64,000 nucleotides of DNA. It comes from Coleofasciculaceae cyanobacterium. Lineage in GTDB: Bacteria > Cyanobacteriota > Vampirovibrionia > Vampirovibrionales > Vampirovibrionaceae. The translations under genes were made by a program, and so were the position numbers. The notes beneath the pieces were generated by a model, which saw nothing but the letters and a program-made list of their open reading frames with translations, made no database searches and had not been told where the DNA came from. How positions within the stretch are numbered: position 1 is the first letter of the stretch; every line of letters starts with the position of its first letter. The DNA lies in contig DATNPJ010000027.1 in NCBI GenBank assembly GCA_036703295.1, positions 32,838 through 96,837 on the forward strand, written 5' to 3'. Shown piece by piece: positions 1 to 64,000 of the stretch.

Positions 1-70
1 GGGCGATCGTTACGCATATCTCATGCAGGTCCTGCTGGGCCTGTACAAGACGTGACGGAGGTGATGGCGA

Positions 71-1225
71 ATGTCAGGTGATTCCGGCAGTAAAACCGAA
101 AAGCCAACACCCAAGCGCATCCAAGATGCGCGGGAAAAGGGGCAGGTTTCCAAGAGTTCGGATTTCAACAGTGCCATTGTGCTGATTGCCGCCACCGGGG
201 CCATGGCTTTCGTGGGGCCGTATACGCTCAATACTCTGTATGGGCTGATGCAATACACGTTTTCAAAACTGCTCTCCAGCCCGGAAGCCTTGCGGCCCAT
301 GACCGATACCACCTTCACTGCGATTCTGTCCAGTACGGTCCATTCAATGACTTGGCTGCTTTTGCCCTTGCTGCTCACCGTGATGGTCTTGGGCGTGTTA
401 TCCAATGTGGCGCAGGTCAAACCGCTCTTTGCCATCCAGGCGATTGCGCCCAAGCTGGACAAGCTGAACCCCCTCAGCGGATTCAAGCGCATGTGGTCCC
501 TGCGGTCGGTGATCGAAGTCGTGAAAGCCATCATCAAGATGACGGTCATCGGTGCGTGCGGCTCCGTCATCATCAGCAGTCATATGGGTGAGCTGATGCA
601 GATTGGGGCCATGGAAGTGCCGGTGGCTTGGGGCGTGGTGCTGGGCGTGATTGGGCAAATTGCGCTGTGGTGCTGCATCTGGTTTTTCCTCATGGGGCTG
701 ATTGACTGGCGCTACCAAGCCTGGGAGTTCGAGAAGCAGTTGCGCATGAGCCGCCAGGATATTAAAGACGAGCGCAAAAACCAGGAAGGGGATCCGATGA
801 TGAAGAACCGGATCCGCCAGATGGGGCTTAAATTGGCCCGAACCCGCCAACTGGCCGCAGTGCCGACGGCGGATGTGGTGATCACCAACCCGACTCACTT
901 TGCCATCGCGCTCAAATACGATCCCGATATCGCCCCGGCGCCGGTGGTGGTGGCCAAAGGGAAGGATCTGTTTGCCCAGAAAATCAAAGCCGTCGCCAAG
1001 GAGCACGGCGTGCCCATGGTGGAAAACAAGCCGCTGGCCCGTGCCCTGTATCCGGTGGTGGAAGCCGAGGCCATGGTTCCGCCGGACCTGTTTGTGGCCG
1101 TGGCGGAAGTGCTGGCGTACGTGTTTGCGAAAAACAAGGGCCGTCGGCTGGCTGCCCGCAAGCGGCAAGCCGAGCATGCCGCCAAGAAGGCCCGCGCGAT
1201 TGAAGTACAGGGAGGCTCTGACTGA
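71..1225 (+). CDS. flhB: Flagellar biosynthesis/type III export protein FlhB
   Basis: 384 aa. N-terminus 'EKPTPKRIQDAREKGQV' is the canonical FlhB motif. Four hydrophobic segments then a cytoplasmic domain. Stop overlaps the flhA start (ATGA at 1223-1227). Confidence 0.85.
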   Translation: MSGDSGSKTEKPTPKRIQDAREKGQVSKSSDFNSAIVLIAATGAMAFVGPYTLNTLYGLMQYTFSKLLSSPEALRPMTDTTFTAILSSTVHSMTWLLLPLLLTVMVLGVLSNVAQVKPLFAIQAIAPKLDKLNPLSGFKRMWSLRSVIEVVKAIIKMTVIGACGSVIISSHMGELMQIGAMEVPVAWGVVLGVIGQIALWCCIWFFLMGLIDWRYQAWEFEKQLRMSRQDIKDERKNQEGDPMMKNRIRQMGLKLARTRQLAAVPTADVVITNPTHFAIALKYDPDIAPAPVVVAKGKDLFAQKIKAVAKEHGVPMVENKPLARALYPVVEAEAMVPPDLFVAVAEVLAYVFAKNKGRRLAARKRQAEHAAKKARAIEVQGGSD

Positions 1226-3345
1226 TGGTGCAACCAACCAACTCCCTGCCCAAGCTTCATTGGAAGCAGTTGTTAAAACATAACGACGTGCTGTTGGCCG
1301 TCGGCATCGTGCTGGTAGTGACCATGATGCTGATCCCGCTGCCGGCGATGCTGCTGGATATCCTGTTGACTACCAATATTGCCCTGTCCGTTACCATCCT
1401 GCTCGTCACGTTGTACACCAAAGAGCCGCTCCAGTACTCTACTTTTCCCACCATCCTCCTGTTTTCCACCCTGTTCCGTTTAGGATTGAACGTCAGCACC
1501 ACCCGGTTGGTGCTGTTGTATGGCGATGCGGGGCAGGTGGTGCATGCCTTCGGCAGTTTCGTCATCGGCGGCAACTACGTGGTGGGTTTGCTGATTTTTA
1601 TCATCCTCATCATCATTAACTTTATCGTTATCACCAATGGGGCGGGCCGGGTCTCTGAAGTTGCCGCCCGTTTCACCTTGGACGCCATGCCCGGCAAGCA
1701 GATTGCCATTGACGCGGACCTGAACGCGGGCACCATCGATGAAAAAGAAGCCAAGCGCCGCCGCCAGACCATCCAGCGCGAGGCCGACTTCTACGGGACC
1801 ATGGACGGTGCCAGCAAGTTCGTGAAAGGCGATGCCATTGCCGCCATCATCATCACGGTGATTAACATCGTGGGTGGCTTGATTATCGGGGTGCTCCAGA
1901 TGCAGATGCCCCTGGATGAAGCGGCAGCCACTTTTACTACGCTCTCGGTCGGGGATGGTCTGGTTTCCCAGCTCCCTGCGCTGATTATTTCCGCAGCCAC
2001 CGGCATCCTGGTCACACGGGTCAGCGATACCGAGCTGTCGCTGGGCGATGAGATTGGCGGGCAAATGTTCCAGAATCCCAAGGTTATTGGCATTATGGGG
2101 GGCTTGATGCTGATCATGGGATTGGTGCCGGGCATGCCCAACCTCCCGTTTCTGGCCATTGGCTTGCTGGCCGTGGGCGGCAGCTTCCTGTTGGTGAAGC
2201 GCAGTAAAGAGGCGGCGGAGATGCGCCTAGTGGAGGAGAGCAAGGCCAAGGTCGTGCAAAAAAAGAAAAACACCACCGAAAACGTGCTGGATTTGCTGGC
2301 GGTGGAAACATTGGAGCTGGAAATCGGCTATCGGTTGGTACCGCTGATTGAGGCCGATAGCGGCGGGGACTTGCTGGAGCGCATTTCTCAAATCCGTCGG
2401 CAGGTTGCCCTGGAATTGGGCTTTGTTTTGCCGTCGGTGCGGGTGCGGGACAATCTGCAACTGCCGCCCAACCAGTACAACATCAAGTTGCGCGGGGTGG
2501 TGATTGAAACCGGGGAGGTCATGGCCGACCTGTGGATGGCTATGAGCACGGATCCGGATATCACGGAGCCGATTGAGGGTATCGAGACTCGGGAACCCGC
2601 CTTTGGGCTGCCTGCCTTGTGGATTGGCGCCGACGAGAAGGAAAAGGCGGAGGTTGCCGGTTATACGGTGGTCAGCGCGTCGGCGGTGGTTTCTACGCAT
2701 TTAACCGAAGTCTTCAAGAAGAATTCAGCGGATATTCTCAGCCGCTCCGATGTCCAGAACCTGTTGAACAACGCGAAGAAATCCAACGAATCCCTGGTGA
2801 GCGACCTGGTGCCCGACACGCTGACCGAGGCGGAAGTTCACATTATCTTGCAGAATTTGCTGCGGGAAAAAGTCTCCGTCCGGGATATGGTCAGCATTCT
2901 GGAAGCGATCAGCTACCATTGCCGGGTCAACAAGGATCCGGATTATCTGACGGAGCAGGCCCGCATGGCCCTGTCCCGCAGTATCTGCAAGCAGCATCAG
3001 CACCCGGAAACCGGGGAGCTCCCAGTCGTGACACTAGACCCGGCCATCGAGGAGCAAATTGCCCAGGGCTTGTCGCCGGATGGGCAAACGTTGGCGCTGG
3101 GGCCGGTGTTTACCCAGAAGCTGTTCAACGCGCTGAACCAGGAGATTGAGCGGGTGATTGGCACCCAGGGCGTTCAGCCGGTGGTGTTGTGCAATGCCCG
3201 GCTACGTTTGCCGTTCCGGCGCCTGATTGAACGGATGCTTCCGCAGATTGCGGTCCTGTCCTACAACGAAATCGGCCCCACCGTCCGGGCGACGGCGGTT
3301 GGTGCGATTCGTGTGGAACTGACCCAGATCGGTTTGGAGGCGTAA
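1225..3345 (+). CDS. flhA: Flagellar biosynthesis/type III export protein FlhA
   Basis: 706 aa. N-terminal multi-TM region with FlhA-type conserved stretches ('TLYTKEPLQYSTFPTILL', 'FVKGDAIAAIIIT'), then a large cytoplasmic domain. Immediately follows flhB. Confidence 0.88.
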   Translation: MVQPTNSLPKLHWKQLLKHNDVLLAVGIVLVVTMMLIPLPAMLLDILLTTNIALSVTILLVTLYTKEPLQYSTFPTILLFSTLFRLGLNVSTTRLVLLYGDAGQVVHAFGSFVIGGNYVVGLLIFIILIIINFIVITNGAGRVSEVAARFTLDAMPGKQIAIDADLNAGTIDEKEAKRRRQTIQREADFYGTMDGASKFVKGDAIAAIIITVINIVGGLIIGVLQMQMPLDEAAATFTTLSVGDGLVSQLPALIISAATGILVTRVSDTELSLGDEIGGQMFQNPKVIGIMGGLMLIMGLVPGMPNLPFLAIGLLAVGGSFLLVKRSKEAAEMRLVEESKAKVVQKKKNTTENVLDLLAVETLELEIGYRLVPLIEADSGGDLLERISQIRRQVALELGFVLPSVRVRDNLQLPPNQYNIKLRGVVIETGEVMADLWMAMSTDPDITEPIEGIETREPAFGLPALWIGADEKEKAEVAGYTVVSASAVVSTHLTEVFKKNSADILSRSDVQNLLNNAKKSNESLVSDLVPDTLTEAEVHIILQNLLREKVSVRDMVSILEAISYHCRVNKDPDYLTEQARMALSRSICKQHQHPETGELPVVTLDPAIEEQIAQGLSPDGQTLALGPVFTQKLFNALNQEIERVIGTQGVQPVVLCNARLRLPFRRLIERMLPQIAVLSYNEIGPTVRATAVGAIRVELTQIGLEA

Positions 3346-3450
3346 ATGGGGTTGAGATCTCCTGAACCCCTCTGTTTGGAGGCTGGCGAACTTGCCAAAA
3401 TAGGCGAGGATCAGATTAGTTCAGATTAGTAAGGTATCAGGCAGGTTGCC

Positions 3451-3843
3451 ATGAAATTATCCATCAAACTGGCTGGTTTGTTCGGAAGCGGGGTGTTTAT
3501 TTGCACCGCGCTGCCCGGCTTTTATCAGCAGATCAAGCCTGCCAGCGTGGAATCGATGATTTACGATATGGTTCCGGGTATGGAGATCCTGGAAACGCTT
3601 GGGGTTAGCCTGCTGGGTGCTCTGGTGGCAGGGGGGATCGGCTATAAAATCGGGGATATTTTGTCCAACCCGGCGGGGAATTACCAAAAGCAACGTGGCA
3701 GGGCTCAAAAACAGCCCAAGCAGCATGAACTTCGTCCGGTAACCGGTGAGGAGACTTACCTGGATGATTTAGAATCCGCTCCGTTGTCTCCGGGCACGGA
3801 GGACACATTGTCCATCGAACCATCCCTGCTAGAAGAACCCTGA
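3451..3843 (+). CDS. Hypothetical small membrane protein
   Basis: 130 aa. Two hydrophobic stretches, charged C-terminus. No recognisable family. Ends in the first unit of a 14-nt tandem repeat. Confidence 0.35.
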   Translation: MKLSIKLAGLFGSGVFICTALPGFYQQIKPASVESMIYDMVPGMEILETLGVSLLGALVAGGIGYKIGDILSNPAGNYQKQRGRAQKQPKQHELRPVTGEETYLDDLESAPLSPGTEDTLSIEPSLLEEP

Positions 3844-3879
3844 GTGATGAACCCTGAGTGATGAATCCTGAGCGATAAG
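3838..3879. repeat. 14-nt tandem repeat x3 (ccctgagtgatgaa, third copy degenerate)
   Basis: Direct reading: ccctgagtgatgaa / ccctgagtgatgaa / tcctgagcgataag. First unit contains the stop codon of the 3451-3843 ORF. Confidence 0.6.
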
Positions 3880-3986
3880 GCCCGGTTGTGCGGGATTTTA
3901 TGGGGGGATTCCAGTTCCGTCCACCCATTTCCATCCCATTGCGGATGCTGTCTGCCGGGTTTGTGATGGACTGAAAAGGGCTTTTT

Positions 3987-4015
3987 TTGAGGACCGGCTC
4001 GATTATTGCTATAAT
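3987..4015 (+). promoter_or_regulatory. Candidate sigma70-type promoter (TTGAGG-N17-TATAAT) upstream of the CDF transporter gene
   Basis: TTGAGG at 3987-3992, 17-nt spacer, TATAAT at 4010-4015. Followed by direct repeats GGTCAACC (x2) and GTTTTTGCAG (x2) before the 4165 start. Confidence 0.3.
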
Positions 4016-4164
4016 AGAAAAGACAGTCTAAGTTGGCAGGGTCAACCTGAATTAAAGATTTGGCCCGGTCAACCGATATTGTTTTTGCAGGTTTTTTGAC
4101 CCCGCTGTTTTTTTGAACAGAATGTTGGGGAATCTGCGTTTTTGCAGTTAACCACACAGGTTCC

Positions 4165-6066
4165 ATGGGTACAGTCGAACCTCCCGGTAGTACCATCGCC
4201 GTCAAAACTGAATCTACGCCCACTTACATTGGGCCTAGGTCGCCCGCCTACGAGCACGCTGCGTCGTCGCTATGGGTCGCTTTGGTTGTCAATTTGGTCA
4301 TCGGCGGAATCAAGTTCCTGGCTTGGCTGGTCTCCAGAAGCCCTTCCGTCTTGAGTGAAGCGTTGCACTCTTTGGGCGATGGCGTTAACAGTATTGCACT
4401 GATTGTAGGCAACCACCTTGGTAAGCGTCCGCCGGATCGCACCCACCCCTTTGGTTACGGGTTAGAGGCAAACCTGTGGACCATTCCCGCTTGTGTGCTG
4501 CTGGTGGTGTTTTCCTCCATCGCGATCTGGGAAGGCTGGCATCGGCTGACCGCTGGCGCCCATGTGGAAGCAACCGCCGGCGTACAGCTGTTCGGTATTT
4601 ACTTTCATCCGTACTGGTTTTCAGCCAGTGTCCTGGTGGTCAGCATTATCCTGGAAACTTATGCGGTACGGCGCGCTTCTCGCGCGGTGCTGGAAGAGAT
4701 GGGCATCCAGGCGGAAGGTTTTATCGAAGTCTACCGGCAGGCTTTTGCCAATATCCGCCACGTGGTCGGGCCGACCACCCGTTTTGTCTTCTATGAGGAC
4801 GCGATTGCCTGGCTGGGCGCCTTCCTGGCCTTGGTTGCGGTGAGCGTTTCCTATTTTGCCGTGCAACTGGGCTGGCTGCCGCCCGATTACGCCCATTATC
4901 CCGATGCCATCGTCTCCATCCTCATCGGCTTGATGCTGATTGGAATGGCCATCTATCTTTTCAAGCACAACCGGGGCGTCTTGACCCAAACCGCCGCGCC
5001 CGCGCGCGTCGAAACGCGCATCATGGAACTGGTCACCAGCCTGAACGGGGTTTCCGAGGTGCTGGATCTCAAAACCGTGGATCATGGCCTGGCCGGGTTG
5101 ACGGTTCACCTGAAGGTGGAAGTGGACCCGTACACGCTGGTGAAAGATGTGGACGACCTCACCGAGCGCATCAAGGAGCGCATCCAACGCCGCATCGGCA
5201 ATGTGAGCCAGGTTTTTGTGGAAGTGCTGGCGGATGAGTCCGAGATTGAATGGGGGGAGAAGTTCAACGCCCTGGTGGAGCAAGGGCATTCCGAGGGCGT
5301 GCTGAATGCGCGGGATGTGTTGCTGCTCAAAAACGTTTACGATTTCACTGACAGCACGGCGGCGGACATCATGATTCCCCGCACGGACGTGGAGGCGGTG
5401 GAACTCGATACCCCGCTGACCGAGGTGGCGGATCTCATCATCGAAACCGGCCATTCCAAGTTGCCGGTTTACAAAGAGTACATGGACGACTTGGTGGGCC
5501 TGGTTCATGCCCGCGAAGTGTTTGAGAAAATCCGCCAGGGTCAGCTGGACACACCGCTTTCCGAGATGGTCCGGGAGATTGCCATCTACCCGGAAAACAA
5601 GCCGATCGGCGACCTGCTGGAGGATTTCAAGCGCAACAAGGTTCGAATTGCCGCAGTGGCCGATGAACATGGTGGTTTCGCGGGCCTGGTGACCGTGGAA
5701 GATGTGGTCGAGGAGATCATCGGCGAAATCTGGGATGAGCATGACGAGGAAGAACCCATGCTGGCCTACCTGGATTCCCGCAAGGTCCAGGTTAACGGGC
5801 GGCTGGATATCGAAGACATTAACGAGCAACTGGATTTGAACCTGCCGTTTGATGATTTCAAGACGGTGGGGGGCTATGTCTTTGGGGCGTTGGGCCGCGA
5901 GCCGGAAGTGGGGGACGAGGTGATGTTTGAGGACATCAAATTTACCGTGACGGAAGCCGATGGCCCTCGCATTGTGAGCGTGATGATCGAATCCCCGGTG
6001 CCTTTTATGCCAGAGGTGGAAGAATCCCGCCGCATCAAGGGACATGAAGAGGGCGGTCCGGGTTAA
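4165..6066 (+). CDS. Cation diffusion facilitator (CDF) family transporter fused to a CBS-pair and a CorC_HlyC C-terminal domain
   Basis: 633 aa. N-terminal CDF signature ('HSLGDGVNSIALIVG...RPPDRTHPFGYGLEANLW', six hydrophobic helices). The C-terminal half resembles the CBS pair plus transporter-associated CorC domain. Real start may lie downstream of 4165. Confidence 0.65.
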   Translation: MGTVEPPGSTIAVKTESTPTYIGPRSPAYEHAASSLWVALVVNLVIGGIKFLAWLVSRSPSVLSEALHSLGDGVNSIALIVGNHLGKRPPDRTHPFGYGLEANLWTIPACVLLVVFSSIAIWEGWHRLTAGAHVEATAGVQLFGIYFHPYWFSASVLVVSIILETYAVRRASRAVLEEMGIQAEGFIEVYRQAFANIRHVVGPTTRFVFYEDAIAWLGAFLALVAVSVSYFAVQLGWLPPDYAHYPDAIVSILIGLMLIGMAIYLFKHNRGVLTQTAAPARVETRIMELVTSLNGVSEVLDLKTVDHGLAGLTVHLKVEVDPYTLVKDVDDLTERIKERIQRRIGNVSQVFVEVLADESEIEWGEKFNALVEQGHSEGVLNARDVLLLKNVYDFTDSTAADIMIPRTDVEAVELDTPLTEVADLIIETGHSKLPVYKEYMDDLVGLVHAREVFEKIRQGQLDTPLSEMVREIAIYPENKPIGDLLEDFKRNKVRIAAVADEHGGFAGLVTVEDVVEEIIGEIWDEHDEEEPMLAYLDSRKVQVNGRLDIEDINEQLDLNLPFDDFKTVGGYVFGALGREPEVGDEVMFEDIKFTVTEADGPRIVSVMIESPVPFMPEVEESRRIKGHEEGGPG

Positions 6067-6176
6067 ATTCATGTTCAGGCGCTTTTGCCAGGAATGCAGC
6101 AGCTTGTATGCCGGCAATAATCAGACGGTTGGTTGATTTGCATTTCTTTAAGAATGCTTGTGTGTTCAGTTGAAGT

Positions 6177-7100
6177 ATGAGATTTTATATTGAATTGATC
6201 TGGCTAGATGATCGTGCATCTCTTGTTTCATCGGTTGGGGCCAGGTCTTGGGTGAGTCGTTTTATTGGGTTTCAATACAAGGGTTTCAAGATGACAGAAC
6301 TTCATTTTGGAAGTTGGCGCAGCCTTTTTCAGCGGGAGCAGCCAAAAGTTGAAAGACGCAGAAGGGACAGGCCGGTGGAGATCGTGCCGCGGCTGGAGTC
6401 CTGGGCTGAGAACCGGGTCGACAGCCAGCAAGATCGGGTTGAGTTTCGCCACACGGCGGATGCTGAAGCACTCCCCGATGTTCAGATGATTCAGTCGAAT
6501 CAATCCGTGCCGCTGGGGCTGTTAGTCACGTCCGAATTTGACGGCGACTATGACAAATTGGCCCAGGTGATACGGGCGCAGCTTCCCGATGGACTTGAGA
6601 AACAGCCGGTGTCGCTGTTGCTTCGGACGGGGGGGCATGCTCTAGGATTTGAGTTTAAAAAATTCGCGGAGGCCCTGGGGATTGACGAGCGGCAGGTTGC
6701 GGAGCCAACAGCCTTCGAGTGTCTTCCGAACCGGATTTACGAAGGCGTTTACAACCACTTGGGTCAATCCAGGGAGCATGCTGCCTGGTCGCTGCCCTAT
6801 CATCGAAGACCGCTCGGCCAGGAAGAGAAAGATGAGACCAAATTTCTCCTGAATGAATATCCTCATCTGAAAGCGATGCTGGTACAGACAGAATGGATGG
6901 TCAAGGGTACGCGTGACTGCCCGCAGAAGACATGGCAACAGGGCTCTCGGGAGAATCATTACCCCTATAGCGTTTACTACATGGAAATCTGGCCAGCGGA
7001 CAAGGCTCCCGAAAAATCGGTTAGAGGCTCCCGGCTAAAGGGGCCTGCAAAGATTTTAGAACAGCATGATGCAATGCGTCAGGGGATTCGAGTGCATTGA
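6177..7100 (+). CDS. Hypothetical protein
   Basis: 307 aa ORF, more plausible start at M 'MTELHFGSW' (about 6291). No recognisable motifs. 3' end overlaps convergent tmk by about 80 nt, so the C-terminus may be over-extended. Confidence 0.3.
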   Translation: MRFYIELIWLDDRASLVSSVGARSWVSRFIGFQYKGFKMTELHFGSWRSLFQREQPKVERRRRDRPVEIVPRLESWAENRVDSQQDRVEFRHTADAEALPDVQMIQSNQSVPLGLLVTSEFDGDYDKLAQVIRAQLPDGLEKQPVSLLLRTGGHALGFEFKKFAEALGIDERQVAEPTAFECLPNRIYEGVYNHLGQSREHAAWSLPYHRRPLGQEEKDETKFLLNEYPHLKAMLVQTEWMVKGTRDCPQKTWQQGSRENHYPYSVYYMEIWPADKAPEKSVRGSRLKGPAKILEQHDAMRQGIRVH

Positions 7101-7659
7101 ACACCTGGATTCGCTCCGGGTCCTGTCCTGCCAGGGCGAGGTAGCCCTCACGCACGCGGGTATGAAAATCCAATGCCTCCCCTTCCATGCGGTCGGCCTG
7201 TCCCCGCCGGGTGACCCGCTGGGCCAGCACTTGCGGATCCCCGTCAAACAGCAAGGTCAGGTCGGGCAGCTTGCCCTGGAGGGCAATGCGGTTGAGTTCC
7301 TGGATGGTTTCCAGCGATAAGCCCCGGCCATAGCCCTGGTAGGCTACCGTGGAGTCCATGTGCCGGTCGCAGAGCACGATTTTTCCTTGTTTCAGTGCGG
7401 GGAACACCACTTCGTCCATGTGCTGCGCGCGATCCGAGATGAAGAGCAGCAGTTCGCTGATGGGAAACACCTGCCCCGGATGGTGGAGCAGGATTTGCCG
7501 CAGTTCCAGCCCGAATTCGGTCCCGCCGGGGTTGCGGGTGACCACCACCTGGCGCCCGGATGCCTCCAGGACTTTGGCCAGTAGTTCCAACTGGGTCGAT
7601 TTCCCCGACCCGTCAATACCCTCAAAGGTAATAAACAATCCACGCCGCTGCTCGTTCAT
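7021..7659 (-). CDS. tmk: Thymidylate kinase
   Basis: 212 aa. P-loop 'FITFEGIDGSGKSTQ', 'DRHMDSTVAYQG' DRY-like motif and LID region typical of dTMP kinase. Confidence 0.85.
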   Translation of the reverse strand: MNEQRRGLFITFEGIDGSGKSTQLELLAKVLEASGRQVVVTRNPGGTEFGLELRQILLHHPGQVFPISELLLFISDRAQHMDEVVFPALKQGKIVLCDRHMDSTVAYQGYGRGLSLETIQELNRIALQGKLPDLTLLFDGDPQVLAQRVTRRGQADRMEGEALDFHTRVREGYLALAGQDPERIQVFNALESPDALHHAVLKSLQAPLAGSL

Positions 7660-7830
7660 GCCAACAGCATAGCAAAAAATAGCCCTCGAAGAGGGGCCGT
7701 GAAGAGGTGATGACGCTGAGATTGTGGGTAACGAATTGTTGCGGGGTGTTGTCTGTTGAACAATTAGCCTTCTTCAGGAGGATTATAAAAATGAATTCTC
7801 AATTTCATTTTAGAAAAGGATGGGGTAAAA

Positions 7831-8364
7831 ATGAAAACGAACTTTTTCTCAGCTCCAATTGAAAAGTTACTCACAAGATCTGATATTAATACAGCAATTG
7901 AAAAAGGGGCAGCGAAAGCGCATCAAGAAATCAAAGAAATGGTAGAAAAAACTTGTAACAAATTGGAAATTGAGGTGCCCCCATATCCCTCTCACGGTGT
8001 TGCTCCAGAAGGACTAAAAATAGGAAAATATACCTTTAAAAGGAAGGGGGAGCCTCCTCTCGCTACAGATGTATATATTTCAAGAACAACTCCTTGTTTG
8101 GTGAGTGATGGTGCGGGATGGAAGGAGCAAATACATCAAGCACATGTCAAGTTTAGGACTCCTGATGGTCTGGATGTTTTAAGCAGCACTATTTTAGCTG
8201 AGGATCAGCCATACAGAATTATAAGTTACGGTGTGAGTAATTTTATGAATCCAAGCCGAGCAATACAAGATCAAGCGCAATCTTCTACTCGAGGGATTCG
8301 TTTAGAACAAATAGAAGGTGCAACGAAGATGCTGTTGGATAAAATTAGTAAGCAAGATATCTAA
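7831..8364 (+). CDS. Hypothetical protein (AT-rich ORFan)
   Basis: 177 aa. The gene and flanks (about 7700-8400) are visibly AT-rich relative to neighbours. Lys/Glu-rich N-terminus. No recognisable family. Confidence 0.4.
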   Translation: MKTNFFSAPIEKLLTRSDINTAIEKGAAKAHQEIKEMVEKTCNKLEIEVPPYPSHGVAPEGLKIGKYTFKRKGEPPLATDVYISRTTPCLVSDGAGWKEQIHQAHVKFRTPDGLDVLSSTILAEDQPYRIISYGVSNFMNPSRAIQDQAQSSTRGIRLEQIEGATKMLLDKISKQDI

Positions 8365-8398
8365 TTTTCTTCAGCTCAAAAATTTATCAGGATGAATG

Positions 8399-10135
8399 CT
8401 AGCTGGGTGGAAGCACTTTCAGGCGGCGGTTGGGTTCGTCGCCGATGCTGACGCTGCTCAGGCGGTGCTTTTCCACCAGCTCGTGCTGCAAGCGGCGGAT
8501 GTAAGAACGCCGGGGCGCCAGTTCCACCGGGGCTTTCTCGTCCAACGCCCGGTCGATGGCGTCCTGGGCCTCCCGCAGGGCCAGCTCGGTTTCATCCTCG
8601 TAAGGTTGCTGGGCCAGTTGTCCCGCAAAAGTCCCGGCGTCGGCATCCAGGGCCTCCCGAAGCGCCCGCTGAATCTGGGGCATGGTGTTGGTCTTGGCGT
8701 AAAACACCGGCACTTCGTAATCCTGGGCCAGCTTCAGTACTTTCGAGCCCGGCCGCGCGTTACCTTTGAGAGAAAGCACCGCATTGGCGTCGTAGATGTT
8801 CTTGGTGTAGCGGATATGGTTCAGGTTCAGCCGCTCCAGAATACGATCCAGGAAGGACTTGCTGATGCCGTACAAAAACACCCGGAATTCTTCCTCTCCC
8901 GGCCCCAATGGCGCCAAGTCCCGCATATGCTCGGTAGGCTCGCCCGGATGAAATAGGGTCGGAGCGCCTTCTTCGGCTTCCATTTCCATAATATGACCGG
9001 GCATCACTTCCAGATCGGTTCGCAGCACCTTGGTGGCGCCGGTTTCCACATCCACCTTGCGAATTTCCGGGAACAAGGTCCAGCCTCGCAGCAGATGATC
9101 CACGGCCTCGGGGACATCCGGGTAAACCGCCAGCGTGTACCGGTCGCGAATCTCGATGCAGATATCAAACGTGGGTTTCTTGGCCCGTTCCAGAATCGTT
9201 TTCTGGGATGAGCGCCGCCTGGCCTCTTCATCTCCCAGCGTGACGGTCTGAATGCCGCCGATCAAATCCGACAGCATGGGGTTTTTGACTAGGTTCTCCA
9301 GGGTATGCCCGTGGGCGGTGGCGATCAGAATTACCCCGCGTTCGGCGATGGTGCGCGCCGCCAGGGCTTCATCCTCGGTACCGATTTCATCAATGATGAT
9401 CACTTCCGGGGTGTGGTTTTGCACCGCTTCAATCATGGTTTCTTTTTGCCGCTCGCGATGAGGGACCTGCATGCGGCGGGCGCGACCCACGGCAGGGTGT
9501 GGAATATCCCCGTCTCCGGCAATCTCGTTGGAGGTATCCACAATGACCACCCGCTTCTGGGCTTCATCGGAGAGCAGCTTGGCAATTTCCCGCAGGCGGG
9601 AGGTCTTGCCCACACCCGGTCTTCCCAGCAGCAGAATACTTTTTCCGGACTCGATCAGATCTTTAATGGGTTCTACCGTGCCGGTGACCACTTTGCCCAC
9701 CCGGCAGGTCAGACCGACGATATCGCCCTGCCTGTTGCGCATGGCGCTGATCCGGTGCAGGGTGCGCGGGATTCCGGCCCGGTTGTCGCTGGTGAAATAG
9801 CCCATGTGTTTCACCACATGGTGAATCTCTTCCAGCGTCACTTGCTGGCTGCCCAGTTCCAGGATGTTCCCTTCGGAGAACCGGGCTTCCGGGACTCGGC
9901 CCAGATCCATCACGATTTCAATCAGGTCATCCAGATCGACGGTCTGCAGGGAGCGGCGAATGCGCTCGGGCAGAATATCAATCAGCAATTGCAGATCGGT
10001 TTCGATAATCGAGTCCTCGATATTCAGGGCCTCACCAAAGGTACGATGGATATGATCCAACGGCGTCGCCACATCGGCGTTGGCCGGTTGCACAGCTTTC
10101 TTCAGAATAGCATCCCTCTCGACGATTGTTATCAA
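8399..10135 (-). CDS. AAA+/P-loop ATPase of the R3H-domain (Ycf45-like) family
   Basis: 578 aa. Walker A 'LLLGRPGVGKTSRLREIAKLL' and Walker B 'VIIIDEIG'. Long N- and C-terminal extensions. Family assignment is from memory of the Ycf45/R3H ATPase architecture. Confidence 0.5.
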   Translation of the reverse strand: MITIVERDAILKKAVQPANADVATPLDHIHRTFGEALNIEDSIIETDLQLLIDILPERIRRSLQTVDLDDLIEIVMDLGRVPEARFSEGNILELGSQQVTLEEIHHVVKHMGYFTSDNRAGIPRTLHRISAMRNRQGDIVGLTCRVGKVVTGTVEPIKDLIESGKSILLLGRPGVGKTSRLREIAKLLSDEAQKRVVIVDTSNEIAGDGDIPHPAVGRARRMQVPHRERQKETMIEAVQNHTPEVIIIDEIGTEDEALAARTIAERGVILIATAHGHTLENLVKNPMLSDLIGGIQTVTLGDEEARRRSSQKTILERAKKPTFDICIEIRDRYTLAVYPDVPEAVDHLLRGWTLFPEIRKVDVETGATKVLRTDLEVMPGHIMEMEAEEGAPTLFHPGEPTEHMRDLAPLGPGEEEFRVFLYGISKSFLDRILERLNLNHIRYTKNIYDANAVLSLKGNARPGSKVLKLAQDYEVPVFYAKTNTMPQIQRALREALDADAGTFAGQLAQQPYEDETELALREAQDAIDRALDEKAPVELAPRRSYIRRLQHELVEKHRLSSVSIGDEPNRRLKVLPPS

Positions 10136-10174
10136 CCCAAACTCCTGTTTTTATTATAGAGGATGAGGATGAGG

Positions 10175-11251
10175 TTACGAACGCATAAATAAGCTGACGA
10201 GCCGCGCTGCAGTTTGTTCTGCAAGTTCATCCGGGAGGGTCCAGATTGTTTTTCGGGCCACAGTCCCCATGCCGACGCCCGAAATGAAGGCATAGCACTC
10301 ATTCTTGAGGAATTCGGAAGTTGTTACATTGATGCCGCCCGAGATGGTGAGCGGGGGCAGGGGGGTGCCGCTATCGCTGAACAGGGTGGCCACTTTCACG
10401 GCAGCTTCCAATGCCGGGCGGGAAGCGTCCGGATCCTCACTGCCGGACATGGGAGCCCCATCCACTTGGAGGATAACCGGCAAGCTGCTATTTTTGCTGG
10501 CGATGTCGTAAAAGGCCAGGATTTGCCCCGCCGGGAGCCCATCAACCCGGAAACAGAGCGAAATCAGTTTGTCTTGCAGCAGCGTGCCCCAGCGTTCAAA
10601 GAACGTTTCCAGCATGAACGGATCGACATAACGGCTGTGGATTTCCACCGCCTGCACCTGAGGGTGGCTGAGAACCGTCTCAATTTGGGCATCCACCTGG
10701 AAAGGAAGCAGGCTGAGCGCATCTGTGGGGCAGGTGGGCACGCAACGTCCACAGCCATAGCAAAGCGATTGTGAAATCTCCAGGGCTTCCGGCAGGGTGA
10801 GGGCTTCGGTGGGGCAAACCGGCAGGCACGCCCCGCATCGAATGCAGCCCGGTTCATTCAGCTCGATTTTGCGGAAGTGCGGATCCGGGTCCAGGGGTAA
10901 ACTCACCATCAGCACCGGCGGAACGCCAGGGAGGGACTCTAATTCGGAGACAACGGCTGAGAGCACGGCCGGATCGGGGGCGATATCAATGCAGTGGGCT
11001 CCCGCCTTGGAAAATATGCCGGCCAGCCAGGCTATTTTAGGCGCTTCGGTCAAGCTGCCGCCGCCAATCAATTTAAAAAAACGGCGTTGCGCCAGCGCAG
11101 CCAGCATCTGTCCCATCCCATCGGGGCGCGAGGGATCGGCTGTAGGTCTGTGGATCAATGGGAGGTGTTCCATGGCATCCCACCTTAGCCAAATTGCCGA
11201 CGCCTCGCAACATGCGGCCCGGAATCCGCCGGGACGTTTTCTCATACCCAA
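10175..11251 (-). CDS. 4Fe-4S dicluster domain-containing protein
   Basis: 358 aa. Two ferredoxin-type cluster motifs: 'CIRCGACLPVCP' and 'CYGCGRCVPTCP'. Remainder unassigned. Confidence 0.5.
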   Translation of the reverse strand: MGMRKRPGGFRAACCEASAIWLRWDAMEHLPLIHRPTADPSRPDGMGQMLAALAQRRFFKLIGGGSLTEAPKIAWLAGIFSKAGAHCIDIAPDPAVLSAVVSELESLPGVPPVLMVSLPLDPDPHFRKIELNEPGCIRCGACLPVCPTEALTLPEALEISQSLCYGCGRCVPTCPTDALSLLPFQVDAQIETVLSHPQVQAVEIHSRYVDPFMLETFFERWGTLLQDKLISLCFRVDGLPAGQILAFYDIASKNSSLPVILQVDGAPMSGSEDPDASRPALEAAVKVATLFSDSGTPLPPLTISGGINVTTSEFLKNECYAFISGVGMGTVARKTIWTLPDELAEQTAARLVSLFMRS

Positions 11252-11391
11252 TGGCCTGTATTCATCGCTCAGTCACCGGAGCGTTCGGGCTGGTCATGGT
11301 CGATGATAGCCTGAGGCACGGGATTGTAAGCCAATCCGGGAATAGAGGTTGTAGGGTGCCGCCGGTTTAGGGTATAACTGAAATTCAGGTT

Positions 11392-11467
<76 letters not shown>

Positions 11468-11544
11468 GTATTTTCAAGGGTTTTAAGGGTTGGGTGTCAT
11501 CATGAGGGCCATTCTGGGCCTAAGTTGGAAACAGGGGGGCAGAG

Positions 11545-11886
11545 ATGCGACTACAATTTCAGGGTGTCACGATCTATTCCGGTAACAAGGATGCCGTCCT
11601 TGACGCTTTTGATCAGCATACCGAGGAGACCGGCAAGCCCAGAACCGTGGGCGCCTTTTACAAGGGAGGGGCGGAAGCCGTGGTTCTGGATAATGTCGAC
11701 TATGACAGCTTCTGCGCCAGAAATAGCCTGGGGGATATTCATGACCCCCACAATCCGTATCATCAGGCCTATTTTTATTATCATCCTGCCGATTCTTCTT
11801 ATTTTTCCAATGACATTTCGGACTACCTGACGCAACAAGCAGGCAAAGATGCCCTGAAAATGCCCATCAGCAATGTGAAAGTTTAG
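11545..11886 (+). CDS. Hypothetical protein
   Basis: 113 aa ORF downstream of tRNA-Thr. Tyr/His-rich C-terminus. No recognisable family. Confidence 0.3.
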   Translation: MRLQFQGVTIYSGNKDAVLDAFDQHTEETGKPRTVGAFYKGGAEAVVLDNVDYDSFCARNSLGDIHDPHNPYHQAYFYYHPADSSYFSNDISDYLTQQAGKDALKMPISNVKV

Positions 11887-12201
11887 AATTCAAGAACGGG
11901 CATGGCCGCATTTTCAGCAGAATACGGCGCAGTGCCATGCGGGCAGAATCTCAATATTCCATCGCCACAACGCGCATCCCGCATTTGCGGCATCTGGGCT
12001 GCCCTGATCACGCTGTCCCGTTAGTCAAAAGGATCCTCGACCGCGAAAAAAGGTTAACCTGCGGGTATCTTTTTGCTAGAATAGGCACACTTTTAAACGC
12101 TTTCTACAGCGCTCCAATGCGCGTTATCGTTCAGTTTGGTTCTGAAGCAAGCCAGAGCATTTGCAAAGACCATAATTACCTAGAAAGAAAGAGACACACA
12201 A

Positions 12202-14055
12202 ATGAATCGCACTTCCGATTTATGCTGGATGATTGGCGGTCCCCAGGGAACCGGGGTTGATTCCTCGGCCACTCTGTTTGCCCGTACATGTGCAGCCGCT
12301 GGTTACTGGATCTATGGTCGCCGGGAGTACCACTCCAACATTAAGGGCGAGCACAGCTATTTCCAGGTCCGGGTCAAGAACGAGCCCGTCCAGTGTCACG
12401 TCGATCCCGTTCATGTTCTGGCCACCTTCGAAAACTCCACCGCAGAACTCCATGCCTTTGAAGTGGTTGCGGACGGGGCGTTTATCTACGACCCCAAGCT
12501 GACCGACCCTGCCAAGCTGGAACTCAAGCCGGGGGTGTTGAAATTTCCCATCCCCTTCGATGAAATCCTGGAAGAGCTGGCCCAGGAAACCGGCAAAACG
12601 GTGACTTCGCTGGCCATCATGAAAAACACCATCGCCGTGGCGGCCTCCATGGCGCTTTGCCAGATTGAGCTCAGCGCGCTGGAAGAAGCACTGGCCGGTC
12701 TTTTCACGGGCAGCAAGGCCAAGCTGATTTCGATGAACATGAAAGCTGCGACCCGCGCCTATGAGGCCATGAAGAAGTTTTCGGAAATCGAAAACTTCAA
12801 CTACGTGATGGAAAAACCGGTGAATGCTCCGGCTAAAGGCTCCCGTTACATCATGAACGCGGCGGTTGCCACCGGTCTGGCCAAGCTGAAAGCCGGTTGC
12901 CGCCTGTTGACGTACTACTCCATCACCCCGGCCGTGGATGAATGTATTTATCTCGAAGAGCAATCCGAGTACGGTCTGCCGGTTGTGCAGTGCGAAGACG
13001 AACTGGCTGCGGCCTGTATGGCTATTGGCGCTGGAACCACCGGGATTCGCGTCTCCACGTCCACTTCCGGTCCTGGCTTCGACTTGATGAGTGAAGCCAT
13101 GGGTTGGGCGGGCATCAACGAAGTGCCCGTGGTCATCTTCGATTACATGCGCGGTGGCCCTTCCACCGGTCTGCCGACCCGCCACGAGCAAACGGACTTG
13201 CTGACCGCCATTTTCGCGGGCCACGGCGAGTATCCGAAAATCGTGATGGCCCCCGGCGACATCACGGAGCAGTTCTACGATACCTTCAACGCCTTCAACT
13301 ATGCCGATCGCTACCAGACCACCGTGGTCTTTGTCAGCGATAAGCTGCTGGCCAACAACACCATCTGCGTGCCCAAGTTCGACGAATCCAAAATGCTCGT
13401 GGACCGGGGTACCATCGTGGATGCCAGCCACGTGGATGAAAACAACATGGAAGCGGCGCTGGCCAAGTTCCCGCGTTTCGCCATCACGGAAGACGGCATC
13501 TCCCCGCGGGCGCTGCCCGGTATGCCGGGCCACATCCACTGGATGACCGGCGACGAGCACACCGAGTACGGCCACATTACCGAGGATCCGCCAATTCGCA
13601 TTCCGATGCAGGAAAAACGGATGAAAAAACTGGGTCTGGCGGCGAAGGAAATCCCGCAGGATAACCAGTGGAAGTACCACAACCCCACCGGCGCCCAGGA
13701 TGCGCCACTGACCATCATCAGCTGGGGTTCCACCAAGGGCGTGATCATGGACGCTATCCAGGTGCTGAAAGAAGAGCACGGCCTGGATGTGGACTTCCTG
13801 CAAATCCGTCTGCTGAACCCGTTCCCGACCGAAGCGGTGGCCCGGCACCTGAAAAAAGCCAAGCGCGCCGTGGTTGTGGAATCGAGCTTCACCGGCCAGA
13901 TCACCCAGCTGATCACCATGCGGACCGGCATCCAGATCGAGCACGAAGTGCTGAAATGGAGTGGTCGTCCAATTTCGGAGACCGAGCTGGTTGCTGCCAT
14001 GAAAGAAATTCACGAAAAACAGTCCAGAAAGGTGGTATTGTCCTATGGCCTCTAG
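12202..14055 (+). CDS. korA: 2-oxoacid:ferredoxin oxidoreductase, alpha subunit (KorA-like)
   Basis: 617 aa. Typical OFOR alpha organisation and conserved blocks ('GGPQGTGV', 'STSTSGPGFDLM', 'GGPSTGLPT'). Substrate (2-oxoglutarate vs pyruvate or other) not assignable. Confidence 0.8.
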   Translation: MNRTSDLCWMIGGPQGTGVDSSATLFARTCAAAGYWIYGRREYHSNIKGEHSYFQVRVKNEPVQCHVDPVHVLATFENSTAELHAFEVVADGAFIYDPKLTDPAKLELKPGVLKFPIPFDEILEELAQETGKTVTSLAIMKNTIAVAASMALCQIELSALEEALAGLFTGSKAKLISMNMKAATRAYEAMKKFSEIENFNYVMEKPVNAPAKGSRYIMNAAVATGLAKLKAGCRLLTYYSITPAVDECIYLEEQSEYGLPVVQCEDELAAACMAIGAGTTGIRVSTSTSGPGFDLMSEAMGWAGINEVPVVIFDYMRGGPSTGLPTRHEQTDLLTAIFAGHGEYPKIVMAPGDITEQFYDTFNAFNYADRYQTTVVFVSDKLLANNTICVPKFDESKMLVDRGTIVDASHVDENNMEAALAKFPRFAITEDGISPRALPGMPGHIHWMTGDEHTEYGHITEDPPIRIPMQEKRMKKLGLAAKEIPQDNQWKYHNPTGAQDAPLTIISWGSTKGVIMDAIQVLKEEHGLDVDFLQIRLLNPFPTEAVARHLKKAKRAVVVESSFTGQITQLITMRTGIQIEHEVLKWSGRPISETELVAAMKEIHEKQSRKVVLSYGL

Positions 14056-15046
14056 TCCCACAAGCCAAGAAAATCTGCTGAAAACCCCGCTGAAAGGGTC
14101 TCAGCTGAAAAGTGACGTCCATGCCGACTGGTGCCCTGGTTGTGGCGATTTTGGGATCACCAACTCCATCCAGCAGGCCATAGCCGGTCTGGGCCTGAAA
14201 CCCTGGGAGACATTCCTGGTTTCCGGCGTGGGCTGCTCCGGTAAAGTCCCGCACTACGTGCATGTCTACGGGATGCACACCCTGCACGGACGCTCGCTGG
14301 CCTTCGCCCAGGGCGCCAAAATCGCAAACCCCAACCTGACGGTCATTGCCGCCGGCGGTGACGGTGACGGCTACGGGATTGGCGCCGGCCACTTCGTGCA
14401 TGCGGGCCGTCGCAACCTGGATATGACCTACGTGGTATTCAACAACGAGGTCTATGGTCTGACCAAAGGGCAGGCGTCCCCCACGCTGGCCCAGGGTGCC
14501 CAACCTAAGTCGCTGGCGCTGCCCAACCCGGTGCAGGCGCTCAACCCGATTGCGCTGGCGCTGGCCTGCGGTTACACGTTCATTGCCCGCAGTTACGCCT
14601 TCGATGCCAAGCACCTGAAGGAAACCCTGATGAAGGCCATCCAGCACAAGGGCATGGCCCTGGTGGATGTCCTGCAACCCTGCCCCACCTACAACAACCT
14701 GCACACGAAGGACTACTTCGCGGAGATGGTGGATGTGGGTGGCAGCCAGGTACCCCGTGTGTACTACCTGGATCAGGATGGCTACGACGGCGTGGTGAAA
14801 AACTCGAACGATGTGCACGAAGTCAACGAGAAGATGAACCAGTGCTTCGAGCGGGCGCATCGTCATGAAGAGCGGGTGGCGCTGGGAGTGTACTTCCAGA
14901 TCCAGAAGCCGACCCTCATGGACATGATGAAGCAAAACATCCCGCTGCTGAACGAGTTCGCACCGGTGGAGCTGCCCTACTTCAACGAACAGACGGGCCT
15001 GGCCACTACGGATATCGCGAAAGCCGCTTCGGAGTTCGTGATTTAG
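14045..15046 (+). CDS. korB: 2-oxoacid:ferredoxin oxidoreductase, beta subunit (TPP-binding, KorB-like)
   Basis: 333 aa. 'WCPGCGDFG' cysteine motif and TPP-binding 'GDGDGYGIG' block. Overlaps korA by 11 nt. Confidence 0.8.
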   Translation: MASSPTSQENLLKTPLKGSQLKSDVHADWCPGCGDFGITNSIQQAIAGLGLKPWETFLVSGVGCSGKVPHYVHVYGMHTLHGRSLAFAQGAKIANPNLTVIAAGGDGDGYGIGAGHFVHAGRRNLDMTYVVFNNEVYGLTKGQASPTLAQGAQPKSLALPNPVQALNPIALALACGYTFIARSYAFDAKHLKETLMKAIQHKGMALVDVLQPCPTYNNLHTKDYFAEMVDVGGSQVPRVYYLDQDGYDGVVKNSNDVHEVNEKMNQCFERAHRHEERVALGVYFQIQKPTLMDMMKQNIPLLNEFAPVELPYFNEQTGLATTDIAKAASEFVI

Positions 15047-15061
15047 GTTCGGAAATCTATA

Positions 15062-15105
15062 AAAAACAAATCCCCGGTCAGGAATGGCCGGGGATTTGTT
15101 TTTTT
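15062..15105. terminator. Rho-independent (bidirectional) terminator after korB
   Basis: Perfect 11-bp inverted repeat caaatccccgg/ccggggatttg with a 10-nt loop. Flanked by an A-run upstream and a T-run downstream. Confidence 0.75.
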
Positions 15106-15121
15106 ACTGCGGCAAAAGCGA

Positions 15122-15523
15122 TTAATGGATGATATCCAGCTTTCGGCGCTTGGGATCCCGTACGAATTCTCTGAATGCATTCGGTGGTACACCCAGTTCA
15201 TGGGCAATATTGCCCAATAAAGTAGGCCCAATATCTCCGGCATGGCCACCCGACACGCAGGGAATATTGATGTGTCCATTGGTATAGTGCAGTGCATGTC
15301 GGCCTCCCGTGGCCTCCTCAAACCCCAATGCTCTCATGGCAACCTTCAACTGGCGCGGTTTGACGGCCCCGCCGGAGAACTGAAGGTTTGTATGGGCGCT
15401 GGTCTGATAACGATGCGGTCCTGACAACATATCAATAAGCCCTGAAGATGAGTGAACACCGGTATAAAAGTAACTGAACCCGTTTTTGTGCGCATGGTTG
15501 AACGCTATACATAAGCATACCAT
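15122..15523 (-). CDS. Hypothetical protein, possibly HicA-like (YcfA) toxin fold
   Basis: 133 aa. C-terminal part 'KPRQLKVAMRALGFEEATGGRHALHYTNGHINIPCVSGGHAGDIGPTLLGNIAHELGV' resembles the HicA mRNA-interferase pattern. No adjacent HicB-like gene seen. Confidence 0.25.
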   Translation of the reverse strand: MVCLCIAFNHAHKNGFSYFYTGVHSSSGLIDMLSGPHRYQTSAHTNLQFSGGAVKPRQLKVAMRALGFEEATGGRHALHYTNGHINIPCVSGGHAGDIGPTLLGNIAHELGVPPNAFREFVRDPKRRKLDIIH

Positions 15524-15650
15524 TGAGCTTTACAGAGGGGCCAGCCCCTCCGTACCTCCCCGCTGGAACCTGAGTCAAGTTGTACGCCTAAAAGCGGATT
15601 TTGTAATTTAGAGTAGCCACCCGGTCCGCTAAGAGGACTGTTTTTTTTAC

Positions 15651-16268
15651 CTAGTTTGCAGTATTACCAAAGCCAGCTTCAGCTAAAGCCTCTCCATTAT
15701 TAATTCCGGGCGTACCTCCTTGGAGCAAGTTAAAAGTAGAACGGTGTTGCTGATTGTATATGTCTTTATATGCAACTTCCCCATAAACATATAATGCTTT
15801 TGTCCCGGCTAAAATTTCTGCCCGCTCTCCATCTGTATAGTCATCGTGACTGAGACTCATCCACACCGTTTCTCCGGATTCCAAAGTGAATTTGGAGAGC
15901 AAAATATTCTCAGGATCACCTAACTCGGCTATGGAAGAAGGATATTTTCTGACCGCCATCTTAGCCCAACCTCTGACATCATAAGCAGGAGTTTGGCCAG
16001 AATTTTTTAAACCTAAGGAAACGACCCGAATTCCTCTAGTGTGAAAATTATTAATTTTTACCTGATCAATACCCGCATAAGCCCTTAATTGATGATGCGC
16101 AGTATCTTCGGCAATGTCCGCTTGCCTTAAGGCGATTGCAAACATCAGCACATTGCCAATCAAACTCACTATCAGTAGGCAAATATTAACCCACACAGAG
16201 ATTGTTAATGGCTCTGTTTGAGACACAGATTTACCTAAAAACTTTTTAATTTTTTTCATTAGAATCAA
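15651..16268 (-). CDS. Hypothetical membrane-anchored protein (AT-rich ORFan)
   Basis: 205 aa. N-terminal TM 'VWVNICLLIVSLIGNVLMFAIAL'. The gene and flanks (about 15540-16330) are AT-rich versus neighbours. Confidence 0.4.
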   Translation of the reverse strand: MILMKKIKKFLGKSVSQTEPLTISVWVNICLLIVSLIGNVLMFAIALRQADIAEDTAHHQLRAYAGIDQVKINNFHTRGIRVVSLGLKNSGQTPAYDVRGWAKMAVRKYPSSIAELGDPENILLSKFTLESGETVWMSLSHDDYTDGERAEILAGTKALYVYGEVAYKDIYNQQHRSTFNLLQGGTPGINNGEALAEAGFGNTAN

Positions 16269-16331
16269 GAACCCTCATCACAACAAAATCCCAGCCTCGA
16301 AAGAGGCTGGGGTTTTTGTATTATTAGTTCC

Positions 16332-19300
16332 TTACGAGCAGCCTTCGGAGTTGCCGCAGTTGTCGCACTTGTAGCAGGCGCCGTTGCGGATGGTGATGCT
16401 GCCGCAGTTGCTGCAGAAGGGCGCGTCACCCATCATGCTCTTCAACTGTTCGGTGCGCAGCAGGCTGGTGGAAAGCTCCGTGTCCGCCGCCACTTTGGGT
16501 TTGGGCGGGGCTTCGGTCTTCAGCTCCAGTTGCTTCTGCACCGCTTCTTCGCGGGTCTGTCCACCTTCGGGCGGGACCTGCACAAAGTCGGTGCGGCCCA
16601 GGTACTCCATACCCAGCACGCGGAAGATGAAGTCCACAATGGAGGTGCACTGCTTGATATTGGTGTGATCGGTCATGCCGGAGGGTTCAAAGCGGGTGAA
16701 CGTGAAGGAATCCACGAACTTCTCCAGCGGCACGCCGTATTGCAAGCCCAGTGAGACCGCCACCGCGAAGCAATTCACCATGCTGCGGTAGGCCGCGCCT
16801 TCCTTGAACATGTCGATGAAGATTTCACCCAGGCGGCCCTCTTCGAATTCGCCGGTCCGCAGGTGGATTTTGTGCCCGCTGACCGAGGTCTCCAGCGTGA
16901 AACCGTTGCGCTTGCGCGGCAGTTCCCGCTTGGTGCCCCATGCCAGTGGTGCCGGGACGCCCGCTTCTTCCAAAGCCTCTTCGGTGTCGGTTTTGCTTTG
17001 GGAGGTGTTCAGCGGCTGGGACCACTTGGAGCCGTCCCGATACAGTGCCACGCACTTCAGGCCCATCTTCCAGGCATCCACATAGATGCGTTCGATGTCT
17101 TCGACCGTGGCGTCGCCAGGCAGGTTCACGGTTTTGGAGATGGCGCCGGACAGGAAGGGTTGAGCCGCAGCCATGATCTTGATGTGAGCCATCGGATCAA
17201 TGTAGCGCTCCCCTTTTCCACACTTGTTGGCGCAATCGAAGACCGGGTAGTGGGTCTGTTTCAGGTAAGGCGCGCCTTCCACGGTGCCGGTGCCGTTCAC
17301 GTAATCCGTGACGGCGTTGATCTCCACTTGGCTCATGCCTTTGGCCTTCAAGGCTTCCGGAGTGATGCCGGGGGTCCATTCGTTGAGGCTGCCGCTGGCT
17401 TTCACGCCTTCATAAGCCTGATCCACCTCTTCTTTGGTGAAGCCCAGCTCGTAGAAGGTGACCGGGTTGGCAAACGGCGCGCCTTCCAGGGTGCCATGAC
17501 CCAGGATGTATTTTACGATGCCGTCCACTTCGTCCGGCCCGTATCCCAAGGCGCGCAGCGCACGAGGCACGGATTGGTTGACGATCTTGAAGTAGCCACC
17601 GCCCGCCAGCTTTTTCCACTTCACCAGGGAGAAATCAGGCTCGATGCCGGTGGTGTCGCAATCCATCAGCAGGCCGATGGTCCCGGTGGGCGCCAACACG
17701 GTGGCTTGCGCGTTGCGGTAGCCATGCTTCACGCCCAATTCCACGGTCTCGTCCCAGACCTGCTTGGCGGCTTCCAACAGGTAAGGCGGGCAGAACTGCT
17801 GGTTGATGTCGTATACGGCATCGCGGTGCTTGTGCATCACGCGCAGCATCGAGCTTTCGTTGGGCTGGTACATCGGGAACGCTCCCAAGGCACCGGCCAG
17901 CTCAGCGGAAGTCCGGTAGGCTTCCCCGTGCATGATGGCCGTGATGGCCCCGGTGATGGCGTAGCTCTGCTCGCTATCGTAGGGAATGCCCTTCAGCATC
18001 AGCAGGGTGCCCAGATTGGCGTAACCCAGGCCCAGCGGACGGTAGTTGTGGCTGTTTTGGGCAATCTGTTCGGTGGGATAGGAGGCAAAATCCACCATGA
18101 TTTCCTGCGCGGTGAAGAACACCCGGCAGGCGTGGCGGTAGCCTTCCACATCGAAGTTGCCGGCCTCATCCAGGAACTTGGTGAGGTTGATGGAAGCCAG
18201 GTTGCAGGCCGTGTTGTCCAGGAAGTGATACTCCGAGCACGGGTTGGAGCCGTAGATGCGGGCCGTGTTCAGGCAGGTGTTCCAGTCGTTGATGATATCG
18301 TCGAACTGAACGCCCGGATCCGCGCACGCCCAGGCTGCCTGCGCAATTTCCTTCATCAGCTCGCGGGATTTGTAGGTGTCGGCGACCTCTCCGGTGGTCC
18401 GGAAGGTGGTTTGCCAATCTTCATCGTTGAGGTAGGCATTCATGAACTTGTCGCTGAGGCGCACCGAGTTGTTGGAGTTCTGTCCGGCCACGGTGTGATA
18501 GGCTTCTCCGTTGAAATCGGCGGAATAGCCCGCATCGATGAGAACCTTGACCTTTTTCTCTTCCTTCTGCTTCCAGAGAATGAAATCCATGATCTCCGGG
18601 TGATCCATGTCCAGGCAGACCATTTTGGCCGCGCGGCGGGTGGTGCCGCCGGACTTGGTTGCGCCCGCACCCCGGTCCAGCACTTCCAAAAACGACATCA
18701 AGCCGCTGGACGTGCCGCCGCCGGAGAGTTTCTCCTGTTTGCCGCGGATTTTGGAGAAGTTGGTGCCGGTGCCGGATCCGAACTTGAAGAGCCGGGCCTC
18801 GTTCTTGATGAGATCAAAGAGGCTCATCAGATCGTCATCCACGCTCTGGATGAAGCAGGCCGAGCATTGCGGGTGCTCGTAGGAGCTGTTGGCCACTTCA
18901 ATGCGCTGAGCCACCGGGTTCCAGTACCAGTTGCCGCCGCTGCCTTCAATTTTATATTCGTGCCACAGGCCGCAGTTGAACCACACCGGGGAGTTGAAGG
19001 CACCTTTCTGGGTGATGAGCAGGTGGCTCAGTTCCATCTCAAAGGTATCCGCGTCTTCTGTCGTCGCGAAAACGCCGAAGTGCTCGCCTTGTTTCCGGAT
19101 GGTATGGGCCAGGCGGTAGACCACCTGTTTGACGCTTTTCTCGCTGCCCAGCTTGCCGGTGACCTTATCCGGCACGCCCGCCTTGCGGAAGTACTTGGAT
19201 ACCACGATGTCGGTGGCCAACTGGCTCCAGGACGCGGGGACTTCCACGTCTTTCATTTCAAAAATGATGGTGCCGTCCGGCTCGGTAATCTTGGAAGTGC

Positions 19301-19454
19301 GGTATTGGTACTCCAGCGCATCGAAGGGATGCACCTCGGGACGGGTAAAGCGCCGTGAGAACTTCATTCCGGGCTGTTGCAGGACGGCAGTGCCTTCGCT
19401 CTCTTTCCCCGAAGTGGATTCCGTGATGGTGATCTGACTATCGATAACGCTCAT
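16332..19454 (-). CDS. nrdJ: Class II (adenosylcobalamin-dependent) ribonucleotide reductase
   Basis: 1040 aa. RNR catalytic-core signatures ('NPCSEY', 'GTGTNFSKIRGKQEKLSGGGTSSGLMSFLEV'). C-terminal Zn-ribbon 'CSNCGS...CYKCDNCG' typical of NrdJ. Confidence 0.85.
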   Translation of the reverse strand: MSVIDSQITITESTSGKESEGTAVLQQPGMKFSRRFTRPEVHPFDALEYQYRTSKITEPDGTIIFEMKDVEVPASWSQLATDIVVSKYFRKAGVPDKVTGKLGSEKSVKQVVYRLAHTIRKQGEHFGVFATTEDADTFEMELSHLLITQKGAFNSPVWFNCGLWHEYKIEGSGGNWYWNPVAQRIEVANSSYEHPQCSACFIQSVDDDLMSLFDLIKNEARLFKFGSGTGTNFSKIRGKQEKLSGGGTSSGLMSFLEVLDRGAGATKSGGTTRRAAKMVCLDMDHPEIMDFILWKQKEEKKVKVLIDAGYSADFNGEAYHTVAGQNSNNSVRLSDKFMNAYLNDEDWQTTFRTTGEVADTYKSRELMKEIAQAAWACADPGVQFDDIINDWNTCLNTARIYGSNPCSEYHFLDNTACNLASINLTKFLDEAGNFDVEGYRHACRVFFTAQEIMVDFASYPTEQIAQNSHNYRPLGLGYANLGTLLMLKGIPYDSEQSYAITGAITAIMHGEAYRTSAELAGALGAFPMYQPNESSMLRVMHKHRDAVYDINQQFCPPYLLEAAKQVWDETVELGVKHGYRNAQATVLAPTGTIGLLMDCDTTGIEPDFSLVKWKKLAGGGYFKIVNQSVPRALRALGYGPDEVDGIVKYILGHGTLEGAPFANPVTFYELGFTKEEVDQAYEGVKASGSLNEWTPGITPEALKAKGMSQVEINAVTDYVNGTGTVEGAPYLKQTHYPVFDCANKCGKGERYIDPMAHIKIMAAAQPFLSGAISKTVNLPGDATVEDIERIYVDAWKMGLKCVALYRDGSKWSQPLNTSQSKTDTEEALEEAGVPAPLAWGTKRELPRKRNGFTLETSVSGHKIHLRTGEFEEGRLGEIFIDMFKEGAAYRSMVNCFAVAVSLGLQYGVPLEKFVDSFTFTRFEPSGMTDHTNIKQCTSIVDFIFRVLGMEYLGRTDFVQVPPEGGQTREEAVQKQLELKTEAPPKPKVAADTELSTSLLRTEQLKSMMGDAPFCSNCGSITIRNGACYKCDNCGNSEGCS

Positions 19455-19760
19455 AGTGACTCCCTGTTCTCTCTTTCCTGCTTCCTTAACTTCTGCTTGA
19501 TTTCGATCATTCTGTTGTCGGCTGGTGGCTTTATGTTTTCGCTTTCGCGCATGTCGCGACGGCTTGAGAGGGGCTGGCGGCCAAGTGCAGGCATGCCTGA
19601 GCGCCCTGCCATTCCTCTTTCCGCGATTTTCCTTGAATTCCGGGGTTCGCTTTCTTACTCTGGTGCTTGCCAGTCCCGAGTCATGGATGCTCGGTCAGCG
19701 AGGGCTTTCGTAATCGTTCCCGTGCGGCTCAATCCCTAGAAGCTGGGGCCCCAGAAGTTC
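19455..19760 (-). promoter_or_regulatory. Long 5' leader of nrdJ (about 300 nt) with possible structured regulatory RNA and an upstream palindrome
   Basis: About 300 nt between the nrdJ start and the AT-rich promoter region. GGGAA and other GC-rich stem-forming stretches are present, but no clear B12 box (GCCACTG) was found. Inverted repeat AATACT-N15-AGTATT at about 19769-19795. Confidence 0.3.
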
Positions 19761-20029
19761 GGGGTGCAAATACTGCAACAAAATACCGTAGTATTCACCT
19801 ATGGATACCAATGCCATTGTTCAACAATTATACGCGATTGAACCCACGGGTTGCCGAAATGTATCCGAGTTTTAAGAACGCCTCGAAAGGCATCTTCAGG
19901 GTTGCCTCTTGGCATGTACGATAGCAGACATGCCGTCTATGCCGGGCGGAATGTAACACTTTATGTTGTAAATACTATGGCCTGTACAATCAAACAGTCT
20001 AGTGAGCCATCAAGCCAATTCCGACAAGA

Positions 20030-20527
20030 TTGGAATTTGAGCAGCTTTTAGTCATGAATAGAGTTGTTCCGTCTGTAAGAAGGGGATTTTCGATGCAAAT
20101 TCAGTTTGCAGGACGTCAAGACGTGTATGAGCGTCTAACCCGCTTGGCCTATGAATGCGCTGAAGAACAGCGATCCATCGCTGACTTTGAGCAAGGGCGC
20201 CATGTGGGACTCGGAGAGGCGCAGGCCGATCTGGCCGCACAGGATGATGAATTTATGTTGGCAATGCAGGACCCGCCGGCAATCATCATCAATCCGCCGG
20301 GGCCTACTTCGATGCTGAAGATTTTTCAGGATCTTCAGCAAAAATTGGGTAGCGAACGGACCACGGAAGCATTGGGTCGTTTTTGGGCGCTCCTGCAAAT
20401 GTCCGCAGCTGCTTATCATGATAGGGGCCAAAGCAATCCAGGCACCCAACGGGTGAACACGCTGGTGGATCACTTGTTTGAAGAGCTGGGAATCCCGAAT
20501 CCATCAGCCAGAAATGCAAAGTCATAA
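20030..20527 (+). CDS. Hypothetical protein
   Basis: 165 aa (possible internal start at 20093 'MQIQFAG'). Convergent with fliR. No recognisable family. Confidence 0.35.
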   Translation: MEFEQLLVMNRVVPSVRRGFSMQIQFAGRQDVYERLTRLAYECAEEQRSIADFEQGRHVGLGEAQADLAAQDDEFMLAMQDPPAIIINPPGPTSMLKIFQDLQQKLGSERTTEALGRFWALLQMSAAAYHDRGQSNPGTQRVNTLVDHLFEELGIPNPSARNAKS

Positions 20528-20562
20528 GACCTGAAACCAGGTGGCGGGCAGGCTACGTTCTG

Positions 20563-21366
20563 TTAAAAGATGTTGGAATAGTCGTTGAGGAAGTTGATCA
20601 CGGCTTTCAAAAACGTGGGCAGGGTGAGCAGCAGCACGGCGATGCCAATCGAGGGTTTCAGGGCGAAGCTGAGCTGGAAGACCGGCATCTGCTGGGCCGT
20701 TCGGTTCACGATGCCCAGCATGAGGTCTACCGCAATGGTCACGATCATGATGGGGGACACCAACTGCACGCCGATTAACAGAATATTCCCCGACAACGTG
20801 ATGAGGTAGGTGATATCAATGACCTGGGTGATGGGCATCTGGATGGTATACAGCGGAAACACCGAAAAACTGCGCTTGAGCGCCACGATCATCCACTGAA
20901 TGCCGCCCAGGTAGATAAACAGCATGGTGGTGAGGTAGCCGAACAGTGACTCCATAATCATGCTCTGCTTGCCGGAAGAGGGATCCAGCAGCATGGCCGA
21001 GGAAAGGCCGATCTGGTTGGTCATCAGGCTGCCCGCCGCGTAAACGGCTTGCAAAATCATATCCGCCATAAAGCCCAGCAGCGCGCCCACAATGATATTC
21101 ATGGCCAGTTGAAGCAGATAGGGGCCGTATTGTCCGTTATGGCTGAGGGGGCCATGCTGGTCGGGCGGCACCAGCCACAGCAGCGCGCCGGTAAAGAAAA
21201 AGGCGGACATGATCTTAAGCATGAAGGGAATGTTCTTGCGGTTGTAGATGGGTCCGGTGCTGACAAAGCCCAGCATGCGCCCAAACATTAGCAGGGCTCC
21301 GTCCAGTATCGGCCCATACTGTTTGTGTAGAAGGCCAAAGGCCTGCATGGCCGCTTCAAATTGCAT
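20563..21366 (-). CDS. fliR: Flagellar biosynthesis protein FliR
   Basis: 267 aa polytopic membrane protein immediately downstream of fliQ. Typical FliR helices and length. Confidence 0.75.
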   Translation of the reverse strand: MQFEAAMQAFGLLHKQYGPILDGALLMFGRMLGFVSTGPIYNRKNIPFMLKIMSAFFFTGALLWLVPPDQHGPLSHNGQYGPYLLQLAMNIIVGALLGFMADMILQAVYAAGSLMTNQIGLSSAMLLDPSSGKQSMIMESLFGYLTTMLFIYLGGIQWMIVALKRSFSVFPLYTIQMPITQVIDITYLITLSGNILLIGVQLVSPIMIVTIAVDLMLGIVNRTAQQMPVFQLSFALKPSIGIAVLLLTLPTFLKAVINFLNDYSNIF

Positions 21367-21369
21367 CCG

Positions 21370-21888
21370 TTAATGCCCTTTGGTCTTGTCCAACGCCATT
21401 TTTTCGGAGACGCTCAACGCGTTGTTGCCCGTTCCGGAGCGTTGTCCGGTCTGGTGCAGCACGGTGGGGCTTTCGTTTTGGTCATCTTGCATGCCCCACT
21501 TCGTGGCGAATTCCTGAAGACGCTCCTTGTTCATGCCTTCTTTCGCTTGCAGCTTGAAGAATTGCCGGGCCCGCGCCTGCCCCGATGCCTGTCGCGCGAG
21601 GGGCGGCAAGATGAAATCGCCGTCCAGGGGGATCTCGTTGAAGGCAATCTGTACGGATTCCCGCGTGTAATTGATCAGCATGGTCATCATCAACCCGCCG
21701 CCCAGCAAAATCATGGCAAACACGCCCAGAATTTTGGGCGCCGCCGCGATGGTCTGTTCCTGAACCTGGGTGACGGCCTGGAGAATCCCCACCACCAGAC
21801 CGATCATCGCCGCGGCGATCACGCAAGGCATGGACAGCATCAGGCTGAGTATCAACCCGTGTCCCAGATGTTCCATCATCAGTTCCAT
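21370..21888 (-). CDS. fliQ: Flagellar biosynthesis protein FliQ with a C-terminal extension of about 85 aa
   Basis: The first 85 aa or so look like a FliQ two-helix hairpin ('ILSLMLSMPCVIAAAMIGLVVGILQAVTQVQEQTIAAAPKILGVFAMILL'). The ORF then continues about 85 more residues (charged, Gln-rich). Confidence 0.7.
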   Translation of the reverse strand: MELMMEHLGHGLILSLMLSMPCVIAAAMIGLVVGILQAVTQVQEQTIAAAPKILGVFAMILLGGGLMMTMLINYTRESVQIAFNEIPLDGDFILPPLARQASGQARARQFFKLQAKEGMNKERLQEFATKWGMQDDQNESPTVLHQTGQRSGTGNNALSVSEKMALDKTKGH

Positions 21889-22003
21889 ATAAGAGGTCCC
21901 TTTGCGGTCTTAAGTAAGTCAATGCCCGCGCACATCTTTGTTTGAAGTCTGTTTTTCAGTTAAAGCTTTGTTAGCATTTGGTATTTGTTCAACGCTTCGC
22001 CTT

Positions 22004-22645
22004 TCAGTTAAAGCTTTGAACGAGGCCGTTGACGATGAGGCTCCAGCCGTCCACGGCCACGAAAATCAGGATTTTAAAGGGCAGCGAGATGATGGTGGGC
22101 GACAACATGAACATCCCGAGGGCCAGCAGGATGTTGGCCACCACCAGGTCCAGCACGATGAACGGAATAAAGATGATGAAGCCAATCTCGAAGGCCGTGC
22201 GCAGCTCGCTGACCATATAGGCCGGGGCGACTTCCCATAAGGCCAGGTCGCTTGGGTTCTCCGGTGGCTGGCTGCGGGACATGGACAGGAAAAACGCCAC
22301 ATCGGACTGGCGGGTCTGCCGCATCATGAAGTCCTTCAGGGGGCCGGATCCCTCCTGCATGATCTGCACCACGCTGCCATTCTTCTTCATGACCGGGTCA
22401 ATCTTGTTGTACATATCGCCAAACACGGGGGCCATGGTGTACAGCGTCAGCACCAGGGCCATCCCCACCAGTACAATAGACGGCGGCACCTGCTGGGTGC
22501 CTAGGGCGGTCTTCAGAATGGACAGCACAATGATATAGCGCAAAAAGCTGGTCATGCTGACCACCATGAAAGGAATCAGTGACAGGGATGCCATCAGGAC
22601 AATCAGCTGGAGCGCGGGGTCCAGCTTCCCGAACATTACATCCAT
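22004..22645 (-). CDS. fliP: Flagellar biosynthesis protein FliP
   Basis: 213 aa. FliP signature region 'LSILKTALGTQQVPPSIVLVGMALVLTLYTMAPV' and length match. Confidence 0.85.
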   Translation of the reverse strand: MDVMFGKLDPALQLIVLMASLSLIPFMVVSMTSFLRYIIVLSILKTALGTQQVPPSIVLVGMALVLTLYTMAPVFGDMYNKIDPVMKKNGSVVQIMQEGSGPLKDFMMRQTRQSDVAFFLSMSRSQPPENPSDLALWEVAPAYMVSELRTAFEIGFIIFIPFIVLDLVVANILLALGMFMLSPTIISLPFKILIFVAVDGWSLIVNGLVQSFN

Positions 22646-22715
22646 CGAGTTCCTTCCTTTCCTTAGTACGGCTTTTTGATGTGGCGGTTTTGCGATGACT
22701 ACACTGGCGCCCGAA

Positions 22716-23234
22716 TCAGCTCAGCTTGGTCCGGGAGGCCGCCAGCCATTGCAGGCTCTGCACAAAGCGCGCCCCGAAACCTTCTCCGGGTTTTAGAGCG
22801 CCTGGTTTCGTGGCGCCGGATTTTTCAGGCTCAGACGACAGGGTTGTGGGATCCTCCGGGCGGGTATACCAAGGCGGCTGCACGGTGGATTCTTGCAGGA
22901 TCTGTGGTGTTTGCTGCATCTGTTCTTGAACGACGGGGGCGCCAGCGGATTCCAGCCGGGAGAGAAACTGGGTGCCTTCCATAGAGGTGGCCACCAGGAA
23001 ACGCTCGTTGCCGGAGCGCACCACGTACAGATTCTTGCGGGCTTCCAGCGCGAGCACGGACTCAATTTCCAGCCGGGCTTTCGGATCCGCGTTCTTTTTC
23101 ATTCCCAGGAAGAGATTGCCGGAGTGCTTGCGGGCATAGCAGTAAACCGCGTAGATGACCCCAATGGCCAGCAGCGTATACAGGATGAAACTACCCAAAT
23201 AATGCAACAGCGAACCGGAATGCACCATTACCAT
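22716..23234 (-). CDS. fliO: Flagellar biosynthesis protein FliO-like
   Basis: 172 aa. Single N-terminal TM then 'NLYVVRSGNERFLVATSMEGTQFL', which resembles the FliO conserved block. Sits between fliM and fliP. Start overlaps fliM stop. Confidence 0.6.
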   Translation of the reverse strand: MVMVHSGSLLHYLGSFILYTLLAIGVIYAVYCYARKHSGNLFLGMKKNADPKARLEIESVLALEARKNLYVVRSGNERFLVATSMEGTQFLSRLESAGAPVVQEQMQQTPQILQESTVQPPWYTRPEDPTTLSSEPEKSGATKPGALKPGEGFGARFVQSLQWLAASRTKLS

Positions 23235-24586
23235 TCTGCCTCTTCATCATCGAAACTTTCGTCAAAGTCGTCATTTAAAAAGTTATCCAGGTTTTCTTCT
23301 TCCGCAGCCTCACCCGATTCAGGCGCTTCCATTGCCTGTTCTTCGGGATGAATGTCCGGTGCCTGCCCAATCATGGCCAGCGCCTGGCCTGTCGGCATCT
23401 CTGATGAAGGTGCTGCGGCTTCTTTATCCGCCTCCACCCGGTTAATCCGAATGCCGAATTTGTCCCCCACAATAATCAAATCGCCCCAGGCCAGGGTTTT
23501 CCCCTCCACTTGCAGGCAGATTCGGTTGTGAATCAAGTCGCCCATCTCCACCACCAGGCCTTCGCTCATTTGTTTGATCTGCTTGAGCGGCAGCCGGATG
23601 GGATCGAATTCCGCCGTGACCTCGATCATCAGGTTGTCCCAAAGGGATTGGCGGGTTGAAAGCTGTTGCTGTGTTTCCATGGTCGCAAGCTCCTGCGTAT
23701 AGGGTATGGTGAGTCTTTGTTTCTGCCGGATGGTGGCGGGGAAGGGAAGGTGTTCTCCGGACTCCGGCTCCACGATGGCCATTTGCTCGGCGTTGCTGTT
23801 TTCCAGCACCACCAGGTCATCCACCTCCAGCTGGTTCAAGTCGGCCAGGGCCAGTCGGGTGCGGCCCAGGTAAATCCGGGTCAGTCCGGTCACCGGAAAG
23901 AAAAACTCGTCGGCAATGGGGGCCTCGGAGGCCTCCGCATGCGGCGATTCCAGTCGCAGGGCGCCCAGCGGCAGGCTGAGGACAATCTTGCCCAACTCGA
24001 AGGATTCGCGGAATTGCAGGTTTTTTTTCGACCGGGAGGCGGGGCTTTCCACCTCGACTGCGGCCTGGGCCTGCACCACCCAGATTAAATGGATCTGCTC
24101 GTTGCTTGCGTGGCGCCCTGGCTTACGGATGAAGGTTTTCATCAGGCCGGAAAGCAGTTCCCGACTGAATTCGTTGAGGATGTTGGCTTCCAGCGGGCTT
24201 AGTTGCCTGAAACTGAAGGGTTTTTGCCCGCCGTTGCGCGGTCCCAGCGCGCGGGTCAGGAATGCCGAGCAGGTTGCATCCGAAAGCCGCAGCAGGGCCA
24301 GTCGGGACTCCTCGGGCTCTCCAGGTTCCGGCGTACCCAGCACCAATTGGGACACATGGAAATCATCCAGCTTCCAGAAGTAATGGGCCTTGGTGCCGGC
24401 GCTGAAAAAGTTCAGCCGGATGGGCACGCCCCAGAACAGCTTGAGGGCCTCCGTCAGGACGGAGACGGCCCCTGCACCGGTGCGCGCAATCGCCTCCCAC
24501 GGAAGGTGTTCCGTGGATTTCACGCTTGATGCCGGTGCTCCTGCCGGGCTGACAGGCTGTCCGCTTTCCACGCTCGTCTGGACCAC
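23228..24586 (-). CDS. fliM: Flagellar motor switch protein FliM-like (C-terminal SpoA/FliN-type domain) with acidic C-terminal tail
   Basis: 452 aa. C-proximal 'LIHNRICLQVEGKTLAWGDLIIVGDKFGIRINRV' is the SpoA surface-presentation domain. Position upstream of fliO-P-Q-R fits fliM. Very acidic last 40 aa. Confidence 0.65.
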   Translation of the reverse strand: MVQTSVESGQPVSPAGAPASSVKSTEHLPWEAIARTGAGAVSVLTEALKLFWGVPIRLNFFSAGTKAHYFWKLDDFHVSQLVLGTPEPGEPEESRLALLRLSDATCSAFLTRALGPRNGGQKPFSFRQLSPLEANILNEFSRELLSGLMKTFIRKPGRHASNEQIHLIWVVQAQAAVEVESPASRSKKNLQFRESFELGKIVLSLPLGALRLESPHAEASEAPIADEFFFPVTGLTRIYLGRTRLALADLNQLEVDDLVVLENSNAEQMAIVEPESGEHLPFPATIRQKQRLTIPYTQELATMETQQQLSTRQSLWDNLMIEVTAEFDPIRLPLKQIKQMSEGLVVEMGDLIHNRICLQVEGKTLAWGDLIIVGDKFGIRINRVEADKEAAAPSSEMPTGQALAMIGQAPDIHPEEQAMEAPESGEAAEEENLDNFLNDDFDESFDDEEAEW

Positions 24587-24788
24587 AAACTCTCTTCTTT
24601 CACCTCGTACAGCATCAGCTTACATGATTGACCGGTCCGCAGCATCCATCCATTGGTCTAGAACACTGATTCATCGGCAGCGGGGCGGCTGGCGGGCATT
24701 TATTTCCCGGTTGGCAAGAGCGAAGCCACGCATTACAATAGTAGGCCTGCCTGTGTCATCCGCAATCCCGTCCGCCCGGATCGCTATA

Positions 24789-24817
24789 TTGATCTGGTCC
24801 GATGTTGGTGTTATAAC
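24789..24817 (+). promoter_or_regulatory. Candidate sigma70-type promoter for rpsT (TTGATC-N17-TATAAC)
   Basis: TTGATC 24789-24794, 17-nt spacer, TATAAC 24812-24817, about 50 nt upstream of the rpsT ATG. A second candidate, TTGGCA-N17-TACAAT, lies at 24711-24739. Confidence 0.3.
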
Positions 24818-24868
24818 TTGAAACCACAGGTTTTGTGTGTCCCCAATCGATCTGGAAGGGCTTGAATT

Positions 24869-25126
24869 TTGCCAAGAATCAAATCAGCCAAGAAGCGCGT
24901 GGAAGTCGCTGAACGGAACCGTCAGCGTAACATTGCCTTCAAATCCGCCATCCGCACCGCTATTAAAAAAGCCGTGACCGGTGCCGATGAAGCTACTCGT
25001 ACCGAAGGCCTGAACATGGTCTACAGCCTGATTGACCGGGCCGTCCTCAAGGGTATTCTGCACAAGAATACGGCGTCCCGCTACAAATCCCGCGTCACCA
25101 AGGCCATCAGCCTGAAAAGCGCGTAG
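24869..25126 (+). CDS. rpsT: 30S ribosomal protein S20
   Basis: 85 aa. 'MPRIKSAKKRVEVAERNRQRN...GILHKNTASRYKSR' matches the S20 pattern. Confidence 0.9.
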   Translation: MPRIKSAKKRVEVAERNRQRNIAFKSAIRTAIKKAVTGADEATRTEGLNMVYSLIDRAVLKGILHKNTASRYKSRVTKAISLKSA

Positions 25127-25185
25127 CTGAAAATCTATAAAGGCTTTTAAAACCTCCCGCCAACCACGGGGGGTTTTTTGCGTCG

Positions 25186-26223
25186 TTAGTGCGCTGCCAG
25201 CAGTGCCCGGCAGGTGGTTAGCACATCAGCGACCGGAATGTCCCGCATGCAGCGCAGGTGATCATCGCCGGTCAGGGGGCAGGTGGGCTGTTCGCAGGGC
25301 CAGCAGGCAAGCGACTCCGGCGGGGTGAGGAGATTGGAGGGGCTTGCTCCGAGTGGGCCGGTTCGGGCTGCGGAAGTCGGCCCGTAGAGACCAATCAAAG
25401 GACGCCCCAACGCCGCTGCCAAGTGCATGGGGCCGGTGTCGCCGCCAATCACCAAATCGCAAGCGGCTAGCAAATGCATGGTGCCGGTTAAATCATGCCG
25501 TCCGCAATGGTTTACCAGTCGCCTATCGATATCAGGCACGGCTTGGCATAATTGTTCGGCCAAGGCTCGCTCGTCCGGCCCGCCTATCAGCAGTATCTTC
25601 ACTTGTTTGTCCGTTAGGAGCGCCTGTATCAATTGTTGATAGGATTCCGGCAGCCAGGCCCGGTTGCCCCGCTTGCCGCCCACCCCCGGAATCACGCCCA
25701 CCCACCGTTCAGTGACAGATTTTTGTACTGGTTTTTCAGATGAATTTTCACCGGAAGCAGCCTCCGGCAAAGCCAGCCGGGGAACGGGATCCGCAAGCGA
25801 TGGCAGCGAAAGCAGACGGCGGAAGGGCTCGTAAAAGTCCGCCACGGCATGGCGACGGGGGATTGCACGCTGGGCTTGTCCCTTCACCCGCAGTTTTTCC
25901 TTGTGATAGAGAGCTTGCCCGGCTGGTTGAATGAGCTGGGTGAGCACCCAGGTTTTGAAGGAAGGATGCAGGTTGACCACCCCATCAATGCCTGCCTGGC
26001 GTAATTCGGATGCCAGCCGGAACAGGCCCGGCCATCCCAGGCGCTTGTCCCAGGCCCAGACCCGGTCGATGGCCGGAAACAATTCCAGCAACGACGCATA
26101 AGCCGGGCTGCTCAGGAAATGGATCTCCACCTCGGGCCGGGCGACCTGGATGGCCGTTAGCGAGGGCGAAACATGAATCAAATCGCCCAAAGCCCCCTGG
26201 CGGATGACCAGCAGTCGCTTCAT
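25186..26223 (-). CDS. Glycosyltransferase family 9 (LPS heptosyltransferase-like)
   Basis: 345 aa. N-terminus 'LLVIRQGALGDLIHVSPSL' and C-terminal 'GPMHLAAALGRPLIGLYGPT' GT9 blocks. Confidence 0.8.
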   Translation of the reverse strand: MKRLLVIRQGALGDLIHVSPSLTAIQVARPEVEIHFLSSPAYASLLELFPAIDRVWAWDKRLGWPGLFRLASELRQAGIDGVVNLHPSFKTWVLTQLIQPAGQALYHKEKLRVKGQAQRAIPRRHAVADFYEPFRRLLSLPSLADPVPRLALPEAASGENSSEKPVQKSVTERWVGVIPGVGGKRGNRAWLPESYQQLIQALLTDKQVKILLIGGPDERALAEQLCQAVPDIDRRLVNHCGRHDLTGTMHLLAACDLVIGGDTGPMHLAAALGRPLIGLYGPTSAARTGPLGASPSNLLTPPESLACWPCEQPTCPLTGDDHLRCMRDIPVADVLTTCRALLAAH

Positions 26224-27344
26224 GGCCTCACCGCCGGGTTTTCGGTCAGCATGCGTTCCACCGCCGCCATTACCTGCGCCGGATCGAGCTGCTGCATGCA
26301 GTCATGGGTTTTGAGCGGGCAGTGCCGCTCAAAGCAGGGTTGGCAAGGCAATTGCGTCGCCAGTGTCATCTGCCGGTCCCCCAGAGGCCCAGTCCTGCCG
26401 GGAGCGGTGGGGCCATACAGGCCTATGACCTGAATGCCAACCGCGTTTGCAATGTGCAACGGAGCGCTGTCCGGGCCAATCAGTAGCAGGGATCGGTTGA
26501 ACAGGGCGTATAAATCGGGCCAATCGGTCTGGCCAACCAAGTTCAAACCCCCCGGTGCTGGCTGCCCGGCGGGGAGCGCCGCCAGCATTTCTCCGGCAGC
26601 AGCCTGGTCCCCTGGCGCACCGATCAGGACCGGTTGCAGGTTGCGAGCCAGCAGATCCGCCATCAATTGAACCCAATGGCGCGGCACCCAATGTTTGCTG
26701 TCCCAACGGGTGAAGGGTGCCAGTACCACCAGCGGCCAATCCGGTGGCAGCCCGGAGAGCAGCGCATCCACCCGGCTTTGGCGGTCCTCGGAAACTGGGG
26801 GCAGGACGAACTCCGGTGCTGCGGTCGGATAGCCCAGGGTGCGCGCAAAATCCAGGGTGCGCTCCACCGCCGGGGTCAGCGGATCCCGGATGTTCATGGG
26901 TGGCAGCTTGTGCGTGTAAAAGATATCGGCGGATTCTCGGGTGTGTTTGTAACCGTAGCGGTGGGGAATTTCGGCAAAATATGGCCAGACAGCACTTTTG
27001 AAGAGACCTTGGACGTCAAAACTGATGGCATAGTCTTGTTGCCGCAGTTCCTGGATGAACGCCTGGACTTCCTTGGCAACCGCAGACCAGTTTCGGGGAT
27101 TGCGGGCTGCTTGCATCCAGCGTTTTCGATGCGAGATGTGCAGGCAATCAATCAAGGGATGTCCTTCCAGCAGGGGGGCTGCGGCGGCTTCCGCCAGCCA
27201 GCCGATGTGAGCCTTTGGATTGGCGCGCTTGATGGCCGAAAGCAAAGGCAGGGTGTGCATGACATCGCCATGCGCGCTCAGCCGGACTATCAGAATCCGG
27301 GAGGGCGGATTGGTTTCCGAAGGAGAAAGGGATGACTGCTGCAT
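26220..27344 (-). CDS. Glycosyltransferase family 9 (LPS heptosyltransferase-like)
   Basis: 374 aa. 'ILIVRLSAHGDVMHTLPLLSAIK' and 'DSAPLHIANAVGIQVIGLYGPT' GT9 blocks. 4-nt overlap with the downstream GT9 paralogue. Confidence 0.8.
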   Translation of the reverse strand: MQQSSLSPSETNPPSRILIVRLSAHGDVMHTLPLLSAIKRANPKAHIGWLAEAAAAPLLEGHPLIDCLHISHRKRWMQAARNPRNWSAVAKEVQAFIQELRQQDYAISFDVQGLFKSAVWPYFAEIPHRYGYKHTRESADIFYTHKLPPMNIRDPLTPAVERTLDFARTLGYPTAAPEFVLPPVSEDRQSRVDALLSGLPPDWPLVVLAPFTRWDSKHWVPRHWVQLMADLLARNLQPVLIGAPGDQAAAGEMLAALPAGQPAPGGLNLVGQTDWPDLYALFNRSLLLIGPDSAPLHIANAVGIQVIGLYGPTAPGRTGPLGDRQMTLATQLPCQPCFERHCPLKTHDCMQQLDPAQVMAAVERMLTENPAVRP

Positions 27345-27438
27345 AGAAGGGCCTGAAATCCTGTCTTATCAATGTAACTGATACCTGGACGGCATGCAAA
27401 ATATACCGCTTGGCATTCTTGATTAGGGCGATATCGGG

Positions 27439-28956
27439 ATGGGTACAGCAGGTTTTTCCCTCCTTTGGTGGGTTTCGGGATCCCCAATCCGCTTTTTTCA
27501 GCGTTGCCGGGATTATAATGAGATCAGAGGTCAAAAATCTGGGTGCGCCCGGAACGTGCAGAAAACTGAATTGATATTTCAATCGCCGGTCCTGGTGATC
27601 TTGTTGGTACTCGGGACGATCGCGGTCATCGCCGCGGTCTTGTTGCGCAGTCCCAAGGAAAAGGGCATTCTTGGCAAAGAATACAAGATGCCTGCTGGTA
27701 TGCTCCCGGAGGGGCAGGACCAAAACATGGGCTTCATGGAACACCTCAATCGGGGTAACGAGGCACTGGCCCAATACGATTTTGATCAGGCTTTGCTGCA
27801 CTTCCAGGAAGCCGTCAAGCTGAAAAACAGCGACCCTTCCGTGCATTTCAAGATTGGCCGCATCTTTTTGCAGAAAGACGACACCAAAAACGCTATCGTT
27901 GCTTTTCGAAACGTTCTGAATCTGAATCCCAGCCAAATTGAAGCCCATTTTGAGCTTGCTCGCGCTTATCAGACCCAGAAAAACCTGGAATTGGCCCACC
28001 AGGAGCTGAATCAAGCGTTAAGCATCAACCCGGAGCACGAGGAAACGCTCAAGTTCAAGATTAAACTCTATGAGCAGGAAGAGAAGTATCAACACGCGCT
28101 GCCGATTGTGAAAAAGCTGGTGATGCTTTCCCGTCAGCCCATGCAATACCGGGCCAAGGCGGCGGATTACCTGACCCGGATGGGTAAATTCGAAGAAGCC
28201 GTGACCGAATACGAGAGCCTGATCGATCTGGATCCGGACCACCGCTTTCAGTACAAGGGCAAAATCGGACAGGCCTATTTTGAGTTGGGCAACTACACCA
28301 AGGCCATCGAGTTTTTCAAACAGGTGTTGCAGGATCATGGTCCTAATCTGGTGGATACGTCCTATGTCGCAACCCTGAGAAGCCAGATGGCCGCCTCGTT
28401 GTGCAACGAGGGCGTGAGATTCTTCGAGGTTGAGGACTATACGGCGGCTATCCAGCGATACCAGGAAGCCTTGATGCATGACGACGCCAATGTGGACATC
28501 CATTACAACCTGGGCAAGGCGTATTCCCGAATCCGGGACACCCTCAATGCACTCAAGCATTTCGAGCGCGGTATTTCGCTCAATCCGGTAGATGTCAGTT
28601 GCTATTACGAACTGGCGGTTCTGCAAGACGAAAAGGGCATGATCCCCGAAGCCACCACCAACTACCAGAAAGTCCTGGAACTGGATCCCGCCAATGCCAA
28701 TGCAACCTTTGGTTTAGGCACACTGTATGGCGTTCAGGGGAATCTGGAAGAGTCCATCCGGTATCTCAGCGACGCTATTCGGCTGAACCCACAGTTTATT
28801 GACGCTATTTACAACCTGGGTGTGGCCCTGGAACGCAAGAAGGATTTCAACAAGGCCATTCAGATGTATCGCAAGGTACTCAGCCTGGATCAGGAGCATG
28901 AGAAGTCCCGCAGCAACCTGGCCCATATTACGCACGTTCAAAGCCAAAAAAGCTGA
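27439..28956 (+). CDS. TPR-repeat protein with N-terminal membrane anchor
   Basis: Multiple 34-aa TPR units (W/LG/Y-A-F-A-P pattern). Likely start is the GTG near 27556 ('MQKTELIFQSPVLVILLVLGTIAVIAAVLL', single TM). Confidence 0.75.
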   Translation: MGTAGFSLLWWVSGSPIRFFQRCRDYNEIRGQKSGCARNVQKTELIFQSPVLVILLVLGTIAVIAAVLLRSPKEKGILGKEYKMPAGMLPEGQDQNMGFMEHLNRGNEALAQYDFDQALLHFQEAVKLKNSDPSVHFKIGRIFLQKDDTKNAIVAFRNVLNLNPSQIEAHFELARAYQTQKNLELAHQELNQALSINPEHEETLKFKIKLYEQEEKYQHALPIVKKLVMLSRQPMQYRAKAADYLTRMGKFEEAVTEYESLIDLDPDHRFQYKGKIGQAYFELGNYTKAIEFFKQVLQDHGPNLVDTSYVATLRSQMAASLCNEGVRFFEVEDYTAAIQRYQEALMHDDANVDIHYNLGKAYSRIRDTLNALKHFERGISLNPVDVSCYYELAVLQDEKGMIPEATTNYQKVLELDPANANATFGLGTLYGVQGNLEESIRYLSDAIRLNPQFIDAIYNLGVALERKKDFNKAIQMYRKVLSLDQEHEKSRSNLAHITHVQSQKS

Positions 28957-28965
28957 ACTACGGCA

Positions 28966-30162
28966 CTATCCCCGGAAATTCTGCACGCCAGCTTCTTGTG
29001 GGCGCCATGGGTTATAGGGCGGCTGGCTGGCTTTCGGCTGGGCGAGTCTGACCGCCCGCTGTTGCCCCAGCCTAGAGGTCTGTTGCAGACCCTGCCAGGT
29101 TAAGCGTGCATCGTAGTTGCCCAAAGCCGTTTCACGTGCTTTCGCCTGTTCGCGTTGAAATTCGCGCCGGTTCCGCATGGCATTGAACCAGCCTGGGAAC
29201 CAGCCCAGCATACATACGATCAGTATGAAGCCCAGAATGTCTGCGGGCAAACGACGGTTCTGCGCAAATCGAATCACCGAATCCCGAAACGCGCCCTGTG
29301 CATTTTCCGCCATCCTGACGGCCTGCTTGATGCCGGTTTTTTGGGAACTGGCCAGCCATTCCTTCAGTACGTCATCACCGGCTTCCAGGTGTTTGTAGAT
29401 GCCACGGGCCAATGCCATGATTTCTTTCTGGCCTTTTGCGTCGATGGGTGAGGTGGTGGTGACTTGCCGAATCAGTTCCGGCAGGTCCTCCAGGGCAGTA
29501 TCCAGGTGCTTTTTGGCTGCTTCTCCGCCGACTTCGAAAAGACCACCGCTATAAAGTTTTTGCAGGGCTTTTTTCAAGCCCTCGCCACCGCCCTCGCGAA
29601 TCAGACTGACCAGGGCGTGTTCGCTGTCCAGCCGATAGTTGGCGAAACGGGAATAGCTTAAGACCTCACCGCTATGGGGATCGATTAACTGTAGGCCACC
29701 GGTGCCGGGCAGCTTTTGGTAAAACTTGTTGAAAAGCGTGGTGAGGGCTTTCAATCCAAAGACAAACAAGCTGATTGAAATGCTGTCCCGCACCAGGATG
29801 TCCTTGACTTCCCTAAAATCATTGTGGTTCTCCTTGCCGCGTTTCAAGGCGGCATGCAACCGGGCACCCATCATGACCGCAAAAAACAGGAAACAGGCCG
29901 CGCCGATCGGGGCGCTGGTCACCTTCAGTTTTCCTGCTTGCGAGAACTCCCGGAAATCCCAGTCCGCCAGTGTTCGGCCGAATTTAGACAGCGACATAAC
30001 AGCTCGCTGAAACAGGCCTTGGGGTTTTGCGCGGTTCGAGACAAATCGCTCGGTGGCATCCTCGATTTTTTGAGGCAGGGAAAACAGCCAAACTGAGGGA
30101 CGGTGCAAAGCTTTGGTGGTCAAATCAGTGCCGGGCGTGGGACGGAGGGGCGAGATCATCAA
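28966..30162 (-). CDS. Hypothetical bitopic membrane protein, family member 1 of 4
   Basis: 398 aa. Internal hydrophobic helix ('IGAACFLFFAVMMGA'). Near the C-terminus, a helix 'ILGFILIVCMLGWFPGWF' is followed by a basic cluster 'NAMRNRREFQREQ' and a Pro/Gln-rich tail. No known domain. Confidence 0.45.
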   Translation of the reverse strand: MMISPLRPTPGTDLTTKALHRPSVWLFSLPQKIEDATERFVSNRAKPQGLFQRAVMSLSKFGRTLADWDFREFSQAGKLKVTSAPIGAACFLFFAVMMGARLHAALKRGKENHNDFREVKDILVRDSISISLFVFGLKALTTLFNKFYQKLPGTGGLQLIDPHSGEVLSYSRFANYRLDSEHALVSLIREGGGEGLKKALQKLYSGGLFEVGGEAAKKHLDTALEDLPELIRQVTTTSPIDAKGQKEIMALARGIYKHLEAGDDVLKEWLASSQKTGIKQAVRMAENAQGAFRDSVIRFAQNRRLPADILGFILIVCMLGWFPGWFNAMRNRREFQREQAKARETALGNYDARLTWQGLQQTSRLGQQRAVRLAQPKASQPPYNPWRPQEAGVQNFRG

Positions 30163-31646
30163 GCCTGCCCTCCATTATTATTGGCGGCGAAGGGAATAGA
30201 CCTGGGCGCGCCAAGCGGGTTGATGCCTGGGGTTGTCGTCCAAGCGGGAAGGGTTTGAGCGAAGCTCGGGATTCCTGCAGGTACAGGTCTATACTGTTGC
30301 ATGCCGGGTGCCGGACTGGCTGGGGAGTTGTCAGTACTGGGTTGTAGGTTACGGGTGGCCTGGTAAGATTTGCTGCTTTGCGCAAAACGCGTCATGCGTA
30401 TCAGCCAGGCGGTACTCAAAGCGACCAGCGAGAAAACGACCAGTCCCTTCTGGGCGATACTTTGCTTCAAGATGCCTCGCGCGGTTTCAACGAGCGCGGG
30501 GGCCTCCTTGGAAGCCGCCTGGTGTTGCCATAACTTGCGGGGAAACTCACCCCATCGTCGCAGATTCTCTAAAAAGCTTTCCAGTCGGATATTTTCTGCC
30601 GTATGCTCCCGTGACAGTGCCACCCAGGCGTGATCGCTGAATAAAGTCGGTTTGGCGATTGATACGGGCTCTCTCATGCCTTTTCGCATAAACTTGTAAG
30701 GCTCCATGCGGTATTTCCGGTTCACGCTTAACAGTTGTTCCTGAATCTCTTGGCTGATGGTGGTCAGTTGTTTTTCGAGATCGGCGTTAGACAGCGGGGG
30801 ATCGAGCAGGTGGTCCGTCCATGTCTGGAAACGGTTCCGCAAAAAGTCCGTATAGTTGGGCTCTTCCCGTCCGGCCTGGCGAAGCGCCTGCTGAACAGAG
30901 GGATAGTTTTTCAGTTGCTGCCGCAGTACCGGGTCCGCAACCACGGTTTTTTCCAGCAGAGGGTCGACAAAGAGGTTGGCCATATGGTCGGCCACTGCCT
31001 CGCGGTAGCCCTCCTTGCTCAGGGAGGCTTTCGGAGAAGGGAATGCCTCCTGCATGTGCTCAATGAAGCCTTCTCCCAAGCGCTTGAGGGTATTGTAAGG
31101 CATTTCGATCATGTTGCTCAGCGAGTGGCGGCCCACGAAAAATGCCAGGGTCGGGATGGCCAGGATGCCGATGGGTGCGACGATGACTTCTCGTTTAACC
31201 TCCTCCCAGCAGTTTGGCCAGTTGAGCCCTTGCCACGTTTTGGACGCCCAACGCTTGAACTGCTGTGGGAACGGCAGGTTTCGGGTTTCCTCATCCTGAC
31301 GGATATCATATTCCTTGCGGCCGGCCAGCAAGCCGGTAATGAAGCGCCCCGGCCACATACCGCACAAGTCGAGAGAGATGAAACCCCAGAAAAATTTTTC
31401 GGTAATGTTTTTGAAAAGAGGCCGCAGACGATCGTAGAGGGTGTTGATTGTCCTGGAAGCCGTGTGGTTCAGATTGCTGCCAAACCGAAGCTGGTTTGTG
31501 GCTTGCTGAGCCGTGGTTTTTCTCGGCAATGAGTGCACAATCGGACTGGATGGCCGTGTGTTACATCGAATATTCGGATTATTGGATATCAAATCCACCG
31601 AGCACGGGTTCCTTTCACGAGTTGCCTCCATATCAAAGAGCCTCAA
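30159..31646 (-). CDS. Hypothetical bitopic membrane protein, family member 2 of 4
   Basis: 495 aa. Helix 'VIVAPIGILAIPTLAFFVG'. Near the C-terminus, 'LVVFSLVALSTAWLIRMTRF' plus a basic stretch, then a Pro/Ala-rich tail. 4-nt overlap with member 1. Confidence 0.45.
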   Translation of the reverse strand: MRLFDMEATRERNPCSVDLISNNPNIRCNTRPSSPIVHSLPRKTTAQQATNQLRFGSNLNHTASRTINTLYDRLRPLFKNITEKFFWGFISLDLCGMWPGRFITGLLAGRKEYDIRQDEETRNLPFPQQFKRWASKTWQGLNWPNCWEEVKREVIVAPIGILAIPTLAFFVGRHSLSNMIEMPYNTLKRLGEGFIEHMQEAFPSPKASLSKEGYREAVADHMANLFVDPLLEKTVVADPVLRQQLKNYPSVQQALRQAGREEPNYTDFLRNRFQTWTDHLLDPPLSNADLEKQLTTISQEIQEQLLSVNRKYRMEPYKFMRKGMREPVSIAKPTLFSDHAWVALSREHTAENIRLESFLENLRRWGEFPRKLWQHQAASKEAPALVETARGILKQSIAQKGLVVFSLVALSTAWLIRMTRFAQSSKSYQATRNLQPSTDNSPASPAPGMQQYRPVPAGIPSFAQTLPAWTTTPGINPLGAPRSIPFAANNNGGQA

Positions 31647-31792
31647 GGCATCTTGATGCTAGGATGTAAAAAATTATTAATACCCCTTTGCAACCCACGG
31701 GATGGCATTATACACCCAGCAATGTCTCCAAGAAAGTGCGTAACGTTTGGTTAAGCATATAGCACGGTTTCCTACGAGCGGTTTTAATTTGA

Positions 31793-33376
31793 TTGGAAAG
31801 TTTTCTTGGGAATCAGCCACCCTTTGCCAACATGCTAGCACTATCGCCAACAACTCCCCCCTCCGGGAGTATATCGGATTACCAATCCCCTGCCCCCATG
31901 CGGTTTGGCGGGGGGATGGATGCCGTTTCCAGGATGGTTGGCGTGATTGACGGCAACCGGATGATTGAAATGGCCTCGACCGACTTCACGGGTATGTGTG
32001 GCCCCAGGACTTGGATTGAATATCGGGAAAGGGGAGGAGATGCCGCTCGTGAAACCGTCATTCGAGAAGTTGCTGGCGGGATTTGCAACGTGTTCCTGGC
32101 CGGATGGCTCTCCCTGGCAATGCTGGGGATGCTGGGAAATAGCGTCAACCGCTATAACCCGCACGGTCTACCGGGCAAGGCCTGGATCAGTGCCCGCAGT
32201 TTAGAGGCTTTTGGCGGCCTGTATCAGAATATCCTCACCGATACGGCTCATCCGGTGAAGGATCTTTCCGAGGCCCGCGAACGGTTCATCAAGCAGGTGC
32301 TCACGGGGCTGATTTCAGCGGATCAGGCTTCCAGCCGGGTGAGCTTGCCGCAAAGTGCCCGTGAATTGGAACCCCAGGCCCAGGTTAAATATCTGCGGGA
32401 ACTGGTCAAGGATGCGCTACCCGGAGAGGCCTTTGAGAAGCTGTCCGCTGACATCCAGGCGGATAGCCTTGAAAAACAGGCCGAGAAACTGACCGAGGCG
32501 CTCCATCAGGCGAACAACGGCAAACTGACCCGGGAAGCCCAAGAGAGGCTGTATCGGTACTTCTCATTGAAGGCTGGTTCCGATGTCGTCGGCGTTCAGG
32601 GCACCAACCATTTCAACAGGCTGGCCATGGCTCAGGTTCTGGAGGAAAAGGCATACCTGGAGGAAGAGGCCCGGCGGCTGAATCAGCCGGTGACTGATGC
32701 CCTGAAGCATTTTGACGAGGTGAAGGAGTTTAAAGCTGCCCGGCTAAGGCTGAGCCTGGCGGACTTGGATGGTACGGAACGCGAGTTTTTGAAACAGGTC
32801 AGTGGGATTGCCCAATCCGGAAAGCTGACCAGCGCGGTGCATTTGTATGGACCGGACAACCGGTTGCTCCTGAAAACGGGCTTGCTGAAAGATACCGGGC
32901 GGGATGCCCTGTTCGGTGAGCTGAAGCACTTTCTGGAGCAGTTTGTCGACCGGGCCGGCCATGGCATTGACGAAAAGGCGGCTGACTGGAAGCAACAGGT
33001 CCTGCAGACACTGAACCGTCCAAGCGAAAAGCGCGGGTTGTGGAGCAGGCTGATGCCTCAGGCGGATGAGGGCCTGCTGCGAAGCGCGCTGAAAACTAAG
33101 ACCGCCTACACCTGGATTCCGATGCTGGGCGCCGCCCTGGTAGGGATGTCTGTCGGCTTTTTCAACAACTGGCTCACCAAAAAACGTAATGGCGGCAAGG
33201 TCTCCTATCCCGGCGACGGTCCTCCCACCGCCTCTGCGACTTCTGCACCCGTCAATTCCCAAGCGCCAAACGGTCTGGTTTCCAGTGCCGGTGTGGGTAG
33301 CGGCTTAAAACGTTCCAGAGGAGCCTTTGCCCAGTTTCAGGCTCAACGCTTCGGAAACGGAGGCATTCTGGCATGA
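31793..33376 (+). CDS. Hypothetical bitopic membrane protein, family member 3 of 4
   Basis: 527 aa. Helix 'ICNVFLAGWLSLAMLGML', a long coiled-coil-like central region, then 'WIPMLGAALVGMSVGFFNNWLTKKRNGG' followed by a Pro/Ser/Ala-rich tail. Confidence 0.45.
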   Translation: MESFLGNQPPFANMLALSPTTPPSGSISDYQSPAPMRFGGGMDAVSRMVGVIDGNRMIEMASTDFTGMCGPRTWIEYRERGGDAARETVIREVAGGICNVFLAGWLSLAMLGMLGNSVNRYNPHGLPGKAWISARSLEAFGGLYQNILTDTAHPVKDLSEARERFIKQVLTGLISADQASSRVSLPQSARELEPQAQVKYLRELVKDALPGEAFEKLSADIQADSLEKQAEKLTEALHQANNGKLTREAQERLYRYFSLKAGSDVVGVQGTNHFNRLAMAQVLEEKAYLEEEARRLNQPVTDALKHFDEVKEFKAARLRLSLADLDGTEREFLKQVSGIAQSGKLTSAVHLYGPDNRLLLKTGLLKDTGRDALFGELKHFLEQFVDRAGHGIDEKAADWKQQVLQTLNRPSEKRGLWSRLMPQADEGLLRSALKTKTAYTWIPMLGAALVGMSVGFFNNWLTKKRNGGKVSYPGDGPPTASATSAPVNSQAPNGLVSSAGVGSGLKRSRGAFAQFQAQRFGNGGILA

Positions 33377-34266
33377 TGACGCGACCGCTTGCTTCCAAGC
33401 CGTATCCTCAAACGCTAACGTCTTCCGCCGAAAAACAGACGGCCACTCCCCTGCAATTCGGATTCCGTCCGGTGGCTCCTGCAAAAATCGCAGCCAATCG
33501 GCTCATCCGGTTCCTGGACTTTCATGAGCTGGCCGCTACCACCGTGCCGCAGGTTATGGTGATTTATGCGGGCATTATTCTCTCCCGCTTCCTCAGTGCC
33601 ATCCAGCGGATGCGCGAGGATCCGCAACATCGGACCAATGAAATCCGGGAGACGGCTACCCGTGATCCGTTGGGCTATGCCCTGTGGATTTTCGGCATCC
33701 CCTTGCTCCAGCGGGTTTTCCTGAGATTCTGCATTCCCAAGAAATACCGCGAGTCCTTGACTGATGCGAGTATGGCGCCCGAGAGTACGCAAGGGCTCAG
33801 GGGCAAGCTCCGTTGGCTGAATCGGAAGCTGAACCCCTTGCGCTGGTCCATTCCTAGCCGGGAGCAGGTGGATAACCAGATGCGCTATGCCCTGGAGAAA
33901 ATCAAGAAAGCCGGTTTCGGCGAGGGCAGCGCGGAGTTCCAGAAGGTGCATCATTTCTATGAAAAAGGCATGCTCCGCTGGCGGAATATGGCGACCCTGC
34001 TGGGCTGGACGGTGACGATTGGCCTGCTGGGGGTCGGGGTGATGCTGTTCAATATTCAAGCCACCCGAAAACGTAACGCCCAACAGATGAAGTCGGCTGC
34101 CTCGCCAGGCAGAGCCCCTGTTAATCCTGCTTTCGGCAACCCTGCTGTCAGCCGGTATTTGCCGCCGCTACAGCCTGCCAACCGGGTTGCTTTTGCGGCT
34201 TCTCCAGCACGCATCCGGCAAGCGGGCGGGTATCCCACCGGAACCCTTCCCGGACGTCCTGAATAA
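33373..34266 (+). CDS. Hypothetical bitopic membrane protein, family member 4 of 4
   Basis: 297 aa. Helices 'VMVIYAGIILSRFL' and 'YALWIFGIPLL'. Near the C-terminus, 'LLGWTVTIGLLGVGVMLFNIQATRKRNAQQ' followed by a Pro/Ala-rich tail. 4-nt overlap with member 3. Confidence 0.45.
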   Translation: MMTRPLASKPYPQTLTSSAEKQTATPLQFGFRPVAPAKIAANRLIRFLDFHELAATTVPQVMVIYAGIILSRFLSAIQRMREDPQHRTNEIRETATRDPLGYALWIFGIPLLQRVFLRFCIPKKYRESLTDASMAPESTQGLRGKLRWLNRKLNPLRWSIPSREQVDNQMRYALEKIKKAGFGEGSAEFQKVHHFYEKGMLRWRNMATLLGWTVTIGLLGVGVMLFNIQATRKRNAQQMKSAASPGRAPVNPAFGNPAVSRYLPPLQPANRVAFAASPARIRQAGGYPTGTLPGRPE

Positions 34267-34299
34267 ACAGAAAACCCCCGTTTCCGGCCTTTGGCGTGG

Positions 34300-35298
34300 C
34301 TAGCCGCCGGTCCCGGATTTAGGCAGCTTGTCCTTCGCGGCACGCGCTTCTTTCTCCTCCCGGCGCTCCTGTCGCCCGGCGAAAATGCGCTGAATCGGGT
34401 TGGGCAAAGCATCCACCGAGAGGAACTCGGTTAATCGTTCTCCGAGAGGCACTTTTCTGACCAGAGTGGTATCCATGGCCACCTGGTAAAGCCGCGCCAG
34501 GGTCTTTTTCAGCTCTTCCGCGTTCGCCATTTTTTCCAGCTTGCCGTCTTCCACCAGGGAAATCACCCCGGTCTCCTCGGATACCACGATGCAGCGGCTA
34601 TCCGACAGTTCGGTCAGGCCAATGGCCGCCCGGTGACGGGTGCCATACTGCCAGCTGAGCTTGGGGTCTTCAGTTAGCGGCAGCAGCACACCGGCGGCCA
34701 CCACCCGGTTATCCGGGCCAATGACTACCGCGCCGTCGTGTAATGGTGTGTTGTGGTGAAAAATAGTCAGCAGTAATTCCGTGCTCAGCTTGGCATCCAG
34801 GGGCGTCCCCATTTCCAGGTAGTCTCCGCCGTGGCTGCTGGGCGCTTCCAGTACAATCAACGCGCCGCGCTTGGCCTTGCTTAAAAAGTGCACGGTCTCC
34901 GAAAGCTCCTGGACCAGGAATTCCGCTTTCTGTTCCTCGGGAGACGCAGTGGGCGGTGTGACTCCGAACAGTTCCCCCTGTCCTAAAAACAGTAGCATCC
35001 GCCGAAGTTCCGGCTGGAAGATGACGATCAGGCCGATGAACAGAATCTGGATACCGGCGGCGAACACATTTTCCAGCATGGGCATCTTGAAAATGTTGGC
35101 CAGAATCAGCATGCCCACAAAGATCAGCAGCATGATGAACAGGCCTTTCAGCAGCTGTTCGGCATGGCTGCGGCGGATAAAGCGCACGTAGATGAAGTAG
35201 ATGATGCCCGTGAGGACGGCAATCTGGAACAGGAATTTCAGCAGGGGCATAATCTGCCCCTGGCGCATTGCCCATTCCTGACCGAACCAATCCATCAT
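34300..35298 (-). CDS. cdaA: Diadenylate cyclase (c-di-AMP synthase), membrane-anchored CdaA type
   Basis: 332 aa. Three N-terminal TM helices. DAC-domain motifs 'TPLHDGAVVIG' (DGA) and 'YGTRHRAAIGLTE' (RHR). Confidence 0.8.
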   Translation of the reverse strand: MMDWFGQEWAMRQGQIMPLLKFLFQIAVLTGIIYFIYVRFIRRSHAEQLLKGLFIMLLIFVGMLILANIFKMPMLENVFAAGIQILFIGLIVIFQPELRRMLLFLGQGELFGVTPPTASPEEQKAEFLVQELSETVHFLSKAKRGALIVLEAPSSHGGDYLEMGTPLDAKLSTELLLTIFHHNTPLHDGAVVIGPDNRVVAAGVLLPLTEDPKLSWQYGTRHRAAIGLTELSDSRCIVVSEETGVISLVEDGKLEKMANAEELKKTLARLYQVAMDTTLVRKVPLGERLTEFLSVDALPNPIQRIFAGRQERREEKEARAAKDKLPKSGTGG

Positions 35299-35455
35299 CG
35301 TTGCGTCTATCTCCGGTCTCCTCGCATGATTGGTGTCTCAGTACGGAAAAACAGCCTTGCTTGAATCATCCCTCACCCAAAACATGGCTTAATCTCATTC
35401 TACATTACCTGCGGGCTCCCCGCCAGCTTCGATGAGAGTTGCCGGATAGTCCCCT

Positions 35456-36859
35456 CTAGTAGATGGATGCCGACGAGGACTCCGGCGTCTTGCGCAGGTG
35501 AGATGGAATCAAGTCCTGCTGGATGACGGTGTCGTAGGTTTCTCGCTGTACCAGCACGTGCGTTCTTCCGTGTTCAAGCAGGACGACCGCCGGGCGCGGG
35601 AAACGGTTGTAGTTGGAAGCCATCGAGTAATTGTAGGCCCCCGTCCCAAAGACGATAATTATGTCTCCGGTTTCCACTTGCGGAGTCGGCAGGCTTCGAA
35701 TCAGAATATCGCCGGATTCGCAGTACTTGCCTACCACATTGACGGTTTCCGCCACAGGCGCATTGATTTTGTTGCCCACAATGGCCGTATACTGGGCCTG
35801 GTAAAGGGCCGGGCGGATATTATCCCCCATGCCGCCGTCCACGGCCACAAACTTGCGCAGGCCGGGCACTTCCTTGATGCTGCCCACCGTGTAGAGGGTA
35901 ATACCGGCGGTTGCCACCATACTGCGGCCCGGCTCCATGAGCAGCCGGGGCAGGGGATAGTTCAATCGTTTGGCGTAGGCGTTCAATTTTTCCACGATTC
36001 GGTGGATCGCCACGGGCACGTCCGGCGGATCATCCTGGCCGGTATACATCACACCTAGGCCGCCGCCAAGATCCAGGTCGTCCAGCACCAAGCCGTCATA
36101 TTGGGCTCGAATGTTAAAGTAGATGTTCAGCATGATTTCGATCAAATCTTCGTAAGGCTTCACCTCGAAGATTTGAGAGCCGATATGCGCATGCAGGCCT
36201 CTCAGCTGAATGGTTTCAGCATACTTCCTGATGATCAGATCCATCGCCTGGGGCAGTTGGCTCAAATCAAAACCGAACTTGCTATCCGCCTGGCCGGTTT
36301 TGATGTAGTCGTGGGTATGGCATTCGATGCCGGGGGTGATCCGTAGCAGGACATCCACTTTCTTGCCCTTGCCGGCGGCGACATCATGGATGAGCTCCAG
36401 GTCGTGGAAGTTGTCTGCGGAAATGCGCCCGATGCCGTGATGGACGGCCAATTCGATTTCCTCGCGGCTTTTGTTGTTGCCGTTGAACAAGACCCGCTCC
36501 ATCGGAAAGCCCGCCTGGACCGCCGTATAGATTTCCCCGCCGGAAACCACGTCCAGGCCCATCCCTTCCTGTTCCATCAGCTTCACCAGGCCCATGTTCA
36601 TGTTGGCCTTGCAGGCATACAGTGGCAGGCTTTCTCCCGGATAAATATCCCGCAGGGTTTCCCGGTAGGCCTGAGCCGAAGCGCGTAAAGTCGCCTCATC
36701 CAGCACAAAAAGCGGCGTGCCATAAGTTTGCGCCAATTCCAGCAGATTAATCCCGCCCACCATCGGAACGTTTTCCTCGTTCACGGTGTAGGTCATCGGC
36801 TTCAGGGAGACATTCGGCGCGGGAACGTTGGGCATTCCCGGATACATCTGGCTGCTCAT
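35456..36859 (-). CDS. lysA: Diaminopimelate decarboxylase (Orn/DAP/Arg decarboxylase family 2)
   Basis: 467 aa. PLP-fold N-terminal barrel and a C-terminal block 'CESGDIL'-type motif ('KYCESGDILIRS'). Length typical for LysA. Confidence 0.65.
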   Translation of the reverse strand: MSSQMYPGMPNVPAPNVSLKPMTYTVNEENVPMVGGINLLELAQTYGTPLFVLDEATLRASAQAYRETLRDIYPGESLPLYACKANMNMGLVKLMEQEGMGLDVVSGGEIYTAVQAGFPMERVLFNGNNKSREEIELAVHHGIGRISADNFHDLELIHDVAAGKGKKVDVLLRITPGIECHTHDYIKTGQADSKFGFDLSQLPQAMDLIIRKYAETIQLRGLHAHIGSQIFEVKPYEDLIEIMLNIYFNIRAQYDGLVLDDLDLGGGLGVMYTGQDDPPDVPVAIHRIVEKLNAYAKRLNYPLPRLLMEPGRSMVATAGITLYTVGSIKEVPGLRKFVAVDGGMGDNIRPALYQAQYTAIVGNKINAPVAETVNVVGKYCESGDILIRSLPTPQVETGDIIIVFGTGAYNYSMASNYNRFPRPAVVLLEHGRTHVLVQRETYDTVIQQDLIPSHLRKTPESSSASIY

Positions 36860-36937
36860 GAGGCTCCTTGGCTTTGGCGGTGGTTACGGGGAGACAGTTG
36901 GGGCGTACTCCCTATTATGAAACAGGCACGGAACCTT

Positions 36938-36969
36938 GTAAATTTTCAGGTAAATTTTCAGGTAAATTT
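36938..36969. repeat. 12-nt tandem repeat (gtaaattttcag x2.7) in the lysA / Gly-Phe protein divergent intergenic region
   Basis: Direct reading gtaaattttcag gtaaattttcag gtaaattt. A palindrome GGCACG-TTTG-CGTGCC follows at 37052-37067. Confidence 0.55.
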
Positions 36970-37106
36970 CCGGCCTGCCGCCGGGATCGTGAGAAAGCCC
37001 GATGTCCGCCAAGCAATTTGAGCCGAATCTCTGTTTTTATTTGTTTAGTGTGTGTTAGTGGCACGTTTGCGTGCCAAGCTATCGAACTGTAAAGAGAGAG
37101 TGTATT

Positions 37107-37529
37107 ATGGCCACATTTGCGCCGAATTCAATGATGACGTTTACAAACCCGTTCCTGAACGGCAGTTCGGGCAGGAATCCATTGGCTGCTATCAATGTGT
37201 TGAACACATGGCGATTCGGAGGCGCAGCTTCCACAGTGGAATTGCAGGGCAATGCCTTCAACCAGGGGATTGGCGTGGGGGCATCTCCATTCGGACAAAC
37301 GGGCGTGCCGCCGATGAATGGCGGTTTTACAGGCTTTATGCCGCAAACCCAGGGATTTCCCACCGGCGCTTTCGATGCCGGGTTTATGAATCCGGGCTTT
37401 GCGTGGAACGCGGGGTTCTTCAATAATGGCGGAATTGACACCGGGTTTCTGAATGCCGGTTTCAGCCCGTTCACACAGTTCCCTTCAGTGTCGCAGCCCT
37501 CGTTTGGGCCGATGGGTTTCTTCGTATAA
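37107..37529 (+). CDS. Gly/Phe-repeat low-complexity protein (hypothetical, possibly secreted)
   Basis: ATG at 37107 preceded by a GAGAG RBS. Product is rich in GF/FG dipeptides ('GFTGFMPQTQGFPTGAFDAGFMNPGFAWNAGFFNNGGIDTGFLNAGFSPF'). Confidence 0.45.
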   Translation: MATFAPNSMMTFTNPFLNGSSGRNPLAAINVLNTWRFGGAASTVELQGNAFNQGIGVGASPFGQTGVPPMNGGFTGFMPQTQGFPTGAFDAGFMNPGFAWNAGFFNNGGIDTGFLNAGFSPFTQFPSVSQPSFGPMGFFV

Positions 37530-37566
37530 CCCGAAACCGCTGCCCTTGACTCATGACCATCAAGGT

Positions 37567-39813
37567 TTATCGGGTCTCTGCGCTTGTGGGTTTTGTATGG
37601 CCAAACATGGTTTCGGCGATGTCTTTCAGCTGGTGAAAGCGGTGAATGTTAACCAGCTTCGGCAGAATATGCAGGGTTCCTGATTGGTTGAGAACCCGAT
37701 GATGGGTGCGCCCATCGGCACCGCGCCAGAACTCCAGGCTGATGCGGGCTTGTCCCACCCGCAGGTTATACAGTTTTAGCTCAGGCAGCCAGTCCGGCAG
37801 GTGGGGTTCCAGCAGCAGCAATTTCAGCGGGGCAAACGGATACAGCCCCAGCATCGCCTGAATCATGATGGGAATCGCGCTGGAGGACCAGGCCTGGGGC
37901 ATGCAGGAATTGGGATAAACCGAGGGCATGGGATGCTCCGCGTCCCGAGGATGTCCGCTAATGGCTTCCGGCAATCGGCCATACTCAAAAAAGTTGCTGG
38001 CATCAAAAACCGCTTTGGCCAGGGTGTTTGCTTCCCGGTGGTGTCCGTAGCGGACAAAGGCCATGCAGAAGGTGCCGTTTTCAACCGGCCAGACCGTCCC
38101 CAAGTGGTAGGCATACGGATTAAAAGCGGGGTTTTGGGTGGATAGCGTACGCAACCCCCAGCCGGAAAACAAATCCGGTTGCAGCATGCGTGCAATCGTT
38201 TGGGCGGCCCTGTCTTCGGGAATGATGCCCGAAACCAGGCAGTGCCCCGGATTGGAAGTAATGCTGGAAACTTGTCTTTTCTCCGCATCCAGCGCCAGCG
38301 CGTAGTACCCCTCCTCCGGCATCCAGAAGGCCTGATTAAACTTTTCTTTCAGCGCATGCGCTTCCGCCAGCAATTGTTCGGACCTTTTAAAATCGCGCAA
38401 CGCCGAATACAAAATCGCGCTGCGGATCTTGGCCTCGTAAACCCATGCCTGTTCCTCGCAGGTGGCGGTGGGAGGCTCTATCTGCCGGCCATCCGCACCC
38501 ACAATCCCTTCATTGGAATCCTTCCAGCCCTGGTTTTTCAACCCCTGGGAAGAGCGCGTTCTATATTCATACAAGCCGTCCCCGTCGAGATCTCCAAACT
38601 GCTCAATCCAAGCCAGTGCCCGTTCCATGTGGGGCAAATTCTCCCGGATAAAGTGCAGATCCCCGGTCCAATGGAAGTACTCGGAAAGCACGATGAGATA
38701 GAGCGGCGTGGACGTAGTGGAGCCGTAGTAGCGCTGCTGGGGCAGCCGGTTCAGCAAAGATAACGGCCCCAGTCGGGCCTCATGAAGCATCTTGCCCGGC
38801 TGCTCGTCCCGCCAGTCATCGAAGTGGTCGGCCTGGTAGCGGTTCATCATCATCACGGCGCCCCGCATCATCTGGGGGCTGTACAGCCCGGCCTGCCAAC
38901 CGGAGGTCAGGCAATCCCGCCCGAAAATCCCTACATAATTGGGCAACCCCGCCACCGGTATCCAGGCATCCGGTCGGGGGTCCTCATCCCAGAGCCGCAT
39001 GCTGACCAGGTCGAACTTGGCGGTTTCAAAGGCCTTCATCACCGCATGATTGGTAGTCTGGATTGCGGCAGCTTCGCGTAACCAGCGTTCTTTTTTGCCT
39101 TCAGTCGGTAAATCCCGGCTTTTGGGGCATCCCAGGCAACCGTACACCGGCATCTCGCGGCGCCCGTTGAAAACCGGCGCGACATCGGTGCAAATCTTTA
39201 TTTTTTCCCCCACGCGCAGGGTGGTTTCCCAGCGCAGATAATTGCCGTGAAACGTGGCCGGGATTTCCGAATGCACGCGCACCATCAAGCCATGCTGCAC
39301 GCCTTCAATTTGGTAGTGCCAGGTCAGGGTCTGCTGCGCCTGCTCCCAGTGGAGGCTGGTTTCTCCGCATTGCTGCCGTTCGCCCTGCAAGGTCTCGAAC
39401 ATATCCATAAAGTCGGCCTGCAAGAAGAGCTTGAGCTGAAGGGTTTTATGAGTGGGGCAGTAATTTTCCACGATGAAATCTTCATGCATTCCTTGCCCAA
39501 TCAGGCGATTAATTTGAACCTGCAGGGTTTGTCCCGGATAACCCGATTCCAACTGTGTCCGGTAATAGCCTTGCAGTTTATCCGAATCGAGGGGCTGTAC
39601 AACAACCGGAATCAGGGGCTCTCCGTCTATTTTCCACTGGTAGCGTGCCAGATAGCGCGTATCCCGCTCGTACAGCCCATGGTCCTCGCGGCCATCGATT
39701 TCCCCGTCCAGACTGGTCGCCAGTACCGTGTAGCCGTTCTGAAACGAAAGCGTATGGGGGCGCACCCGAATCCTCGGCAGCACCGGCTGGGCAACCTGAA
39801 ATTCCGACGCCAT
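37567..39813 (-). CDS. Glycogen debranching enzyme-type amylo-alpha-1,6-glucosidase family protein
   Basis: 748 aa. N-terminal GDE_N-like region. C-terminal (alpha/alpha)6 barrel blocks ('GIFGRDCLTSGWQ', 'YHLGTVWPVENG'). Confidence 0.65.
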   Translation of the reverse strand: MASEFQVAQPVLPRIRVRPHTLSFQNGYTVLATSLDGEIDGREDHGLYERDTRYLARYQWKIDGEPLIPVVVQPLDSDKLQGYYRTQLESGYPGQTLQVQINRLIGQGMHEDFIVENYCPTHKTLQLKLFLQADFMDMFETLQGERQQCGETSLHWEQAQQTLTWHYQIEGVQHGLMVRVHSEIPATFHGNYLRWETTLRVGEKIKICTDVAPVFNGRREMPVYGCLGCPKSRDLPTEGKKERWLREAAAIQTTNHAVMKAFETAKFDLVSMRLWDEDPRPDAWIPVAGLPNYVGIFGRDCLTSGWQAGLYSPQMMRGAVMMMNRYQADHFDDWRDEQPGKMLHEARLGPLSLLNRLPQQRYYGSTTSTPLYLIVLSEYFHWTGDLHFIRENLPHMERALAWIEQFGDLDGDGLYEYRTRSSQGLKNQGWKDSNEGIVGADGRQIEPPTATCEEQAWVYEAKIRSAILYSALRDFKRSEQLLAEAHALKEKFNQAFWMPEEGYYALALDAEKRQVSSITSNPGHCLVSGIIPEDRAAQTIARMLQPDLFSGWGLRTLSTQNPAFNPYAYHLGTVWPVENGTFCMAFVRYGHHREANTLAKAVFDASNFFEYGRLPEAISGHPRDAEHPMPSVYPNSCMPQAWSSSAIPIMIQAMLGLYPFAPLKLLLLEPHLPDWLPELKLYNLRVGQARISLEFWRGADGRTHHRVLNQSGTLHILPKLVNIHRFHQLKDIAETMFGHTKPTSAETR

Positions 39814-40012
39814 CGCATCCCCCTTGGCCGGTTATTCCAGATAGATTGTAGTTTTTTCCAGGGCACTTTCAATTGGCAAAGCAGGGGCACCAATCGCCCA
39901 ATCGTCTAGCTTTGACAGCCAGTCGGGTTCTTGGGCGGCAGGCACCCCTTTAAGCCGGAATCCAGAACTTGGAGACAAGCCGCTGGCCCTTGAAAATGCC
40001 GATGGGGGGCTG

Positions 40013-40798
40013 TCAGGCCGCGTGTTTCAGCGCCTTCACGATCCCCGACAAGGTCTTGTAGTCCTTAATTTCTTGTTCGGACAAGGCGGAAAGCAAGGCA
40101 AAGACGCGTCTGGAAGTTGAATCCTTACTGTCGTCCAGGCTCAAAGCCCCTTCCAGAGAGGCCATGTAGCGAGGCTCGTCCAGCAAGTCCGTCGTCTTGG
40201 TGATGGTGACGGCATGGGTATCGCTGGGTGCTTTTGGATTCAACATGAAAGCCGCCGCCCTCAAATACTTATAGAGGTTGGTCGGTGATTCTAGCAGGTC
40301 CTTTTTCATGTATTCGAAGTAGCCGTTGGCATGGCGCAGCTCATCGTCGGCAATTCGCCTGAAGATGTCTTTCCCGACCGGCTCGGACAGCCAATGAGAG
40401 ATGCCCCGGTACCACATGGCCAGCCGGTGCTCGCTTAGGAAGTGAATCATGAGGATAGTCTGCTTGTCGCCGGGGGGTATGCTCATGCGCATGTGCTGAA
40501 ATTCAGCCGTCGAAATATCAACGCCGACCTGGGCCAAGTATCTTTTCAGCACCAGCGTGTGCTTCATCTCTTCGTAGTACCAGATGGAAACAAAGCTGGA
40601 GAAATCGATATCATCATAGAAATCCCGAATGAAGGCTTCTGCGGCAAACAGGGAGCCAACTTCCGTCAGGCAGATATTCCGGATGTTTTCTTTCTGGTAA
40701 TCCGTCAGTTTTTCCGGCTGAACGGCCTGCCAGTCGATATCCGTTTCCATGTTCCAGCGCACGCGCTCAAGCTTGGCAAACAGTTTTTCGTATAGCAT
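40013..40798 (-). CDS. Ferritin-like diiron-carboxylate protein (acyl-ACP desaturase/AurF-like superfamily)
   Basis: 261 aa with two E...ExxH motifs ('YYEEMKHTL', 'ADDELRHANGYFEY'), characteristic of diiron oxygenase four-helix bundles. Confidence 0.45.
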   Translation of the reverse strand: MLYEKLFAKLERVRWNMETDIDWQAVQPEKLTDYQKENIRNICLTEVGSLFAAEAFIRDFYDDIDFSSFVSIWYYEEMKHTLVLKRYLAQVGVDISTAEFQHMRMSIPPGDKQTILMIHFLSEHRLAMWYRGISHWLSEPVGKDIFRRIADDELRHANGYFEYMKKDLLESPTNLYKYLRAAAFMLNPKAPSDTHAVTITKTTDLLDEPRYMASLEGALSLDDSKDSTSRRVFALLSALSEQEIKDYKTLSGIVKALKHAA

Positions 40799-40813
40799 TG
40801 CAACCTCCTAGTC

Positions 40814-41944
40814 TCAGGCAAGCGCCGGGACTTCCGCTCTGGCCAGAGTGCCGTTGGCAGTTCTTCGGATTTTCTTGAGCTGATGGAGTTCGCCACGTTC
40901 CACAAAGGTATACGCGCGCCCGGAACTGCCTGCGCGCCCGGTCCGGCCGATGCGGTGGATATAATTTTCCATATCCTGTGGCACGTCATAGTTGAAGACG
41001 GCTTCGATGTTGCGTACATCAATGCCTCGGGCCGCCACGTCGGTGGCCACCAGAAACCGGATAATGCCCTTGCGGAAGCCATTCATGACCCTGTCCCGCC
41101 GGGGCTGGGTCAGCCCGCCATGCAGGCCATCGGCAGGATAGCCTTGATCCCGCAGCATCTGGACCAGATCATCCACTTGGCGCTTGGTGTTGCAGAATAC
41201 CAGTGCCAACTTCAGGCCGTGGTTTTCGATTAAATAAACCAGGGCATCCAGTTTCTTGCGTCTCTGGACTTCCACGTACATCTGTTCAATCTGGGTGACT
41301 TCCTGGGGCGGTTGCTCAACCTTGACATGATACGGTTCCCGCTGGTAGTTGCCGGCCAGTTCCAGAATGGGGTGGGACATGGTGGCCGAGAACAGCACGG
41401 TTTGCCGGGTGCGCGGCGTTGCCTTCAGGATGGTTTCAATATCATCCCGGAATCCCATATCCAGCATCTCGTCCGCTTCATCCAGAACCACCGTTTTGAT
41501 GGTATTCAGACGAATCGAGCCGCGCCGGTAGTGATCCAGCAGGCGTCCCGGTGTGCCCACGATAATCTGGGGGTTTCTGGACAGGGCACGGAACTGGCGC
41601 GCAATCGGCTCGCCCCCGTAAATGGAAACCACGGAAAGGTCCGGCCGATGGGTCATCAGCTTCCGGAACTCCTCGGCCACCTGCATGGCCAGTTCGCGGG
41701 TCGGACAAATGACCAGCGCCTGGATTTGCTTTCTGGCGCCGGTTTCCAAACGCTCAATCACCGGGATGGCGAAGGCGGCGGTTTTACCGGTTCCGGTACG
41801 GGCCTGGCCAATGATGTCCCGGCCTTCCAAGAGCAGCGGAATGGTTTCGGCCTGAATCGGAGAAGCCTCCTGAAACCCCATTTCGCGGATGCTTTGTAGG
41901 ATCTCTGGAGATAAAGGGAGATTTTCAAACGATAATAAAGTCAT
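40814..41944 (-). CDS. DEAD-box ATP-dependent RNA helicase
   Basis: 376 aa. Q-motif, Walker A 'AQTGTGKT', 'PTRELA', 'DEAD', 'SAT', 'HRIGRTGRAG' all present. No C-terminal extension. Confidence 0.9.
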   Translation of the reverse strand: MTLLSFENLPLSPEILQSIREMGFQEASPIQAETIPLLLEGRDIIGQARTGTGKTAAFAIPVIERLETGARKQIQALVICPTRELAMQVAEEFRKLMTHRPDLSVVSIYGGEPIARQFRALSRNPQIIVGTPGRLLDHYRRGSIRLNTIKTVVLDEADEMLDMGFRDDIETILKATPRTRQTVLFSATMSHPILELAGNYQREPYHVKVEQPPQEVTQIEQMYVEVQRRKKLDALVYLIENHGLKLALVFCNTKRQVDDLVQMLRDQGYPADGLHGGLTQPRRDRVMNGFRKGIIRFLVATDVAARGIDVRNIEAVFNYDVPQDMENYIHRIGRTGRAGSSGRAYTFVERGELHQLKKIRRTANGTLARAEVPALA

Positions 41945-42147
41945 GCAGACCTGCTTTCTAGGCTCTAGGCAACAGCCGACACGGCCTTCGAAAGCCAGAG
42001 CCTGTTTAAAACAAGTCCAAACCTCTGTTTAAAGCGAGGTCTGGACTGTTTGCTTGTGTATTTTTCTGATGAACTTTGCAGGCGTAATCCCGGTTAAGGG
42101 CCGCCTGTTCAGTTCAATTGAGTGCTTTGGACCACGCAAGCGCTTCC

Positions 42148-42552
42148 CTAGTAGGAAGCGCTGTTTTGGAAGCAATCGCGGCAATAAACCGGCTTGGTTC
42201 CGTTTGGCTGGAATGGCACCTGGGTGTTCACACCGCAGCTTGCGCAAACCGCATCGTACAGTTGCCGTTGAGGACGACCGTATCCGCCGCCGCCGCCGTA
42301 GCTACCGCCACCGCCGCCACCGTATCCGCCGCTACGTCCGCCGCCATAACCGCCGCCGCCGCCACGGTTTTGTTTGGCCGCATCACGGCAAGGCTTGCAC
42401 TTGCGCGGGGGCTGGAAGCCCTTCGATTCGTAAAACTCTTGTTCTTCCTGCGTGAAGGAGAACTCTGTGCCGCAAGCAGCACATTGGATTTGGGTTGCAG
42501 TCATTTTCTCGAACCTCGTTGATATAAATAGTTGATAACTTCCCAATTTCAA
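42148..42552 (-). CDS. Glycine-rich zinc-ribbon protein (two CxxC pairs at each end flanking a GGY/RGG-like Gly stretch)
   Basis: Probable start at M17 (about 42504). 'CAACG...CKPC' then 'GGGGGYGGGRSGGYGGGGGGSYGGGGGYG' then 'CASCG...CRDC'. Directly upstream of, and co-oriented with, the DEAD-box helicase gene. Confidence 0.55.
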   Translation of the reverse strand: MKLGSYQLFISTRFEKMTATQIQCAACGTEFSFTQEEQEFYESKGFQPPRKCKPCRDAAKQNRGGGGGYGGGRSGGYGGGGGGSYGGGGGYGRPQRQLYDAVCASCGVNTQVPFQPNGTKPVYCRDCFQNSASY

Positions 42553-42725
42553 GCGGAGGTCCGTTTAGACTGTTGATAGAAACAAACCCGTACTAAAAAT
42601 CGTTGCTGTCAGTATGACCGGTTTCACTTCGGATTACAACCCCCTCTGCTTTCCCTAGCGTTTGTATTCGCAGACGACATGTGCCAAGATAGGAAGTCGC
42701 GACCCAAGAAAGAAAGTGGTGTTCC

Positions 42726-43016
42726 ATGCAACGCAGCTACCCCAGAAACCCCCAACTACAGAGAGTGAAAGGGGTACTCATATTTAAAAGCGAGATGGAA
42801 GACCCCGTACAGACCGCATCCGAGCTTCTCAAGTCCCTGCAATGCGAAATCCTGTCCAGCCGGGATAACCGCATCACTATTTCAACCAGCCGGGGAAACT
42901 TGCAAAGTATTAAAGAATGCTGGCTGGCCAATGATCCCGGTAATAATTTAAGCCAGCGGCTGAATGAGCACCTTGAGCAAATTATCATTGGCGGTAATTT
43001 GCACGACAACAATTAA
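42726..43016 (+). CDS. Hypothetical small protein
   Basis: 96 aa ORF. No recognisable family. Weak. Confidence 0.25.
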   Translation: MQRSYPRNPQLQRVKGVLIFKSEMEDPVQTASELLKSLQCEILSSRDNRITISTSRGNLQSIKECWLANDPGNNLSQRLNEHLEQIIIGGNLHDNN

Positions 43017-43252
43017 TCCCCGCTCCTCTTGGTTTCATGCGTTATACATTCCCTTGTTTTACAAGGTTTCAAACTGCTTTTCTTGAAATTCCCCGGCGGC
43101 TTATGGGTGAGTTCACGAAGTTTTTTGCGGCATCGCTTTTTACAAAATTTTAACCGGGTAGGTAATTTTGTAAGCAGGGCTCCTGCTGTATGCTGGCAAC
43201 TTTGGGTATTTTATAGCTACGAGCGTAGCGAAAATGCAGTAAAGGGCTGGCA

Positions 43253-43528
43253 ATGGAGCGGAATAAGAAACTGAGGTATCGAATTGCCGTTAGCTATGAA
43301 TCGAATCACTTCGTTGAGGCGGATAGTCCGGAAGAAGCCGTTCAAATCTGGCAGAAAGAGATGATGCTTGACCACGTCCCCTACAAAATCAAAGCACAAG
43401 AATGGATTAAGGGTGGCTTTAGATTGGTGCTAGAGTTGCAAGCGCATTTGAGCCAAGAAGACCGAGATGTTTTAGGTGAATCCATTAGTATCGGAAATGT
43501 CAACAAATCCGGGGAAAATATAAGATAA
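43253..43528 (+). CDS. Hypothetical small protein
   Basis: 91 aa ORF with upstream GGAG-like RBS. No recognisable family. Confidence 0.3.
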   Translation: MERNKKLRYRIAVSYESNHFVEADSPEEAVQIWQKEMMLDHVPYKIKAQEWIKGGFRLVLELQAHLSQEDRDVLGESISIGNVNKSGENIR

Positions 43529-43587
43529 AACGCCAGTACTAAAACCACAATCATCAAATCAACAGTAAGGGTAAAAAAAACAGACCT

Positions 43588-43607
43588 CCTGTTGGACAAG
43601 TTTCGAA
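43588..43607. repeat. 20-nt motif cctgTtggacaagtttcgaa (copy A of 2)
   Basis: 19/20 identical to a second copy at 47937-47956. Both follow A/T runs in intergenic DNA. Confidence 0.6.
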
Positions 43608-43790
43608 CGACGCTTTATTCCGTTGATGTCTCCGGTATCTGATCAATACGGGCTCTTTTAACGCTGAGCCGTTGACAATCGCTCCCCATCAACCTTGCTC
43701 TTCCTGCGCCAGTAGTGCAACAAGTTGAGCTGAGGCTCCGCATGGTGCGCTGACGCGGTCGAAAGCACTCAATCTGCGAACAAAGAGAGC

Positions 43791-44381
43791 TTAGGATGCA
43801 AAATCAACTTCAATCGACTTTGCCCTTGCGGCCTGGAAGGACCACTCCAGTTCCTTGCCTTGGTTTTCAACCTGATCTGCATTGGAGGCAATCGGTGGCC
43901 GCAAAAAACCCAACTTCAGGTTGTAGTGTATGGAAGAATCCGCATGAGCGTCCGCTGTTTCCAGCGCCTTCAAATCGAGCACCGTCTTTACGCGAAACCG
44001 TCTGCCTTCCGGCACAAGCTGCAATGACACTTGATCCAGGATATGCGGCAAACTGTCAGCCTGGTTGATTTCATCCGGATCCAAACGTCGTTTGGCCGTG
44101 AAGCCGATTAAATGTTCGTCTTTCAATGCCGTCACCTGGTATCCTTGCTTTTGCAGGGATTGTTGAAGATCACAGATAAAGCGCTTTGCTTCCGGTGAGG
44201 TCACATCGGGATCCGCATACACGCCAAAGTACAGGCCCACCGGACCGACCCCAAAACCGACCCCCACGGAGCAACCGCTCAGTAGGCAAAGCCCTGCCAG
44301 CATCAAGCTGATGAAACCTGATTTTCCGTACCAGCTCGGTTTATTCATCAAGTGGCCTCCCGTCACTGCGAGTTCCACCAC
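43791..44381 (-). CDS. Lipoprotein (hypothetical)
   Basis: 196 aa. Signal peptide with lipobox 'LLSGC'. No recognisable mature domain. Confidence 0.55.
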   Translation of the reverse strand: MVELAVTGGHLMNKPSWYGKSGFISLMLAGLCLLSGCSVGVGFGVGPVGLYFGVYADPDVTSPEAKRFICDLQQSLQKQGYQVTALKDEHLIGFTAKRRLDPDEINQADSLPHILDQVSLQLVPEGRRFRVKTVLDLKALETADAHADSSIHYNLKLGFLRPPIASNADQVENQGKELEWSFQAARAKSIEVDFAS

Positions 44382-44515
44382 TATTCAATAAGCGGCATGC
44401 AGATCTCAATTCACCAGCCGAACAATGAAAAATGTTGAATACAATCGACCTTCTAATACCTCGACTCCAGGTTTTATGGTAACTAAACAAGAAAGAAATC
44501 GATCAACTTGGAGGA

Positions 44516-45013
44516 TTGTGTATGCAAAAGCTGGGTAGCCTGTTTTGCGCACTGCTGGCTGCATGCCTGCTGGCACAGCCCGGATGGGCGCAGGATGATT
44601 GCACAAAGGTGTATGCTCAACAAATAAAAGACATCCGGCGAGAATACGCGAAGTTTGCGGACCGGGCGAATCTAACGACCGATCAAAGAAGCCGTTTGCA
44701 TGCAATCAAGCAAGCCACGGATCAGCAGGTTGAGTCCATATCCAGGACAATTGTCGACAAGCAGCGCGCACTGATTCAGTATCTTTTCAGTCCAGGGGCA
44801 ACGCAAGCCACGGCAGAGCAATTGACACAGGAAATTGCGCAGATGAGATGCCAGATTGCATTCTTGAAATTGGGTGCGTTGACGCAGGCCAGAAACGTCA
44901 TGACGGAAGAACAACAGCGCCAGTTTGCCTTGTTCCACCAGCAGATCATTACTTCAATGGCAAACAAATATCCCGCCTGCCTGCAACCTCTGTCACACGC
45001 CGCATCGGAGTAG
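44516..45013 (+). CDS. Periplasmic LTxxQ-motif protein (Spy/CpxP family-like)
   Basis: 165 aa. Signal peptide, then repeated LTxxQ motifs ('LTTDQRSRL', 'LTQEIAQM', 'LTQARNVMTEEQQRQF'). Confidence 0.55.
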   Translation: MCMQKLGSLFCALLAACLLAQPGWAQDDCTKVYAQQIKDIRREYAKFADRANLTTDQRSRLHAIKQATDQQVESISRTIVDKQRALIQYLFSPGATQATAEQLTQEIAQMRCQIAFLKLGALTQARNVMTEEQQRQFALFHQQIITSMANKYPACLQPLSHAASE

Positions 45014-45119
45014 CGGCTGACCGTGAGCAATACCGTAAGTGTTCAATTCAACAGCACTCAAGCCAGCTTGCCCATCCTGGTTGACGGCTCTATAAAGCAT
45101 CCGCTGATGCCGCACTGCC

Positions 45120-45935
45120 TTAGCCTGCTTCCAGTTCAACCGTGTCGGTTACCAGCCGCACGGGAGGCCGTAGGGAATGCGCGGGCAGCACCGAATCCAG
45201 GCGGTAATGTCCCAGCAGACTGTTCCAGCCGATTTTCACCAAGCTGAAAAACATGACACTGGAATCAGTAATTAAGTTGACCTTGGAGCCCGGCTGGTTA
45301 TTCCAGTTGACCGGTACTTCCACAACAGGAATCCGGTTGCACAAAGCAGCGTGTAAGATTTCCACATCAAAGGCGAAGCCTTTCAGGGTCTGCTTCTCAA
45401 AAAGCTCCGCCGCTATATTTGCCGGAAATAATTTAAAGCCGCATTGGGTATCCTGGATACCGGGGGTCAGCAAAAACAGCAGGCTGTTAAAAATGCGTCC
45501 GATGATTTTGCGGTGGAACGCTGTTTTCACGCGTGTGGATGACGTATCCCTGCTTCGAGAGCCGATCACAATACTATAGGGCTGGGTTCTGAAGGCCTCA
45601 TCCAGGCGTTCGAGTTCCTCGATGGGCGTTGCTCCATCCGCGTCCAGTACCAAAATGGCTTTACCCCGGGCTTGCCGGATACCATGTCGCACGGCGTTCC
45701 CCTTGCCCTGGTTCTGCGAATATCCGTCAAGTCGGATGATCGGATAAGTGTTAGCCCAGTTCTGGACTAACTGGCTGGTTCCATCGGCACTGCCGTCATC
45801 GACGACGATAATTTCAGATGAAAAAGGCTGGCTGGCCAGATAACCAGTCAGTGTGTCCAGCGTCTTGCTTAGCCGGAGTTCTTCATTACATGCCGGAATT
45901 ACCACAGACAGGTGACAGGGGTTGCCAGTTTCCAT
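45120..45935 (-). CDS. Glycosyltransferase family 2 (ArnC / polyprenyl-phosphate glycosyltransferase-like)
   Basis: 271 aa. 'LSVVIPACNEE', 'IIVVDDGSADGT', 'VLDADG' GT2 motifs. C-terminal TM typical of ArnC/DPM1-like enzymes. Confidence 0.8.
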   Translation of the reverse strand: METGNPCHLSVVIPACNEELRLSKTLDTLTGYLASQPFSSEIIVVDDGSADGTSQLVQNWANTYPIIRLDGYSQNQGKGNAVRHGIRQARGKAILVLDADGATPIEELERLDEAFRTQPYSIVIGSRSRDTSSTRVKTAFHRKIIGRIFNSLLFLLTPGIQDTQCGFKLFPANIAAELFEKQTLKGFAFDVEILHAALCNRIPVVEVPVNWNNQPGSKVNLITDSSVMFFSLVKIGWNSLLGHYRLDSVLPAHSLRPPVRLVTDTVELEAG

Positions 45936-46031
45936 GATCTGATGCCCTTGAAATTATCTTCTAATCTTACTACTACTTCCAATCTTCTAGTCAGAATAAG
46001 CAGAAAGTTTGCTAATAGCAAACCGACCAGC

Positions 46032-47762
46032 TTACAATGGGGGCAGATCAAAAATGAAATAATCGCCCCAGGAAACAAGCGGGGTATGGGCATCAGCCGG
46101 ATACTTGCGTCGGAATCCCTCCAGCCCACCTCTGGTGACAACCACTAGTAAACGCCGACCCCTGGGAAGCGTTTCGTACTCTTTGGGCTCGGGGAAAATA
46201 ATGGGTGCTTTGGCCTGGTGCGCTATCACGGCATTGACCGTATCGGCCTGGGTATAGAAATACCAGGAGAATGGGGCTGTTTTAGCCCAGAAAGCAGTCT
46301 CCCGCTGGTTATAATCCGGTAATTTATCTTTCAGAAGCGCCACCACGGTTTTCATGGATTTTGTATCGGCCCGGTCCTGCCAAAGGAAAGCAAACCAGGC
46401 GCTCGTGGCAAGGCCGAACACCAAGGTAATCAGCAAAATTCCCGCTCCCATCCGGGAAGCGACAGGGCGGGCACTTGTCCGCCAAAGAGCAATTCCAGAC
46501 AGCAATAGCGCCAAGCTGTATCCAATAAACCCAAACATTTGGAGGCGGAACGTTTTCAAGTAAACCAGGGCCAGCCCAAATCCGGACAGTAAGGTCAAAA
46601 TGGCCATCCAGGAGATACACGAGGCTGGCTCCAGAAGGGAAAACCGGAGGGGTACTGTCTGGTTGCGCAGCCGGTGTATTTCCAGGCTAAGCAACCGTGC
46701 GCAAAGAATGGCCAGGGGGGGAAAGCTAGTCAGCAGGTAGGGCATCAGCATGGAACGGGCAAAGGTAAAGAATATGGGCGTAAAAATAACCCAGGCGCTC
46801 AACAACAGAATGGAATCAGGAACACGCCAGCCTCTCTCGTGCCATAGAGTCTTTAACCATGCGCCAACTGGCAGGAGAAACACCCCCCACGGCAGGAAGG
46901 ACAGCAATAAAAACGGCCAGGCCATCCCATAAGGCTGATGGTGTCCGGCCCCATAGCGGTCCCCGTAATCACTTTTCAGATACCGCAGAAAATGTTCGTG
47001 CACGAAAAAGTAGTTGAAAAAGTCGGGGTTGGCTTGCTGCATCGCTAAATACCAGGGGAGTGACACGATTGCGGCAACGGGCAGCACAATCAACCAGCGT
47101 GGCGTAAAAAGCAAACCCAGGTTACGTTTGAATAAGCCGAAAAGAAAGATGGACCCTAGAAACAACACCAGCGACACGGGACCTTTGTTCAACATCCCAA
47201 ACCCGAACCAAAGCCCCAGCAGGATTTCATACAGAGCTCGCTGCCAAACACGTCTTTCTCGCGCGGCCTTCAGGATGCATAGATAAGCCCACATGCTGGC
47301 GGTGGTCATCAGGCACACGCCCATATCCATGGAAACCGTCCCGCACTCCACAAAAAAAAGCAGATTGGAGAAAAGGATCAAAGGGGCCAGCAAGGCAGTC
47401 CGCCGATCAAACAGCTTGCGGGCAACCAGAAACGTAAACCACAGAGTCAGTAGGCCTTCAATAAAATTCGGAAAGCGGGCGGAGAATTCATTACATCCAA
47501 AAACCATGAACGAAAGGGCGGTCAACCAGTATGACAATGGGGGCTTCCCCAGAAAAGGCTGATGAAAAGCGGGAATATAAGGCGTAATCCAGTCCTGCCG
47601 AAGGATCATTTGCTGAGCAATATTCGCGTAGCGATTTTCGGTTGTGTCGAAAAGCGGTGCAGTACCAAGCGACAGTAATCGCAATAATGCCAAACCCCCC
47701 ACCAGTAGGCAACAAGTCGTAAAAAAAGGAACTGCCTTTCGTGTTAGTTGCAAAAAAGACAC
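46032..47762 (-). CDS. GT39/GT83-type (ArnT/PMT-like) polytopic glycosyltransferase
   Basis: 576 aa, more than 10 TM helices. N-terminal loop 'TENRYANIAQQM...GKPPLSYWL' resembles the ArnT/PMT DE-motif region. Confidence 0.7.
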   Translation of the reverse strand: MSFLQLTRKAVPFFTTCCLLVGGLALLRLLSLGTAPLFDTTENRYANIAQQMILRQDWITPYIPAFHQPFLGKPPLSYWLTALSFMVFGCNEFSARFPNFIEGLLTLWFTFLVARKLFDRRTALLAPLILFSNLLFFVECGTVSMDMGVCLMTTASMWAYLCILKAARERRVWQRALYEILLGLWFGFGMLNKGPVSLVLFLGSIFLFGLFKRNLGLLFTPRWLIVLPVAAIVSLPWYLAMQQANPDFFNYFFVHEHFLRYLKSDYGDRYGAGHHQPYGMAWPFLLLSFLPWGVFLLPVGAWLKTLWHERGWRVPDSILLLSAWVIFTPIFFTFARSMLMPYLLTSFPPLAILCARLLSLEIHRLRNQTVPLRFSLLEPASCISWMAILTLLSGFGLALVYLKTFRLQMFGFIGYSLALLLSGIALWRTSARPVASRMGAGILLITLVFGLATSAWFAFLWQDRADTKSMKTVVALLKDKLPDYNQRETAFWAKTAPFSWYFYTQADTVNAVIAHQAKAPIIFPEPKEYETLPRGRRLLVVVTRGGLEGFRRKYPADAHTPLVSWGDYFIFDLPPL

Positions 47763-47936
47763 TAATTCAACCGCTTTCGAAATCTGAGAATCTGATTATA
47801 TTTATACCTCGGTCTATCTCATCCAACAAAGCCTTCTTGCTCAAACGAAAATACAAGGACTTGCCGGCATTCCCAAACGGCAAGCTCCCCCAAGCCACAC
47901 AAAGCAAATTGGCCTGTTTTGTTTTTATAAATGCCC

Positions 47937-47956
47937 CCTGCTGGACAAGTTTCGAA
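47937..47956. repeat. 20-nt motif cctgCtggacaagtttcgaa (copy B of 2)
   Basis: See copy A. Lies at the left edge of the AT-rich islet that ends at tRNA-Arg. Confidence 0.6.
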
Positions 47957-48233
47957 TGGCGTTGCTGGAAAGCGAATGCTGTCTAGCCCAATCTATCCAA
48001 CAAATGCAGCCTTAAACGGTTCCTTTTCTTGGTCTCAGGTCAACCGTAAGTATAGAAGGCGGTATGGAGGATAAAAGTCTAGTTCCTCCGTAGACTTTTG
48101 GGCGCTTTCTTGGAGACTTTAAGTATTAAGAATTGTAAATTTATCTAAAAGCCAAGACAGTTATTATTTATGAGGTGTGTTGTTGGGGTACAGCTTATAA
48201 CTTCACACGGACAAGCCGGAAGCATAGAACCCT

Positions 48234-49172
48234 ATGAACATAAATAGCCCTATGAACTTTCCAGTTGGAAGACATCATCTTGTATCTCCAAAATTTGGAT
48301 GGAAAAAGCAAGATTTAGAGAAAGACCCTTCGCGATGGCTGATTCATTTGGGAGTCGGCAAGGATAAAGACGTCATCTGGTCCAAAAACCGTCTGATACC
48401 CACCCAAAAACTAATTCATAAAGCATACAATATGCTCAACAGAACTTCCCTGGAGACTCCAGGTTTTCTGGTCATTGATAATATTGGCGACTTTGTTCAT
48501 ACTGAAAAAGGGCGACAACGCTTTCAAAATGAACTGTATCAAGGTGTCAACGACCTTTTTGAAAGAGCTATTCAAAAGGAAAGTACCTCCTCTCACATTC
48601 GTTCAGAACATGTTGAGACGAGAGAATTCAGACAAAAAGACGGCGCATTCAAACAGCCTTGTGGCTTCATGAGCGCTGCAAAGTTTACGTTAAAACGTTT
48701 TCACCATGATTCTCACACGATAATCGCATCCCATATCTATGACAAAGTTTATGGCATCAAAGGCGGCCAATTCATTCTTTTTGATGATTTGCAATATGCA
48801 AAAGATAAGAATGTAGCTGGCGGGCATACATCTCTCTATGAGCTTGAGCAAAACAAGCATGAATTCCCTTGTTCTCCGGTCTTAAAAGAAAAGTATAAAG
48901 ATCGAATTGGTGATTACACTTTCGAAATTGACACCATTCCTGAAAAAGGCAGCAATGGAAGACGCCAACCAAAGTTGATCATGTTTAATAACTTGTTTGA
49001 TGGCGTTGCTCATGGTGCAAGAGAGTTTGCAAGAATGTCACCACACTGGATGAGAAGTTATGCCCGGATTTTCTCCAGGCTATCCCGACACGGTGAAGAG
49101 CTCATCTGGGATAAGCTTCCGTTCCATCACCCTGATCATCACAACGCCAGCCGCTTAGAAGCATCATCATAG
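48234..49172 (+). CDS. Hypothetical protein (AT-rich ORFan)
   Basis: 312 aa, His-rich ('HHDSHTIIASHIYDK', 'FHHPDHHNAS'). Compositionally distinct from core genes. No recognisable family. Confidence 0.45.
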   Translation: MNINSPMNFPVGRHHLVSPKFGWKKQDLEKDPSRWLIHLGVGKDKDVIWSKNRLIPTQKLIHKAYNMLNRTSLETPGFLVIDNIGDFVHTEKGRQRFQNELYQGVNDLFERAIQKESTSSHIRSEHVETREFRQKDGAFKQPCGFMSAAKFTLKRFHHDSHTIIASHIYDKVYGIKGGQFILFDDLQYAKDKNVAGGHTSLYELEQNKHEFPCSPVLKEKYKDRIGDYTFEIDTIPEKGSNGRRQPKLIMFNNLFDGVAHGAREFARMSPHWMRSYARIFSRLSRHGEELIWDKLPFHHPDHHNASRLEASS

Positions 49173-49184
49173 AAAGAGTCTGCC

Positions 49185-49922
49185 ATGAGAATACCCAGCT
49201 ATAATTTTCAATCTTTTTCCAATGCTTCAAGCAGACATCATTCTCTGGCTGCTCATTTTTATTCGCAAGACCGCGTTTTCTTTGGAGGTATTCCTTTACA
49301 ACAACAAGCTTTAAGAGCGCTGGAAAAGGAGAATGTTCAGGGTTTTAACAAAATAAAACAACGTTTGGACAAACAAAAAACACCACTTGATTTATCAGGA
49401 TATGATTTTTCAGGCAAGATGCTACCTGGAATTGACTTGTCTGGCCTGAATTTGACGGGTGCCATTTTTACGAATGGTACAGATCTGACCAATGCAAAGC
49501 TCAGGAAAGCCCTGTTGCTTCGTATTGTCACAGACAATTCTACAACATGGACCGGAACGCCGTTTGATTCCACTCTCCCAATTAATGGGCCAAGCCTTAA
49601 AACCCTCATACAGAAATATAACTTCGAAGTAGAAGATCACTGTCTCGTTGGCTATCGAACCAATGGCTCTGTTAAAGGTGGTTTTACTTATGAGCTAGGG
49701 AAAAATTACAAATCGGATTTGTTCAGTCGTGATAAACAAAGCAGACACCACGGCTTATGGTTTTATCCTTCTACTGATATTGTGCGCCGACTGCATCCTG
49801 GTGAACCGATTATCAAAGTGCTTGTGCCCTATGGGGATTCTAACAAAACCAATTTAGTCAAGGGCGATTTGGATTTTCGTGCGCCAGAATTAACAGTATC
49901 AGATTTTCTTGGGGAAAACTGA
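49185..49922 (+). CDS. Pentapeptide-repeat protein
   Basis: 245 aa. Central 'DLSGYDFSGKMLPGIDLSGLNLTGAIFTNGTDLTNAKL' is a run of A(D/N)LxX pentapeptide repeats. AT-rich coding. Starts 13 nt after the previous ORF. Confidence 0.6.
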   Translation: MRIPSYNFQSFSNASSRHHSLAAHFYSQDRVFFGGIPLQQQALRALEKENVQGFNKIKQRLDKQKTPLDLSGYDFSGKMLPGIDLSGLNLTGAIFTNGTDLTNAKLRKALLLRIVTDNSTTWTGTPFDSTLPINGPSLKTLIQKYNFEVEDHCLVGYRTNGSVKGGFTYELGKNYKSDLFSRDKQSRHHGLWFYPSTDIVRRLHPGEPIIKVLVPYGDSNKTNLVKGDLDFRAPELTVSDFLGEN

Positions 49923-50175
49923 CAGATCTCCACAGATCCTTTATCTTCCCTATTTTTGGTGATTATATACTTAACGTACCTAGTCTTGAGGCGGCGCTCC
50001 ATATGGATCGGTTTTGCCATTGGGCTGGGAGAAGCTATCCACAAAGGCAAAATCAGGGCCTATGACGAATATCTTCGGTGTTGCCCCTCATTAGACTCGA
50101 ACCTCCTAAAACACAGAAATATAAACCGTTTCACCCACTATTTCAAATATCCCGGCTTTCCGGAAAAATCACGAA

Positions 50176-50207
50176 AAAGCCCTTCAATCCTAGCTGAAGG
50201 GCTTTTT
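50176..50207. terminator. Hairpin plus T/A-run terminator immediately 3' of tRNA-Arg (bidirectional)
   Basis: aaagcccttca / loop atcctagc / tgaagggcttt, with T-run on the + strand and an A-run giving a U-run on the - strand. Confidence 0.6.
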
Positions 50208-50209
50208 CG

Positions 50210-50283
50210 TACCCCCGGAGCGACTCGAACGCCCGACATGCTCCTTAGGACGGAGCCGTTCTATCCAACTGAACTACGGGGGC
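50210..50283 (-). tRNA. tRNA-Arg (anticodon CCU)
   Basis: Reverse complement folds as a cloverleaf: GCCCCCG / GTTC-AGTTGGATA-GAAC / GCTCC-GTCCTAA-GGAGC / GGGCG-TTCGAGT-CGCTC / CGGGGGT. The G1:U72 wobble makes the exact ends slightly uncertain. No encoded CCA. Confidence 0.75.
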
Positions 50284-50438
50284 TTATCCGGCCATTATAC
50301 CACCCGCAGGCGCGAGATTGCGCCAAGCCGGTCAGCGCTCGGGAATAGTGCTTTTGCAGGCATGCAGGCATTCAGAGCATCGGGCAGTCGGGGGGCTAAT
50401 CTTTCGTCTAATAGGAATATTGGGCAAAAAGCCTATCA

Positions 50439-50717
50439 TTGAGGGCACCAAGCACAGGGTGCCCGATGAGACGAAACATTCAGATTGCACTGGACGAGGA
50501 TACCGCCGAATTTCTGGACTTGTGCCAGACGGATGACAGTGCTCACGCGATCAGCACTTTTATTAACAGCCTGCTCAGACAGGAACGCTTCCGGCAGGGC
50601 TATCCCGCAGGTGGCGTAGTGGATATTTCCAGCCAGCCCAAGCGTAATGCCATAGAAGAGGCTATGCTTCGCCGAAGCGGACTACTCCCGCTACCCCGCA
50701 GGCCGCGCCGCCGATAG
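50439..50717 (+). CDS. Possible ribbon-helix-helix (CopG-like) small DNA-binding protein
   Basis: N-terminus 'MRRNIQIALDEDTAEFLDL' fits the RHH beta-strand-helix pattern. Basic Pro/Arg C-terminus. Confidence 0.3.
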   Translation: MRAPSTGCPMRRNIQIALDEDTAEFLDLCQTDDSAHAISTFINSLLRQERFRQGYPAGGVVDISSQPKRNAIEEAMLRRSGLLPLPRRPRRR

Positions 50718-51024
50718 CGGGAAAAATGGGGCTTAAGGCTTGTTTTGGCAAGGATTGCAAGCTCCCTCGTTCAGCTTTGACGGCTTCTGGACGGATGAAT
50801 GCGAAATCCCCCGAGCGGTTGAGTTTAGGCGAAATAAGCTACATGAACGAGGAAAGCTTGCTCGGACATGGCCTATCTTGAAAGTGAACCACCCGATATC
50901 GAAGGGGGCTGATCGCCTGAACGGGCCACCGGACAGAACATCGGCCGGAAAGAGAGATCCCGCAAACAGATAGGAGTGCACGACCATCGCACTGAAGTCG
51001 TACCGTTTCAAGCTGCAGACGGTT

Positions 51025-51444
51025 TTGGATTACCGATCCGAGCAGCTGAATCAGGCCCAACAGAAACTGGCCGAAGAAGAACAGAAACGGTTCCGGATCC
51101 TGCAACGGATTCGGGAGTACGACACTTTCATCGAACAGGCGTTTCTTGACCAGCAGCAGGCCCTGTCGGAACCCGTGTTGGATGCAGGTCGGTTGCAAGG
51201 GTTTCCCAACTTTATCTGGCGACTCAAGCAAAGCCGGTTCCAGGAGCACCAGGCCCTGCAAGTGCAGGAACAGAAACTCCTCGGCGTCCGGGAAGAGCTG
51301 AAACAGGCCCTCATCAAGAAGAAATCGCTGGATATCCTGAAAGAGAAAGATCAAGCACGGTACCGCAAGAAAATCGAGAAGGCCGAAGAGGAGTTCCTGG
51401 CGGAACTGGCTCTCAACCGGCTGTCCCGACAAGGCGCTCACTAA
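51025..51444 (+). CDS. fliJ: Flagellar export protein FliJ-like (coiled coil)
   Basis: Coiled-coil protein immediately upstream of fliK. FliJ-like in-frame sequence ('ALKSYRFKLQTVLDYRSEQ') extends upstream to about 50977, with a GGAG RBS at 50973-50976. The only candidate starts are ATC/CTG or the TTG at 51025, so the start is uncertain. Confidence 0.5.
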   Translation: MDYRSEQLNQAQQKLAEEEQKRFRILQRIREYDTFIEQAFLDQQQALSEPVLDAGRLQGFPNFIWRLKQSRFQEHQALQVQEQKLLGVREELKQALIKKKSLDILKEKDQARYRKKIEKAEEEFLAELALNRLSRQGAH

Positions 51445-51486
51445 TTTCACCCGAATAGAACGGACCAGGGAAACGGAGAAATCCGC

Positions 51487-53577
51487 ATGCAGCTACCATT
51501 CAATCTGGCATCAACGCTGCCTCCGAAGCTAATCGGAAGCGCAACGGCTGAGCCTCTCGAAAAAGGAGAGGATGCCGAGGCGCGGATGGAGCAGGCCGGG
51601 CAATTCTCCAGCCTGCTGACTCAGGCGATGACCCAACAGGCTCCGGAATTGCCTGCTCCAGCATCCGCTGAAGACGCCGGGGCTACCAGCCCTGATTCCC
51701 TTGCCACTGCCGAAGGCCCCGTGGAGCTTTCTTTAATGAAGCCGACTGACGTTGGCGTCACCGACACTGCTGGCGAAGAGGGTCCGCCTAAACCGGAAGC
51801 GCCGGTCGGATTCCCGGTGAACCTGCTGGCCACGCTACAATCTTTACTTCACCCGTCACCACAGCCCAACCCGTCACCTCAAGCCATTGCGGAAACCACT
51901 GTTGTGGCATCCCCTCAGCCGTTGCAGGCATTATCATCCAGCAATTTACCGGATGTGCCCCAAGCTCCCAACTTGCCAGGCACCTCAATCGCTGCCCCCA
52001 TGGTTTCAGCGGTCCAAGGTCCTGCGGCATTGCCAATCCCGGCTTTGGGGCAACGCGAAAACACCCACCAAGCCAGTGCCCCGGTTATTGAGCCATTCCT
52101 GCAACCGGGAACGACCGAGAAAAAATTACTATCCGAAGAGTCCCCTGCCGTCGGTAGCCAGCGACTCTCCAGCCAGGATCAGCATTCCGAATCGGCTGAC
52201 TCAGTAGGCATGATCGATCAGTTGCCCCCTCAGAATGCGGGTTTCAACCAGGTATTGTCCATGCTGGATGCACAGCTATCTGGATTCACACCCCCAGTTA
52301 TGGCAACCGCAAACGCCCCGGAATCCCAGGGCTATCAGCCTGTGGCTGCGGCTAGCCTGCCTTTAAGTGGCGCTCAGGGAGGCTTGCCTGAGCCTCTACC
52401 TGTCATCTCCTCAGCGCCAACTCAAACACCGGCTTTCCAGTTGCCTGGTTCCCCATCGTCGGCAGGAGATACCGCCTTTACGCAGTCACCATCCGTCACA
52501 GAGACCAATGTCATTGGTACGCTGGAAGGCTTGCCCCTACCGAAGGCCGAGCCTGTGTCCGCTTCCGGGGGCCAGGTAGCACTGCCCCAAGCAGTCTCAG
52601 AAAGTGCTTTTGGCGAAATCGCTTTCAGTATGGGACCGGTGACGAGACAGACGCCCGGCCTTGAGGGTCAGAAACCAGGGAAACTTGAGGAACTGCAAAA
52701 ACAGCTGAGCCAACTGGGTGGCAGCATCGAGGCTTCCACAAACCAGACCGTGCCGGTCGGCTCTCCATTCGTGACGGCCAACCAGTCAATCCCGCAAGCT
52801 GAGGTCTCCAAACCCACCGCCACTGACGAACCTTTTGCCATTCCTGCTGAAGAGGCTCCGCTATCGGAAGCTTTTCCCAGTCAACCGGATTCCAGTACCG
52901 TTGAACCTTCAGCGGCTTCGATACCCGGCACGTCCAGCGGTGTGCCAGGCAACTCGGGATCGTCCCAGGGCAGTCCGCCGCAGTTTGTTTCGCAGGCACG
53001 CCATCCTATGGAGCAAGTGCTGGAAGGAACAGCCTACAGCGTGAAAAACGGCCACAAGGAACTGAATATTCGCTTGAACCCGGACAACCTGGGCGAGGTC
53101 CGAGTCAACCTGGTGAGCCTCGGGAATAACGAACTCAGTGCCCGTCTAATTGCCAGCACACCGGAAAGCCACGCCTTGCTGCAAAGCCAAGCGGATACAC
53201 TGAAAACTTCCCTGGAGGCGCAAGGCATCCGGGTGGAGCACCTGACCGTGGTTCTGGCGGGTAGTCAGGATGCCCGAGGCAACATGGGACAAGGCACCGG
53301 GAGCGACCAGCAGCAACAGCATTATCAGCAGTCATCCGGCCATTCGGGCAATCTGGCCCAGCAGGACTTCAACCGGGAGGATCAGCCGGGCAGCAATGTC
53401 TTCGCCCAGATGAACCAGTCGGGCGGCGGTCCATTCCAACAGAAATCCGGATTCGCCCAGAATCCCATCAGTGGCCCCTATCGCAGTGTTTCCGACGACG
53501 CGGCGTCACTGGAAACCAGCCGGACCGAAGCGCGGTCCCAAAGTCATGACAACGGCAGCATCAGCATTCTGGCTTAA
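51487..53577 (+). CDS. fliK: Flagellar hook-length control protein FliK
   Basis: 696 aa Pro/Ser/Ala/Gln-rich protein. C-terminal FliK/Flg_hook domain ('ELNIRLNPDNLGEVRVNLVSLGNNELSARLIASTPESHALLQSQADTLKTSLEAQGI'). Confidence 0.75.
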   Translation: MQLPFNLASTLPPKLIGSATAEPLEKGEDAEARMEQAGQFSSLLTQAMTQQAPELPAPASAEDAGATSPDSLATAEGPVELSLMKPTDVGVTDTAGEEGPPKPEAPVGFPVNLLATLQSLLHPSPQPNPSPQAIAETTVVASPQPLQALSSSNLPDVPQAPNLPGTSIAAPMVSAVQGPAALPIPALGQRENTHQASAPVIEPFLQPGTTEKKLLSEESPAVGSQRLSSQDQHSESADSVGMIDQLPPQNAGFNQVLSMLDAQLSGFTPPVMATANAPESQGYQPVAAASLPLSGAQGGLPEPLPVISSAPTQTPAFQLPGSPSSAGDTAFTQSPSVTETNVIGTLEGLPLPKAEPVSASGGQVALPQAVSESAFGEIAFSMGPVTRQTPGLEGQKPGKLEELQKQLSQLGGSIEASTNQTVPVGSPFVTANQSIPQAEVSKPTATDEPFAIPAEEAPLSEAFPSQPDSSTVEPSAASIPGTSSGVPGNSGSSQGSPPQFVSQARHPMEQVLEGTAYSVKNGHKELNIRLNPDNLGEVRVNLVSLGNNELSARLIASTPESHALLQSQADTLKTSLEAQGIRVEHLTVVLAGSQDARGNMGQGTGSDQQQQHYQQSSGHSGNLAQQDFNREDQPGSNVFAQMNQSGGGPFQQKSGFAQNPISGPYRSVSDDAASLETSRTEARSQSHDNGSISILA

Positions 53578-53604
53578 CAGAGAGAGAGCAAGGAGAATAC
53601 CATC

Positions 53605-54105
53605 GTGAGCAGTATTCAGGCACAGGGCGATTTGAGTCGCCTGCAAAACAACACCAATCAGGTTCACTACCAGAACTCCCGCAAGAACCTGGGAAGCGAC
53701 CGGCTGGACCGGGAAGGCTTCATCCGTCTGATTCTGGCGCAGCTCCAGTACCAGGACCCTACCAACCCCGAGGACAGCACCCAGATGCTGACCCAGCAAC
53801 TGCAACTGGAGCAGGCCGACCAGATGAAAACCATCGTGGATGCCACCAAGTTCTCGCAGGCCGGCAGCATGGTGGGCAAGGAAGCCATGCTGGTTGATGC
53901 CCGCTGGGATTTCAATACCGGCACCACGGGTACGCCGGAATGGGACTACCAGACCAACGGCCCCAAAATGGTCAGCGGCACGATTGAGAGCGTGCAGTTT
54001 GACCGGGCGAAAGGCAAGGCGCTGGTCAACATTGACGGTAACTATTACGACGCGGACAACATTCGACAGATAGCACTGCCGCAGCCGCCCGCACAACCGA
54101 TTTAA
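53605..54105 (+). CDS. flgD: Flagellar hook capping/assembly protein FlgD
   Basis: 166 aa. N-terminal 'FIRLILAQLQYQDPTNPEDSTQML' FlgD motif. Confidence 0.8.
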   Translation: MSSIQAQGDLSRLQNNTNQVHYQNSRKNLGSDRLDREGFIRLILAQLQYQDPTNPEDSTQMLTQQLQLEQADQMKTIVDATKFSQAGSMVGKEAMLVDARWDFNTGTTGTPEWDYQTNGPKMVSGTIESVQFDRAKGKALVNIDGNYYDADNIRQIALPQPPAQPI

Positions 54106-54197
54106 AGGGAGGGGCTCATCAGCCAGAGAGACACGACCATCTTTAGCAAGTTCTAAGAACTGACAAAAAGTGTATAGAGAGAAGTGGAGGTCACTAC

Positions 54198-55409
54198 ATG
54201 AGTCAAGGGATGTATACGGCCGTATCTGGTATCCGTTCGAACCAGACCCGTCTGAACGTCATTTCCAACAACATTGCCAACGTCAACACCCTGGGCTTCA
54301 AATCCAGTCTGGCTAACTTTGCCACCGTGTTCGCCAGCACCCTTACTGGCGGCACCCCTCCCAACGGGGTCTTGGGTGGAACCAACCCCATGCAGATGGG
54401 CAACGGCGCGCTGGTCTCCGAGATTGCCTCCAACTGGGGACAGGGCGGAACCCAGTTCACCGGTCGCAGCACCGACCTGATGATTAACGGCGAAGGTTTT
54501 TTTGCAGTGGAGCGGATTGACGTCAACAACCCGTTGAACACAGACTACTTCCTGACCCGGGCCGGTAACTTCACGCTGGACTCCGGCGGGAACATGGTCA
54601 CCACCTCCGGGAACCGGCTGCGCGGCACCTCCCAGCTTTCCGGTAGCGCTACCGCCTCGCTGGGCCGTATTAACGTGCCCCGTTCCTTTCTGATTACCAA
54701 GGAGTACGATGCCAACTCCAGGGTGCAGAACATTACTTACTCTCCGATTGGCACGACTGCCGCGCAGATCGCCGCTGATCAAACAGCGGCGCACGGTGCC
54801 CCTCCGGTTGGTAACACCCTCACCACTTTAGAAGTTCAACTGGTCAGTTTTACGATCGGCAGTGATGGGGCCATTTCCGCCAAGTATTCCAACGGCGACA
54901 TCATCACGGTTCGTACCAATGCCGCGACGGCCGCCGCCGCCGTAGCCGCCGGTGACCCGACGTTGACCCGTCGGGAGATCATCCACCTGCCTTATGAAGG
55001 GGGCACCTATCCCGCCAACAACTTTGTGGCATCGGATAACGCCTACAGCGGTATCGTCGCGCAAGCGGCCGCCCGACCGGTGTTTACGGGTGGCGTCACA
55101 CCCACGCTGGCTGGCGCTATGCAGGGGATGCAGATGCAGATCCAGACCGCGTCCGTTACCAACCCGGCGGGTATGTTGTATGACGGAAACAACAACTTCC
55201 TGTTGGGCGCCAACGCGGGGCAGGCTGCGTTTGGGGTCGCCGGAACGGGTTCTCGCGGCAGCTTGAACGCCGGTGCGCTGGAGTCATCCAACGTGGACCT
55301 GGCTGGCGAGTTCACCAACATGATCATCTCGCAGCGTGGCCTGGAAGCCTCCAGTAAGGTCATCCGCAGCCAGAGCGAAGTCATGCAGACCATCATTCAA
55401 ATTGTTTAA
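54198..55409 (+). CDS. flgE: Flagellar hook protein FlgE
   Basis: 403 aa. N-terminus 'MSQGMYTAVSGIRSNQTRLNVISNNIANVNTLGFKSS' and C-terminal 'ALESSNVDLAGEFTNMIISQRGLEASSKVIRSQSEVMQTII' rod/hook terminal heptads. Confidence 0.88.
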   Translation: MSQGMYTAVSGIRSNQTRLNVISNNIANVNTLGFKSSLANFATVFASTLTGGTPPNGVLGGTNPMQMGNGALVSEIASNWGQGGTQFTGRSTDLMINGEGFFAVERIDVNNPLNTDYFLTRAGNFTLDSGGNMVTTSGNRLRGTSQLSGSATASLGRINVPRSFLITKEYDANSRVQNITYSPIGTTAAQIAADQTAAHGAPPVGNTLTTLEVQLVSFTIGSDGAISAKYSNGDIITVRTNAATAAAAVAAGDPTLTRREIIHLPYEGGTYPANNFVASDNAYSGIVAQAAARPVFTGGVTPTLAGAMQGMQMQIQTASVTNPAGMLYDGNNNFLLGANAGQAAFGVAGTGSRGSLNAGALESSNVDLAGEFTNMIISQRGLEASSKVIRSQSEVMQTIIQIV

Positions 55410-55463
55410 TTCACCACCTGAACTGAAGTTCTGAAATTAGATCCACTCTTCCTTGAACCATAC

Positions 55464-55497
55464 CCGCAGGTTAACCGCCTGCGGTTTCTTTTTTTGT
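55464..55497 (+). terminator. Rho-independent terminator after flgE
   Basis: ccgcagg / ttaaccg / cctgcgg hairpin followed by a tttcttttttt run. Confidence 0.65.
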
Positions 55498-55527
55498 CTA
55501 GATGCCTGCAGTCGGGTTCGAATGCGA

Positions 55528-56139
55528 TTAGGCATTTTGGTCAAGGTGTGTGGAGATATGGCGGGACTTAATTCTGTCATAAGCGTCTTCTCTGGCTTGA
55601 GGAGACAAGGGAGCCTGGGTGTTTTTGCCCAATAACTCATCGGCGAAGCGTTTTACCTGGTTCCTGAAGAACTGGTTGATTTGTGCATTTGTGGATTCAG
55701 GAGATGAATCTTTTTCCCAAATCGGTACGTGGGGGTATTCCTTGTTCCAAGTTCTGCCAGGCGTCAAATTCTGCTTGCCACGGTATAAATCGGCTTCCAG
55801 CCGATACCAATCGCCCTGATCCCCTTCTCCTTTATTCCAGACCCCCATGGGGTGCGCTTTCACAACGATCCGGTCGGTTTTGTTGTTGCCGATCTTCCTT
55901 AGTGTTTTACGCCAGGAGGGGGACTGGAGCGAGGTGTCATTCAGTGCATTCTGAATAATCTTGTCCAGGGGGCTCGTGGTATTGCCATCCCCGACTTGAA
56001 CTTTCTTAAGTGAGTCATCAAGCACAATCTTTGCGCCGAACTGGGGCGGGTGAGCAGTGGGTCGGATCCTATTCATCGGTTCTTCCTTTCTTCTTTCAAT
56101 CAGACTTCTTAAAGCGCTGGGCGGCAAGGGCAACGTCAT
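55528..56139 (-). CDS. Hypothetical protein, tandem paralogue 2 (QFGAKI...GNNxTD family)
   Basis: 203 aa. Shares 'PPQFGAKIVLDDSLKKVQV...TS...ALND...SWRKTLRKIGNNKTD...YRLEADLYRGKQN' blocks with the upstream ORF. Confidence 0.45.
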   Translation of the reverse strand: MTLPLPPSALRSLIERRKEEPMNRIRPTAHPPQFGAKIVLDDSLKKVQVGDGNTTSPLDKIIQNALNDTSLQSPSWRKTLRKIGNNKTDRIVVKAHPMGVWNKGEGDQGDWYRLEADLYRGKQNLTPGRTWNKEYPHVPIWEKDSSPESTNAQINQFFRNQVKRFADELLGKNTQAPLSPQAREDAYDRIKSRHISTHLDQNA

Positions 56140-56581
56140 TCACCCAGGTTTGTATATTAGGTATTAGACTTGATCGTCTTAACGGTTCCAACGGCAGCAT
56201 TGTTCTCACCACATTGGCGTGATTCCAAGCTCCATGCCAGGAAGTCGTCTTGGCTGTTTGTTGATTACGCTTATATCGGGCTTCAACCGTATAAAAATTC
56301 TTTTTGTAGGGCTCGTCCCTAATGCTCAGCGCCACCGTATCCGTGTCATTGTTGCCGGCTGCTTCAATCAATGTCCGGGCGGACGGTTGTCCCTGCAACC
56401 CGTCGGGTTGCACCTTGGCCAACGCCCGATTCACCAAGTGGGCCACCGATGTGACACCTTCGTCTCGCGTGTAGACTTTTGCTTTAATGATTGATTGATC
56501 AAACTGAATCTTGGCGCCGAACTGGAGATTGGAAGGCATATTACGAACACCCGGCATTGGAGGACCCTCATTATCTTGCAT
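56096..56581 (-). CDS. Hypothetical protein, tandem paralogue 1 (QFGAKI...GNNxTD family)
   Basis: 161 aa. 'LQFGAKIQFDQSIIKAKVY...TS...ALAKV...SARTLIEAAGNNDTD...YTVEARYKRNQQ'. Overlaps paralogue 2 by 44 nt, so one of the two starts is probably internal. Confidence 0.45.
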   Translation of the reverse strand: MQDNEGPPMPGVRNMPSNLQFGAKIQFDQSIIKAKVYTRDEGVTSVAHLVNRALAKVQPDGLQGQPSARTLIEAAGNNDTDTVALSIRDEPYKKNFYTVEARYKRNQQTAKTTSWHGAWNHANVVRTMLPLEPLRRSSLIPNIQTWVNDVALAAQRFKKSD

Positions 56582-56637
56582 AGAAAAAACAAATAATTGA
56601 TTGATTTCATACTAAAAAAGCCGCTCAAGATCAAAAG

Positions 56638-57138
56638 TTGCGCATTACAAATCATCCCGCCAGGAGTGCCGGACAGGGGAATGGCATCCTAAAACGGACG
56701 GGGCTATGCTGGGGCATCCGGCATCGGCATGGAGAAAACTGGAGGGAGACGAGGATGAGTCTGAGTGTGAAGCAGCAAGGCGATTACCGGTTGTACGAGA
56801 CTCGGGATCGACGACGAAAGCTCCTGTTCCTGAGCGGTGTGACCTACGAGTGGCTGACAGCCGTGCGGGAAGACTTGCTGATGCTTAGTGGCGCCCACCC
56901 AACGGAGGACAGCCTGATTGGGCAAGGGCAATATTTGCTGCTGTGGCCCTACCAAGAGCCCGGCTGGGAGGATGGCGTTGATTACTTGGCGCTCTCCAAC
57001 TCCAAGGACTACTTCCACCTCTACAAGCTCCCCAACGGCTTGCCCACCGATCGCATCCAACAACGCCCCATCCTCAGCCTCCCCCGCATCGTCAGCTCGG
57101 CCACCTTCGCCGCAAAAGGCCTTTCCGGACTTATTTAA
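56638..57138 (+). CDS. Hypothetical protein
   Basis: Probable start at 'MSLSVKQQG' (about 56758), giving roughly 125 aa. No recognisable family. Confidence 0.3.
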   Translation: MRITNHPARSAGQGNGILKRTGLCWGIRHRHGENWRETRMSLSVKQQGDYRLYETRDRRRKLLFLSGVTYEWLTAVREDLLMLSGAHPTEDSLIGQGQYLLLWPYQEPGWEDGVDYLALSNSKDYFHLYKLPNGLPTDRIQQRPILSLPRIVSSATFAAKGLSGLI

Positions 57139-57186
57139 AGCGTCATGGCCGTTGGCACCTTCAGAGATCAATTGTGAAATGGGTTT

Positions 57187-57861
57187 GTGGTTAGATACCT
57201 ATGCACTTGGACGATTAATCTTGGAGTATTCCCCATGAAACTCAAATCTTCCACCTATACTTCTCCTAACTGCCCACTCCGTTACGGCCAAAGCAGACCG
57301 CAGACGATCCAGTTTGGCGGTCATGGGGACTCTTACGAGCCTACCTTGAAGCAAAAATACATTCCGGTAACGGTTGGAAAAGGGAAAAACAAGAAGACGG
57401 TTTTCTGCATGCCCAACAGCCCGTTTGGAAACCCCTGCGAAGACTGGTCCGAGGTGGCCAAAAGCGTCCAAAAGCAATTGGAAGCTTATCAGAACTTGAA
57501 AGACCCTACCCATAGCGTGGATATTCCGGAAAGCGAATTGGCGCGAGACGCTGAGGATAGCCATTCACCGAAAAATCTGTTTTTGGGTTGTGGTTTGGAA
57601 GCGGTCGTTCAAAACCAGCAAGCTACACTGATGGCGGGTCCCAACTTCCGAGCCCTCTATATTCCCGAAGAACATTGCATGTACATCGTGAACCGATATC
57701 ATGCCGAGAAGCCGGGTGATGGCGTCAAAGTTTTCCTGAACAAACAAAATGACCCCAACCGCTTTGAGCTGAAAAATTTATACCTCAACAACCCTTTTTT
57801 TAACGTGCATGACTATTTTGCGTGGCAGGTCTATTGCTGGGCAAATCATTTAGCGAAATAG
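57187..57861 (+). CDS. Hypothetical protein
   Basis: Probable start at 'MKLKSS' (about 57235). Contains 'QFGGHGDS', weakly reminiscent of the QFGAKI motif of the tandem paralogues. Cys-containing. No recognisable family. Confidence 0.35.
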   Translation: MVRYLCTWTINLGVFPMKLKSSTYTSPNCPLRYGQSRPQTIQFGGHGDSYEPTLKQKYIPVTVGKGKNKKTVFCMPNSPFGNPCEDWSEVAKSVQKQLEAYQNLKDPTHSVDIPESELARDAEDSHSPKNLFLGCGLEAVVQNQQATLMAGPNFRALYIPEEHCMYIVNRYHAEKPGDGVKVFLNKQNDPNRFELKNLYLNNPFFNVHDYFAWQVYCWANHLAK

Positions 57862-58602
57862 CACCCATGACGCCAGGGCGTTGTTGAACAGGTGGCCGAT
57901 GACGCCGGGAATGATGGATTGGGTGCGTTCCCGCCAGTAACCCAGCACCAGCCCCAAGAGCAGCACGTACACCAGCGCCTGGATCTTCTCGTAATAGGTG
58001 CCGTGGAATAGCAGGAACAGCAGGCACGTAAAGATGACCGAGCGCACGGGTGTGGAAATCTTGTGGAAGGTGGTCTGCACGAAGCCCCGGAAGACCACCT
58101 CTTCCAGCACCGGCGCCATCAAAATGGCAAAGAAGCTGATAATCCGCAGTTCGTTGGAGGTGTAGCTTTCATAGGGCCGTTCCGAAGCGCCACCGGTCCA
58201 TTTAATCCACAAACTCACCAACACCATCATCGTCAGCATCACCAGGATGACGTGGATGGCTTCCTTCAGGTAGTATCCCGGCGAGCGGCTGAAGTCCACC
58301 CCCAGCCAGGGCAGGATGTTGCTGCGGTATCGCCAGGCCAAAATGAAAAAAATGGCGACCCAACTGGCAAAAGTAGTAGCCTGCTGGATGAAAATTTCGT
58401 AGGTGGGTTCTAAAAAAGGCGCCGTCAGGGTCAGGATATTGGAAACCAGCAGCGGAACCAGGATATAACCTGAAAACAACCCGACTGCAACCGTGTACAT
58501 ATCCCAGGGAGGTAAGGGCGCCGAGGCTGCATGAGCCGGTTGTCCGCTCCCGATCTCTTCAGGCTCCTGAATATTCTGTGTACTCTCCACTTTTTGAAGC
58601 AT
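57850..58602 (-). CDS. CPBP family intramembrane metalloprotease (CAAX protease self-immunity type)
   Basis: 250 aa polytopic protein. Motifs 'EEVVFRGF', 'FHGTYY', 'GVIGHLFNN' are the three CPBP motifs. Confidence 0.75.
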   Translation of the reverse strand: MLQKVESTQNIQEPEEIGSGQPAHAASAPLPPWDMYTVAVGLFSGYILVPLLVSNILTLTAPFLEPTYEIFIQQATTFASWVAIFFILAWRYRSNILPWLGVDFSRSPGYYLKEAIHVILVMLTMMVLVSLWIKWTGGASERPYESYTSNELRIISFFAILMAPVLEEVVFRGFVQTTFHKISTPVRSVIFTCLLFLLFHGTYYEKIQALVYVLLLGLVLGYWRERTQSIIPGVIGHLFNNALASWVLFR

Positions 58603-60068
58603 CCTCCGACGGCAGCCTGTTGTATGCTAGTAGCAGTATGCTTGCGCCTTTGACTCAATCCAAGTTCAAGGAACTGCCGCTCAACAGGGCCATTATATCA
58701 GACATCGTGCTCTGGGTTTTGCTGGCGGCTATGCTGGCCTTTGGGATCAATCTCTTTGCCATCCGCCTGCCCGAGCGGAAAGGACAAACCATCACGCTCC
58801 AGTTCCAGGACGCCAACGAGATCAGTAAGGGGTCCTCGGTTCGCATGATGGGCATTGATGTCGGCTACGTCAAAGACGTGCGCATCCGCCAGGATCACGT
58901 GGAAATCACCGTGCAAACCTATCCGCGCGTGTTGACCATTCCATCAGGCTCCACGTTTACCGTGCTGTTTACGGGGCTGGCCGGTGCCAAAAGCATCGAA
59001 ATCGAACTCCCGGCAGCCTCACAACCCCCCATCCAGGGACAGCCGGTCTACCGGGTGGAAGAGCCTATCCGGATGAAAGACCTGCTGGCCGCAAATATCG
59101 AGATTACCCAGGCCTTGCAGCAAGGCGCGGAGAATGTCACCGACTTTTTCGGAAAACGAAAACCCGTGGAAGAGCTGCAATTCAACATCCACCAGGCCCA
59201 TCAATGGAGCGTGTCCAACCTGGTGTTCATCGATGACTTCAACCGGCAGGTTCGGCAATTGGAGAACGATGTGGCCGTCAGTATTCTGGGCGGTATTGAT
59301 ACCCTGGGAACATTCAGCCAAGGCTTCCGGCTTGCCACGGATAAAACCGCGCCGACCGGCATTCGGTCCCGGTTTACTGTGGCGGCGAACGGCATTCGTG
59401 CTCTGCGGAGCTTGTTGATTTCAGAAAGCGCCAACACCGCAAACACCGCCGCCTTGTACGGGCAGATCGCCAGCATCAACACTGCCAACAGTCAGCTGAG
59501 CAATTGGTTGAACCGGGCGGAAGACAGCGCAAGCCGGTTCCCGCTGCAACGGAATCTGGTGCAGTTTGAATCCGGCACCGGCAGCTTCCTGGCGTTTATG
59601 AGCCGGGCGGAGAGTGCCCTCGGCCAGGATCGTCTGCCCGCGCTCCGCCATGCCCGGCAGAACATTCAGGGCTTCAACCGGCGGCTCATGGCCTGGAACG
59701 GGAACCCCACCTCGTCCGAATCGAAAGGCCCGCCAAAGCCATCCCCAGGGCCATCCGACATCGGGATCGCGCGGTCAATGCCCGCCAATAATGCTGCCAC
59801 TACCGCCCATGCGCAGGCAACCTCCGCGTCAGCCGATACCCGACAACCCGATGAGGCTTCCGCCGAGGCGATTACCATTGTGGACCGGAACGGCCAGCCG
59901 GTGCAGACGTTGCGGCATCGCTGGTGGGCAGAAAAATCCATTCAAAAACAAGTGCAAGCCCCTGTTACTCCCGCTGAAGCCATCCCTGCCAGCCCGAAAA
60001 AGCCACCTTCCCCGCTGGCCCGGTTTTTCCAGACGGTTTGGGATGCGCTGGTTTCGCTATTCCAGTAG
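58578..60068 (+). CDS. MCE/MlaD-domain protein
   Basis: Likely start at 58638 ('MLAPLTQ...', single TM). MCE domain 'TITLQFQDANEISKGSSVRMMGIDVGYVKDVRI'. Long Ala/Gln/Pro-rich C-terminal region. Confidence 0.65.
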   Translation: MYSPLFEASSDGSLLYASSSMLAPLTQSKFKELPLNRAIISDIVLWVLLAAMLAFGINLFAIRLPERKGQTITLQFQDANEISKGSSVRMMGIDVGYVKDVRIRQDHVEITVQTYPRVLTIPSGSTFTVLFTGLAGAKSIEIELPAASQPPIQGQPVYRVEEPIRMKDLLAANIEITQALQQGAENVTDFFGKRKPVEELQFNIHQAHQWSVSNLVFIDDFNRQVRQLENDVAVSILGGIDTLGTFSQGFRLATDKTAPTGIRSRFTVAANGIRALRSLLISESANTANTAALYGQIASINTANSQLSNWLNRAEDSASRFPLQRNLVQFESGTGSFLAFMSRAESALGQDRLPALRHARQNIQGFNRRLMAWNGNPTSSESKGPPKPSPGPSDIGIARSMPANNAATTAHAQATSASADTRQPDEASAEAITIVDRNGQPVQTLRHRWWAEKSIQKQVQAPVTPAEAIPASPKKPPSPLARFFQTVWDALVSLFQ

Positions 60069-60488
60069 ATTATCCGGCGAGAGGTTTTCCGCTGCTTCCA
60101 TTTCCGGTACGGTGGCCAGCAGGGGCTCCATGCGGTGCCATAGTGCGTAGAGGCGCTCTCGATCGGTCAGGTACAGGGCGCCCATCAGGGCTTCAAATCC
60201 GGTGGCCTGCCGGTGGGCGGCCTGACCGGCGCGTCGCCCTGTGCTGACGGTGATGTTGCGTCCCTGCCGGATGATTTCCAGCTCGGCCTCGGTGAGATGG
60301 GGTTTGATCTGGTGCAGCAGCGCCACTTGCGCTTCCGCCCGCGCCCGCTGGGTGGTAAAGGCATGCAGATCCTTGGAGTGGCTGAGTCCTTGGCCCACGG
60401 CCATTTCTCGCAGCAGAATCTCAAAGACCGCATCGCCGAGGAAGGCGAGTGCGCGGGGGTGGGGGAGGTTCTGAAACCCTTCAGACAC
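60057..60488 (-). CDS. mrnC: Mini-ribonuclease III
   Basis: 143 aa. Single RNase III catalytic signature 'ALAFLGDAVFEILLRE' without a dsRBD. 8-nt overlap with the upstream cysS, as in the Bacillus cysS-mrnC arrangement. Confidence 0.75.
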   Translation of the reverse strand: MSEGFQNLPHPRALAFLGDAVFEILLREMAVGQGLSHSKDLHAFTTQRARAEAQVALLHQIKPHLTEAELEIIRQGRNITVSTGRRAGQAAHRQATGFEALMGALYLTDRERLYALWHRMEPLLATVPEMEAAENLSPDNLLE

Positions 60489-62127
60489 GAACGATTTCCA
60501 AGCCGTCTTTTTCCACGGTGGTGGTGCCGTCCTTGTTATCCAGGATTTGCAACCCGATATCCGTCAGGTGCTTGCGAATCGCATCCGCCTGCGTCCAGTT
60601 CTTAATCTCTTTGGCTTTTTTGCGGTATTCCACAATTTCCGCCAGCAACACTTCCGGCTCCTGGTCCTCTTCCAACCACTTCCCGCTCAGTTCTTTGTAG
60701 ATGGTTCGGATTTGTTCTTGAGGGAGATCAACTGATGCAAATAAAAATTGCCAATTAAATCCCAATATATAGAGCATTGTCATTATTTCTTGAAAGTAAA
60801 ATCTATGAACATCAAGATAATGATCTGTAAACCCACTCAACATCTTATTAAGGTTTGCTAAAGCCTGAGCAGTATCAAGGTCTTTTTCCAAGTTCAGCTC
60901 AAAGGCAAGTAAACATTGATATAGTATGTAATATTCGGGTCTCTTTAGAAGCTCTTCTTCAGAAGCAGTTGCAACTAATTCATCTCTTTCATCTTTTTTA
61001 CGATAAAGAGCTTGTTTATTTGGAATAATTAATTCATCAATTTCTTTTTCAGTTAATTTAAGATGAGAATTAATGCGTACCAGACGACTCTCTAACTTTT
61101 TCACCCAATTTGCCGCAGCCTGTAATGCTTCATCATTAAAATCAACCGGCATGCGATAGCCGTTGGTTAGCAGGAAATACCGGATCGTATTGGCGTCATA
61201 GCGTTCCAGGAGTTTTTTAATCGTGGAGAAATTGCCCAAACTCTTGGACATTTTTTCGCCGCTGACATTCACGAAACCGTTGTGCAGCCAGTATTTGGCA
61301 AAACGATGGTTGGCGCAGGAATCTTCCGGGCCGCCGGCTAAATTCTGCCAGGTCTCGGTTTGGGCGATTTCGTTTTCATGGTGCGGAAACACCAGGTCCG
61401 CGCCGCCCGCGTGGATGTCAATCTGTGGCCCTAAGATAGCGTAATTCATCGCGGAGCACTCAATGTGCCAGCCCGGACGGCCCCGGCCCCACGGCGATTC
61501 AAAGCAATAGCCCTGGCTTAGCTTCTCGTCCGTCTGCTCTTCCGGTGGGACCGACTTCCACAGGGCAAAGTCCAGCGGGTTTTCCTTGTTGGGGTCCACG
61601 TCCACCCGTGCGCCGCTTTTCAACTCATCCAACGGCTTCTTGCTCAGCTGGCCGTAGTTGCCATCCGCAGACACCCGGAAATACACCGTCCCGTCCGACG
61701 CCACATAGGCGGCGTTTTTGGCAATCAACCCCTGGATCACCTCAATCATGGTCCCGATATACTCGGTGGCCTTGGGCTCGCGGTCCGGTGACAGCACGTT
61801 TAGCGCCGCCATGTCGGCTTTAAAGCTTTCGTAATTGCGCTCGGCCACGTCTTTGGGAAGCTCTCCACGTTCTTTCGCCCGGTTTAAAATCTTGTCGTCC
61901 ACATCCGTCACGTTGCGCACGTAAGTCACGTCGTAGCCCAGGAATTTCAGGAAGCGATACAGCACATCCCAGGTGATATAACAGCGAGCGTGGCCCAGAT
62001 GGGCGTCATCGTACACCGTGGGGCCGCAGACGTACATCTTCACCTTACCGGGCGCCAGCGGGTTGAATTCCTCCAGCTTGCCGGTGAGCGTATTGAACAG
62101 TTGCAGCTTGGGTTGGGGTTCGGTCAT
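60481..62127 (-). CDS. cysS: Cysteinyl-tRNA synthetase with an in-frame AT-rich insertion (about 140 aa) in the C-terminal half
   Basis: '[19 protein letters not shown]' HIGH motif, 'KMSKS' present ('[10 protein letters not shown]'), Zn-binding Cys residues. 548 aa versus the usual about 465. The segment at about 60720-61140 is strikingly AT-rich and still in frame. Confidence 0.85.
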
Positions 62128-62132
62128 GCGCT

Positions 62133-62750
62133 TTAAACCTGCTTACTGACAGGGCTGTCCGCCGCCAGGAAGCGCTGCCCTTCGAACAATACCGGCAGTC
62201 CTCGGACTACGCAGAACGCCACGGAGATATAGGTGCAAATCAAGCCGACCAGCGTAATGGTGCCCCCAACGGATGGTGCAAAACCGGGTGTGTGCCCCAG
62301 AATCAGGAAGGCAAACGCGGCCGCCTTGGCGATGGCATAAGTGGTTCGGCTGAAGTTGGAGGCCACCAGCACCAGCCCGATGCGGCTCTGCTGCATGCTG
62401 CTCTGCCCGAAGGCGGTGTAGCCTTGCTCCAGCGCCATCGAGCGCAGCCCATCCACCACGATGCCCCGCACGATCACTACCAGCGGCACCCACAAGGGTA
62501 GCCAGCCCAGGGCCAGAAACGTCACCCAGTACACCTGCTCCACGATGCGATCGCCCAGAATGTCGATCACCGCGCCGGCCTTGGACGTTTCGTTGAACTT
62601 GCGGGCCACATACCCGTCCAGCGCGTCCATGGCAATCACCACGATGGTCAGCGCAAAGCACCACAGGTAGACCGTCTGTGTCTGGATAAACAACAAACCG
62701 ATGACCAGCAGGCCGAGCAGGGTTCGTACGAGGGAAACGAGATTCGCCAT
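62133..62750 (-). CDS. CDP-alcohol phosphatidyltransferase family protein
   Basis: 205 aa membrane protein with the 'DALDGYVARKFNETSKAGAVIDILGDRI' D-G-x2-A-R...G-x3-D-x3-D motif. Confidence 0.75.
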   Translation of the reverse strand: MANLVSLVRTLLGLLVIGLLFIQTQTVYLWCFALTIVVIAMDALDGYVARKFNETSKAGAVIDILGDRIVEQVYWVTFLALGWLPLWVPLVVIVRGIVVDGLRSMALEQGYTAFGQSSMQQSRIGLVLVASNFSRTTYAIAKAAAFAFLILGHTPGFAPSVGGTITLVGLICTYISVAFCVVRGLPVLFEGQRFLAADSPVSKQV

Positions 62751-62796
62751 AATGCGCCTATTCTATAACGGAGGCGCGGCCTTGGCTATCCGGCGC

Positions 62797-63423
62797 CTAG
62801 GCAAAGGCGATGGTTCTTTGAGTCGATGGGGGCTTGAAATCCACTTGAACGGCATCGAGGTGTATCTTCCCCGCCTGAGCGGCCTGCTTCAGCGCACTCA
62901 AATTCTTCTGATACTCGGGACCTTTCGCCCCATAAAATTCCTGATTATAGTCATCTGTTTTATCCACCCATTCTCCATTCTCAAACTGGAGAATATACCA
63001 GGGACGGAAGCCCGCCTTCTTTAAGGTGCCAGGCTCATCTTTCAGCCGAATATCCAGAAGGAGATTCTCATTACACGCATCAATATCCTGCTGCACGACT
63101 GCTTTTGCTTCCGGTTTCATCTTCTGATCCGATTGGATTGCGTCCCTCACCGTTTTACGAATCTCCTGGGGGGATGGCACATCTAATTGATCGAGTTTTT
63201 CTGTCAACGCCTTAATCTGCTGATTGTCTGAAGATACAGCGACCCCGCCGGGAGACGTAACAATCATGCCAGGCTGTTCTGACATGCCAGGCAGTGAAGA
63301 TTTGTGAGTATCCGGGACGCCATATTCAAACCCTCTGAGATACATGCTATTGGGGTATAGCCGCTCGTCCCGGCGAGTACGAGGCACGGTAAAAAGCCCG
63401 AATTGAAGTGGTCTGGCTTGCAT
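62797..63423 (-). CDS. Hypothetical protein
   Basis: 208 aa ORF upstream of, and co-oriented with, the phosphatidyltransferase and cysS genes. No recognisable family. Confidence 0.35.
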   Translation of the reverse strand: MQARPLQFGLFTVPRTRRDERLYPNSMYLRGFEYGVPDTHKSSLPGMSEQPGMIVTSPGGVAVSSDNQQIKALTEKLDQLDVPSPQEIRKTVRDAIQSDQKMKPEAKAVVQQDIDACNENLLLDIRLKDEPGTLKKAGFRPWYILQFENGEWVDKTDDYNQEFYGAKGPEYQKNLSALKQAAQAGKIHLDAVQVDFKPPSTQRTIAFA

Positions 63424-63588
63424 GGCTTTAAATTCCTTTCTTGGATGATGGACCCGCTTGATTAAAGCGCCTCAAACAAGAAAGTTGCTAGCTAAGCCGG
63501 GGATTTCATTCTCTTGAATGATTGTCCCAGCTGAATTAATAAACCCAAGAGTAGGAATTGCATAGCAAGGCCAGATATTCAGCCTGAA

Positions 63589-64000
63589 CTATGCTGTCAG
63601 GGCCGGGTGGACCAGTCGGTTGTAGAGTTTTTGGTAGACTTCCGCGCTGGAGCGCCAGCTGTGATTTTCTTGTATGCCGCGACGGATCAGCGCCTGCCAC
63701 TGATTCTGGTTGTGGTAGGTCTCCACGGCGGCCAGCACGGTTTCTTTCAGCATCTGGGCGCTGTATTCGTTAAAAATAAACCCATTCCCCCGCTCCGGCT
63801 CGTGGCGGATATCGAAAATGGTATCCCGCAAGCCGCCCACACTGCGCACCACCGGCACCGAGCCATAACGCAGGGCAATCATCTGCCCCAGTCCGCAGGG
63901 CTCAAAGGCACTGGGCATGACAAACATATCGGAGCCCGCGTAAATCTTCATGGCCAGCGCCGTGTTAAAGCCCACGTAGGTTCGCACCCGCGCGGTGGCA
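63589..64000 (-). CDS. glgA: Glycogen/starch synthase (GT5/GT1 C-terminal part, truncated by window edge)
   Basis: C-terminal block 'YAGSDMFVMPSAFEPCGLGQMIALRYGSVPVVRSVGGLRDT' is the GlgA signature. The ORF runs off the window at 64000. Confidence 0.7.
   Translation of the reverse strand, partial: ATARVRTYVGFNTALAMKIYAGSDMFVMPSAFEPCGLGQMIALRYGSVPVVRSVGGLRDTIFDIRHEPERGNGFIFNEYSAQMLKETVLAAVETYHNQNQWQALIRRGIQENHSWRSSAEVYQKLYNRLVHPALTA

Follow-up and report, generated by a model that had tools for sequence, protein, structure and literature searches.

A compositionally foreign two-gene islet beside tRNA-Arg(CCU) in a Vampirovibrionales genome, a candidate mobile pair of effector-like proteins

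The most AT-rich part of the 64-kb stretch of DNA that was analyzed (hereafter, the window) is an islet of approximately 2.4 kb at positions 47763–50208, which carries two genes of unusual composition, ORF1 and ORF2. We consider the chances about even that the islet encodes two exported, effector-like proteins that are functionally coupled, and that the pair moves laterally. In the proposed scenario, a two-gene accessory cassette would move laterally among Vampirovibrionales-type genomes, and would here be flanked by an ArnT-like gene and tRNA-Arg(CCU), with no mobility genes left. The features of the islet and its borders are as follows.

46032..47762, minus strand: ArnT-like GT39/PMT_2 glycosyltransferase gene (PMT_2 6e-19, PMT 2e-16), left border of the islet
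47763..48233, no strand: AT-rich divergent intergenic region from the ArnT-like gene start to ORF1, GC 0.425, holding motif copy B
47937-47958: copy B of a 22-nt motif, CCTGYTGGACAAGTTTCGAAYG, with the partner copy at 43588-43609
48234..49172, plus strand: ORF1, 312 aa, His-rich, leader ending SPK-FG-W, GC3 0.394
49185..49922, plus strand: ORF2, 245 aa, starting 12 nt after ORF1, leader …RVF-FG-G, GC3 0.351
49923..50208, no strand: AT-rich spacer from the ORF2 stop to the tRNA 3' end, GC 0.441
50170..50211, minus strand: perfect 16-bp hairpin with a T-run, directly 3' of the tRNA, intrinsic-terminator-like (inverted repeat I10)
50209..50283, minus strand: intact tRNA-Arg(CCU) (ARAGORN; Rfam RF00005, 55.7 bits), right border of the islet

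An earlier, sequence-only reading had described the islet as visibly more AT-rich than its surroundings, with two co-oriented, nearly abutting ORFs, and both observations hold. In 400-nt windows, the GC content is 0.395–0.44 over 47800–50199 versus 0.52–0.60 on both flanks (0.40–0.44 against about 0.55 in the surroundings as a whole), and the 1-kb bins 48001–49000 (0.399) and 49001–50000 (0.428) are the lowest in the 64-kb window. Codon statistics show the same trough: relative to the GC3 of the 58 other ORFs (0.643 ± 0.103), ORF1 has a z-score of −2.4 and ORF2 of −2.8. The islet is compositionally foreign, and the composition of the ArnT-like gene at its left border is normal. The RNA fold of the intergenic region 47763..48233 is unremarkable (z +0.69). 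The motif within this region, taken earlier for a 20-nt copy marking the far edge of the islet, is a real repeat, with two copies in the window versus 0 expected by chance; however, given the position of the partner copy, the two bracket the ArnT-like/GT2/LTXXQ block and not the islet.

The window also encodes flagellar genes, LdpA, PFOR, and class II RNR. The flagellar genes are located in three separate clusters (flhBA; fliRPO with a C-ring switch gene containing the FliMN_C domain; and fliJK-flgDE), and neither fliH nor fliI was found within the 64 kb. This gene order does not support the suggestion that the islet occupies the place where fliH and fliI would be expected.

Three genomes encode ORF1 and ORF2 side by side. 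The surroundings of the pair are unrelated from one genome to the next, and every copy lies within a local GC trough. In the window, the context consists of the ArnT-like gene, the tRNA, and fliJ. At the second locus (L001), the two genes run in tandem between an upstream Sel1 gene and downstream phage-like genes for terminase-small and primase; at the third (L002), they are divergent and located near two AvrB_AvrC genes. At the nucleotide level, the window resembles L001 only over positions 48287–49891, which correspond to the two coding sequences; no similarity was found between the intergenic region 47763..48233 and the L001 or L002 loci, or between the spacer 49923..50208 and other loci. 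The level of identity between the window and L001 is 71% for ORF1 and 66% for ORF2, compared to 59% for the DEAD-box helicase, which is a single comparator gene and could be a paralogue. Since the contexts are different, only the coding sequences are shared, and the pair is more similar than the helicase, the two genes behave like a mobile cassette. A Vampirovibrionales MAG contains the close homologue, and a remote one was found in a MAG of Candidatus Melainabacteria. When the window is compared with L008, housekeeping proteins are 60–73% identical and the ORF1-family member only 30%.

Orthologous loci were compared on both sides of the islet. On the tRNA side, the closest contigs are too short to show the tRNA-Arg/fliJ junction, and no empty site was retrieved. 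On the ArnT side, in the relative L009, the ArnT orthologue is 65% identical, and the pair is absent upstream of it; instead, the ArnT start adjoins an unrelated AT-rich island, over 10 kb long, which carries integrase and reverse-transcriptase-like genes and Mrr, and in L001 and L002 the pair is found elsewhere. Movement of the pair as a unit and its absence from this position in L009 agree with the earlier claim of accessory DNA. At the same time, an AT shift of ORF1-family genes was seen in all genomes examined, very divergent copies included, which would suit vertical inheritance of lineage-specific genes, with the AT-richness reflecting gene-specific constraints (low expression, silencing, or relaxed codon adaptation) and the contexts differing by general rearrangement. 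Among the MAGs compared, synteny is generally poor, the neighbours of ArnT being different in L009, L010, and L012, and identical contigs from four samples point to a stable arrangement of the locus. Given the lineage-specific N-terminal motif of the two proteins, any donor must belong to the same lineage. Vertical inheritance is nevertheless unlikely in our estimation: the two ORFs are closer between the window and L001 than the helicase, the ArnT search gave no close match from the L001 genome, the cassette adjoins phage-like genes there, and beyond the cassette the nucleotide homology breaks off abruptly.

The tRNA gene at the right border was also considered as a possible entry point. As had been described, tRNA-Arg (anticodon CCT) is on the minus strand, and thus its 3' end faces the islet. 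AT-rich accessory DNA at a tRNA 3' end is a likeness to tRNA islands and to effector-carrying islets or morons, as are accessory cargo with effector-like evolution and the presence of other islands in relatives or of phage-like genes beside the same cargo. The islet could then be a decayed island: after entry of an integrative element at the tRNA-Arg(CCU) 3' end, loss of the integrase and the att repeats would have left two cargo genes. The large AT-rich island at the ArnT start of a relative encodes a tyrosine integrase and an HTH_17 excisionase-like protein, which indicates that the ArnT neighbourhood is able to take up integrative elements, and the phage-like neighbours of the cassette in L001 point in the same direction. 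However, the cassette differs from such islands in having no integrase, att repeats, or shared backbone. Only two coding-quality ORFs are present in 47763–50208, and neither matches an integrase or transposase, as the sequence-only reading had stated; no integrase pseudogene signal was seen either. The islet DNA had no match in phage or plasmid collections, and nothing in the plasmid, phage, and viral collections searched pointed to a transfer vehicle.

The repeats expected from such an insertion were not detected. The supposed 10-nt copy of the tRNA T-arm (gactcgaacc, 50094-50103) matches the tRNA over 9 nt only (50094-50102), the tRNA reading gactcgaacG. In shuffled islets, the mean number of 9-mer tRNA matches is 0.8, with at least one in 48% of trials, and 27 such matches occur over the whole window; the copy is at chance level, like the 9-10-mers in general. 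No tRNA-derived match of at least 11 nt was found within the islet, its distal boundary included, where a second copy of the tRNA 3' end had been sought, and no convincing direct or inverted repeats were found at the islet ends. The tRNA adjacency is observed in one of the three genomes: the nearest tRNA in L001 is a tRNA-Leu 7.7 kb away, and there is none within 21 kb in L002. The homology between genomes stops at the ends of the coding sequences, and consequently there is no shared island backbone. The hairpin immediately after the tRNA (inverted repeat of 16 nt, 100% complementary; 18 pairs in the terminator scan, followed by ATTTTTCC) is ordinary tRNA gene anatomy. It is an intrinsic-terminator-like element for the tRNA and, being a bidirectional hairpin, possibly also serves ORF2. 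Taken together, this makes tRNA-targeted integration an improbable origin of the islet; as a classical genomic island, the feature is ordinary and mechanistically unsupported.

ORF1, correctly recognized earlier as His-rich (20 of 312 residues, 6.4%), is a member of a sparse, uncharacterized family without a Pfam model. It has three close homologues among 5.8e9 proteins, and the family comprises 26 representatives at E<=1e-3 among 1.84e9 proteins; searches against Pfam, NCBIfam, PDB, PHROGs, and PADLOC gave no match. ORF1-family genes are AT-shifted relative to their neighbours in L086 and L087, and in the latter they are tandemly triplicated. A sparse, AT-shifted family with tandem copies is an effector-like evolutionary pattern.

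Conserved residues suggest a function for ORF1. Of 28 distant family members, at least 90% retain H157, D159, Y169, and G177-G178. The six closest members all have H260 and R278, and both also appear in the family consensus, which carries FNN…HGAT…R…RxS (H260-G-A, R278). The resulting pattern is HxD, approximately 17 residues, G-G-x-[FL]-x-x-[FL]-D, and then a distal H and R-x-x-x-R-x-S. Thus, the family has, in the right order, the residues expected of an HxD/E…H metal triad and a basic residue for 2OG binding. Judging by the HxD…H triad and RxS, ORF1 is probably a metal-dependent enzyme similar to Fe(II)/2-oxoglutarate dioxygenases. With those enzymes (prolyl-4-hydroxylase/PHD; the PF10014 amino-acid dioxygenases, IDO/HilB), it has in common the order in which the facial triad and the 2OG-binding Arg follow one another and, approximately, the distances between them. 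In contrast, the distance from HxD to the distal His is approximately 100 residues with a variable insert, the family has an extra conserved N-terminal domain of approximately 100 residues, and no significant search links the two. An hhalign comparison of the family with human PHD2 placed HxD and GG on H313/D315 and GG (probability 0.4%, E 0.15), the template being a single sequence and the sensitivity therefore low. One family member gave a weak match to HilB (E 0.14), and no dioxygenase match in the Pfam, NCBIfam, and PDB profile searches was significant for the family. AlphaFold models constructed from shallow alignments were unusable (pLDDT 40 for ORF1 and 50 for ORF2), and Foldseek with the ORF1 model at pLDDT 40 returned nothing at E<1.

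ORF2 consists of a leader, a helical segment, pentapeptide repeats, and a conserved C-terminal domain (aa ~128-240). The protein had been identified as a pentapeptide-repeat protein, which is true in part: the repeats are present, but they are few (~12, aa ~63-127, forming about three beta-helix coils), and the Pfam Pentapeptide model (PF00805) passes marginally, with 20.8 bits versus a cut-off of 20.2 at aa 75-107. The other 180 aa are the leader, the helices, and the C-terminal domain, for which there is no Pfam match and no detectable relative beyond three orthologues. The homologues of ORF2 are P0005 (66%) and L002:9020-9790(-) (50%, E 1e-66). A profile of the orthologues searched against PDB retrieved solved pentapeptide proteins (8e-9 to 1e-5) and NleL (3e-3), in all cases over aa 64-113 only.

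It had been proposed that the two genes form a toxin–immunity or effector–modulator pair, in which ORF2, as a DNA mimic of the Qnr/McbG/MfpA/AlbG type, would guard against ORF1. The proposal would explain the pentapeptide repeats and the tight linkage of the genes, which are 12 nt apart here and neighbours in three genomes. Qnr, MfpA, AlbG, and McbG are built almost entirely of repeats; they are dimeric, DNA-sized proteins of ~180-220 aa with 8-10 coils (solved structures 2bm4, 3pss, 6zt4). ORF2 has the same A(D/N)LXX-type repeat, the unit of a right-handed quadrilateral beta-helix, whereas its ~3 coils sit within a 245-aa multidomain protein that has two further domains and does not pass the NCBIfam models. 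Scores of the ORF2 family against PipB, HetL, and MfpA were far below the cut-offs (MfpA, 19.1 bits versus 360), and SmQnr gave an E of 0.12 in one of three family members. With only ~12 repeats, confined to aa ~63-127, and a separate, unrelated C-terminal domain, ORF2 is not Qnr/MfpA-like.

Toxin and defence-system models (Pfam, NCBIfam, PHROGs, PADLOC) matched neither ORF1 nor ORF2, and both proteins bear the same kind of leader-like N-terminus. In L002, the genes are divergent and do not form an operon, and remote ORF1-family genes either have no ORF2-like partner (L008, L086) or are tandem paralogues (L087). Hence, a toxin–immunity relationship between the two proteins is highly improbable.

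Secreted effectors in which the pentapeptide beta-helix is, as in ORF2, one module after an N-terminal non-repeat segment include PipB/PipB2 of Salmonella, EspY3 of EHEC, and SopA/NleL. Weak matches of the ORF2 family were found to PipB (best 1.8e-5) and to the N-terminal helix of NleL (3e-3). The Foldseek superposition of the ORF2 model on NleL (rmsd 1.8-1.9 Å over ~50 residues) was not significant, and the models themselves are unusable. All scores of the PipB/NleL type are far below the family cut-offs, and thus only the generic repeat is common to these proteins and ORF2. We know of no injectisome in the Vampirovibrionales lineage. Pentapeptide repeats in T3SS effectors have been described, with their function unknown (PMC6313403). 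As part of the cassette, ORF2 would most likely be a partner or adaptor of ORF1 or a second effector, combining a short pentapeptide beta-helix scaffold with a novel C-terminal domain.

A feature common to both proteins is the Ser/Pro/Asn-rich, acid-poor leader of ~20-35 residues, which ends with Φ-[R/Q/K/H]-F-G-[small]. The ORF2 leader (VFFGG) and that of its L002 homologue (IQFRGA) fit this motif only loosely. The motif [RQKH]FG[GASTW] at aa 6-70, which was defined post hoc on other loci before the window counts were made, is found in 10 of the 60 window ORFs versus 0.26 expected from the rate in the rest of the proteins, and in none of 714 control ORFs from other taxa. Its carriers are mostly unrelated to one another, and their leaders contain 13% Pro, 12% Ser, and only 2.5% Asp+Glu. 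The leader is also present on many unrelated hypothetical proteins of the lineage and on AvrB-like proteins, which belong to a type III effector family. The AvrB-like proteins in L002 have a leader of the same type ending in R-x-F-G, and their genes are likewise AT-shifted; they show no sequence similarity to ORF1 or ORF2, the relation to AvrB/AvrC effectors being limited to the leader and the neighbourhood. Because the leader is common to AvrB-like and lineage hypothetical proteins, both products of the islet would most likely be exported or prey-directed. To our knowledge, no secretion system is known to recognize such a leader.

Vampirovibrionales are predatory, flagellated, non-photosynthetic relatives of cyanobacteria, and, as far as we know, the only predatory members of the cyanobacterial phylum. 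Their attack on algal or bacterial prey has been discussed in genome-based proposals only, in which a conjugative T4SS delivers unspecified hydrolytic "effectors" (PMC4451040). A broader reading of the sequences, which we offer tentatively, is that the FG leader is a new export or processing signal specific to Vampirovibrionales, that ORF1 and ORF2 are an exchanged enzyme-plus-partner effector pair using it, and that ORF1 is a dioxygenase-type enzyme that would modify a target in algal or cyanobacterial prey. The lineage-restricted mobile cassette, which in one relative is found close to AvrB-like genes, provides concrete effector candidates, a putative metal-dependent enzyme and its beta-helix partner. 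If the broader reading is true, the FG leader would label many proteins that are secreted, directed at prey, or located in the envelope, amounting to about one-sixth of the window genes. Should the leader be a real targeting signal, the exported proteome of this lineage would become predictable from sequence.

The DNA between the start of the ArnT-like gene (46032..47762, minus strand) and tRNA-Arg(CCU) forms an AT-rich islet (47763-50208). In 400-nt windows, its GC content is 0.395-0.44 over approximately 47800-50199, compared with 0.52-0.55 within the ArnT-like gene and 0.525-0.60 from the tRNA gene onward. The two lowest 1-kb bins of the 64-kb window are 48001-49000 (0.399) and 49001-50000 (0.428), and the remaining bins lie between 0.47 and 0.63. 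GC3 deviates as well, with 0.394 for ORF1 (z = -2.4) and 0.351 for ORF2 (z = -2.8) against 0.643±0.103 for the 58 other ORFs; the spacers flanking the two ORFs have a GC content of 0.425 and 0.441. As an accessory segment of atypical composition the islet is real, and the sequence-only reading was right about its AT richness, its two ORFs, the orientation of the tRNA 3' end toward it and the abundance of histidine in ORF1 (20 of 312 residues, 6.4%).

Features of the islet and its border
48234-49172, plus strand, ORF1, 312 aa
49185-49922, plus strand, ORF2, 245 aa
50209-50283, minus strand, tRNA-Arg(CCT), Rfam score 55.7 bits

Two more small compositional islets can be noted in the window, the AT-rich ORFans 7831-8364 (plus strand) and 15651-16268 (minus strand). 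Their GC content is 0.39-0.40, their GC3 is 0.29-0.35 (z = -3.4 and -2.9), and neither has a Pfam match.

A search among 5.8 billion proteins revealed three close relatives of ORF1 (identical, 71% and 53%) and two of ORF2 (identical and 66%). The 71% and 66% copies are arranged in tandem, as in the window, at a locus of a Vampirovibrionales MAG (L001). There, a Sel1-repeat gene flanks this two-gene cassette on one side, and phage-like genes (L001:12030-20260) lie directly downstream of it on the other, including a terminase-small-subunit-like gene (phrog_9231, 3e-8) and a gene for an 854-aa primase (phrog_47, 1.4e-9). The 53% copy of ORF1 is located on a Vampirovibrionales-like contig (L002), where its divergently transcribed neighbour is an ORF2 homologue (50% identical, E 1e-66) that the word-based search did not recover. 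In both L001 and L002, the GC content of the cassette dips about 10 points under that of its flanks. At the nucleotide level, the window resembles L001 over 48287-49891 only; this similarity coincides with the two coding sequences and stops where they end. The DEAD-box helicase of the same length is 59% identical between the window and L001, compared with 71% for ORF1 and 66% for ORF2, a higher similarity than housekeeping as judged by this one comparator gene. As for the Melainabacteria genome L008, its PFOR and RNR are 60-73% identical to those of the window, and its ORF1-family member is 30% identical.

On a contig with orthologues of the ArnT-like gene (65% identical) and its GT2 neighbour (69%), the DNA upstream of the ArnT start belongs to another AT-rich island, which exceeds 10 kb (GC 0.37-0.45 vs 0.50-0.60) and abuts the gene start that in the window forms the border of the islet:

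L009:1-9800 (ENA contig GROS21-1…scaffold_819), island upstream of the 65% ArnT orthologue

This island encodes a tyrosine integrase, an HTH_17 protein, two reverse-transcriptase-like proteins (retron- or group-II-like) and a Mrr-type nuclease; ORF1 and ORF2 are absent from it. Taken together, the three contexts, the GC troughs, the homology ending at the coding sequences, the identity levels and the L009 island speak for lateral transfer of a unit of two genes, 1.6 kb long, within the lineage; they also suggest a variable site at the junction next to the ArnT-like gene. Vertical inheritance with a gene-specific AT bias, which would also account for the low GC content of the two genes, seems rather unlikely to us.

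From the geometry of the tRNA gene, the sequence-only reading had proposed a decayed tRNA-targeted island. The 10-nt T-arm copy that it cited has 9 nt in common with the tRNA; 27 9-mer matches of this kind occur across the window, and 48% of shuffled islets contain one or more. The search that it proposed, for direct repeats of the tRNA 3' end at the islet boundary, revealed no stretch of 11 nt or longer in the islet that matches the tRNA, and only chance-level short matches were found as terminal direct or inverted repeats at the islet ends. The perfect 16-bp hairpin followed by a T-run directly 3' of tRNA-Arg is ordinary terminator anatomy. Rfam matched only the tRNA, and the predicted fold of the region 5' of ORF1 is not unusual. 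Plasmid, phage and IMG/VR collections searched with ORF1, ORF2 and the islet DNA yielded no match. A FlgE search of metagenome contigs revealed closest relatives of 88-90% and 66% identity, whose contigs end before the tRNA-Arg/fliJ junction; an empty site of this kind was not recovered from any relative. Since no integrase, no att repeat and no backbone common to the loci was found, tRNA-directed integration is not shown; moreover, no tRNA adjoins the cassette in L001 or L002. A decayed tRNA-targeted island is possible but unsupported, and we consider it improbable. Between tRNA-Arg and fliJ lies a small ORF (50439-50717, plus strand; 83 aa as called in public contigs) that has no Pfam match and whose N-terminus (…IQIALDEDTAEFLD…) appears by eye to resemble a ribbon-helix-helix protein.

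The motif copy assigned to the far edge of the islet belongs to a real 22-nt direct repeat, CCTGYTGGACAAGTTTCGAAYG (43588-43609 and 47937-47958, plus strand; two copies in the window vs 0 expected by chance), with similarity extending to about 25 of 30 nt. However, the two copies flank not the islet but a 4.35-kb block containing a lipoprotein-like gene, an LTXXQ/Spy-like gene, the GT2 gene and the ArnT-like gene. The repeat is absent from the orthologous locus of L009 and may represent either a regulator site or the scar of a recombination event. A sigma-54-like site was considered for the motif (TGGACAAGTTTCGAA) and rejected by eye, as the GG-N10-GC spacing is not matched.

The flagellar genes of the window form three separate clusters: flhB and flhA; fliR, fliP and fliO with a FliMN_C-domain gene (C-ring switch, FliM/FliN-type); and fliJ, fliK, flgD and flgE. 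Neither fliH nor fliI is found in the window, so the proposal that the islet occupies their expected place has no basis here. Other genes encode heptosyltransferases, PFOR, class II RNR, a DisA-type cyclase and LdpA. Among named genomes, a Vampirovibrionales MAG contains the closest ORF1 homologue and a Candidatus Melainabacteria MAG a remote one, while the identical ORF2 protein (P0004) carries the source label 'Coleofasciculaceae cyanobacterium' in one source. Given the flagellar, Melainabacteria-like gene content and these closest relatives, the label looks misassigned, apparently through a binning or classification problem of the MAG contig. Vampirovibrio is a flagellated predator, for which effector delivery into Chlorella via a conjugative T4SS has been proposed (PMC4451040).

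Neither profiles nor single sequences of the ORF1 family gave a significant match in Pfam, NCBIfam, PHROGs, PADLOC or PDB; one match to HilB dioxygenase (E 0.14) is no better than chance would give with 28 queries. When 1.84 billion representatives were searched exhaustively with a profile, only 26 relatives were found at E<=1e-3. H157, D159, Y169 and G177-G178 are kept in at least 90% of the 28 aligned family members, H260 and R278 are invariant among the six closest ones, and the family consensus is K..H.D…H.YGP..NV.GG…..D … FNN….G..HGAT … R…R.S. In order and spacing, we take the conserved residues to match the metal triad and the arginine that binds 2OG in Fe(II)/2-oxoglutarate dioxygenases, either the prolyl-hydroxylase or the PF10014 type. 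When the family was aligned by hhalign with the human PHD2 catalytic domain (identical to PDB 2g1m_A), HxD fell on HxD and GG on GG, with a probability of 0.4% and E 0.15, which is short of significance. AlphaFold2 models built on 3- and 2-sequence alignments for ORF1 and ORF2 had pLDDT values of 40 and 49.5, respectively; the former was unusable, and a Foldseek search of PDB with it gave no usable result.

Remote ORF1-family genes at two further loci, L086 and L087, are AT-shifted relative to their neighbours. L087:4930-8039 (GCA_019634025.1) contains three tandem paralogues, 45-47% identical mutually, which all begin …PRFGLKG and each have a GC content under that of the neighbours. Owing to this AT shift and tandem triplication, the ORF1 family behaves like a fast-evolving accessory family.

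In ORF2, a leader and two predicted helices precede a stretch of about 12 pentapeptide repeats, which would form roughly three coils (aa ~63-127), and a well-conserved C-terminal domain, GYR…KGG[FW]TYE.G..Y.SD.FSRDK.SR.HGL.FYP…DFRAP, without a detectable relative. The phage-type 'GYK…GxxYxxG…GxH' domain, which we presumed to occur downstream of pentapeptide repeats, was rejected as a candidate, with no match in Pfam at E<=10 (C-terminal domains) or PHROGs (full-length). The repeat part matches generic pentapeptide proteins; matches to the effector models PipB, PipB2 and NleL are weak and far under the family cut-offs, and a Foldseek search of PDB with the ORF2 model found only weak pentapeptide matches. 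Unlike the Qnr/MfpA/AlbG DNA mimics (the sequence-only reading had named Qnr, McbG and AlbG), ORF2 has a three-coil helix inside a multidomain protein and is therefore not of this type; its score against the MfpA model is 19 bits (cut-off 360). Pentapeptide modules of unknown role occur in T3SS effectors (PMC6313403).

Unrelated hypothetical proteins near the homologues start with 10-40 non-hydrophobic residues ending Φ-[R/Q/K/H]-F-G-[small], where Φ is hydrophobic (the FG leader). That of ORF1 ends SPK-FG-W, with FG(W/L) kept across the remote family, and that of ORF2 ends RVF-FG-G; several proteins in L001, L008 and L009 also carry it. The pattern [RQKH]FG[GASTW] at residues 6-70, defined post hoc, was counted against the rest-of-protein rate (one occurrence in 15,118 aa for the window). 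It was found in 10 of the 60 window ORFs (0.26 expected), two of which are probably non-genes, in 6 of 90 ORFs of related Melainabacteria loci (1.1 expected) and in 0 of 714 ORFs of other taxa fetched with FlgE (2.0 expected).

ORFs with the FG motif or leader
6177-7100, plus strand, Pfam-less
30159-31646, minus strand, Pfam-less
31793-33376, plus strand, Pfam-less
37071-37529, plus strand, Pfam-less
48234-49172, plus strand, ORF1, Pfam-less
55528-56139, minus strand, Pfam-less
56096-56581, minus strand, Pfam-less
57187-57861, plus strand, Pfam-less
33373-34266, plus strand, loose fit (LQ-FG-F)
49185-49922, plus strand, ORF2, loose fit
L001:2442-3287, FG leader
L002:13314-13691, FG leader
L002:18015-19073, FG leader
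L002:19118-20149, FG leader
L008:4929-5624, minus strand, FG leader
L008:9070-9714, minus strand, FG leader
L009:18255-19229, FG leader

The carriers are mostly unrelated mutually and, unlike ORF1 and ORF2, have normal GC content. The leaders contain 13% Pro, 12% Ser, 7% Asn and only 2.5% Asp+Glu, a composition that we take to be reminiscent of type III-style N-terminal signals; they may also loosely resemble the Prp/L27 cleavage motif (…LQFF|A). A reading as the flagellar gate-recognition motif FxxxΦ was rejected, as only 6 of 17 leaders, counted by eye, have a hydrophobic residue at +4. The leader is a strong statistical observation, from which we infer export or processing; it may be a lineage-specific signal for either.

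The window cluster 28966-34266 comprises four Pfam-less genes with products of 297-527 aa, three of them with the FG leader; three of the products have two hydrophobic segments and the fourth (31793-33376) has one, and the genes at 28966 and 33373 are distant paralogues. In the 152-aa product of 37071-37529, a low-complexity region rich in Gly, Phe and Asn (GF/FG repeats) comes after the FG leader; this protein has a weak match to Pentapeptide_2 (E 0.005, under the cut-off).

In L002, 7 kb from the cassette, two tandem AvrB_AvrC-family paralogues (L002:18015-19073 and L002:19118-20149; 48% identical, AT-shifted) have leaders ending RIC-FG-V and RAR-FG-T, and their similarity to solved AvrB is 9e-4. 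This family comprises type III effectors of plant pathogens, and here two such genes are found on a Vampirovibrionales-like contig.

The leader common to ORF1 and ORF2 suggests that their products are handled alike and that both are adapted to the lineage, so that any donor of the cassette would be a relative. The toxin-immunity pair proposed from the sequence would place one product in the cytoplasm, and like handling fits two exported proteins better; such a pair, or a DNA mimic, is highly unlikely. The reading that we prefer, and hold to be about equally likely to be right or wrong, is that the islet would be a cassette of two genes that moves laterally in a predatory Melainabacteria lineage, its products being effector-like and probably exported. 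The island itself is ordinary; it is the uncharacterised ORF1 and ORF2 protein families and their shared leader that are worth attention.

Follow-up and report, generated by a model that had tools for sequence, protein, structure and literature searches.

Four small open reading frames lie between flgE, the gene of the flagellar hook protein, and the gene of a CPBP/Rce1-like intramembrane protease in the 64,000-nucleotide stretch of DNA analyzed here (hereafter the window), and this locus raises the question of whether their function can be read from their neighbors. The earlier note had taken the position beside the hook and CPBP genes as a functional clue. Its reading of the neighbors themselves is borne out: flgE (54198–55409, plus strand), which lies directly upstream in the order fliJ-fliK-flgD-flgE, matches the Pfam entries PF00460, PF22692 and PF06429 and is 93% identical to its orthologue in the related locus L001 (dN/dS 0.07); the protease gene (57850–58602, minus strand) matches PF02517 with E = 3.5e-19; and the terminator-like hairpin behind flgE (55464–55484) has an 8-bp stem with 6 GC pairs, followed by a T-run. 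The clue drawn from the position does not hold. Two outgroup loci, L010 and L011, are flagellated and share the flgE context of the window, and in both the intervening block is missing. In L011 the CPBP gene (10004–10771, plus strand) abuts flgE (10841–12019, minus strand) with nothing in between; in L010 a hairpin homologous to that of the window forms the flgE terminator 10 nt past the CPBP stop codon. The gene order cysS, mini-RNase III, MlaD, CPBP, flgE is kept in these outgroups. Since CPBP abuts the flgE terminator in both, the two genes are best regarded as ancestral neighbors and the four reading frames as a later insertion. The flgE/CPBP adjacency is thus older than the inserted block, and the closeness of that block to either gene is, on this comparison, incidental. 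Nor does the pattern fit a CPBP protein linked to bacteriocin self-immunity, as CPBP stays between MlaD and flgE where the block is missing.

Comparison of these loci shows an accessory islet of approximately 2.35 kb (55495–57855), which extends from the flgE terminator, its left edge, to the 3′ end of the CPBP gene and holds all four reading frames, to be a lineage-specific insertion at the junction of the two convergent genes in one uncultured Vampirovibrionales clade, with a polarity that is set by only two outgroup loci. The genomes closest to the window are themselves Vampirovibrionales, and the clade carrying the islet is sampled by three or four lineages only, mostly as short contigs. 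Neither flanking repeats nor a tRNA attachment site, an integrase or a transposase were found at the islet.

Both minus-strand reading frames of the islet described in the earlier note, here called genes A and B, were found in place. The suspicion that one of their starts is internal proved right, the 44-nt overlap being an artefact of calling the longest reading frame. Gene A (55528–56076, minus strand, 182 aa), the distal one, starts at the ATG at 56076, preceded by the Shine-Dalgarno sequence GAAAGGAAG and 19 nt beyond the stop codon of B (56096–56098); the NCBI call (P0001, 182 aa) agrees. For the proximal gene B (56096–56557, minus strand, 153 aa) the most likely start is the ATG at 56557, since GAGGG lies 7 nt upstream of it, L001 and L009 have a Shine-Dalgarno sequence at the corresponding position, and this start brings the N-termini of all family members into alignment. 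Between B and orf127 lies an AT-rich divergent spacer (56558–56663), in which an alignment of three lineages reveals a conserved GATTGATTT(T/C)ATAC and which presumably holds putative promoters for both the B-A pair and orf127; no match to the sigma-70 consensus was detected within it, and the entire spacer is missing from L013. Judging from the 19-nt spacing, B and A most likely form a bicistron, transcribed in this order from the spacer, in which A has its own Shine-Dalgarno sequence.

The proposal that A and B are diverged tandem duplicates without a known family withstood alignment. BLASTP relates the two proteins with 35.8 bits (E = 8e-8, 25% identity over 125 aa). Moreover, an HMM that was trained on B plus its two orthologues only, and run against 881 six-frame segments from the window, recovers A with E = 4.5e-8 and 28.8 bits, the best of 2000 shuffled A sequences reaching 7.6 bits. 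The alignment recovers the blocks QFGAKI..D.S, TS..AL, PS.R...GNN.TD and Y..EA.Y...Q, and by these measures A and B are genuine, old tandem paralogues at 25% identity. The orthologues of B are P0003 (62% identity) and a fragment in L009 (58%), and all contigs carrying A other than the window are 100% identical to it. A search of the window and the outgroup loci revealed no further A/B paralogue.

The two remaining genes are on the plus strand. The first, orf127 (56755–57138), belongs to an orphan family and forms the constant core of the islet, with host-like codon usage (GC3 0.75). The second, orf208 (57235–57861, GC3 0.56), is a variable accessory gene that runs with its last codons into the 3′ end of CPBP; it founds another orphan family, with invariant motifs that include C58, FR.LYIPEEHC and GDGVKV. 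A 391-aa protein of L008 is 52% identical to orf208 in its N-terminal half and 32% in its C-terminal half. As orf208 matches both halves, this protein is an internal duplication with a fused double domain. A homologous orf208 start is present in L013. The resemblance of the QFGGHGDS string of orf208 to the N-terminus of A and B, suggested from inspection, turned out not to be significant (BLASTP E > 0.2; hhalign P = 0.19 over a 16-column N-terminal segment). This value leaves a shared N-terminal signal unproven; the QFG/RFG string is still conserved inside each family. Likewise, hhalign shows no relation of orf127 to either of the other families. Because such relations are missing, and because L001 retains orf127 but has no orf208, and L013 retains it but has no A/B, the A/B, orf127 and orf208 families are, as far as profile comparison and gene content tell, three unrelated and independent families.

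None of them has a recognizable relative outside the clade. Searches of Pfam, NCBIfam, PADLOC, PHROG and PDB sequences gave no match for A/B, orf127, orf208 or their relatives, and Pfam, NCBIfam and PADLOC gave none for the 391-aa protein of L008. None of the four proteins matched a PADLOC defence model at E ≤ 1 (0 families). Pfam, NCBIfam and PADLOC revealed no domain of a toxin, an immunity protein, an antitoxin or a defence system in them, nor any domain of the HTH, RHH or AbrB type. Matches from word-index searches were confined to the same clade, with A/B retrieving themselves and one cluster of orthologues. Scans of viral_contigs with the A/B and orf208 families, and of metagenome_contigs with the orf208 family and with the orf127 leader as a DNA pattern, returned nothing. 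An exhaustive HMMER search of 1.84 billion (1.84e9) representatives recovered A/B themselves and one marginal match, P0005, an LPXTG-anchored Gram-positive surface protein with Ig-like repeats. The likeness is limited to one hairpin of 34 residues, a strand-turn-strand of the form GNNxTDxVxxS...Y.vEa.Y, with an hhalign probability of 30% and a whole-library E of 7e-4 that is summed over 7 repeats. Kinship of A/B to the Ig-like repeats of PF16403 was rejected, as they do not match this entry directly and share the one hairpin only, which probably reflects a local convergence.

Within the clade the islet occurs in four arrangements, in which the A/B family has 0, 1 or 2 copies and the orf208 domain is absent, single, or fused into a double; both families, which lie on either side of orf127 and its leader, undergo gain, loss or duplication among close relatives. 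The copy number thus varies among related genomes, as the earlier note had predicted. A is missing from L001, L002, L012 and L013 (arrangements 2 and 4) and B from L013, so that arrangement 4 has no A/B copy at all; orf208 is missing from L001, L002 and L012. Since A is missing from two arrangements and the fourth lacks any copy, the A/B family is, by gene content, dispensable. The gene orf127 is present in all four arrangements, with 84–91% identity between lineages and dN/dS of 0.06–0.13. The dN of B is 0.25 vs 0.05 in FlgE, CPBP and orf127, with dN/dS of 0.22–0.30, and the dN/dS of orf208 is 0.15. Taken together, B and orf208 diverge at the protein level 4–5 times as much as their neighbors under purifying selection (dN/dS 0.15–0.3, dS at least 1). 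Average dN/dS values well below 1 give no sign of the diversifying selection typical of classic arms-race proteins.

A and B are basic, hydrophilic and soluble proteins of approximately 150–180 aa (A: pI 9.7, GRAVY −1.0; B: pI 10.0, GRAVY −0.56), with a maximal 19-residue hydropathy below 0.5. The check for export signals proposed in the earlier note revealed neither a signal peptide, or any other Sec signal, nor a transmembrane segment in either of them. The GC3 of A is 0.58 vs ~0.74 in the flanking genes, and A, B and orf208 lie within 0.55–0.58 vs 0.71–0.77 in orf127, FlgE, FlgD, CPBP and MlaD, a difference that could simply reflect low expression of these islet genes. An AlphaFold2 model of B is of low confidence (pLDDT 58) and is of the α/β type, with strands at residues 28–31, 67–75, 82–91 and 94–104 and helices at 32–41, 54–60 and 126–145; the A/B fold is probably a two-layer α/β sandwich. 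Foldseek found no match to this model at E ≤ 0.001. It scores like generic two-layer sandwiches, LptE, TolB-N and T7 Gp1.2 equalling the HPF-type match. The single-sequence AlphaFold2 model of orf208 has a pLDDT of 34.

The account of the whole that we slightly favor over all others combined is that of a variable accessory islet of orphan genes. As a tentative proposal of low confidence, A and B may be interaction proteins outside the housekeeping functions whose partners change quickly, acting either as binding or neutralizing, immunity-like factors or as effectors devoid of a Sec signal, with a function separate from those of the flagellum, CPBP and orf127. That the reading frames are spurious or decaying, non-functional DNA between two operons might be suspected from their low GC3, their lack of homologues beyond the clade and their variable presence. 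This idea is largely refuted by the dN/dS of 0.15–0.30 of B and orf208 at dS of at least 1, by an A/B paralogy that is still significant in the proteins at 25% identity, by the well-placed Shine-Dalgarno sites of A and B (that of B being conserved in its orthologues) and by frames that are intact in every lineage. Scarcely more credible is a role as flagellar type III export substrates, or as flagellum-associated accessory proteins co-regulated beside the hook gene. The islet is indeed directly 3′ of fliJ-fliK-flgD-flgE, orf127 and orf208 share the strand of flgE, and orf127 of L013 is only ~150 nt past the flgE terminator. Early flagellar subunits carry a degenerate F-x-x-x-hydrophobic gate-recognition motif, with which the conserved N-terminal FGA(K/R/Q)I of A/B would be compatible, FlgD having FIRLI at a similar position. 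However, most proteins would contain such a motif by chance, A and B are encoded opposite to flgE and lie behind its strong terminator, and none of the proteins resembles any flagellar family of Pfam or NCBIfam. Moreover, the islet is missing from the two flagellated outgroups with the same flgE context, A/B are missing in L013 and A in L001. A binding of RNA or ribosomes is also improbable, if a little less so. It is prompted by the small size and basic character of A and B (pI ~10) and by the order of strands and helices in the B model (pLDDT 58), which would correspond to the β-α-β-β-β-α two-layer topology of the HPF/YfiA/pY (Ribosomal_S30AE) proteins, likewise basic. The model is of low confidence, though, and LptE, TolB-N and T7 Gp1.2 score equally; Foldseek gives no match at E ≤ 0.001 and Pfam none to Ribosomal_S30AE. 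B also has extra strands at its N-terminus and a long helix at its C-terminus and lacks any match to these proteins in sequence; the equal scores of the other sandwiches suggest that the likeness is generic.

Two further explanations are both unlikely, and to the same degree. The polymorphic toxin-immunity role put forward in the earlier note found no positive support, and the same is true of its flagellar alternative: no toxin or immunity domain was detected, and A/B face flgE from the other strand behind its terminator. In its fuller form this explanation makes orf208 a toxin or enzyme and orf127 or A/B its cognate immunity protein or antitoxin, the changes in copy number reflecting turnover. 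The presence, absence and domain duplication of orf208 beside an orf127 that is always kept resemble the retention of orphan immunity genes; A/B are tandem, small and fast-diverging, with 0, 1 or 2 copies; and the invariant polar and Cys/His residues of orf208 could form an active or metal site. None of the four proteins, however, matches a toxin, immunity, antitoxin or defence model, and neither a trafficking domain nor an adjoining secretion system is found. At 84–91% identity and dN/dS of 0.06–0.13, orf127 is too conserved to co-evolve with a 52%-identical orf208, and it is still strongly constrained where orf208 is missing. A/B are opposite to orf208 in strand, L001 has a B-type gene (B′) but no orf208, L013 has an orf208-like gene but no A/B, and CPBP is an ancestral neighbor, not a partner. 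A type II toxin-antitoxin module, typically a compact operon of two genes for a DNA-binding antitoxin and a toxin of known fold, is not indicated either, as no domain of these kinds is found and each gene occurs without its neighbor in some lineage. The other explanation sees in A, B and orf208 secreted effectors of predation or host interaction, lineage-specific substrates that would be exported free of a Sec signal. Hydrophilic, signal-free, fast-evolving proteins of patchy distribution and low GC3 are typical of effector repertoires, and A, B and orf208 share these traits, being hydrophilic, signal-peptide-free, fast-evolving, lineage-restricted, variably present and low in GC3. The nearest genomes belong to the Vampirovibrionales, an order including predators proposed to inject effectors by means of a T4SS of the conjugative type. 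For V. chlorellavorus, the use of a T4SS together with effectors has been predicted (PMC4451040). On the other hand, the islet and its surroundings contain no T4SS genes or effector-type domains, and the C-termini, judged by eye, have no recognizable translocation signal.

Among known systems, the variable orphan-gene islet favored here is most readily compared with the strain-variable ORFan islets at convergent terminator junctions. It is like them a small block between convergent conserved genes that is absent from outgroups, with a content that varies among close relatives, an atypical codon usage and no homologues beyond the clade. It differs from them in the lack of an integrase, a transposase, a tRNA attachment site and flanking repeats, and in orf127, with its native codon usage, its conservation at the level of housekeeping genes and its ultra-conserved leader. 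To polymorphic toxin-immunity cassettes A/B are alike as tandem, signal-free paralogues of 150–180 aa that diverge fast and vary in copy number. In those cassettes the immunity gene is on the same strand, directly 3′ of the toxin gene, whereas A/B are opposite to orf208 and divergent from orf127; here, no upstream toxin with a toxin or trafficking domain (of the Rhs/YD, CdiA, LXG or PAAR type), no secretion system and no match to a known immunity family are found, and dN/dS is well below 1. The locus offers a clean, small example of the build-up and turnover of orphan genes at the junction of convergent terminators; the cyanobacterial lineage concerned is non-photosynthetic, has been poorly sampled and may be predatory. 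Three protein families without relatives among ~15 billion public proteins are defined here, and a tempting guilt by association of the islet with the flagellar hook and the CPBP protease is removed as false.

Directly 5′ of orf127 is a near-invariant leader of ~85 nt (56664–56754, plus strand), which contains the inverted repeat TGCCGGA...TCCGGCA and the Shine-Dalgarno sequence GGAGG. It is regarded as non-coding because of a 2-nt indel and a variable stop codon. No Rfam family matches the region 56600–56760, even at E ≤ 10, no second copy of the leader was found in the window or the outgroup loci, and the z-score of its minimum free energy is −0.6; the sequences are near-identical, which precludes a test of covariation. 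It is conceivable, but quite unlikely, that the leader is a new cis-regulatory RNA of orf127, riboswitch-like or bound by a protein, and that A/B and orf208 are interchangeable, fast-evolving partners or effectors, all of them forming a new conflict or host-interaction system specific to Vampirovibrionales. If the leader is a structured regulatory RNA, it would offer a way into the function of the islet as a whole. Its core is ~94–97% identical across 4 lineages whose flanking genes show dS values of 0.5–0.7, and orf127 and this leader are the only parts of the islet that are always present.

The plus-strand flagellar genes fliJ (51025-51444), fliK (51487-53577), flgD (53605-54105) and flgE (54198-55409), the last with a hairpin and T-run at its 3' side (55464-55484), are followed by an islet (55495-57855) that holds four genes. 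Two of them, A and B, lie on the minus strand, with longest open reading frames at 55528-56139 and 56096-56581; the other two, orf127 (56638/56755-57138) and orf208 (57187/57235-57861), lie on the plus strand. A CPBP/Rce1-like gene comes next on the minus strand (57850-58602; PF02517, E=3.5e-19), with MlaD, mini-RNase III and cysS beyond it. The 44-nt overlap of the two minus-strand frames, for which an internal start had been suspected, arises from longest-ORF calling: gene A starts internally at ATG 56076, 19 nt past the stop of B and with GAAAGGAAG upstream, and its NCBI annotation (P0001) has the same start. For gene B the most plausible start is ATG 56557, which gives 153 residues: GAGGG lies 7 nt upstream, the orthologues from the related loci L001 and L009 have a Shine-Dalgarno sequence at the equivalent position, and with this start all N-termini align. 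The common strand, the 19-nt gap and the Shine-Dalgarno sequence of A argue for a bicistron, B then A; promoters would lie within the AT-rich spacer 56558-56663. The orf208 and CPBP genes converge and share 12 nt at their 3' ends (57859-57861/57850-57852), and sequence encoding the final codons of orf208 (HLAK*) is already present beside the CPBP stop in the outgroup locus L010, so that the orf208 frame terminates in ancestral flanking DNA.

Sequence comparison establishes A and B as genuine paralogues, as the earlier note had proposed. BLASTP aligns them with 35.8 bits (E=8e-8, 25% identity over 125 residues), and a profile HMM built from B and its two orthologues only retrieves A among 881 six-frame window segments with E=4.5e-8 and 28.8 bits, whereas the best of 2000 shuffled versions of A reaches 7.6 bits. 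The collinear blocks listed in that note are seen in the alignment, and the DNA of the two 5' ends, encoding the QFGAKI block, is 75% identical over 52 nt; the likeness of the orf208 QFGGHGDS stretch to this N-terminal block is without statistical significance. The absence of a known family also held: A, B, orf127, orf208 and their relatives have no match in Pfam, NCBIfam, PADLOC, PHROGs or PDB sequences. Beyond the query proteins, a word-index search of 5.8 billion clusters recovered only a B orthologue (P0003, 62% identity) and two clusters of orf127 orthologues (91% and 84%), and scans of viral and metagenome contigs gave no further relatives. When the A/B family profile was run exhaustively with HMMER against 1.84 billion representatives, it yielded only A, B and one marginal match (E=7e-4), an LPXTG surface protein that carries eight Ig-like repeats; this protein shares a 34-residue hairpin only (hhalign probability 30%), which we take as a local resemblance. 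Profile-profile comparison finds the A/B, orf127 and orf208 families unrelated to one another, and the window and the outgroup loci contain no additional copies. To the depth of these searches the three families are orphans, and the hypervariable islet brings together a new set of such families with a very narrow distribution.

Comparison with related loci provides the decisive evidence. Relatives of the CPBP gene in the genome collection (GTDB species representatives) are confined to two 'uncultured Vampirovibrionales' MAGs, both of which share with the window the gene order cysS, mini-III, MlaD, CPBP, flgE. Neither outgroup locus has a gene between CPBP and flgE: in L011, convergent flgE lies about 70 nt beyond CPBP (10004-10771), and in L010 the homologous flgE terminator starts 10 nt past the CPBP stop. 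The segment 55495-57855 is thus a lineage-specific insertion between ancestral neighbours, and the islet is independent of both. The source MAG is labelled 'Coleofasciculaceae cyanobacterium' at NCBI (locus tags V6C52_05220-05235), a label that looks wrong given the flagellar operon in the window and the uncultured Vampirovibrionales as sole syntenic relatives.

Four arrangements of the islet were found inside the clade. The first (the window, L004-L007 and L014, 100% identical) reads flgE, A, B, leader-orf127, orf208, CPBP, the leader being a non-coding stretch of about 85 nt. In the second (L001, L002, L003, L012), which reads flgE, B' (a B orthologue of 177 aa), leader-orf127, CPBP, the equivalents of 55497-56094 (gene A) and 57140-57855 (orf208) are missing. 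The third (L008, L009) comprises B'', also a B orthologue, leader-orf127, a 391-aa protein and CPBP. The fourth (L013) lacks 55495-56663, and with it A and B, and reads flgE, terminator, 61 nt, leader-orf127, orf208-like gene. The variable copy number anticipated earlier is therefore found, with zero, one or two copies of the A/B family; the orf208 family is represented by zero, one or two domains, and orf127 with its leader is the sole constant part. As A is missing in the second and fourth arrangements and B also in the fourth, the A/B family is dispensable. In the sister lineage, the orf208 slot of L008 (549-1724) encodes the 391-aa protein as two tandem orf208-type domains, which share 52% and 32% identity with orf208 of the window and 35% with each other; the word-index protein search with orf208 missed this protein. 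In L001, 52 nt without clear homology replace the 598-nt gene-A segment, and the C-terminus of B' (3436-3514) is about 26 codons longer, running through the flgE terminator hairpin and ending ...KKETAGD*. In L013 (1-1208) leader, orf127 and orf208-like gene are all on the flgE strand, 61 nt past the terminator; the AT-rich spacer is entirely absent, and flgE read-through could reach orf127.

The leader (56664-56754, plus strand; equivalents L001 2793-2893, minus strand, L012 3505-3614, L009 425-532 and L013 392-496) directly precedes orf127, and in all four arrangements its stretch from 56664 to roughly 56745 is nearly invariant, with about 3-6 differences per 85 nt against 42-58% at synonymous sites of the flanking genes. 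Homology of L013 to the window resumes exactly at its 5' edge. A 2-nt indel in L001, L012 and L013, and the absence from L013 of a stop codon that most lineages share, make it unlikely that the leader is coding; we regard it as a candidate cis-regulatory element that would act as an RNA or as an operator. It contains an inverted repeat (TGCCGGA...TCCGGCA), has no Rfam match and gives no thermodynamic signal (MFE z -0.6); covariation is impossible to assess with so few differences between lineages. Searching the window and the two outgroup loci L010 and L011 with a covariance model gave no further copy. A 9-codon upstream ORF (56729-56758, ATGGAGAAAACTGGAGGGAGACGAGGATGA), whose TGA overlaps the orf127 ATG, is not conserved, since a 2-nt deletion in L001 places its ATG in frame with orf127 and L009 has no such ATG.

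Values of dN/dS between 0.06 and 0.30 place B, orf208, orf127, FlgE and CPBP under purifying selection: 0.19-0.30 for B against its orthologues (56-62% identity; dS 1 or more), 0.15 for orf208 against the N-terminal half of the L008 protein (52%) and, between lineages, 0.06-0.13 for orf127 (82-91%), 0.07 for FlgE (93%) and 0.09-0.13 for CPBP (85-91%). Amino-acid change in B and orf208 is nevertheless 4-5 times faster than in their neighbours (dN 0.25-0.37 vs. 0.05-0.09). The GC3 of A (0.58), B (0.55) and orf208 (0.56) suggests that these genes are foreign or under weak codon selection, whereas that of orf127 (0.75), compared with FlgE (0.74) and CPBP (0.73), suggests native status. The A and B proteins, with a pI of 9.7 and 10.0 respectively, are basic as well as strongly hydrophilic, and contain no cysteine and no hydrophobic stretch fit for a signal peptide or transmembrane segment. 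An AF2 model of B from a three-sequence alignment is of low confidence (pLDDT 58, pTM 0.52) and shows short strands at the N-terminus, two helices, an antiparallel meander of three strands and, at the C-terminus, a long helix. In orf208, C58, FR.LYIPEEHC and GDGVKV are invariant over three diverged copies; its single-sequence model has pLDDT 34.

The earlier note was right that A and B are paralogues, that the families are orphans and that copy number varies; its functional reading fared less well. It had taken proximity to flgE and CPBP as a hint of a toxin-immunity or flagellar-exported substrate role, but this adjacency is ancestral, the outgroups L010 and L011 having it without the islet, and carries no functional information. 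Positive evidence was found for neither role. Toxin-immunity pairing would have orf127 co-evolve with orf208, for which it is far too conserved, and it is still constrained in lineages without orf208; export as a flagellar substrate is contradicted by the strand of A and B, by the flgE terminator and by flagellated outgroups that have no islet. The variable genes may encode non-housekeeping interaction proteins, with either an immunity-like or neutralising role or one as Sec-independent effectors, neither of which we favour over the other. In Vampirovibrio, a T4SS has been proposed for predation (PMC4451040).

Two further regions of the window depart in composition. One, a low-GC block (48000-49950; 0.39-0.43 vs. 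0.55-0.60 nearby) that ends shortly before a tRNA-Arg(CCT) gene (50209-50283), contains a 312-aa ORF without Pfam match and another of 245 aa with pentapeptide repeats; it may be another acquired segment. In the 3' part of cysS (60500-61250, minus strand), an otherwise GC-rich gene, GC falls to 0.36-0.41; the region encoding the CysS C-terminus is unusually AT-rich, and the protein has 548 aa vs. 526 aa in the outgroup L011.

Follow-up and report, generated by a model that had tools for sequence, protein, structure and literature searches.

Why should a gene as conserved as that of an aminoacyl-tRNA synthetase contain, within an intact reading frame, a stretch of DNA that looks foreign to the chromosome around it? 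The question is raised by cysS, the gene of cysteine--tRNA ligase (CysRS), which lies at 60481..62127 on the minus strand of the 64,000-nt stretch of Vampirovibrionaceae DNA analysed here (hereafter, the window). Aminoacyl-tRNA synthetases are textbook conserved core genes, whose horizontal transfer as whole genes is well known, and the Vampirovibrionales are predatory, non-photosynthetic cyanobacteria. The gene is a complete ORF of 548 amino acids with a Pfam match to tRNA-synt_1e (E = 3e-121); the PF01406 score of 404.8 bits passes the curated cutoff of 27 and covers residues 21-339. In a protein search, its closest homologues are the CysRS of other Vampirovibrionales. The last 8 nt of cysS overlap the start of a mini-RNase III gene directly downstream (60057..60488), and there is no tRNA-Cys gene within the window.

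An earlier note, made from the sequence alone, had drawn attention to an AT-rich stretch at 60720-61140 in the otherwise GC-rich cysS. The stretch is real and its coordinates were accurate to about 10 nt, as a two-breakpoint likelihood scan on third-position GC content (GC3), together with codon usage, places the block at codons 328-472 (60712..61146, minus strand). In 150-nt windows, GC falls to 29-36% at about 60700-61150, compared with 52-63% in the rest of cysS and a window mean of 54.7%, and the 200-nt minimum of 0.30 inside the block is the lowest anywhere in the 64 kb. More specifically, GC at the first, second and third codon positions is 52, 25 and 21% in the block versus 57, 37 and 74% in the rest of the gene, a highly significant difference for GC3 (Fisher p = 4e-28). 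Up to roughly codon 315, GC3 in 30-codon windows ranges from 60 to 87%, after which it drops; this intragenic drop of 0.50 compares with 0.24 for the next among the 40 window ORFs of at least 200 codons. Synonymous choice is reversed in the block: alanine is encoded by GCA and GCT instead of GCC and GCG, leucine by TTA and CTT instead of CTG, aspartate by GAT instead of GAC, and phenylalanine by TTT only. The shift is therefore one of codons and goes beyond amino-acid composition, in agreement with the earlier description of the stretch as compositionally foreign. Its relative synonymous codon usage (RSCU) correlates negatively with that of the remaining cysS (r = -0.50) and positively with that of the window's AT-rich ORFan genes (r = +0.44 to +0.63), and it is anti-correlated with that of core genes. 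Although they differ in composition, block and flanks lie on one transcript at one chromosomal position and are expressed at an equal level.

Which parts of the enzyme does the block encode? The catalytic Rossmann/CP/SC-fold region (aa 21-339, 61111..62067, minus strand, by its Pfam envelope) is mostly of normal GC, and its final 12 codons (328-339) fall within the block. The HIGH motif (HLGH, aa 43-46, 61990..62001) and the KMSKS motif (aa 292-296, 61240..61254), both read directly from the minus-strand sequence, are invariant in 95 homologues. C34, C224, H249 and E253, which we take to be zinc ligands from knowledge of the E. coli enzyme, likewise do not vary across these homologues. The intact motifs suggest that the window protein is an ordinary CysRS that is still active.

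Besides the end of the SC-fold, the block encodes the entire helical-bundle domain together with a helical excursion specific to the lineage. Helix 1 of the bundle, a 25-residue segment (aa 332-356, 61060..61134, minus strand) defined by DSSP and by alignment with Serratia and Aeromonas CysRS, is canonical; a codon alignment across the left junction shows protein-level conservation of its first residues, which are nevertheless written in AT-rich codons common to the relative L005. The true insertion relative to canonical CysRS comprises about 44 residues (aa ~358-401, 60925..61056, minus strand) that are gapped in every canonical-length CysRS of a MAFFT alignment. It is the most AT-rich part of all (GC3 0-13%) and is predicted to form extra short helices at 360-366, 371-387, 390-395 and 397-400, with a mean pLDDT of 84-97 over 10-residue blocks. 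Helices 2-4, aligned to canonical CysRS (aa 402-458, 60754..60924, minus strand), bear the family-wide motifs D416-L-D-T419, equivalent to DDFNT of E. coli-type enzymes, and L455-G456-F457; among the 95 sequences G456 is invariant, and D416, T419, L423, L455 and F457 are conserved to 90% or more. Normal GC is found in the following clade-specific linker of about 20 residues (aa 473-492, 60652..60711, minus strand), which the alignments place in many Vampirovibrionales and which is absent from P0004, P0008, P0019, P0029 and P0054. It is also found in the C-terminal anticodon-binding alpha/beta domain (aa 493-548, 60484..60651, minus strand). This domain is indicated by a weak CysS_C Pfam match (aa 502-534), a second HMMER domain against 8qhp (aa 479-536) and strands at 527-547 in the AF2 model, and it includes, at aa 511-521, the 11-residue block that the earlier note had recognized beyond the AT-rich stretch.

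The reading frame is open throughout the block. Leu, Glu, Ala, Asp and Lys abound in the encoded segment, which is predicted to be helical with a pLDDT mostly above 90, much as first described. The AF2 model of the whole protein (pLDDT 93.6) is a complete CysRS fold, and among PDB entries it best matches the E. coli CysRS-tRNA complex 1u0b_B (Foldseek E = 9e-41, 537 alignment columns, TM 0.84 on the target). A confident helical bundle is predicted for the different allele P0002 as well. In the E. coli complex, the helical bundle is flanked by the catalytic core on one side and the anticodon-binding domain on the other, and it adjoins the anticodon stem of the tRNA. Residues 358-478 of the window protein have no detectable sequence similarity to solved CysRS. 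The protein is 87 residues longer than the 461-aa E. coli chain 1li5_A, close to the 80 or so proposed earlier, and the extra residues other than the excursion sit outside the AT-rich block at normal GC. What does not hold is the notion of an insertion of about 140 codons, since roughly 100 of the 145 codons encode the canonical bundle and only about 44 residues are extra. Judged from alignment and predicted fold, the AT-rich stretch belongs to the canonical helical-bundle domain, made larger by the roughly 44-residue helical excursion.

The confidently predicted, folded helices of the excursion and the added length of the protein are consistent with a new accessory domain that folds independently and has a novel role, for instance in binding a partner or the anticodon. 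We nevertheless regard such a newly acquired domain, which the earlier note had favoured, as very unlikely. Most of the block, with helix 1 and helices 2-4, is normal bundle, and the structure prediction that had been proposed as a check for an independent domain returned the complete, confident CysRS fold. Furthermore, the segment has no Pfam match at E <= 1 and no homologue outside CysRS among 1.84 billion representative proteins at E <= 0.001. The excursion also varies in sequence and length, with a mid-region of 87-180 residues among homologues, which argues against a specific conserved new function. Two known types of extra polypeptide were rejected separately. The segment is all-helical with canonical CysRS motifs and has no Hint, intein or LAGLIDADG Pfam match at E <= 1, in line with the earlier remark that intein hallmarks are missing, and an appended domain of the CAAD type found in other synthetases was dismissed as there is no CAAD Pfam match at E <= 1.

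Is the AT-rich state peculiar to this genome? Of 15 Vampirovibrionales loci examined, 10 are AT-rich in this part of cysS, as against 0 of 23 other cysS genes. The GC3 of the flanks exceeds that of the mid-region by 26-53 points in the window and in loci L001, L002, L003, L005, L006, L008 and L011, and windowed profiles reveal the same dip in L170 and L171; the difference is -5 to +11 points in the five remaining Vampirovibrionales loci. A dip as a general property of cysS is ruled out by the 23 genes of other lineages, several of them from GC-rich genomes, with values of -3 to +11 points. At locus L007 (protein P0008), the homologous segment is of near-normal composition (GC3 67 versus 75), and both L007 and L009, which have no dip, carry mini-RNase III directly downstream of cysS. 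The presence of homologous segments in relatives, one of them near-normal in composition, contradicts the unique recent acquisition envisaged in the earlier note.

At the DNA level, L002 and L005 are 89-91% identical to the window upstream of the block and 82-89% identical downstream; blastn puts both flanks at 82-90%. The alignment with L002 runs at 89.8% identity down to 61196 and resumes at 89.2% from 60712, with 483 unalignable nt in between (60713-61195); identity restarts exactly at the linker. With L005, identity breaks at 61120 and restarts at 60599, leaving 520 unalignable nt (60600-61119). Breakpoints thus differ among lineages, and the divergent block of each lineage is its AT-rich block; in L002, AT-rich codons reach over the conserved residues aa 297-326, as they do only in the lineage whose block extends there. 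A second, independent pair from another subclade, L170 and L171, has the same break pattern. Between the breakpoints, identity of the variable segment, hereafter the cassette, to that of the nearest relatives is near-random (42% at the nucleotide and 22-25% at the amino-acid level) despite flanks that are 89-91% identical at the nucleotide level. At the left border, ahead of the point where their cassettes part, the window and L005 have AT-rich codons in common, which indicates that the AT-rich state predates the latest swap.

The relationships among cassettes do not follow those of the flanks. The window cassette matches P0003 (E = 1e-34) and P0008 (E = 4e-23), with flank identities of 77% and 71%, but reaches only E = 0.13 against P0002, though the flanks are 95% identical, and has no match in P0004, though the flanks are 89% identical. 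P0004 and P0006 have a common cassette type (70 bits), though the window and P0002 branch between them. Across 95 homologues, flank and mid-region identity are decoupled (r = 0.19), and in the 48 pairs whose flank identity reaches 85% or more, mid-region identity is bimodal, with 25 pairs at or below 35% and 23 pairs at or above 50%. Mosaic genes are recognized by abrupt identity breakpoints between close alleles and by incongruence of a block with the rest of the gene, and cysS has both. Sharp breakpoints against relatives of 89-91% identity, together with the phylogenetic incongruence, point to replacement of the block by recombination. In seemingly vertical pairs, the cassette diverges about 2-5 times faster than the flanks. 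Among the pairs listed in the 95-sequence matrix, none is closer in the cassette than in the flanks, so that no recent transfer among the sampled lineages was caught and part of the pattern could be very fast divergence in situ.

The explanation that we consider probable is that the block is the native helical bundle, a fast-evolving cassette replaced by recombination in an otherwise ordinary CysRS. In a subset of Vampirovibrionales, the bundle region of cysS would act like accessory DNA within a core gene, evolving several-fold faster than the remaining protein and being swapped repeatedly as a block, presumably by homologous recombination whose crossovers fall in the strongly conserved codons on either side. 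The exchanged segments would bring along an AT-rich codon usage resembling that of the genome's ORFan islands. The window allele falls into one cassette family with those of the more distant P0003, P0008, P0005 and P0010, and the nearest relatives have unrelated-looking alleles. The AT-richness itself may reflect a shared AT-rich donor pool. Alternatively, the block may locally escape whichever process, GC-biased gene conversion or codon selection, maintains the high GC3 of the core. As the alleles are non-homologous and weakly constrained, neither process could act well on the cassette. Of the gene-conversion patch suggested in the earlier note, replacement of a block by recombination stands, and the one-off event does not, as the AT-rich state is recurrent in a subset of the order. 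We know of no selective agent for such diversification, which counts against this explanation.

If, instead, cysS had been patched only once, recently and in this lineage alone, by gene conversion from a low-GC donor such as a member of the Melainabacteria with 30-38% GC, this would fit the onset of foreign codon usage within a conserved protein stretch and the dissimilarity of the window cassette to those of the two nearest relatives. Most Melainabacteria outside the Vampirovibrionales are indeed reported to be low in GC, at 27.5-49.4% (PMC4451040). However, the cassettes of the low-GC Gastranaerophilales are short (93-110 aa), without the excursion and dissimilar (P0114, E = 2.2), the nearest cassettes (P0003, P0008) reside in loci of 56-60% GC, and none of the Vampirovibrionales loci examined has low-GC flanks, the lowest being at 44%. 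Moreover, the region is AT-rich in nine other lineages with different alleles and the AT-rich left border is common to the window and L005, so that a single recent event is insufficient, and we judge it unlikely. The donor searches yielded no candidate: a full-length query against 5.8 billion proteins returned no close cassette, and the phage, plasmid (tblastn) and viral (IMG/VR) collections gave no match to the cassette, leaving a mobile-element donor without support. An exhaustive HMMER search with the cassette alone (136 aa) against the 1.84 billion representative proteins gave zero matches at E <= 0.001, a null that is uninformative on close relatives since the 50%-identity clusters are represented by proteins with other cassettes. 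A metagenome scan with the full protein, dominated by the generic pattern WHIECSAM, found distant CysRS only and no close relatives.

The lack of a donor in the protein, phage, plasmid and viral searches also suits a purely in-situ origin, in which weak constraint with AT-biased mutation and indels, or local hypermutation, would have produced the alleles without lateral replacement. The faster divergence of the cassette in seemingly vertical pairs and the absence of listed pairs with cassette identity above flank identity speak for it as well. It is quite unlikely, however, because near-random cassettes between flanks of 89-91% nucleotide identity are impossible at a normal mutation rate, and divergence is bimodal rather than graded. 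Cassette groups also cross flank groups, with the window joining P0003 and P0008, and P0004 joining P0006, and AT-rich codons cover the conserved residues 297-326 only where the block of L002 reaches. Nor does the 64 kb hold a template repeat of 60700-61150, the blastn and blastn-short searches giving only chance matches of at most 12 nt, by which a diversity-generating retroelement was rejected too. A silent cassette was discarded in turn, since nothing resembling the cassettes of 94 relatives is present in the rest of the window.

Selection on AT-richness at the DNA or RNA level, whether through an internal promoter for mini-RNase III, an embedded RNA or a rare-codon pause between domains, would explain why the dip recurs in one place within the gene across many lineages whose protein sequences differ, and codons rare for the genome (TTA, ATA, AGA) are concentrated in the block. 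Yet promoter-like sites are not in excess (1 found versus 1.7 expected), there is no Rfam match at E <= 1, the boundaries shift with the replaced block rather than being fixed, and five Vampirovibrionales loci are without the dip, at least two of which (L007, L009) have mini-RNase III directly downstream, all of which makes this reading highly improbable. Mis-assembly likewise appears unlikely from the sequences compared. The window probably stems from a metagenome-assembled genome and the junctions lie within conserved codons, where an assembler might have jumped at conserved k-mers into a co-occurring low-GC relative and back. Against such a chimera, which we find improbable in the extreme, stands the separately deposited JGI contig L004, which has different ends, starts inside cysS and is 100% identical over 6547 nt, though it may derive from the sample behind the window or from a related one. 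Blocks of this kind recur in nine further assemblies, which stem from different samples and pipelines and include a Vampirovibrio chlorellavorus genome assembly; frame and bundle motifs are kept every time, and the databases searched contain no low-GC relative with such a cassette.

With the recombining native bundle as the preferred explanation, what could maintain its diversity? Tentatively, and with a low probability in our view, diversifying (frequency-dependent) selection might act on the cassette. In that case a phage protein, a toxin, a factor linked to predation or some other antagonist would dock on the bundle surface of the essential enzyme, and many ancient alleles would be retained in a shared AT-rich pool and recombined, as an intragenic analogue of an O-antigen locus. 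In a related reading, non-recombining DNA would escape GC-biased gene conversion and decay to its AT-rich mutational equilibrium inside a GC-rich core gene, forming a natural experiment. A domain-sized, hypervariable, accessory-like cassette that is repeatedly replaced within an essential synthetase would be unusual. If it is confirmed at the population level, the question becomes which force diversifies a tRNA-binding surface, and the block may help to separate the causes of GC content, namely mutation bias, selection and biased gene conversion. In practical terms, cysS is a poor marker for phylogeny and binning in Vampirovibrionales, and composition-based screens for chimeras or horizontal transfer will flag its block. 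Our literature search returned nothing specific on CysRS in Melainabacteria, on mosaic aminoacyl-tRNA synthetase genes or on GC-biased gene conversion in connection with hypervariable loci.

Compared with canonical CysRS, as represented by E. coli CysS (1li5, and 1u0b with tRNA-Cys), the window enzyme has the same order of Rossmann/CP region, SC-fold, helical bundle and C-terminal anticodon-binding domain, as well as HIGH, KMSKS and the conserved Cys, His and Glu residues. It differs in its 87 additional residues, the bundle excursion of about 44 residues and the AT-rich, hypervariable coding block. The CAAD membrane-anchor domain in cyanobacterial Val-, Leu-, Ile- and GluRS is a lineage-specific synthetase appendage; the cysS excursion resembles it as a clade-restricted extra polypeptide in a synthetase of a cyanobacterial lineage but, unlike a conserved module, varies in both length and sequence.

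Among mosaic genes, the streptococcal pbp genes and the surface-protein genes of Neisseria are examples, and low-GC hypervariable accessory loci between conserved genes include O-antigen and capsule clusters and ORFan islands. The formation of mosaic genes by intragenic homologous recombination is a general concept (PMC3241670). Like them, cysS has divergent blocks with sharp breakpoints in near-identical alleles and incongruent segments. Unlike them, it encodes an essential cytoplasmic housekeeping enzyme under no known antibiotic or immune pressure, and its block is a whole structural domain that is strongly AT-rich and for which no donor species was found. With the O-antigen, capsule and ORFan loci, cysS has in common that the hypervariable DNA has a higher AT content than the core genome and is apparently exchanged via conserved flanks, and the codon usage of the cassette resembles that of the genome's ORFans. 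In contrast to these multi-gene loci, the cysS unit measures about 0.45 kb within one ORF, in which both frame and fold are required.

The cysS gene (60481..62127, minus strand) encodes a 548-aa CysRS that matches Pfam tRNA-synt_1e at E = 3e-121. In 150-nt windows, its GC content drops from 52-63% to 29-36% between ~60700 and ~61150, and the lowest 200-nt value in all 64 kb (0.30, against a mean of 54.7%) lies inside this region. A two-breakpoint likelihood scan of third codon positions placed the AT-rich block at codons 328-472, corresponding to 60712..61146 on the minus strand. GC1/2/3 amount to 52/25/21% within the block versus 57/37/74% outside it, and the GC3 contrast is highly significant (Fisher p = 4e-28). 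Synonymous choice is inverted in the block (Ala GCA/GCT, Leu TTA/CTT, Asp GAT, Phe TTT), so the anomaly is one of codon usage and not of amino-acid content alone. The biggest intragenic GC3 drop among the window's 40 ORFs of 200 codons or more is that of cysS (0.50; runner-up 0.24); the remaining AT-rich patches are entire ORFan genes. The AT-rich stretch that an earlier note had described in cysS is thus borne out by GC profile, codon usage and Fisher test, and the anomaly is real and statistically extreme.

Using HMMER, residues 8-357 and 479-536 of the CysRS aligned to solved CysRS structures, and the residues between them had no match. This intervening part was identified as a helical bundle from its position and structure. 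An AlphaFold2 model built with 95 homologues in the input reached a mean pLDDT of 93.6, with the block confidently helical, and its top PDB match was the E. coli CysRS-tRNA complex (1u0b_B, E = 9e-41, 537 columns, TM 0.84 on target). Alignment with canonical-length enzymes from Serratia, Aeromonas and gut Gastranaerophilales maps helix 1 (aa 332-356) and helices 2-4 (aa ~402-458) onto the normal helical-bundle domain. Helices 2-4 contain D416-x-x-T419, the equivalent of DDFNT in E. coli-type enzymes, as well as L455-G456-F457; across 95 sequences, G456 is invariant and D416, T419, L455 and F457 are at least 90% conserved. Only ~44 residues (aa ~358-401) are without counterpart in canonical CysRS. 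Further extra length falls outside the AT-rich block and has normal GC, comprising two small catalytic-half insertions, a ~20-aa linker element (aa 473-492) and a C-terminal tail. The stretch at 60720-61140 is therefore no insertion of ~140 codons; it consists of the enzyme's native helical-bundle domain, enlarged by a variable excursion of ~44 aa. HIGH, KMSKS and four invariant Cys/His/Glu residues, which we take to be zinc ligands, are intact, so that cysS looks functional as predicted from its sequence.

The two catalytic-half insertions (61480-61560, aa ~197-210; 61300-61350, aa ~259-272) have normal GC and are common only to the closest relatives among the homologous CysRS proteins (P0002-P0005 and P0008). 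The linker element and the first anticodon-binding-domain helices are also mosaic (60600-60711 versus 2713-2831 of L005, the DNA locus of P0004; alignment columns for aa 473-524); the element is absent in P0004, P0008, P0019, P0029 and P0054, and present in nearer and in more distant relatives.

The top matches of the window CysRS are Vampirovibrionales (Melainabacteria) enzymes of 500-584 aa, so that the extended length is a clade trait. We compared the DNA of 14 orthologous Vampirovibrionales loci and one contig identical to the window. The conserved order is glycogen synthase, CDP-alcohol phosphatidyltransferase, cysS, mini-RNase III, MlaD-domain protein and Rce1-like protease, and it was found in most Vampirovibrionales loci examined. 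The start of the mini-RNase III (Ribonuclease_3) gene (60057..60488, minus strand) is overlapped by 8 nt by cysS, a pairing that recalls Bacillus cysS-mrnC. The MlaD-domain protein (58578..60068, plus strand) has a Pro/Ala/Ser-rich low-complexity C-terminal half, with GC up to 65-69%, and ranges from 346 to 496 aa across relatives. Several MAG records (L010, L029, L042, L046, L059) are labelled Oculatellaceae, Muribaculaceae or Gammaproteobacteria, and their cysS groups with Vampirovibrionales or Gastranaerophilales, which suggests mislabelled or contaminated bins.

As in the window, the corresponding part of cysS is rich in AT in nine of the retrieved Vampirovibrionales loci. GC3 of the flanks exceeds that of the mid region by 26-53 points in the window, L001, L002, L003, L005, L006, L008 (a Vampirovibrio chlorellavorus assembly) and L011, and a similar dip appears in the windowed GC3 profiles of L170 and L171. 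The difference is only -5 to +9 points in five further Vampirovibrionales loci and -3 to +11 in 23 cysS genes of other lineages, several of them from GC-rich genomes; the dip is therefore confined to a subset of the order and is not general to cysS.

Across the 95 homologues, flank and mid-region identity are nearly uncorrelated (r = 0.19), and median mid-region identity stays at 28-29% for flank identities from 50% to 90%. The 48 pairs whose flanks reach 85% identity or more fall into two groups by mid-region identity, 25 at 35% or less and 23 at 50% or more; such bimodality is more in line with discrete replacement than with graded divergence. Compared with the window, L002 (the locus of P0002), one of its two nearest relatives along with L005, is 89.8% identical upstream of the block and 89.2% downstream at the nucleotide level, with an unalignable stretch at 60713-61195 and 22% amino-acid identity in the mid region. 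For L005 the corresponding values are 88.7% and 82.4%, with 60600-61119 unalignable and 25% in the mid region. Codon-level alignments show that the breakpoints differ among the three, and in each lineage the stretch diverging from the other two is precisely its own AT-rich stretch: L002 is AT-rich from ~aa 297 and the replaced AT-rich block of L005 reaches ~aa 524, both places where the window is GC-rich. A second, independent pair in another subclade (L170 versus L171, loci of 47-50% GC) repeats the pattern, with 91% identity over 2.5 kb, a ~430-nt unalignable AT-rich block, and then 88%.

Kinship of the cassettes, as we call the AT-rich helical-bundle part, departs from that of the flanks. 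The window cassette matches those of P0003 (E = 1e-34), P0008 (4e-23), P0010 (2e-15) and P0005 (6e-12), whose flanks are only 71-78% identical to its own. Cassettes of the relatives closest by their flanks fare far worse: for P0002, with 95% flank identity, E is 0.13, and for P0004 (89%) there is no match to the window cassette. P0004 and P0006 have in common a cassette type (70 bits) other than the window's, and P0002 stands alone. This sharing runs against the flank relationships, ((window, P0002), P0004), P0006, and no scenario without lateral cassette exchange would appear to fit the groupings. The window and P0002 alleles both form confident helical bundles in predicted models and would thus be structural equivalents.

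Several other explanations were considered. Mis-assembly is made unlikely by a separately deposited JGI contig that starts inside cysS and is 100% identical over 6547 nt, and by a like block in nine other assemblies. A new accessory module, as the earlier note proposed, is at odds with an excursion inconstant in length and sequence (mid regions span 87-180 aa) and without a homologue outside CysRS among 1.84 billion representative proteins. The same note's remark that intein hallmarks were lacking holds, as the Pfam search returned no intein or other domain at E <= 1 besides those of CysRS. A DGR or silent cassettes were rejected because both a repeat of the block and cassette-like sequence are absent elsewhere in the 64-kb window, and an embedded RNA or promoter because the block has no Rfam match and no excess of promoter-like sites. 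The suggestion of a gene-conversion patch comes closest to the evidence but is too narrow, since one recent event does not account for a cassette replacement that recurs in Vampirovibrionales.

Regarding the source of the AT-richness, the analysis turned up no low-GC genome with a cassette of this architecture as a possible donor. In Gastranaerophilales the cassette is short and unlike the window's, and no listed pair in the 95-homologue matrix has cassettes more similar than its flanks. GC contents of 51.4% for V. chlorellavorus and 27.5-49.4% for other Melainabacteria have been reported (PMC4451040). The cassette gave zero matches among 1.84 billion representative proteins and in phage, plasmid and viral collections; a word-indexed protein search with a 131-aa cassette query missed P0001, which contains the identical sequence, and negatives from that kind of search are unreliable for short, AT-driven queries. 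Within one homologous cassette family, GC3 spans 21% (window), 42% (L001) and 67% (L007, the locus of P0008), compatible with amelioration after import or with in-situ decay. AT-rich codons at the left border are common to the window and L005 before the cassettes diverge, which would make the AT-rich state older than the latest swap. Codon usage in the cassette correlates with that in the ORFan islands of the window (r = 0.44-0.63) and negatively with that in core genes. Together, the lack of a donor, the older AT-rich state, the GC3 spread and the ORFan-like codons favour the reading of a zone that is persistently AT-rich, evolves fast and would have its alleles exchanged among related lineages. 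One possibility is that the alleles belong to an AT-rich mobile pool; another is that, being non-homologous and weakly constrained, they escape the force holding core GC3 high, which would be GC-biased gene conversion or codon selection.

Other AT-rich DNA occurs in the window. An islet at 47971-49780 (~40% GC, GC3 35-40%) carries two AT-rich, ORFan-like genes on the plus strand (48234..49172 and 49185..49922), directly adjoins tRNA-Arg(CCT) (50209..50283) and correlates with the cassette in codon usage at r = 0.44-0.60. An AT-rich islet of ORFan-like genes right next to a tRNA gene is how integrated foreign elements are classically arranged. Two isolated AT-rich ORFans, also with cassette-like codon usage, lie between thymidylate kinase and an ATPase-like gene (7831..8364, plus strand, GC3 29%) and among core genes by a large ribonucleotide-reductase-like gene (15651..16268, minus strand, GC3 35%).

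Literature searches returned no description of a hypervariable, AT-rich, recombination-replaced cassette inside an essential synthetase, and we know of none. The phenomenon is a combination of known processes, namely gene mosaicism, lineage-specific expansions of aaRS and AT-rich accessory DNA.
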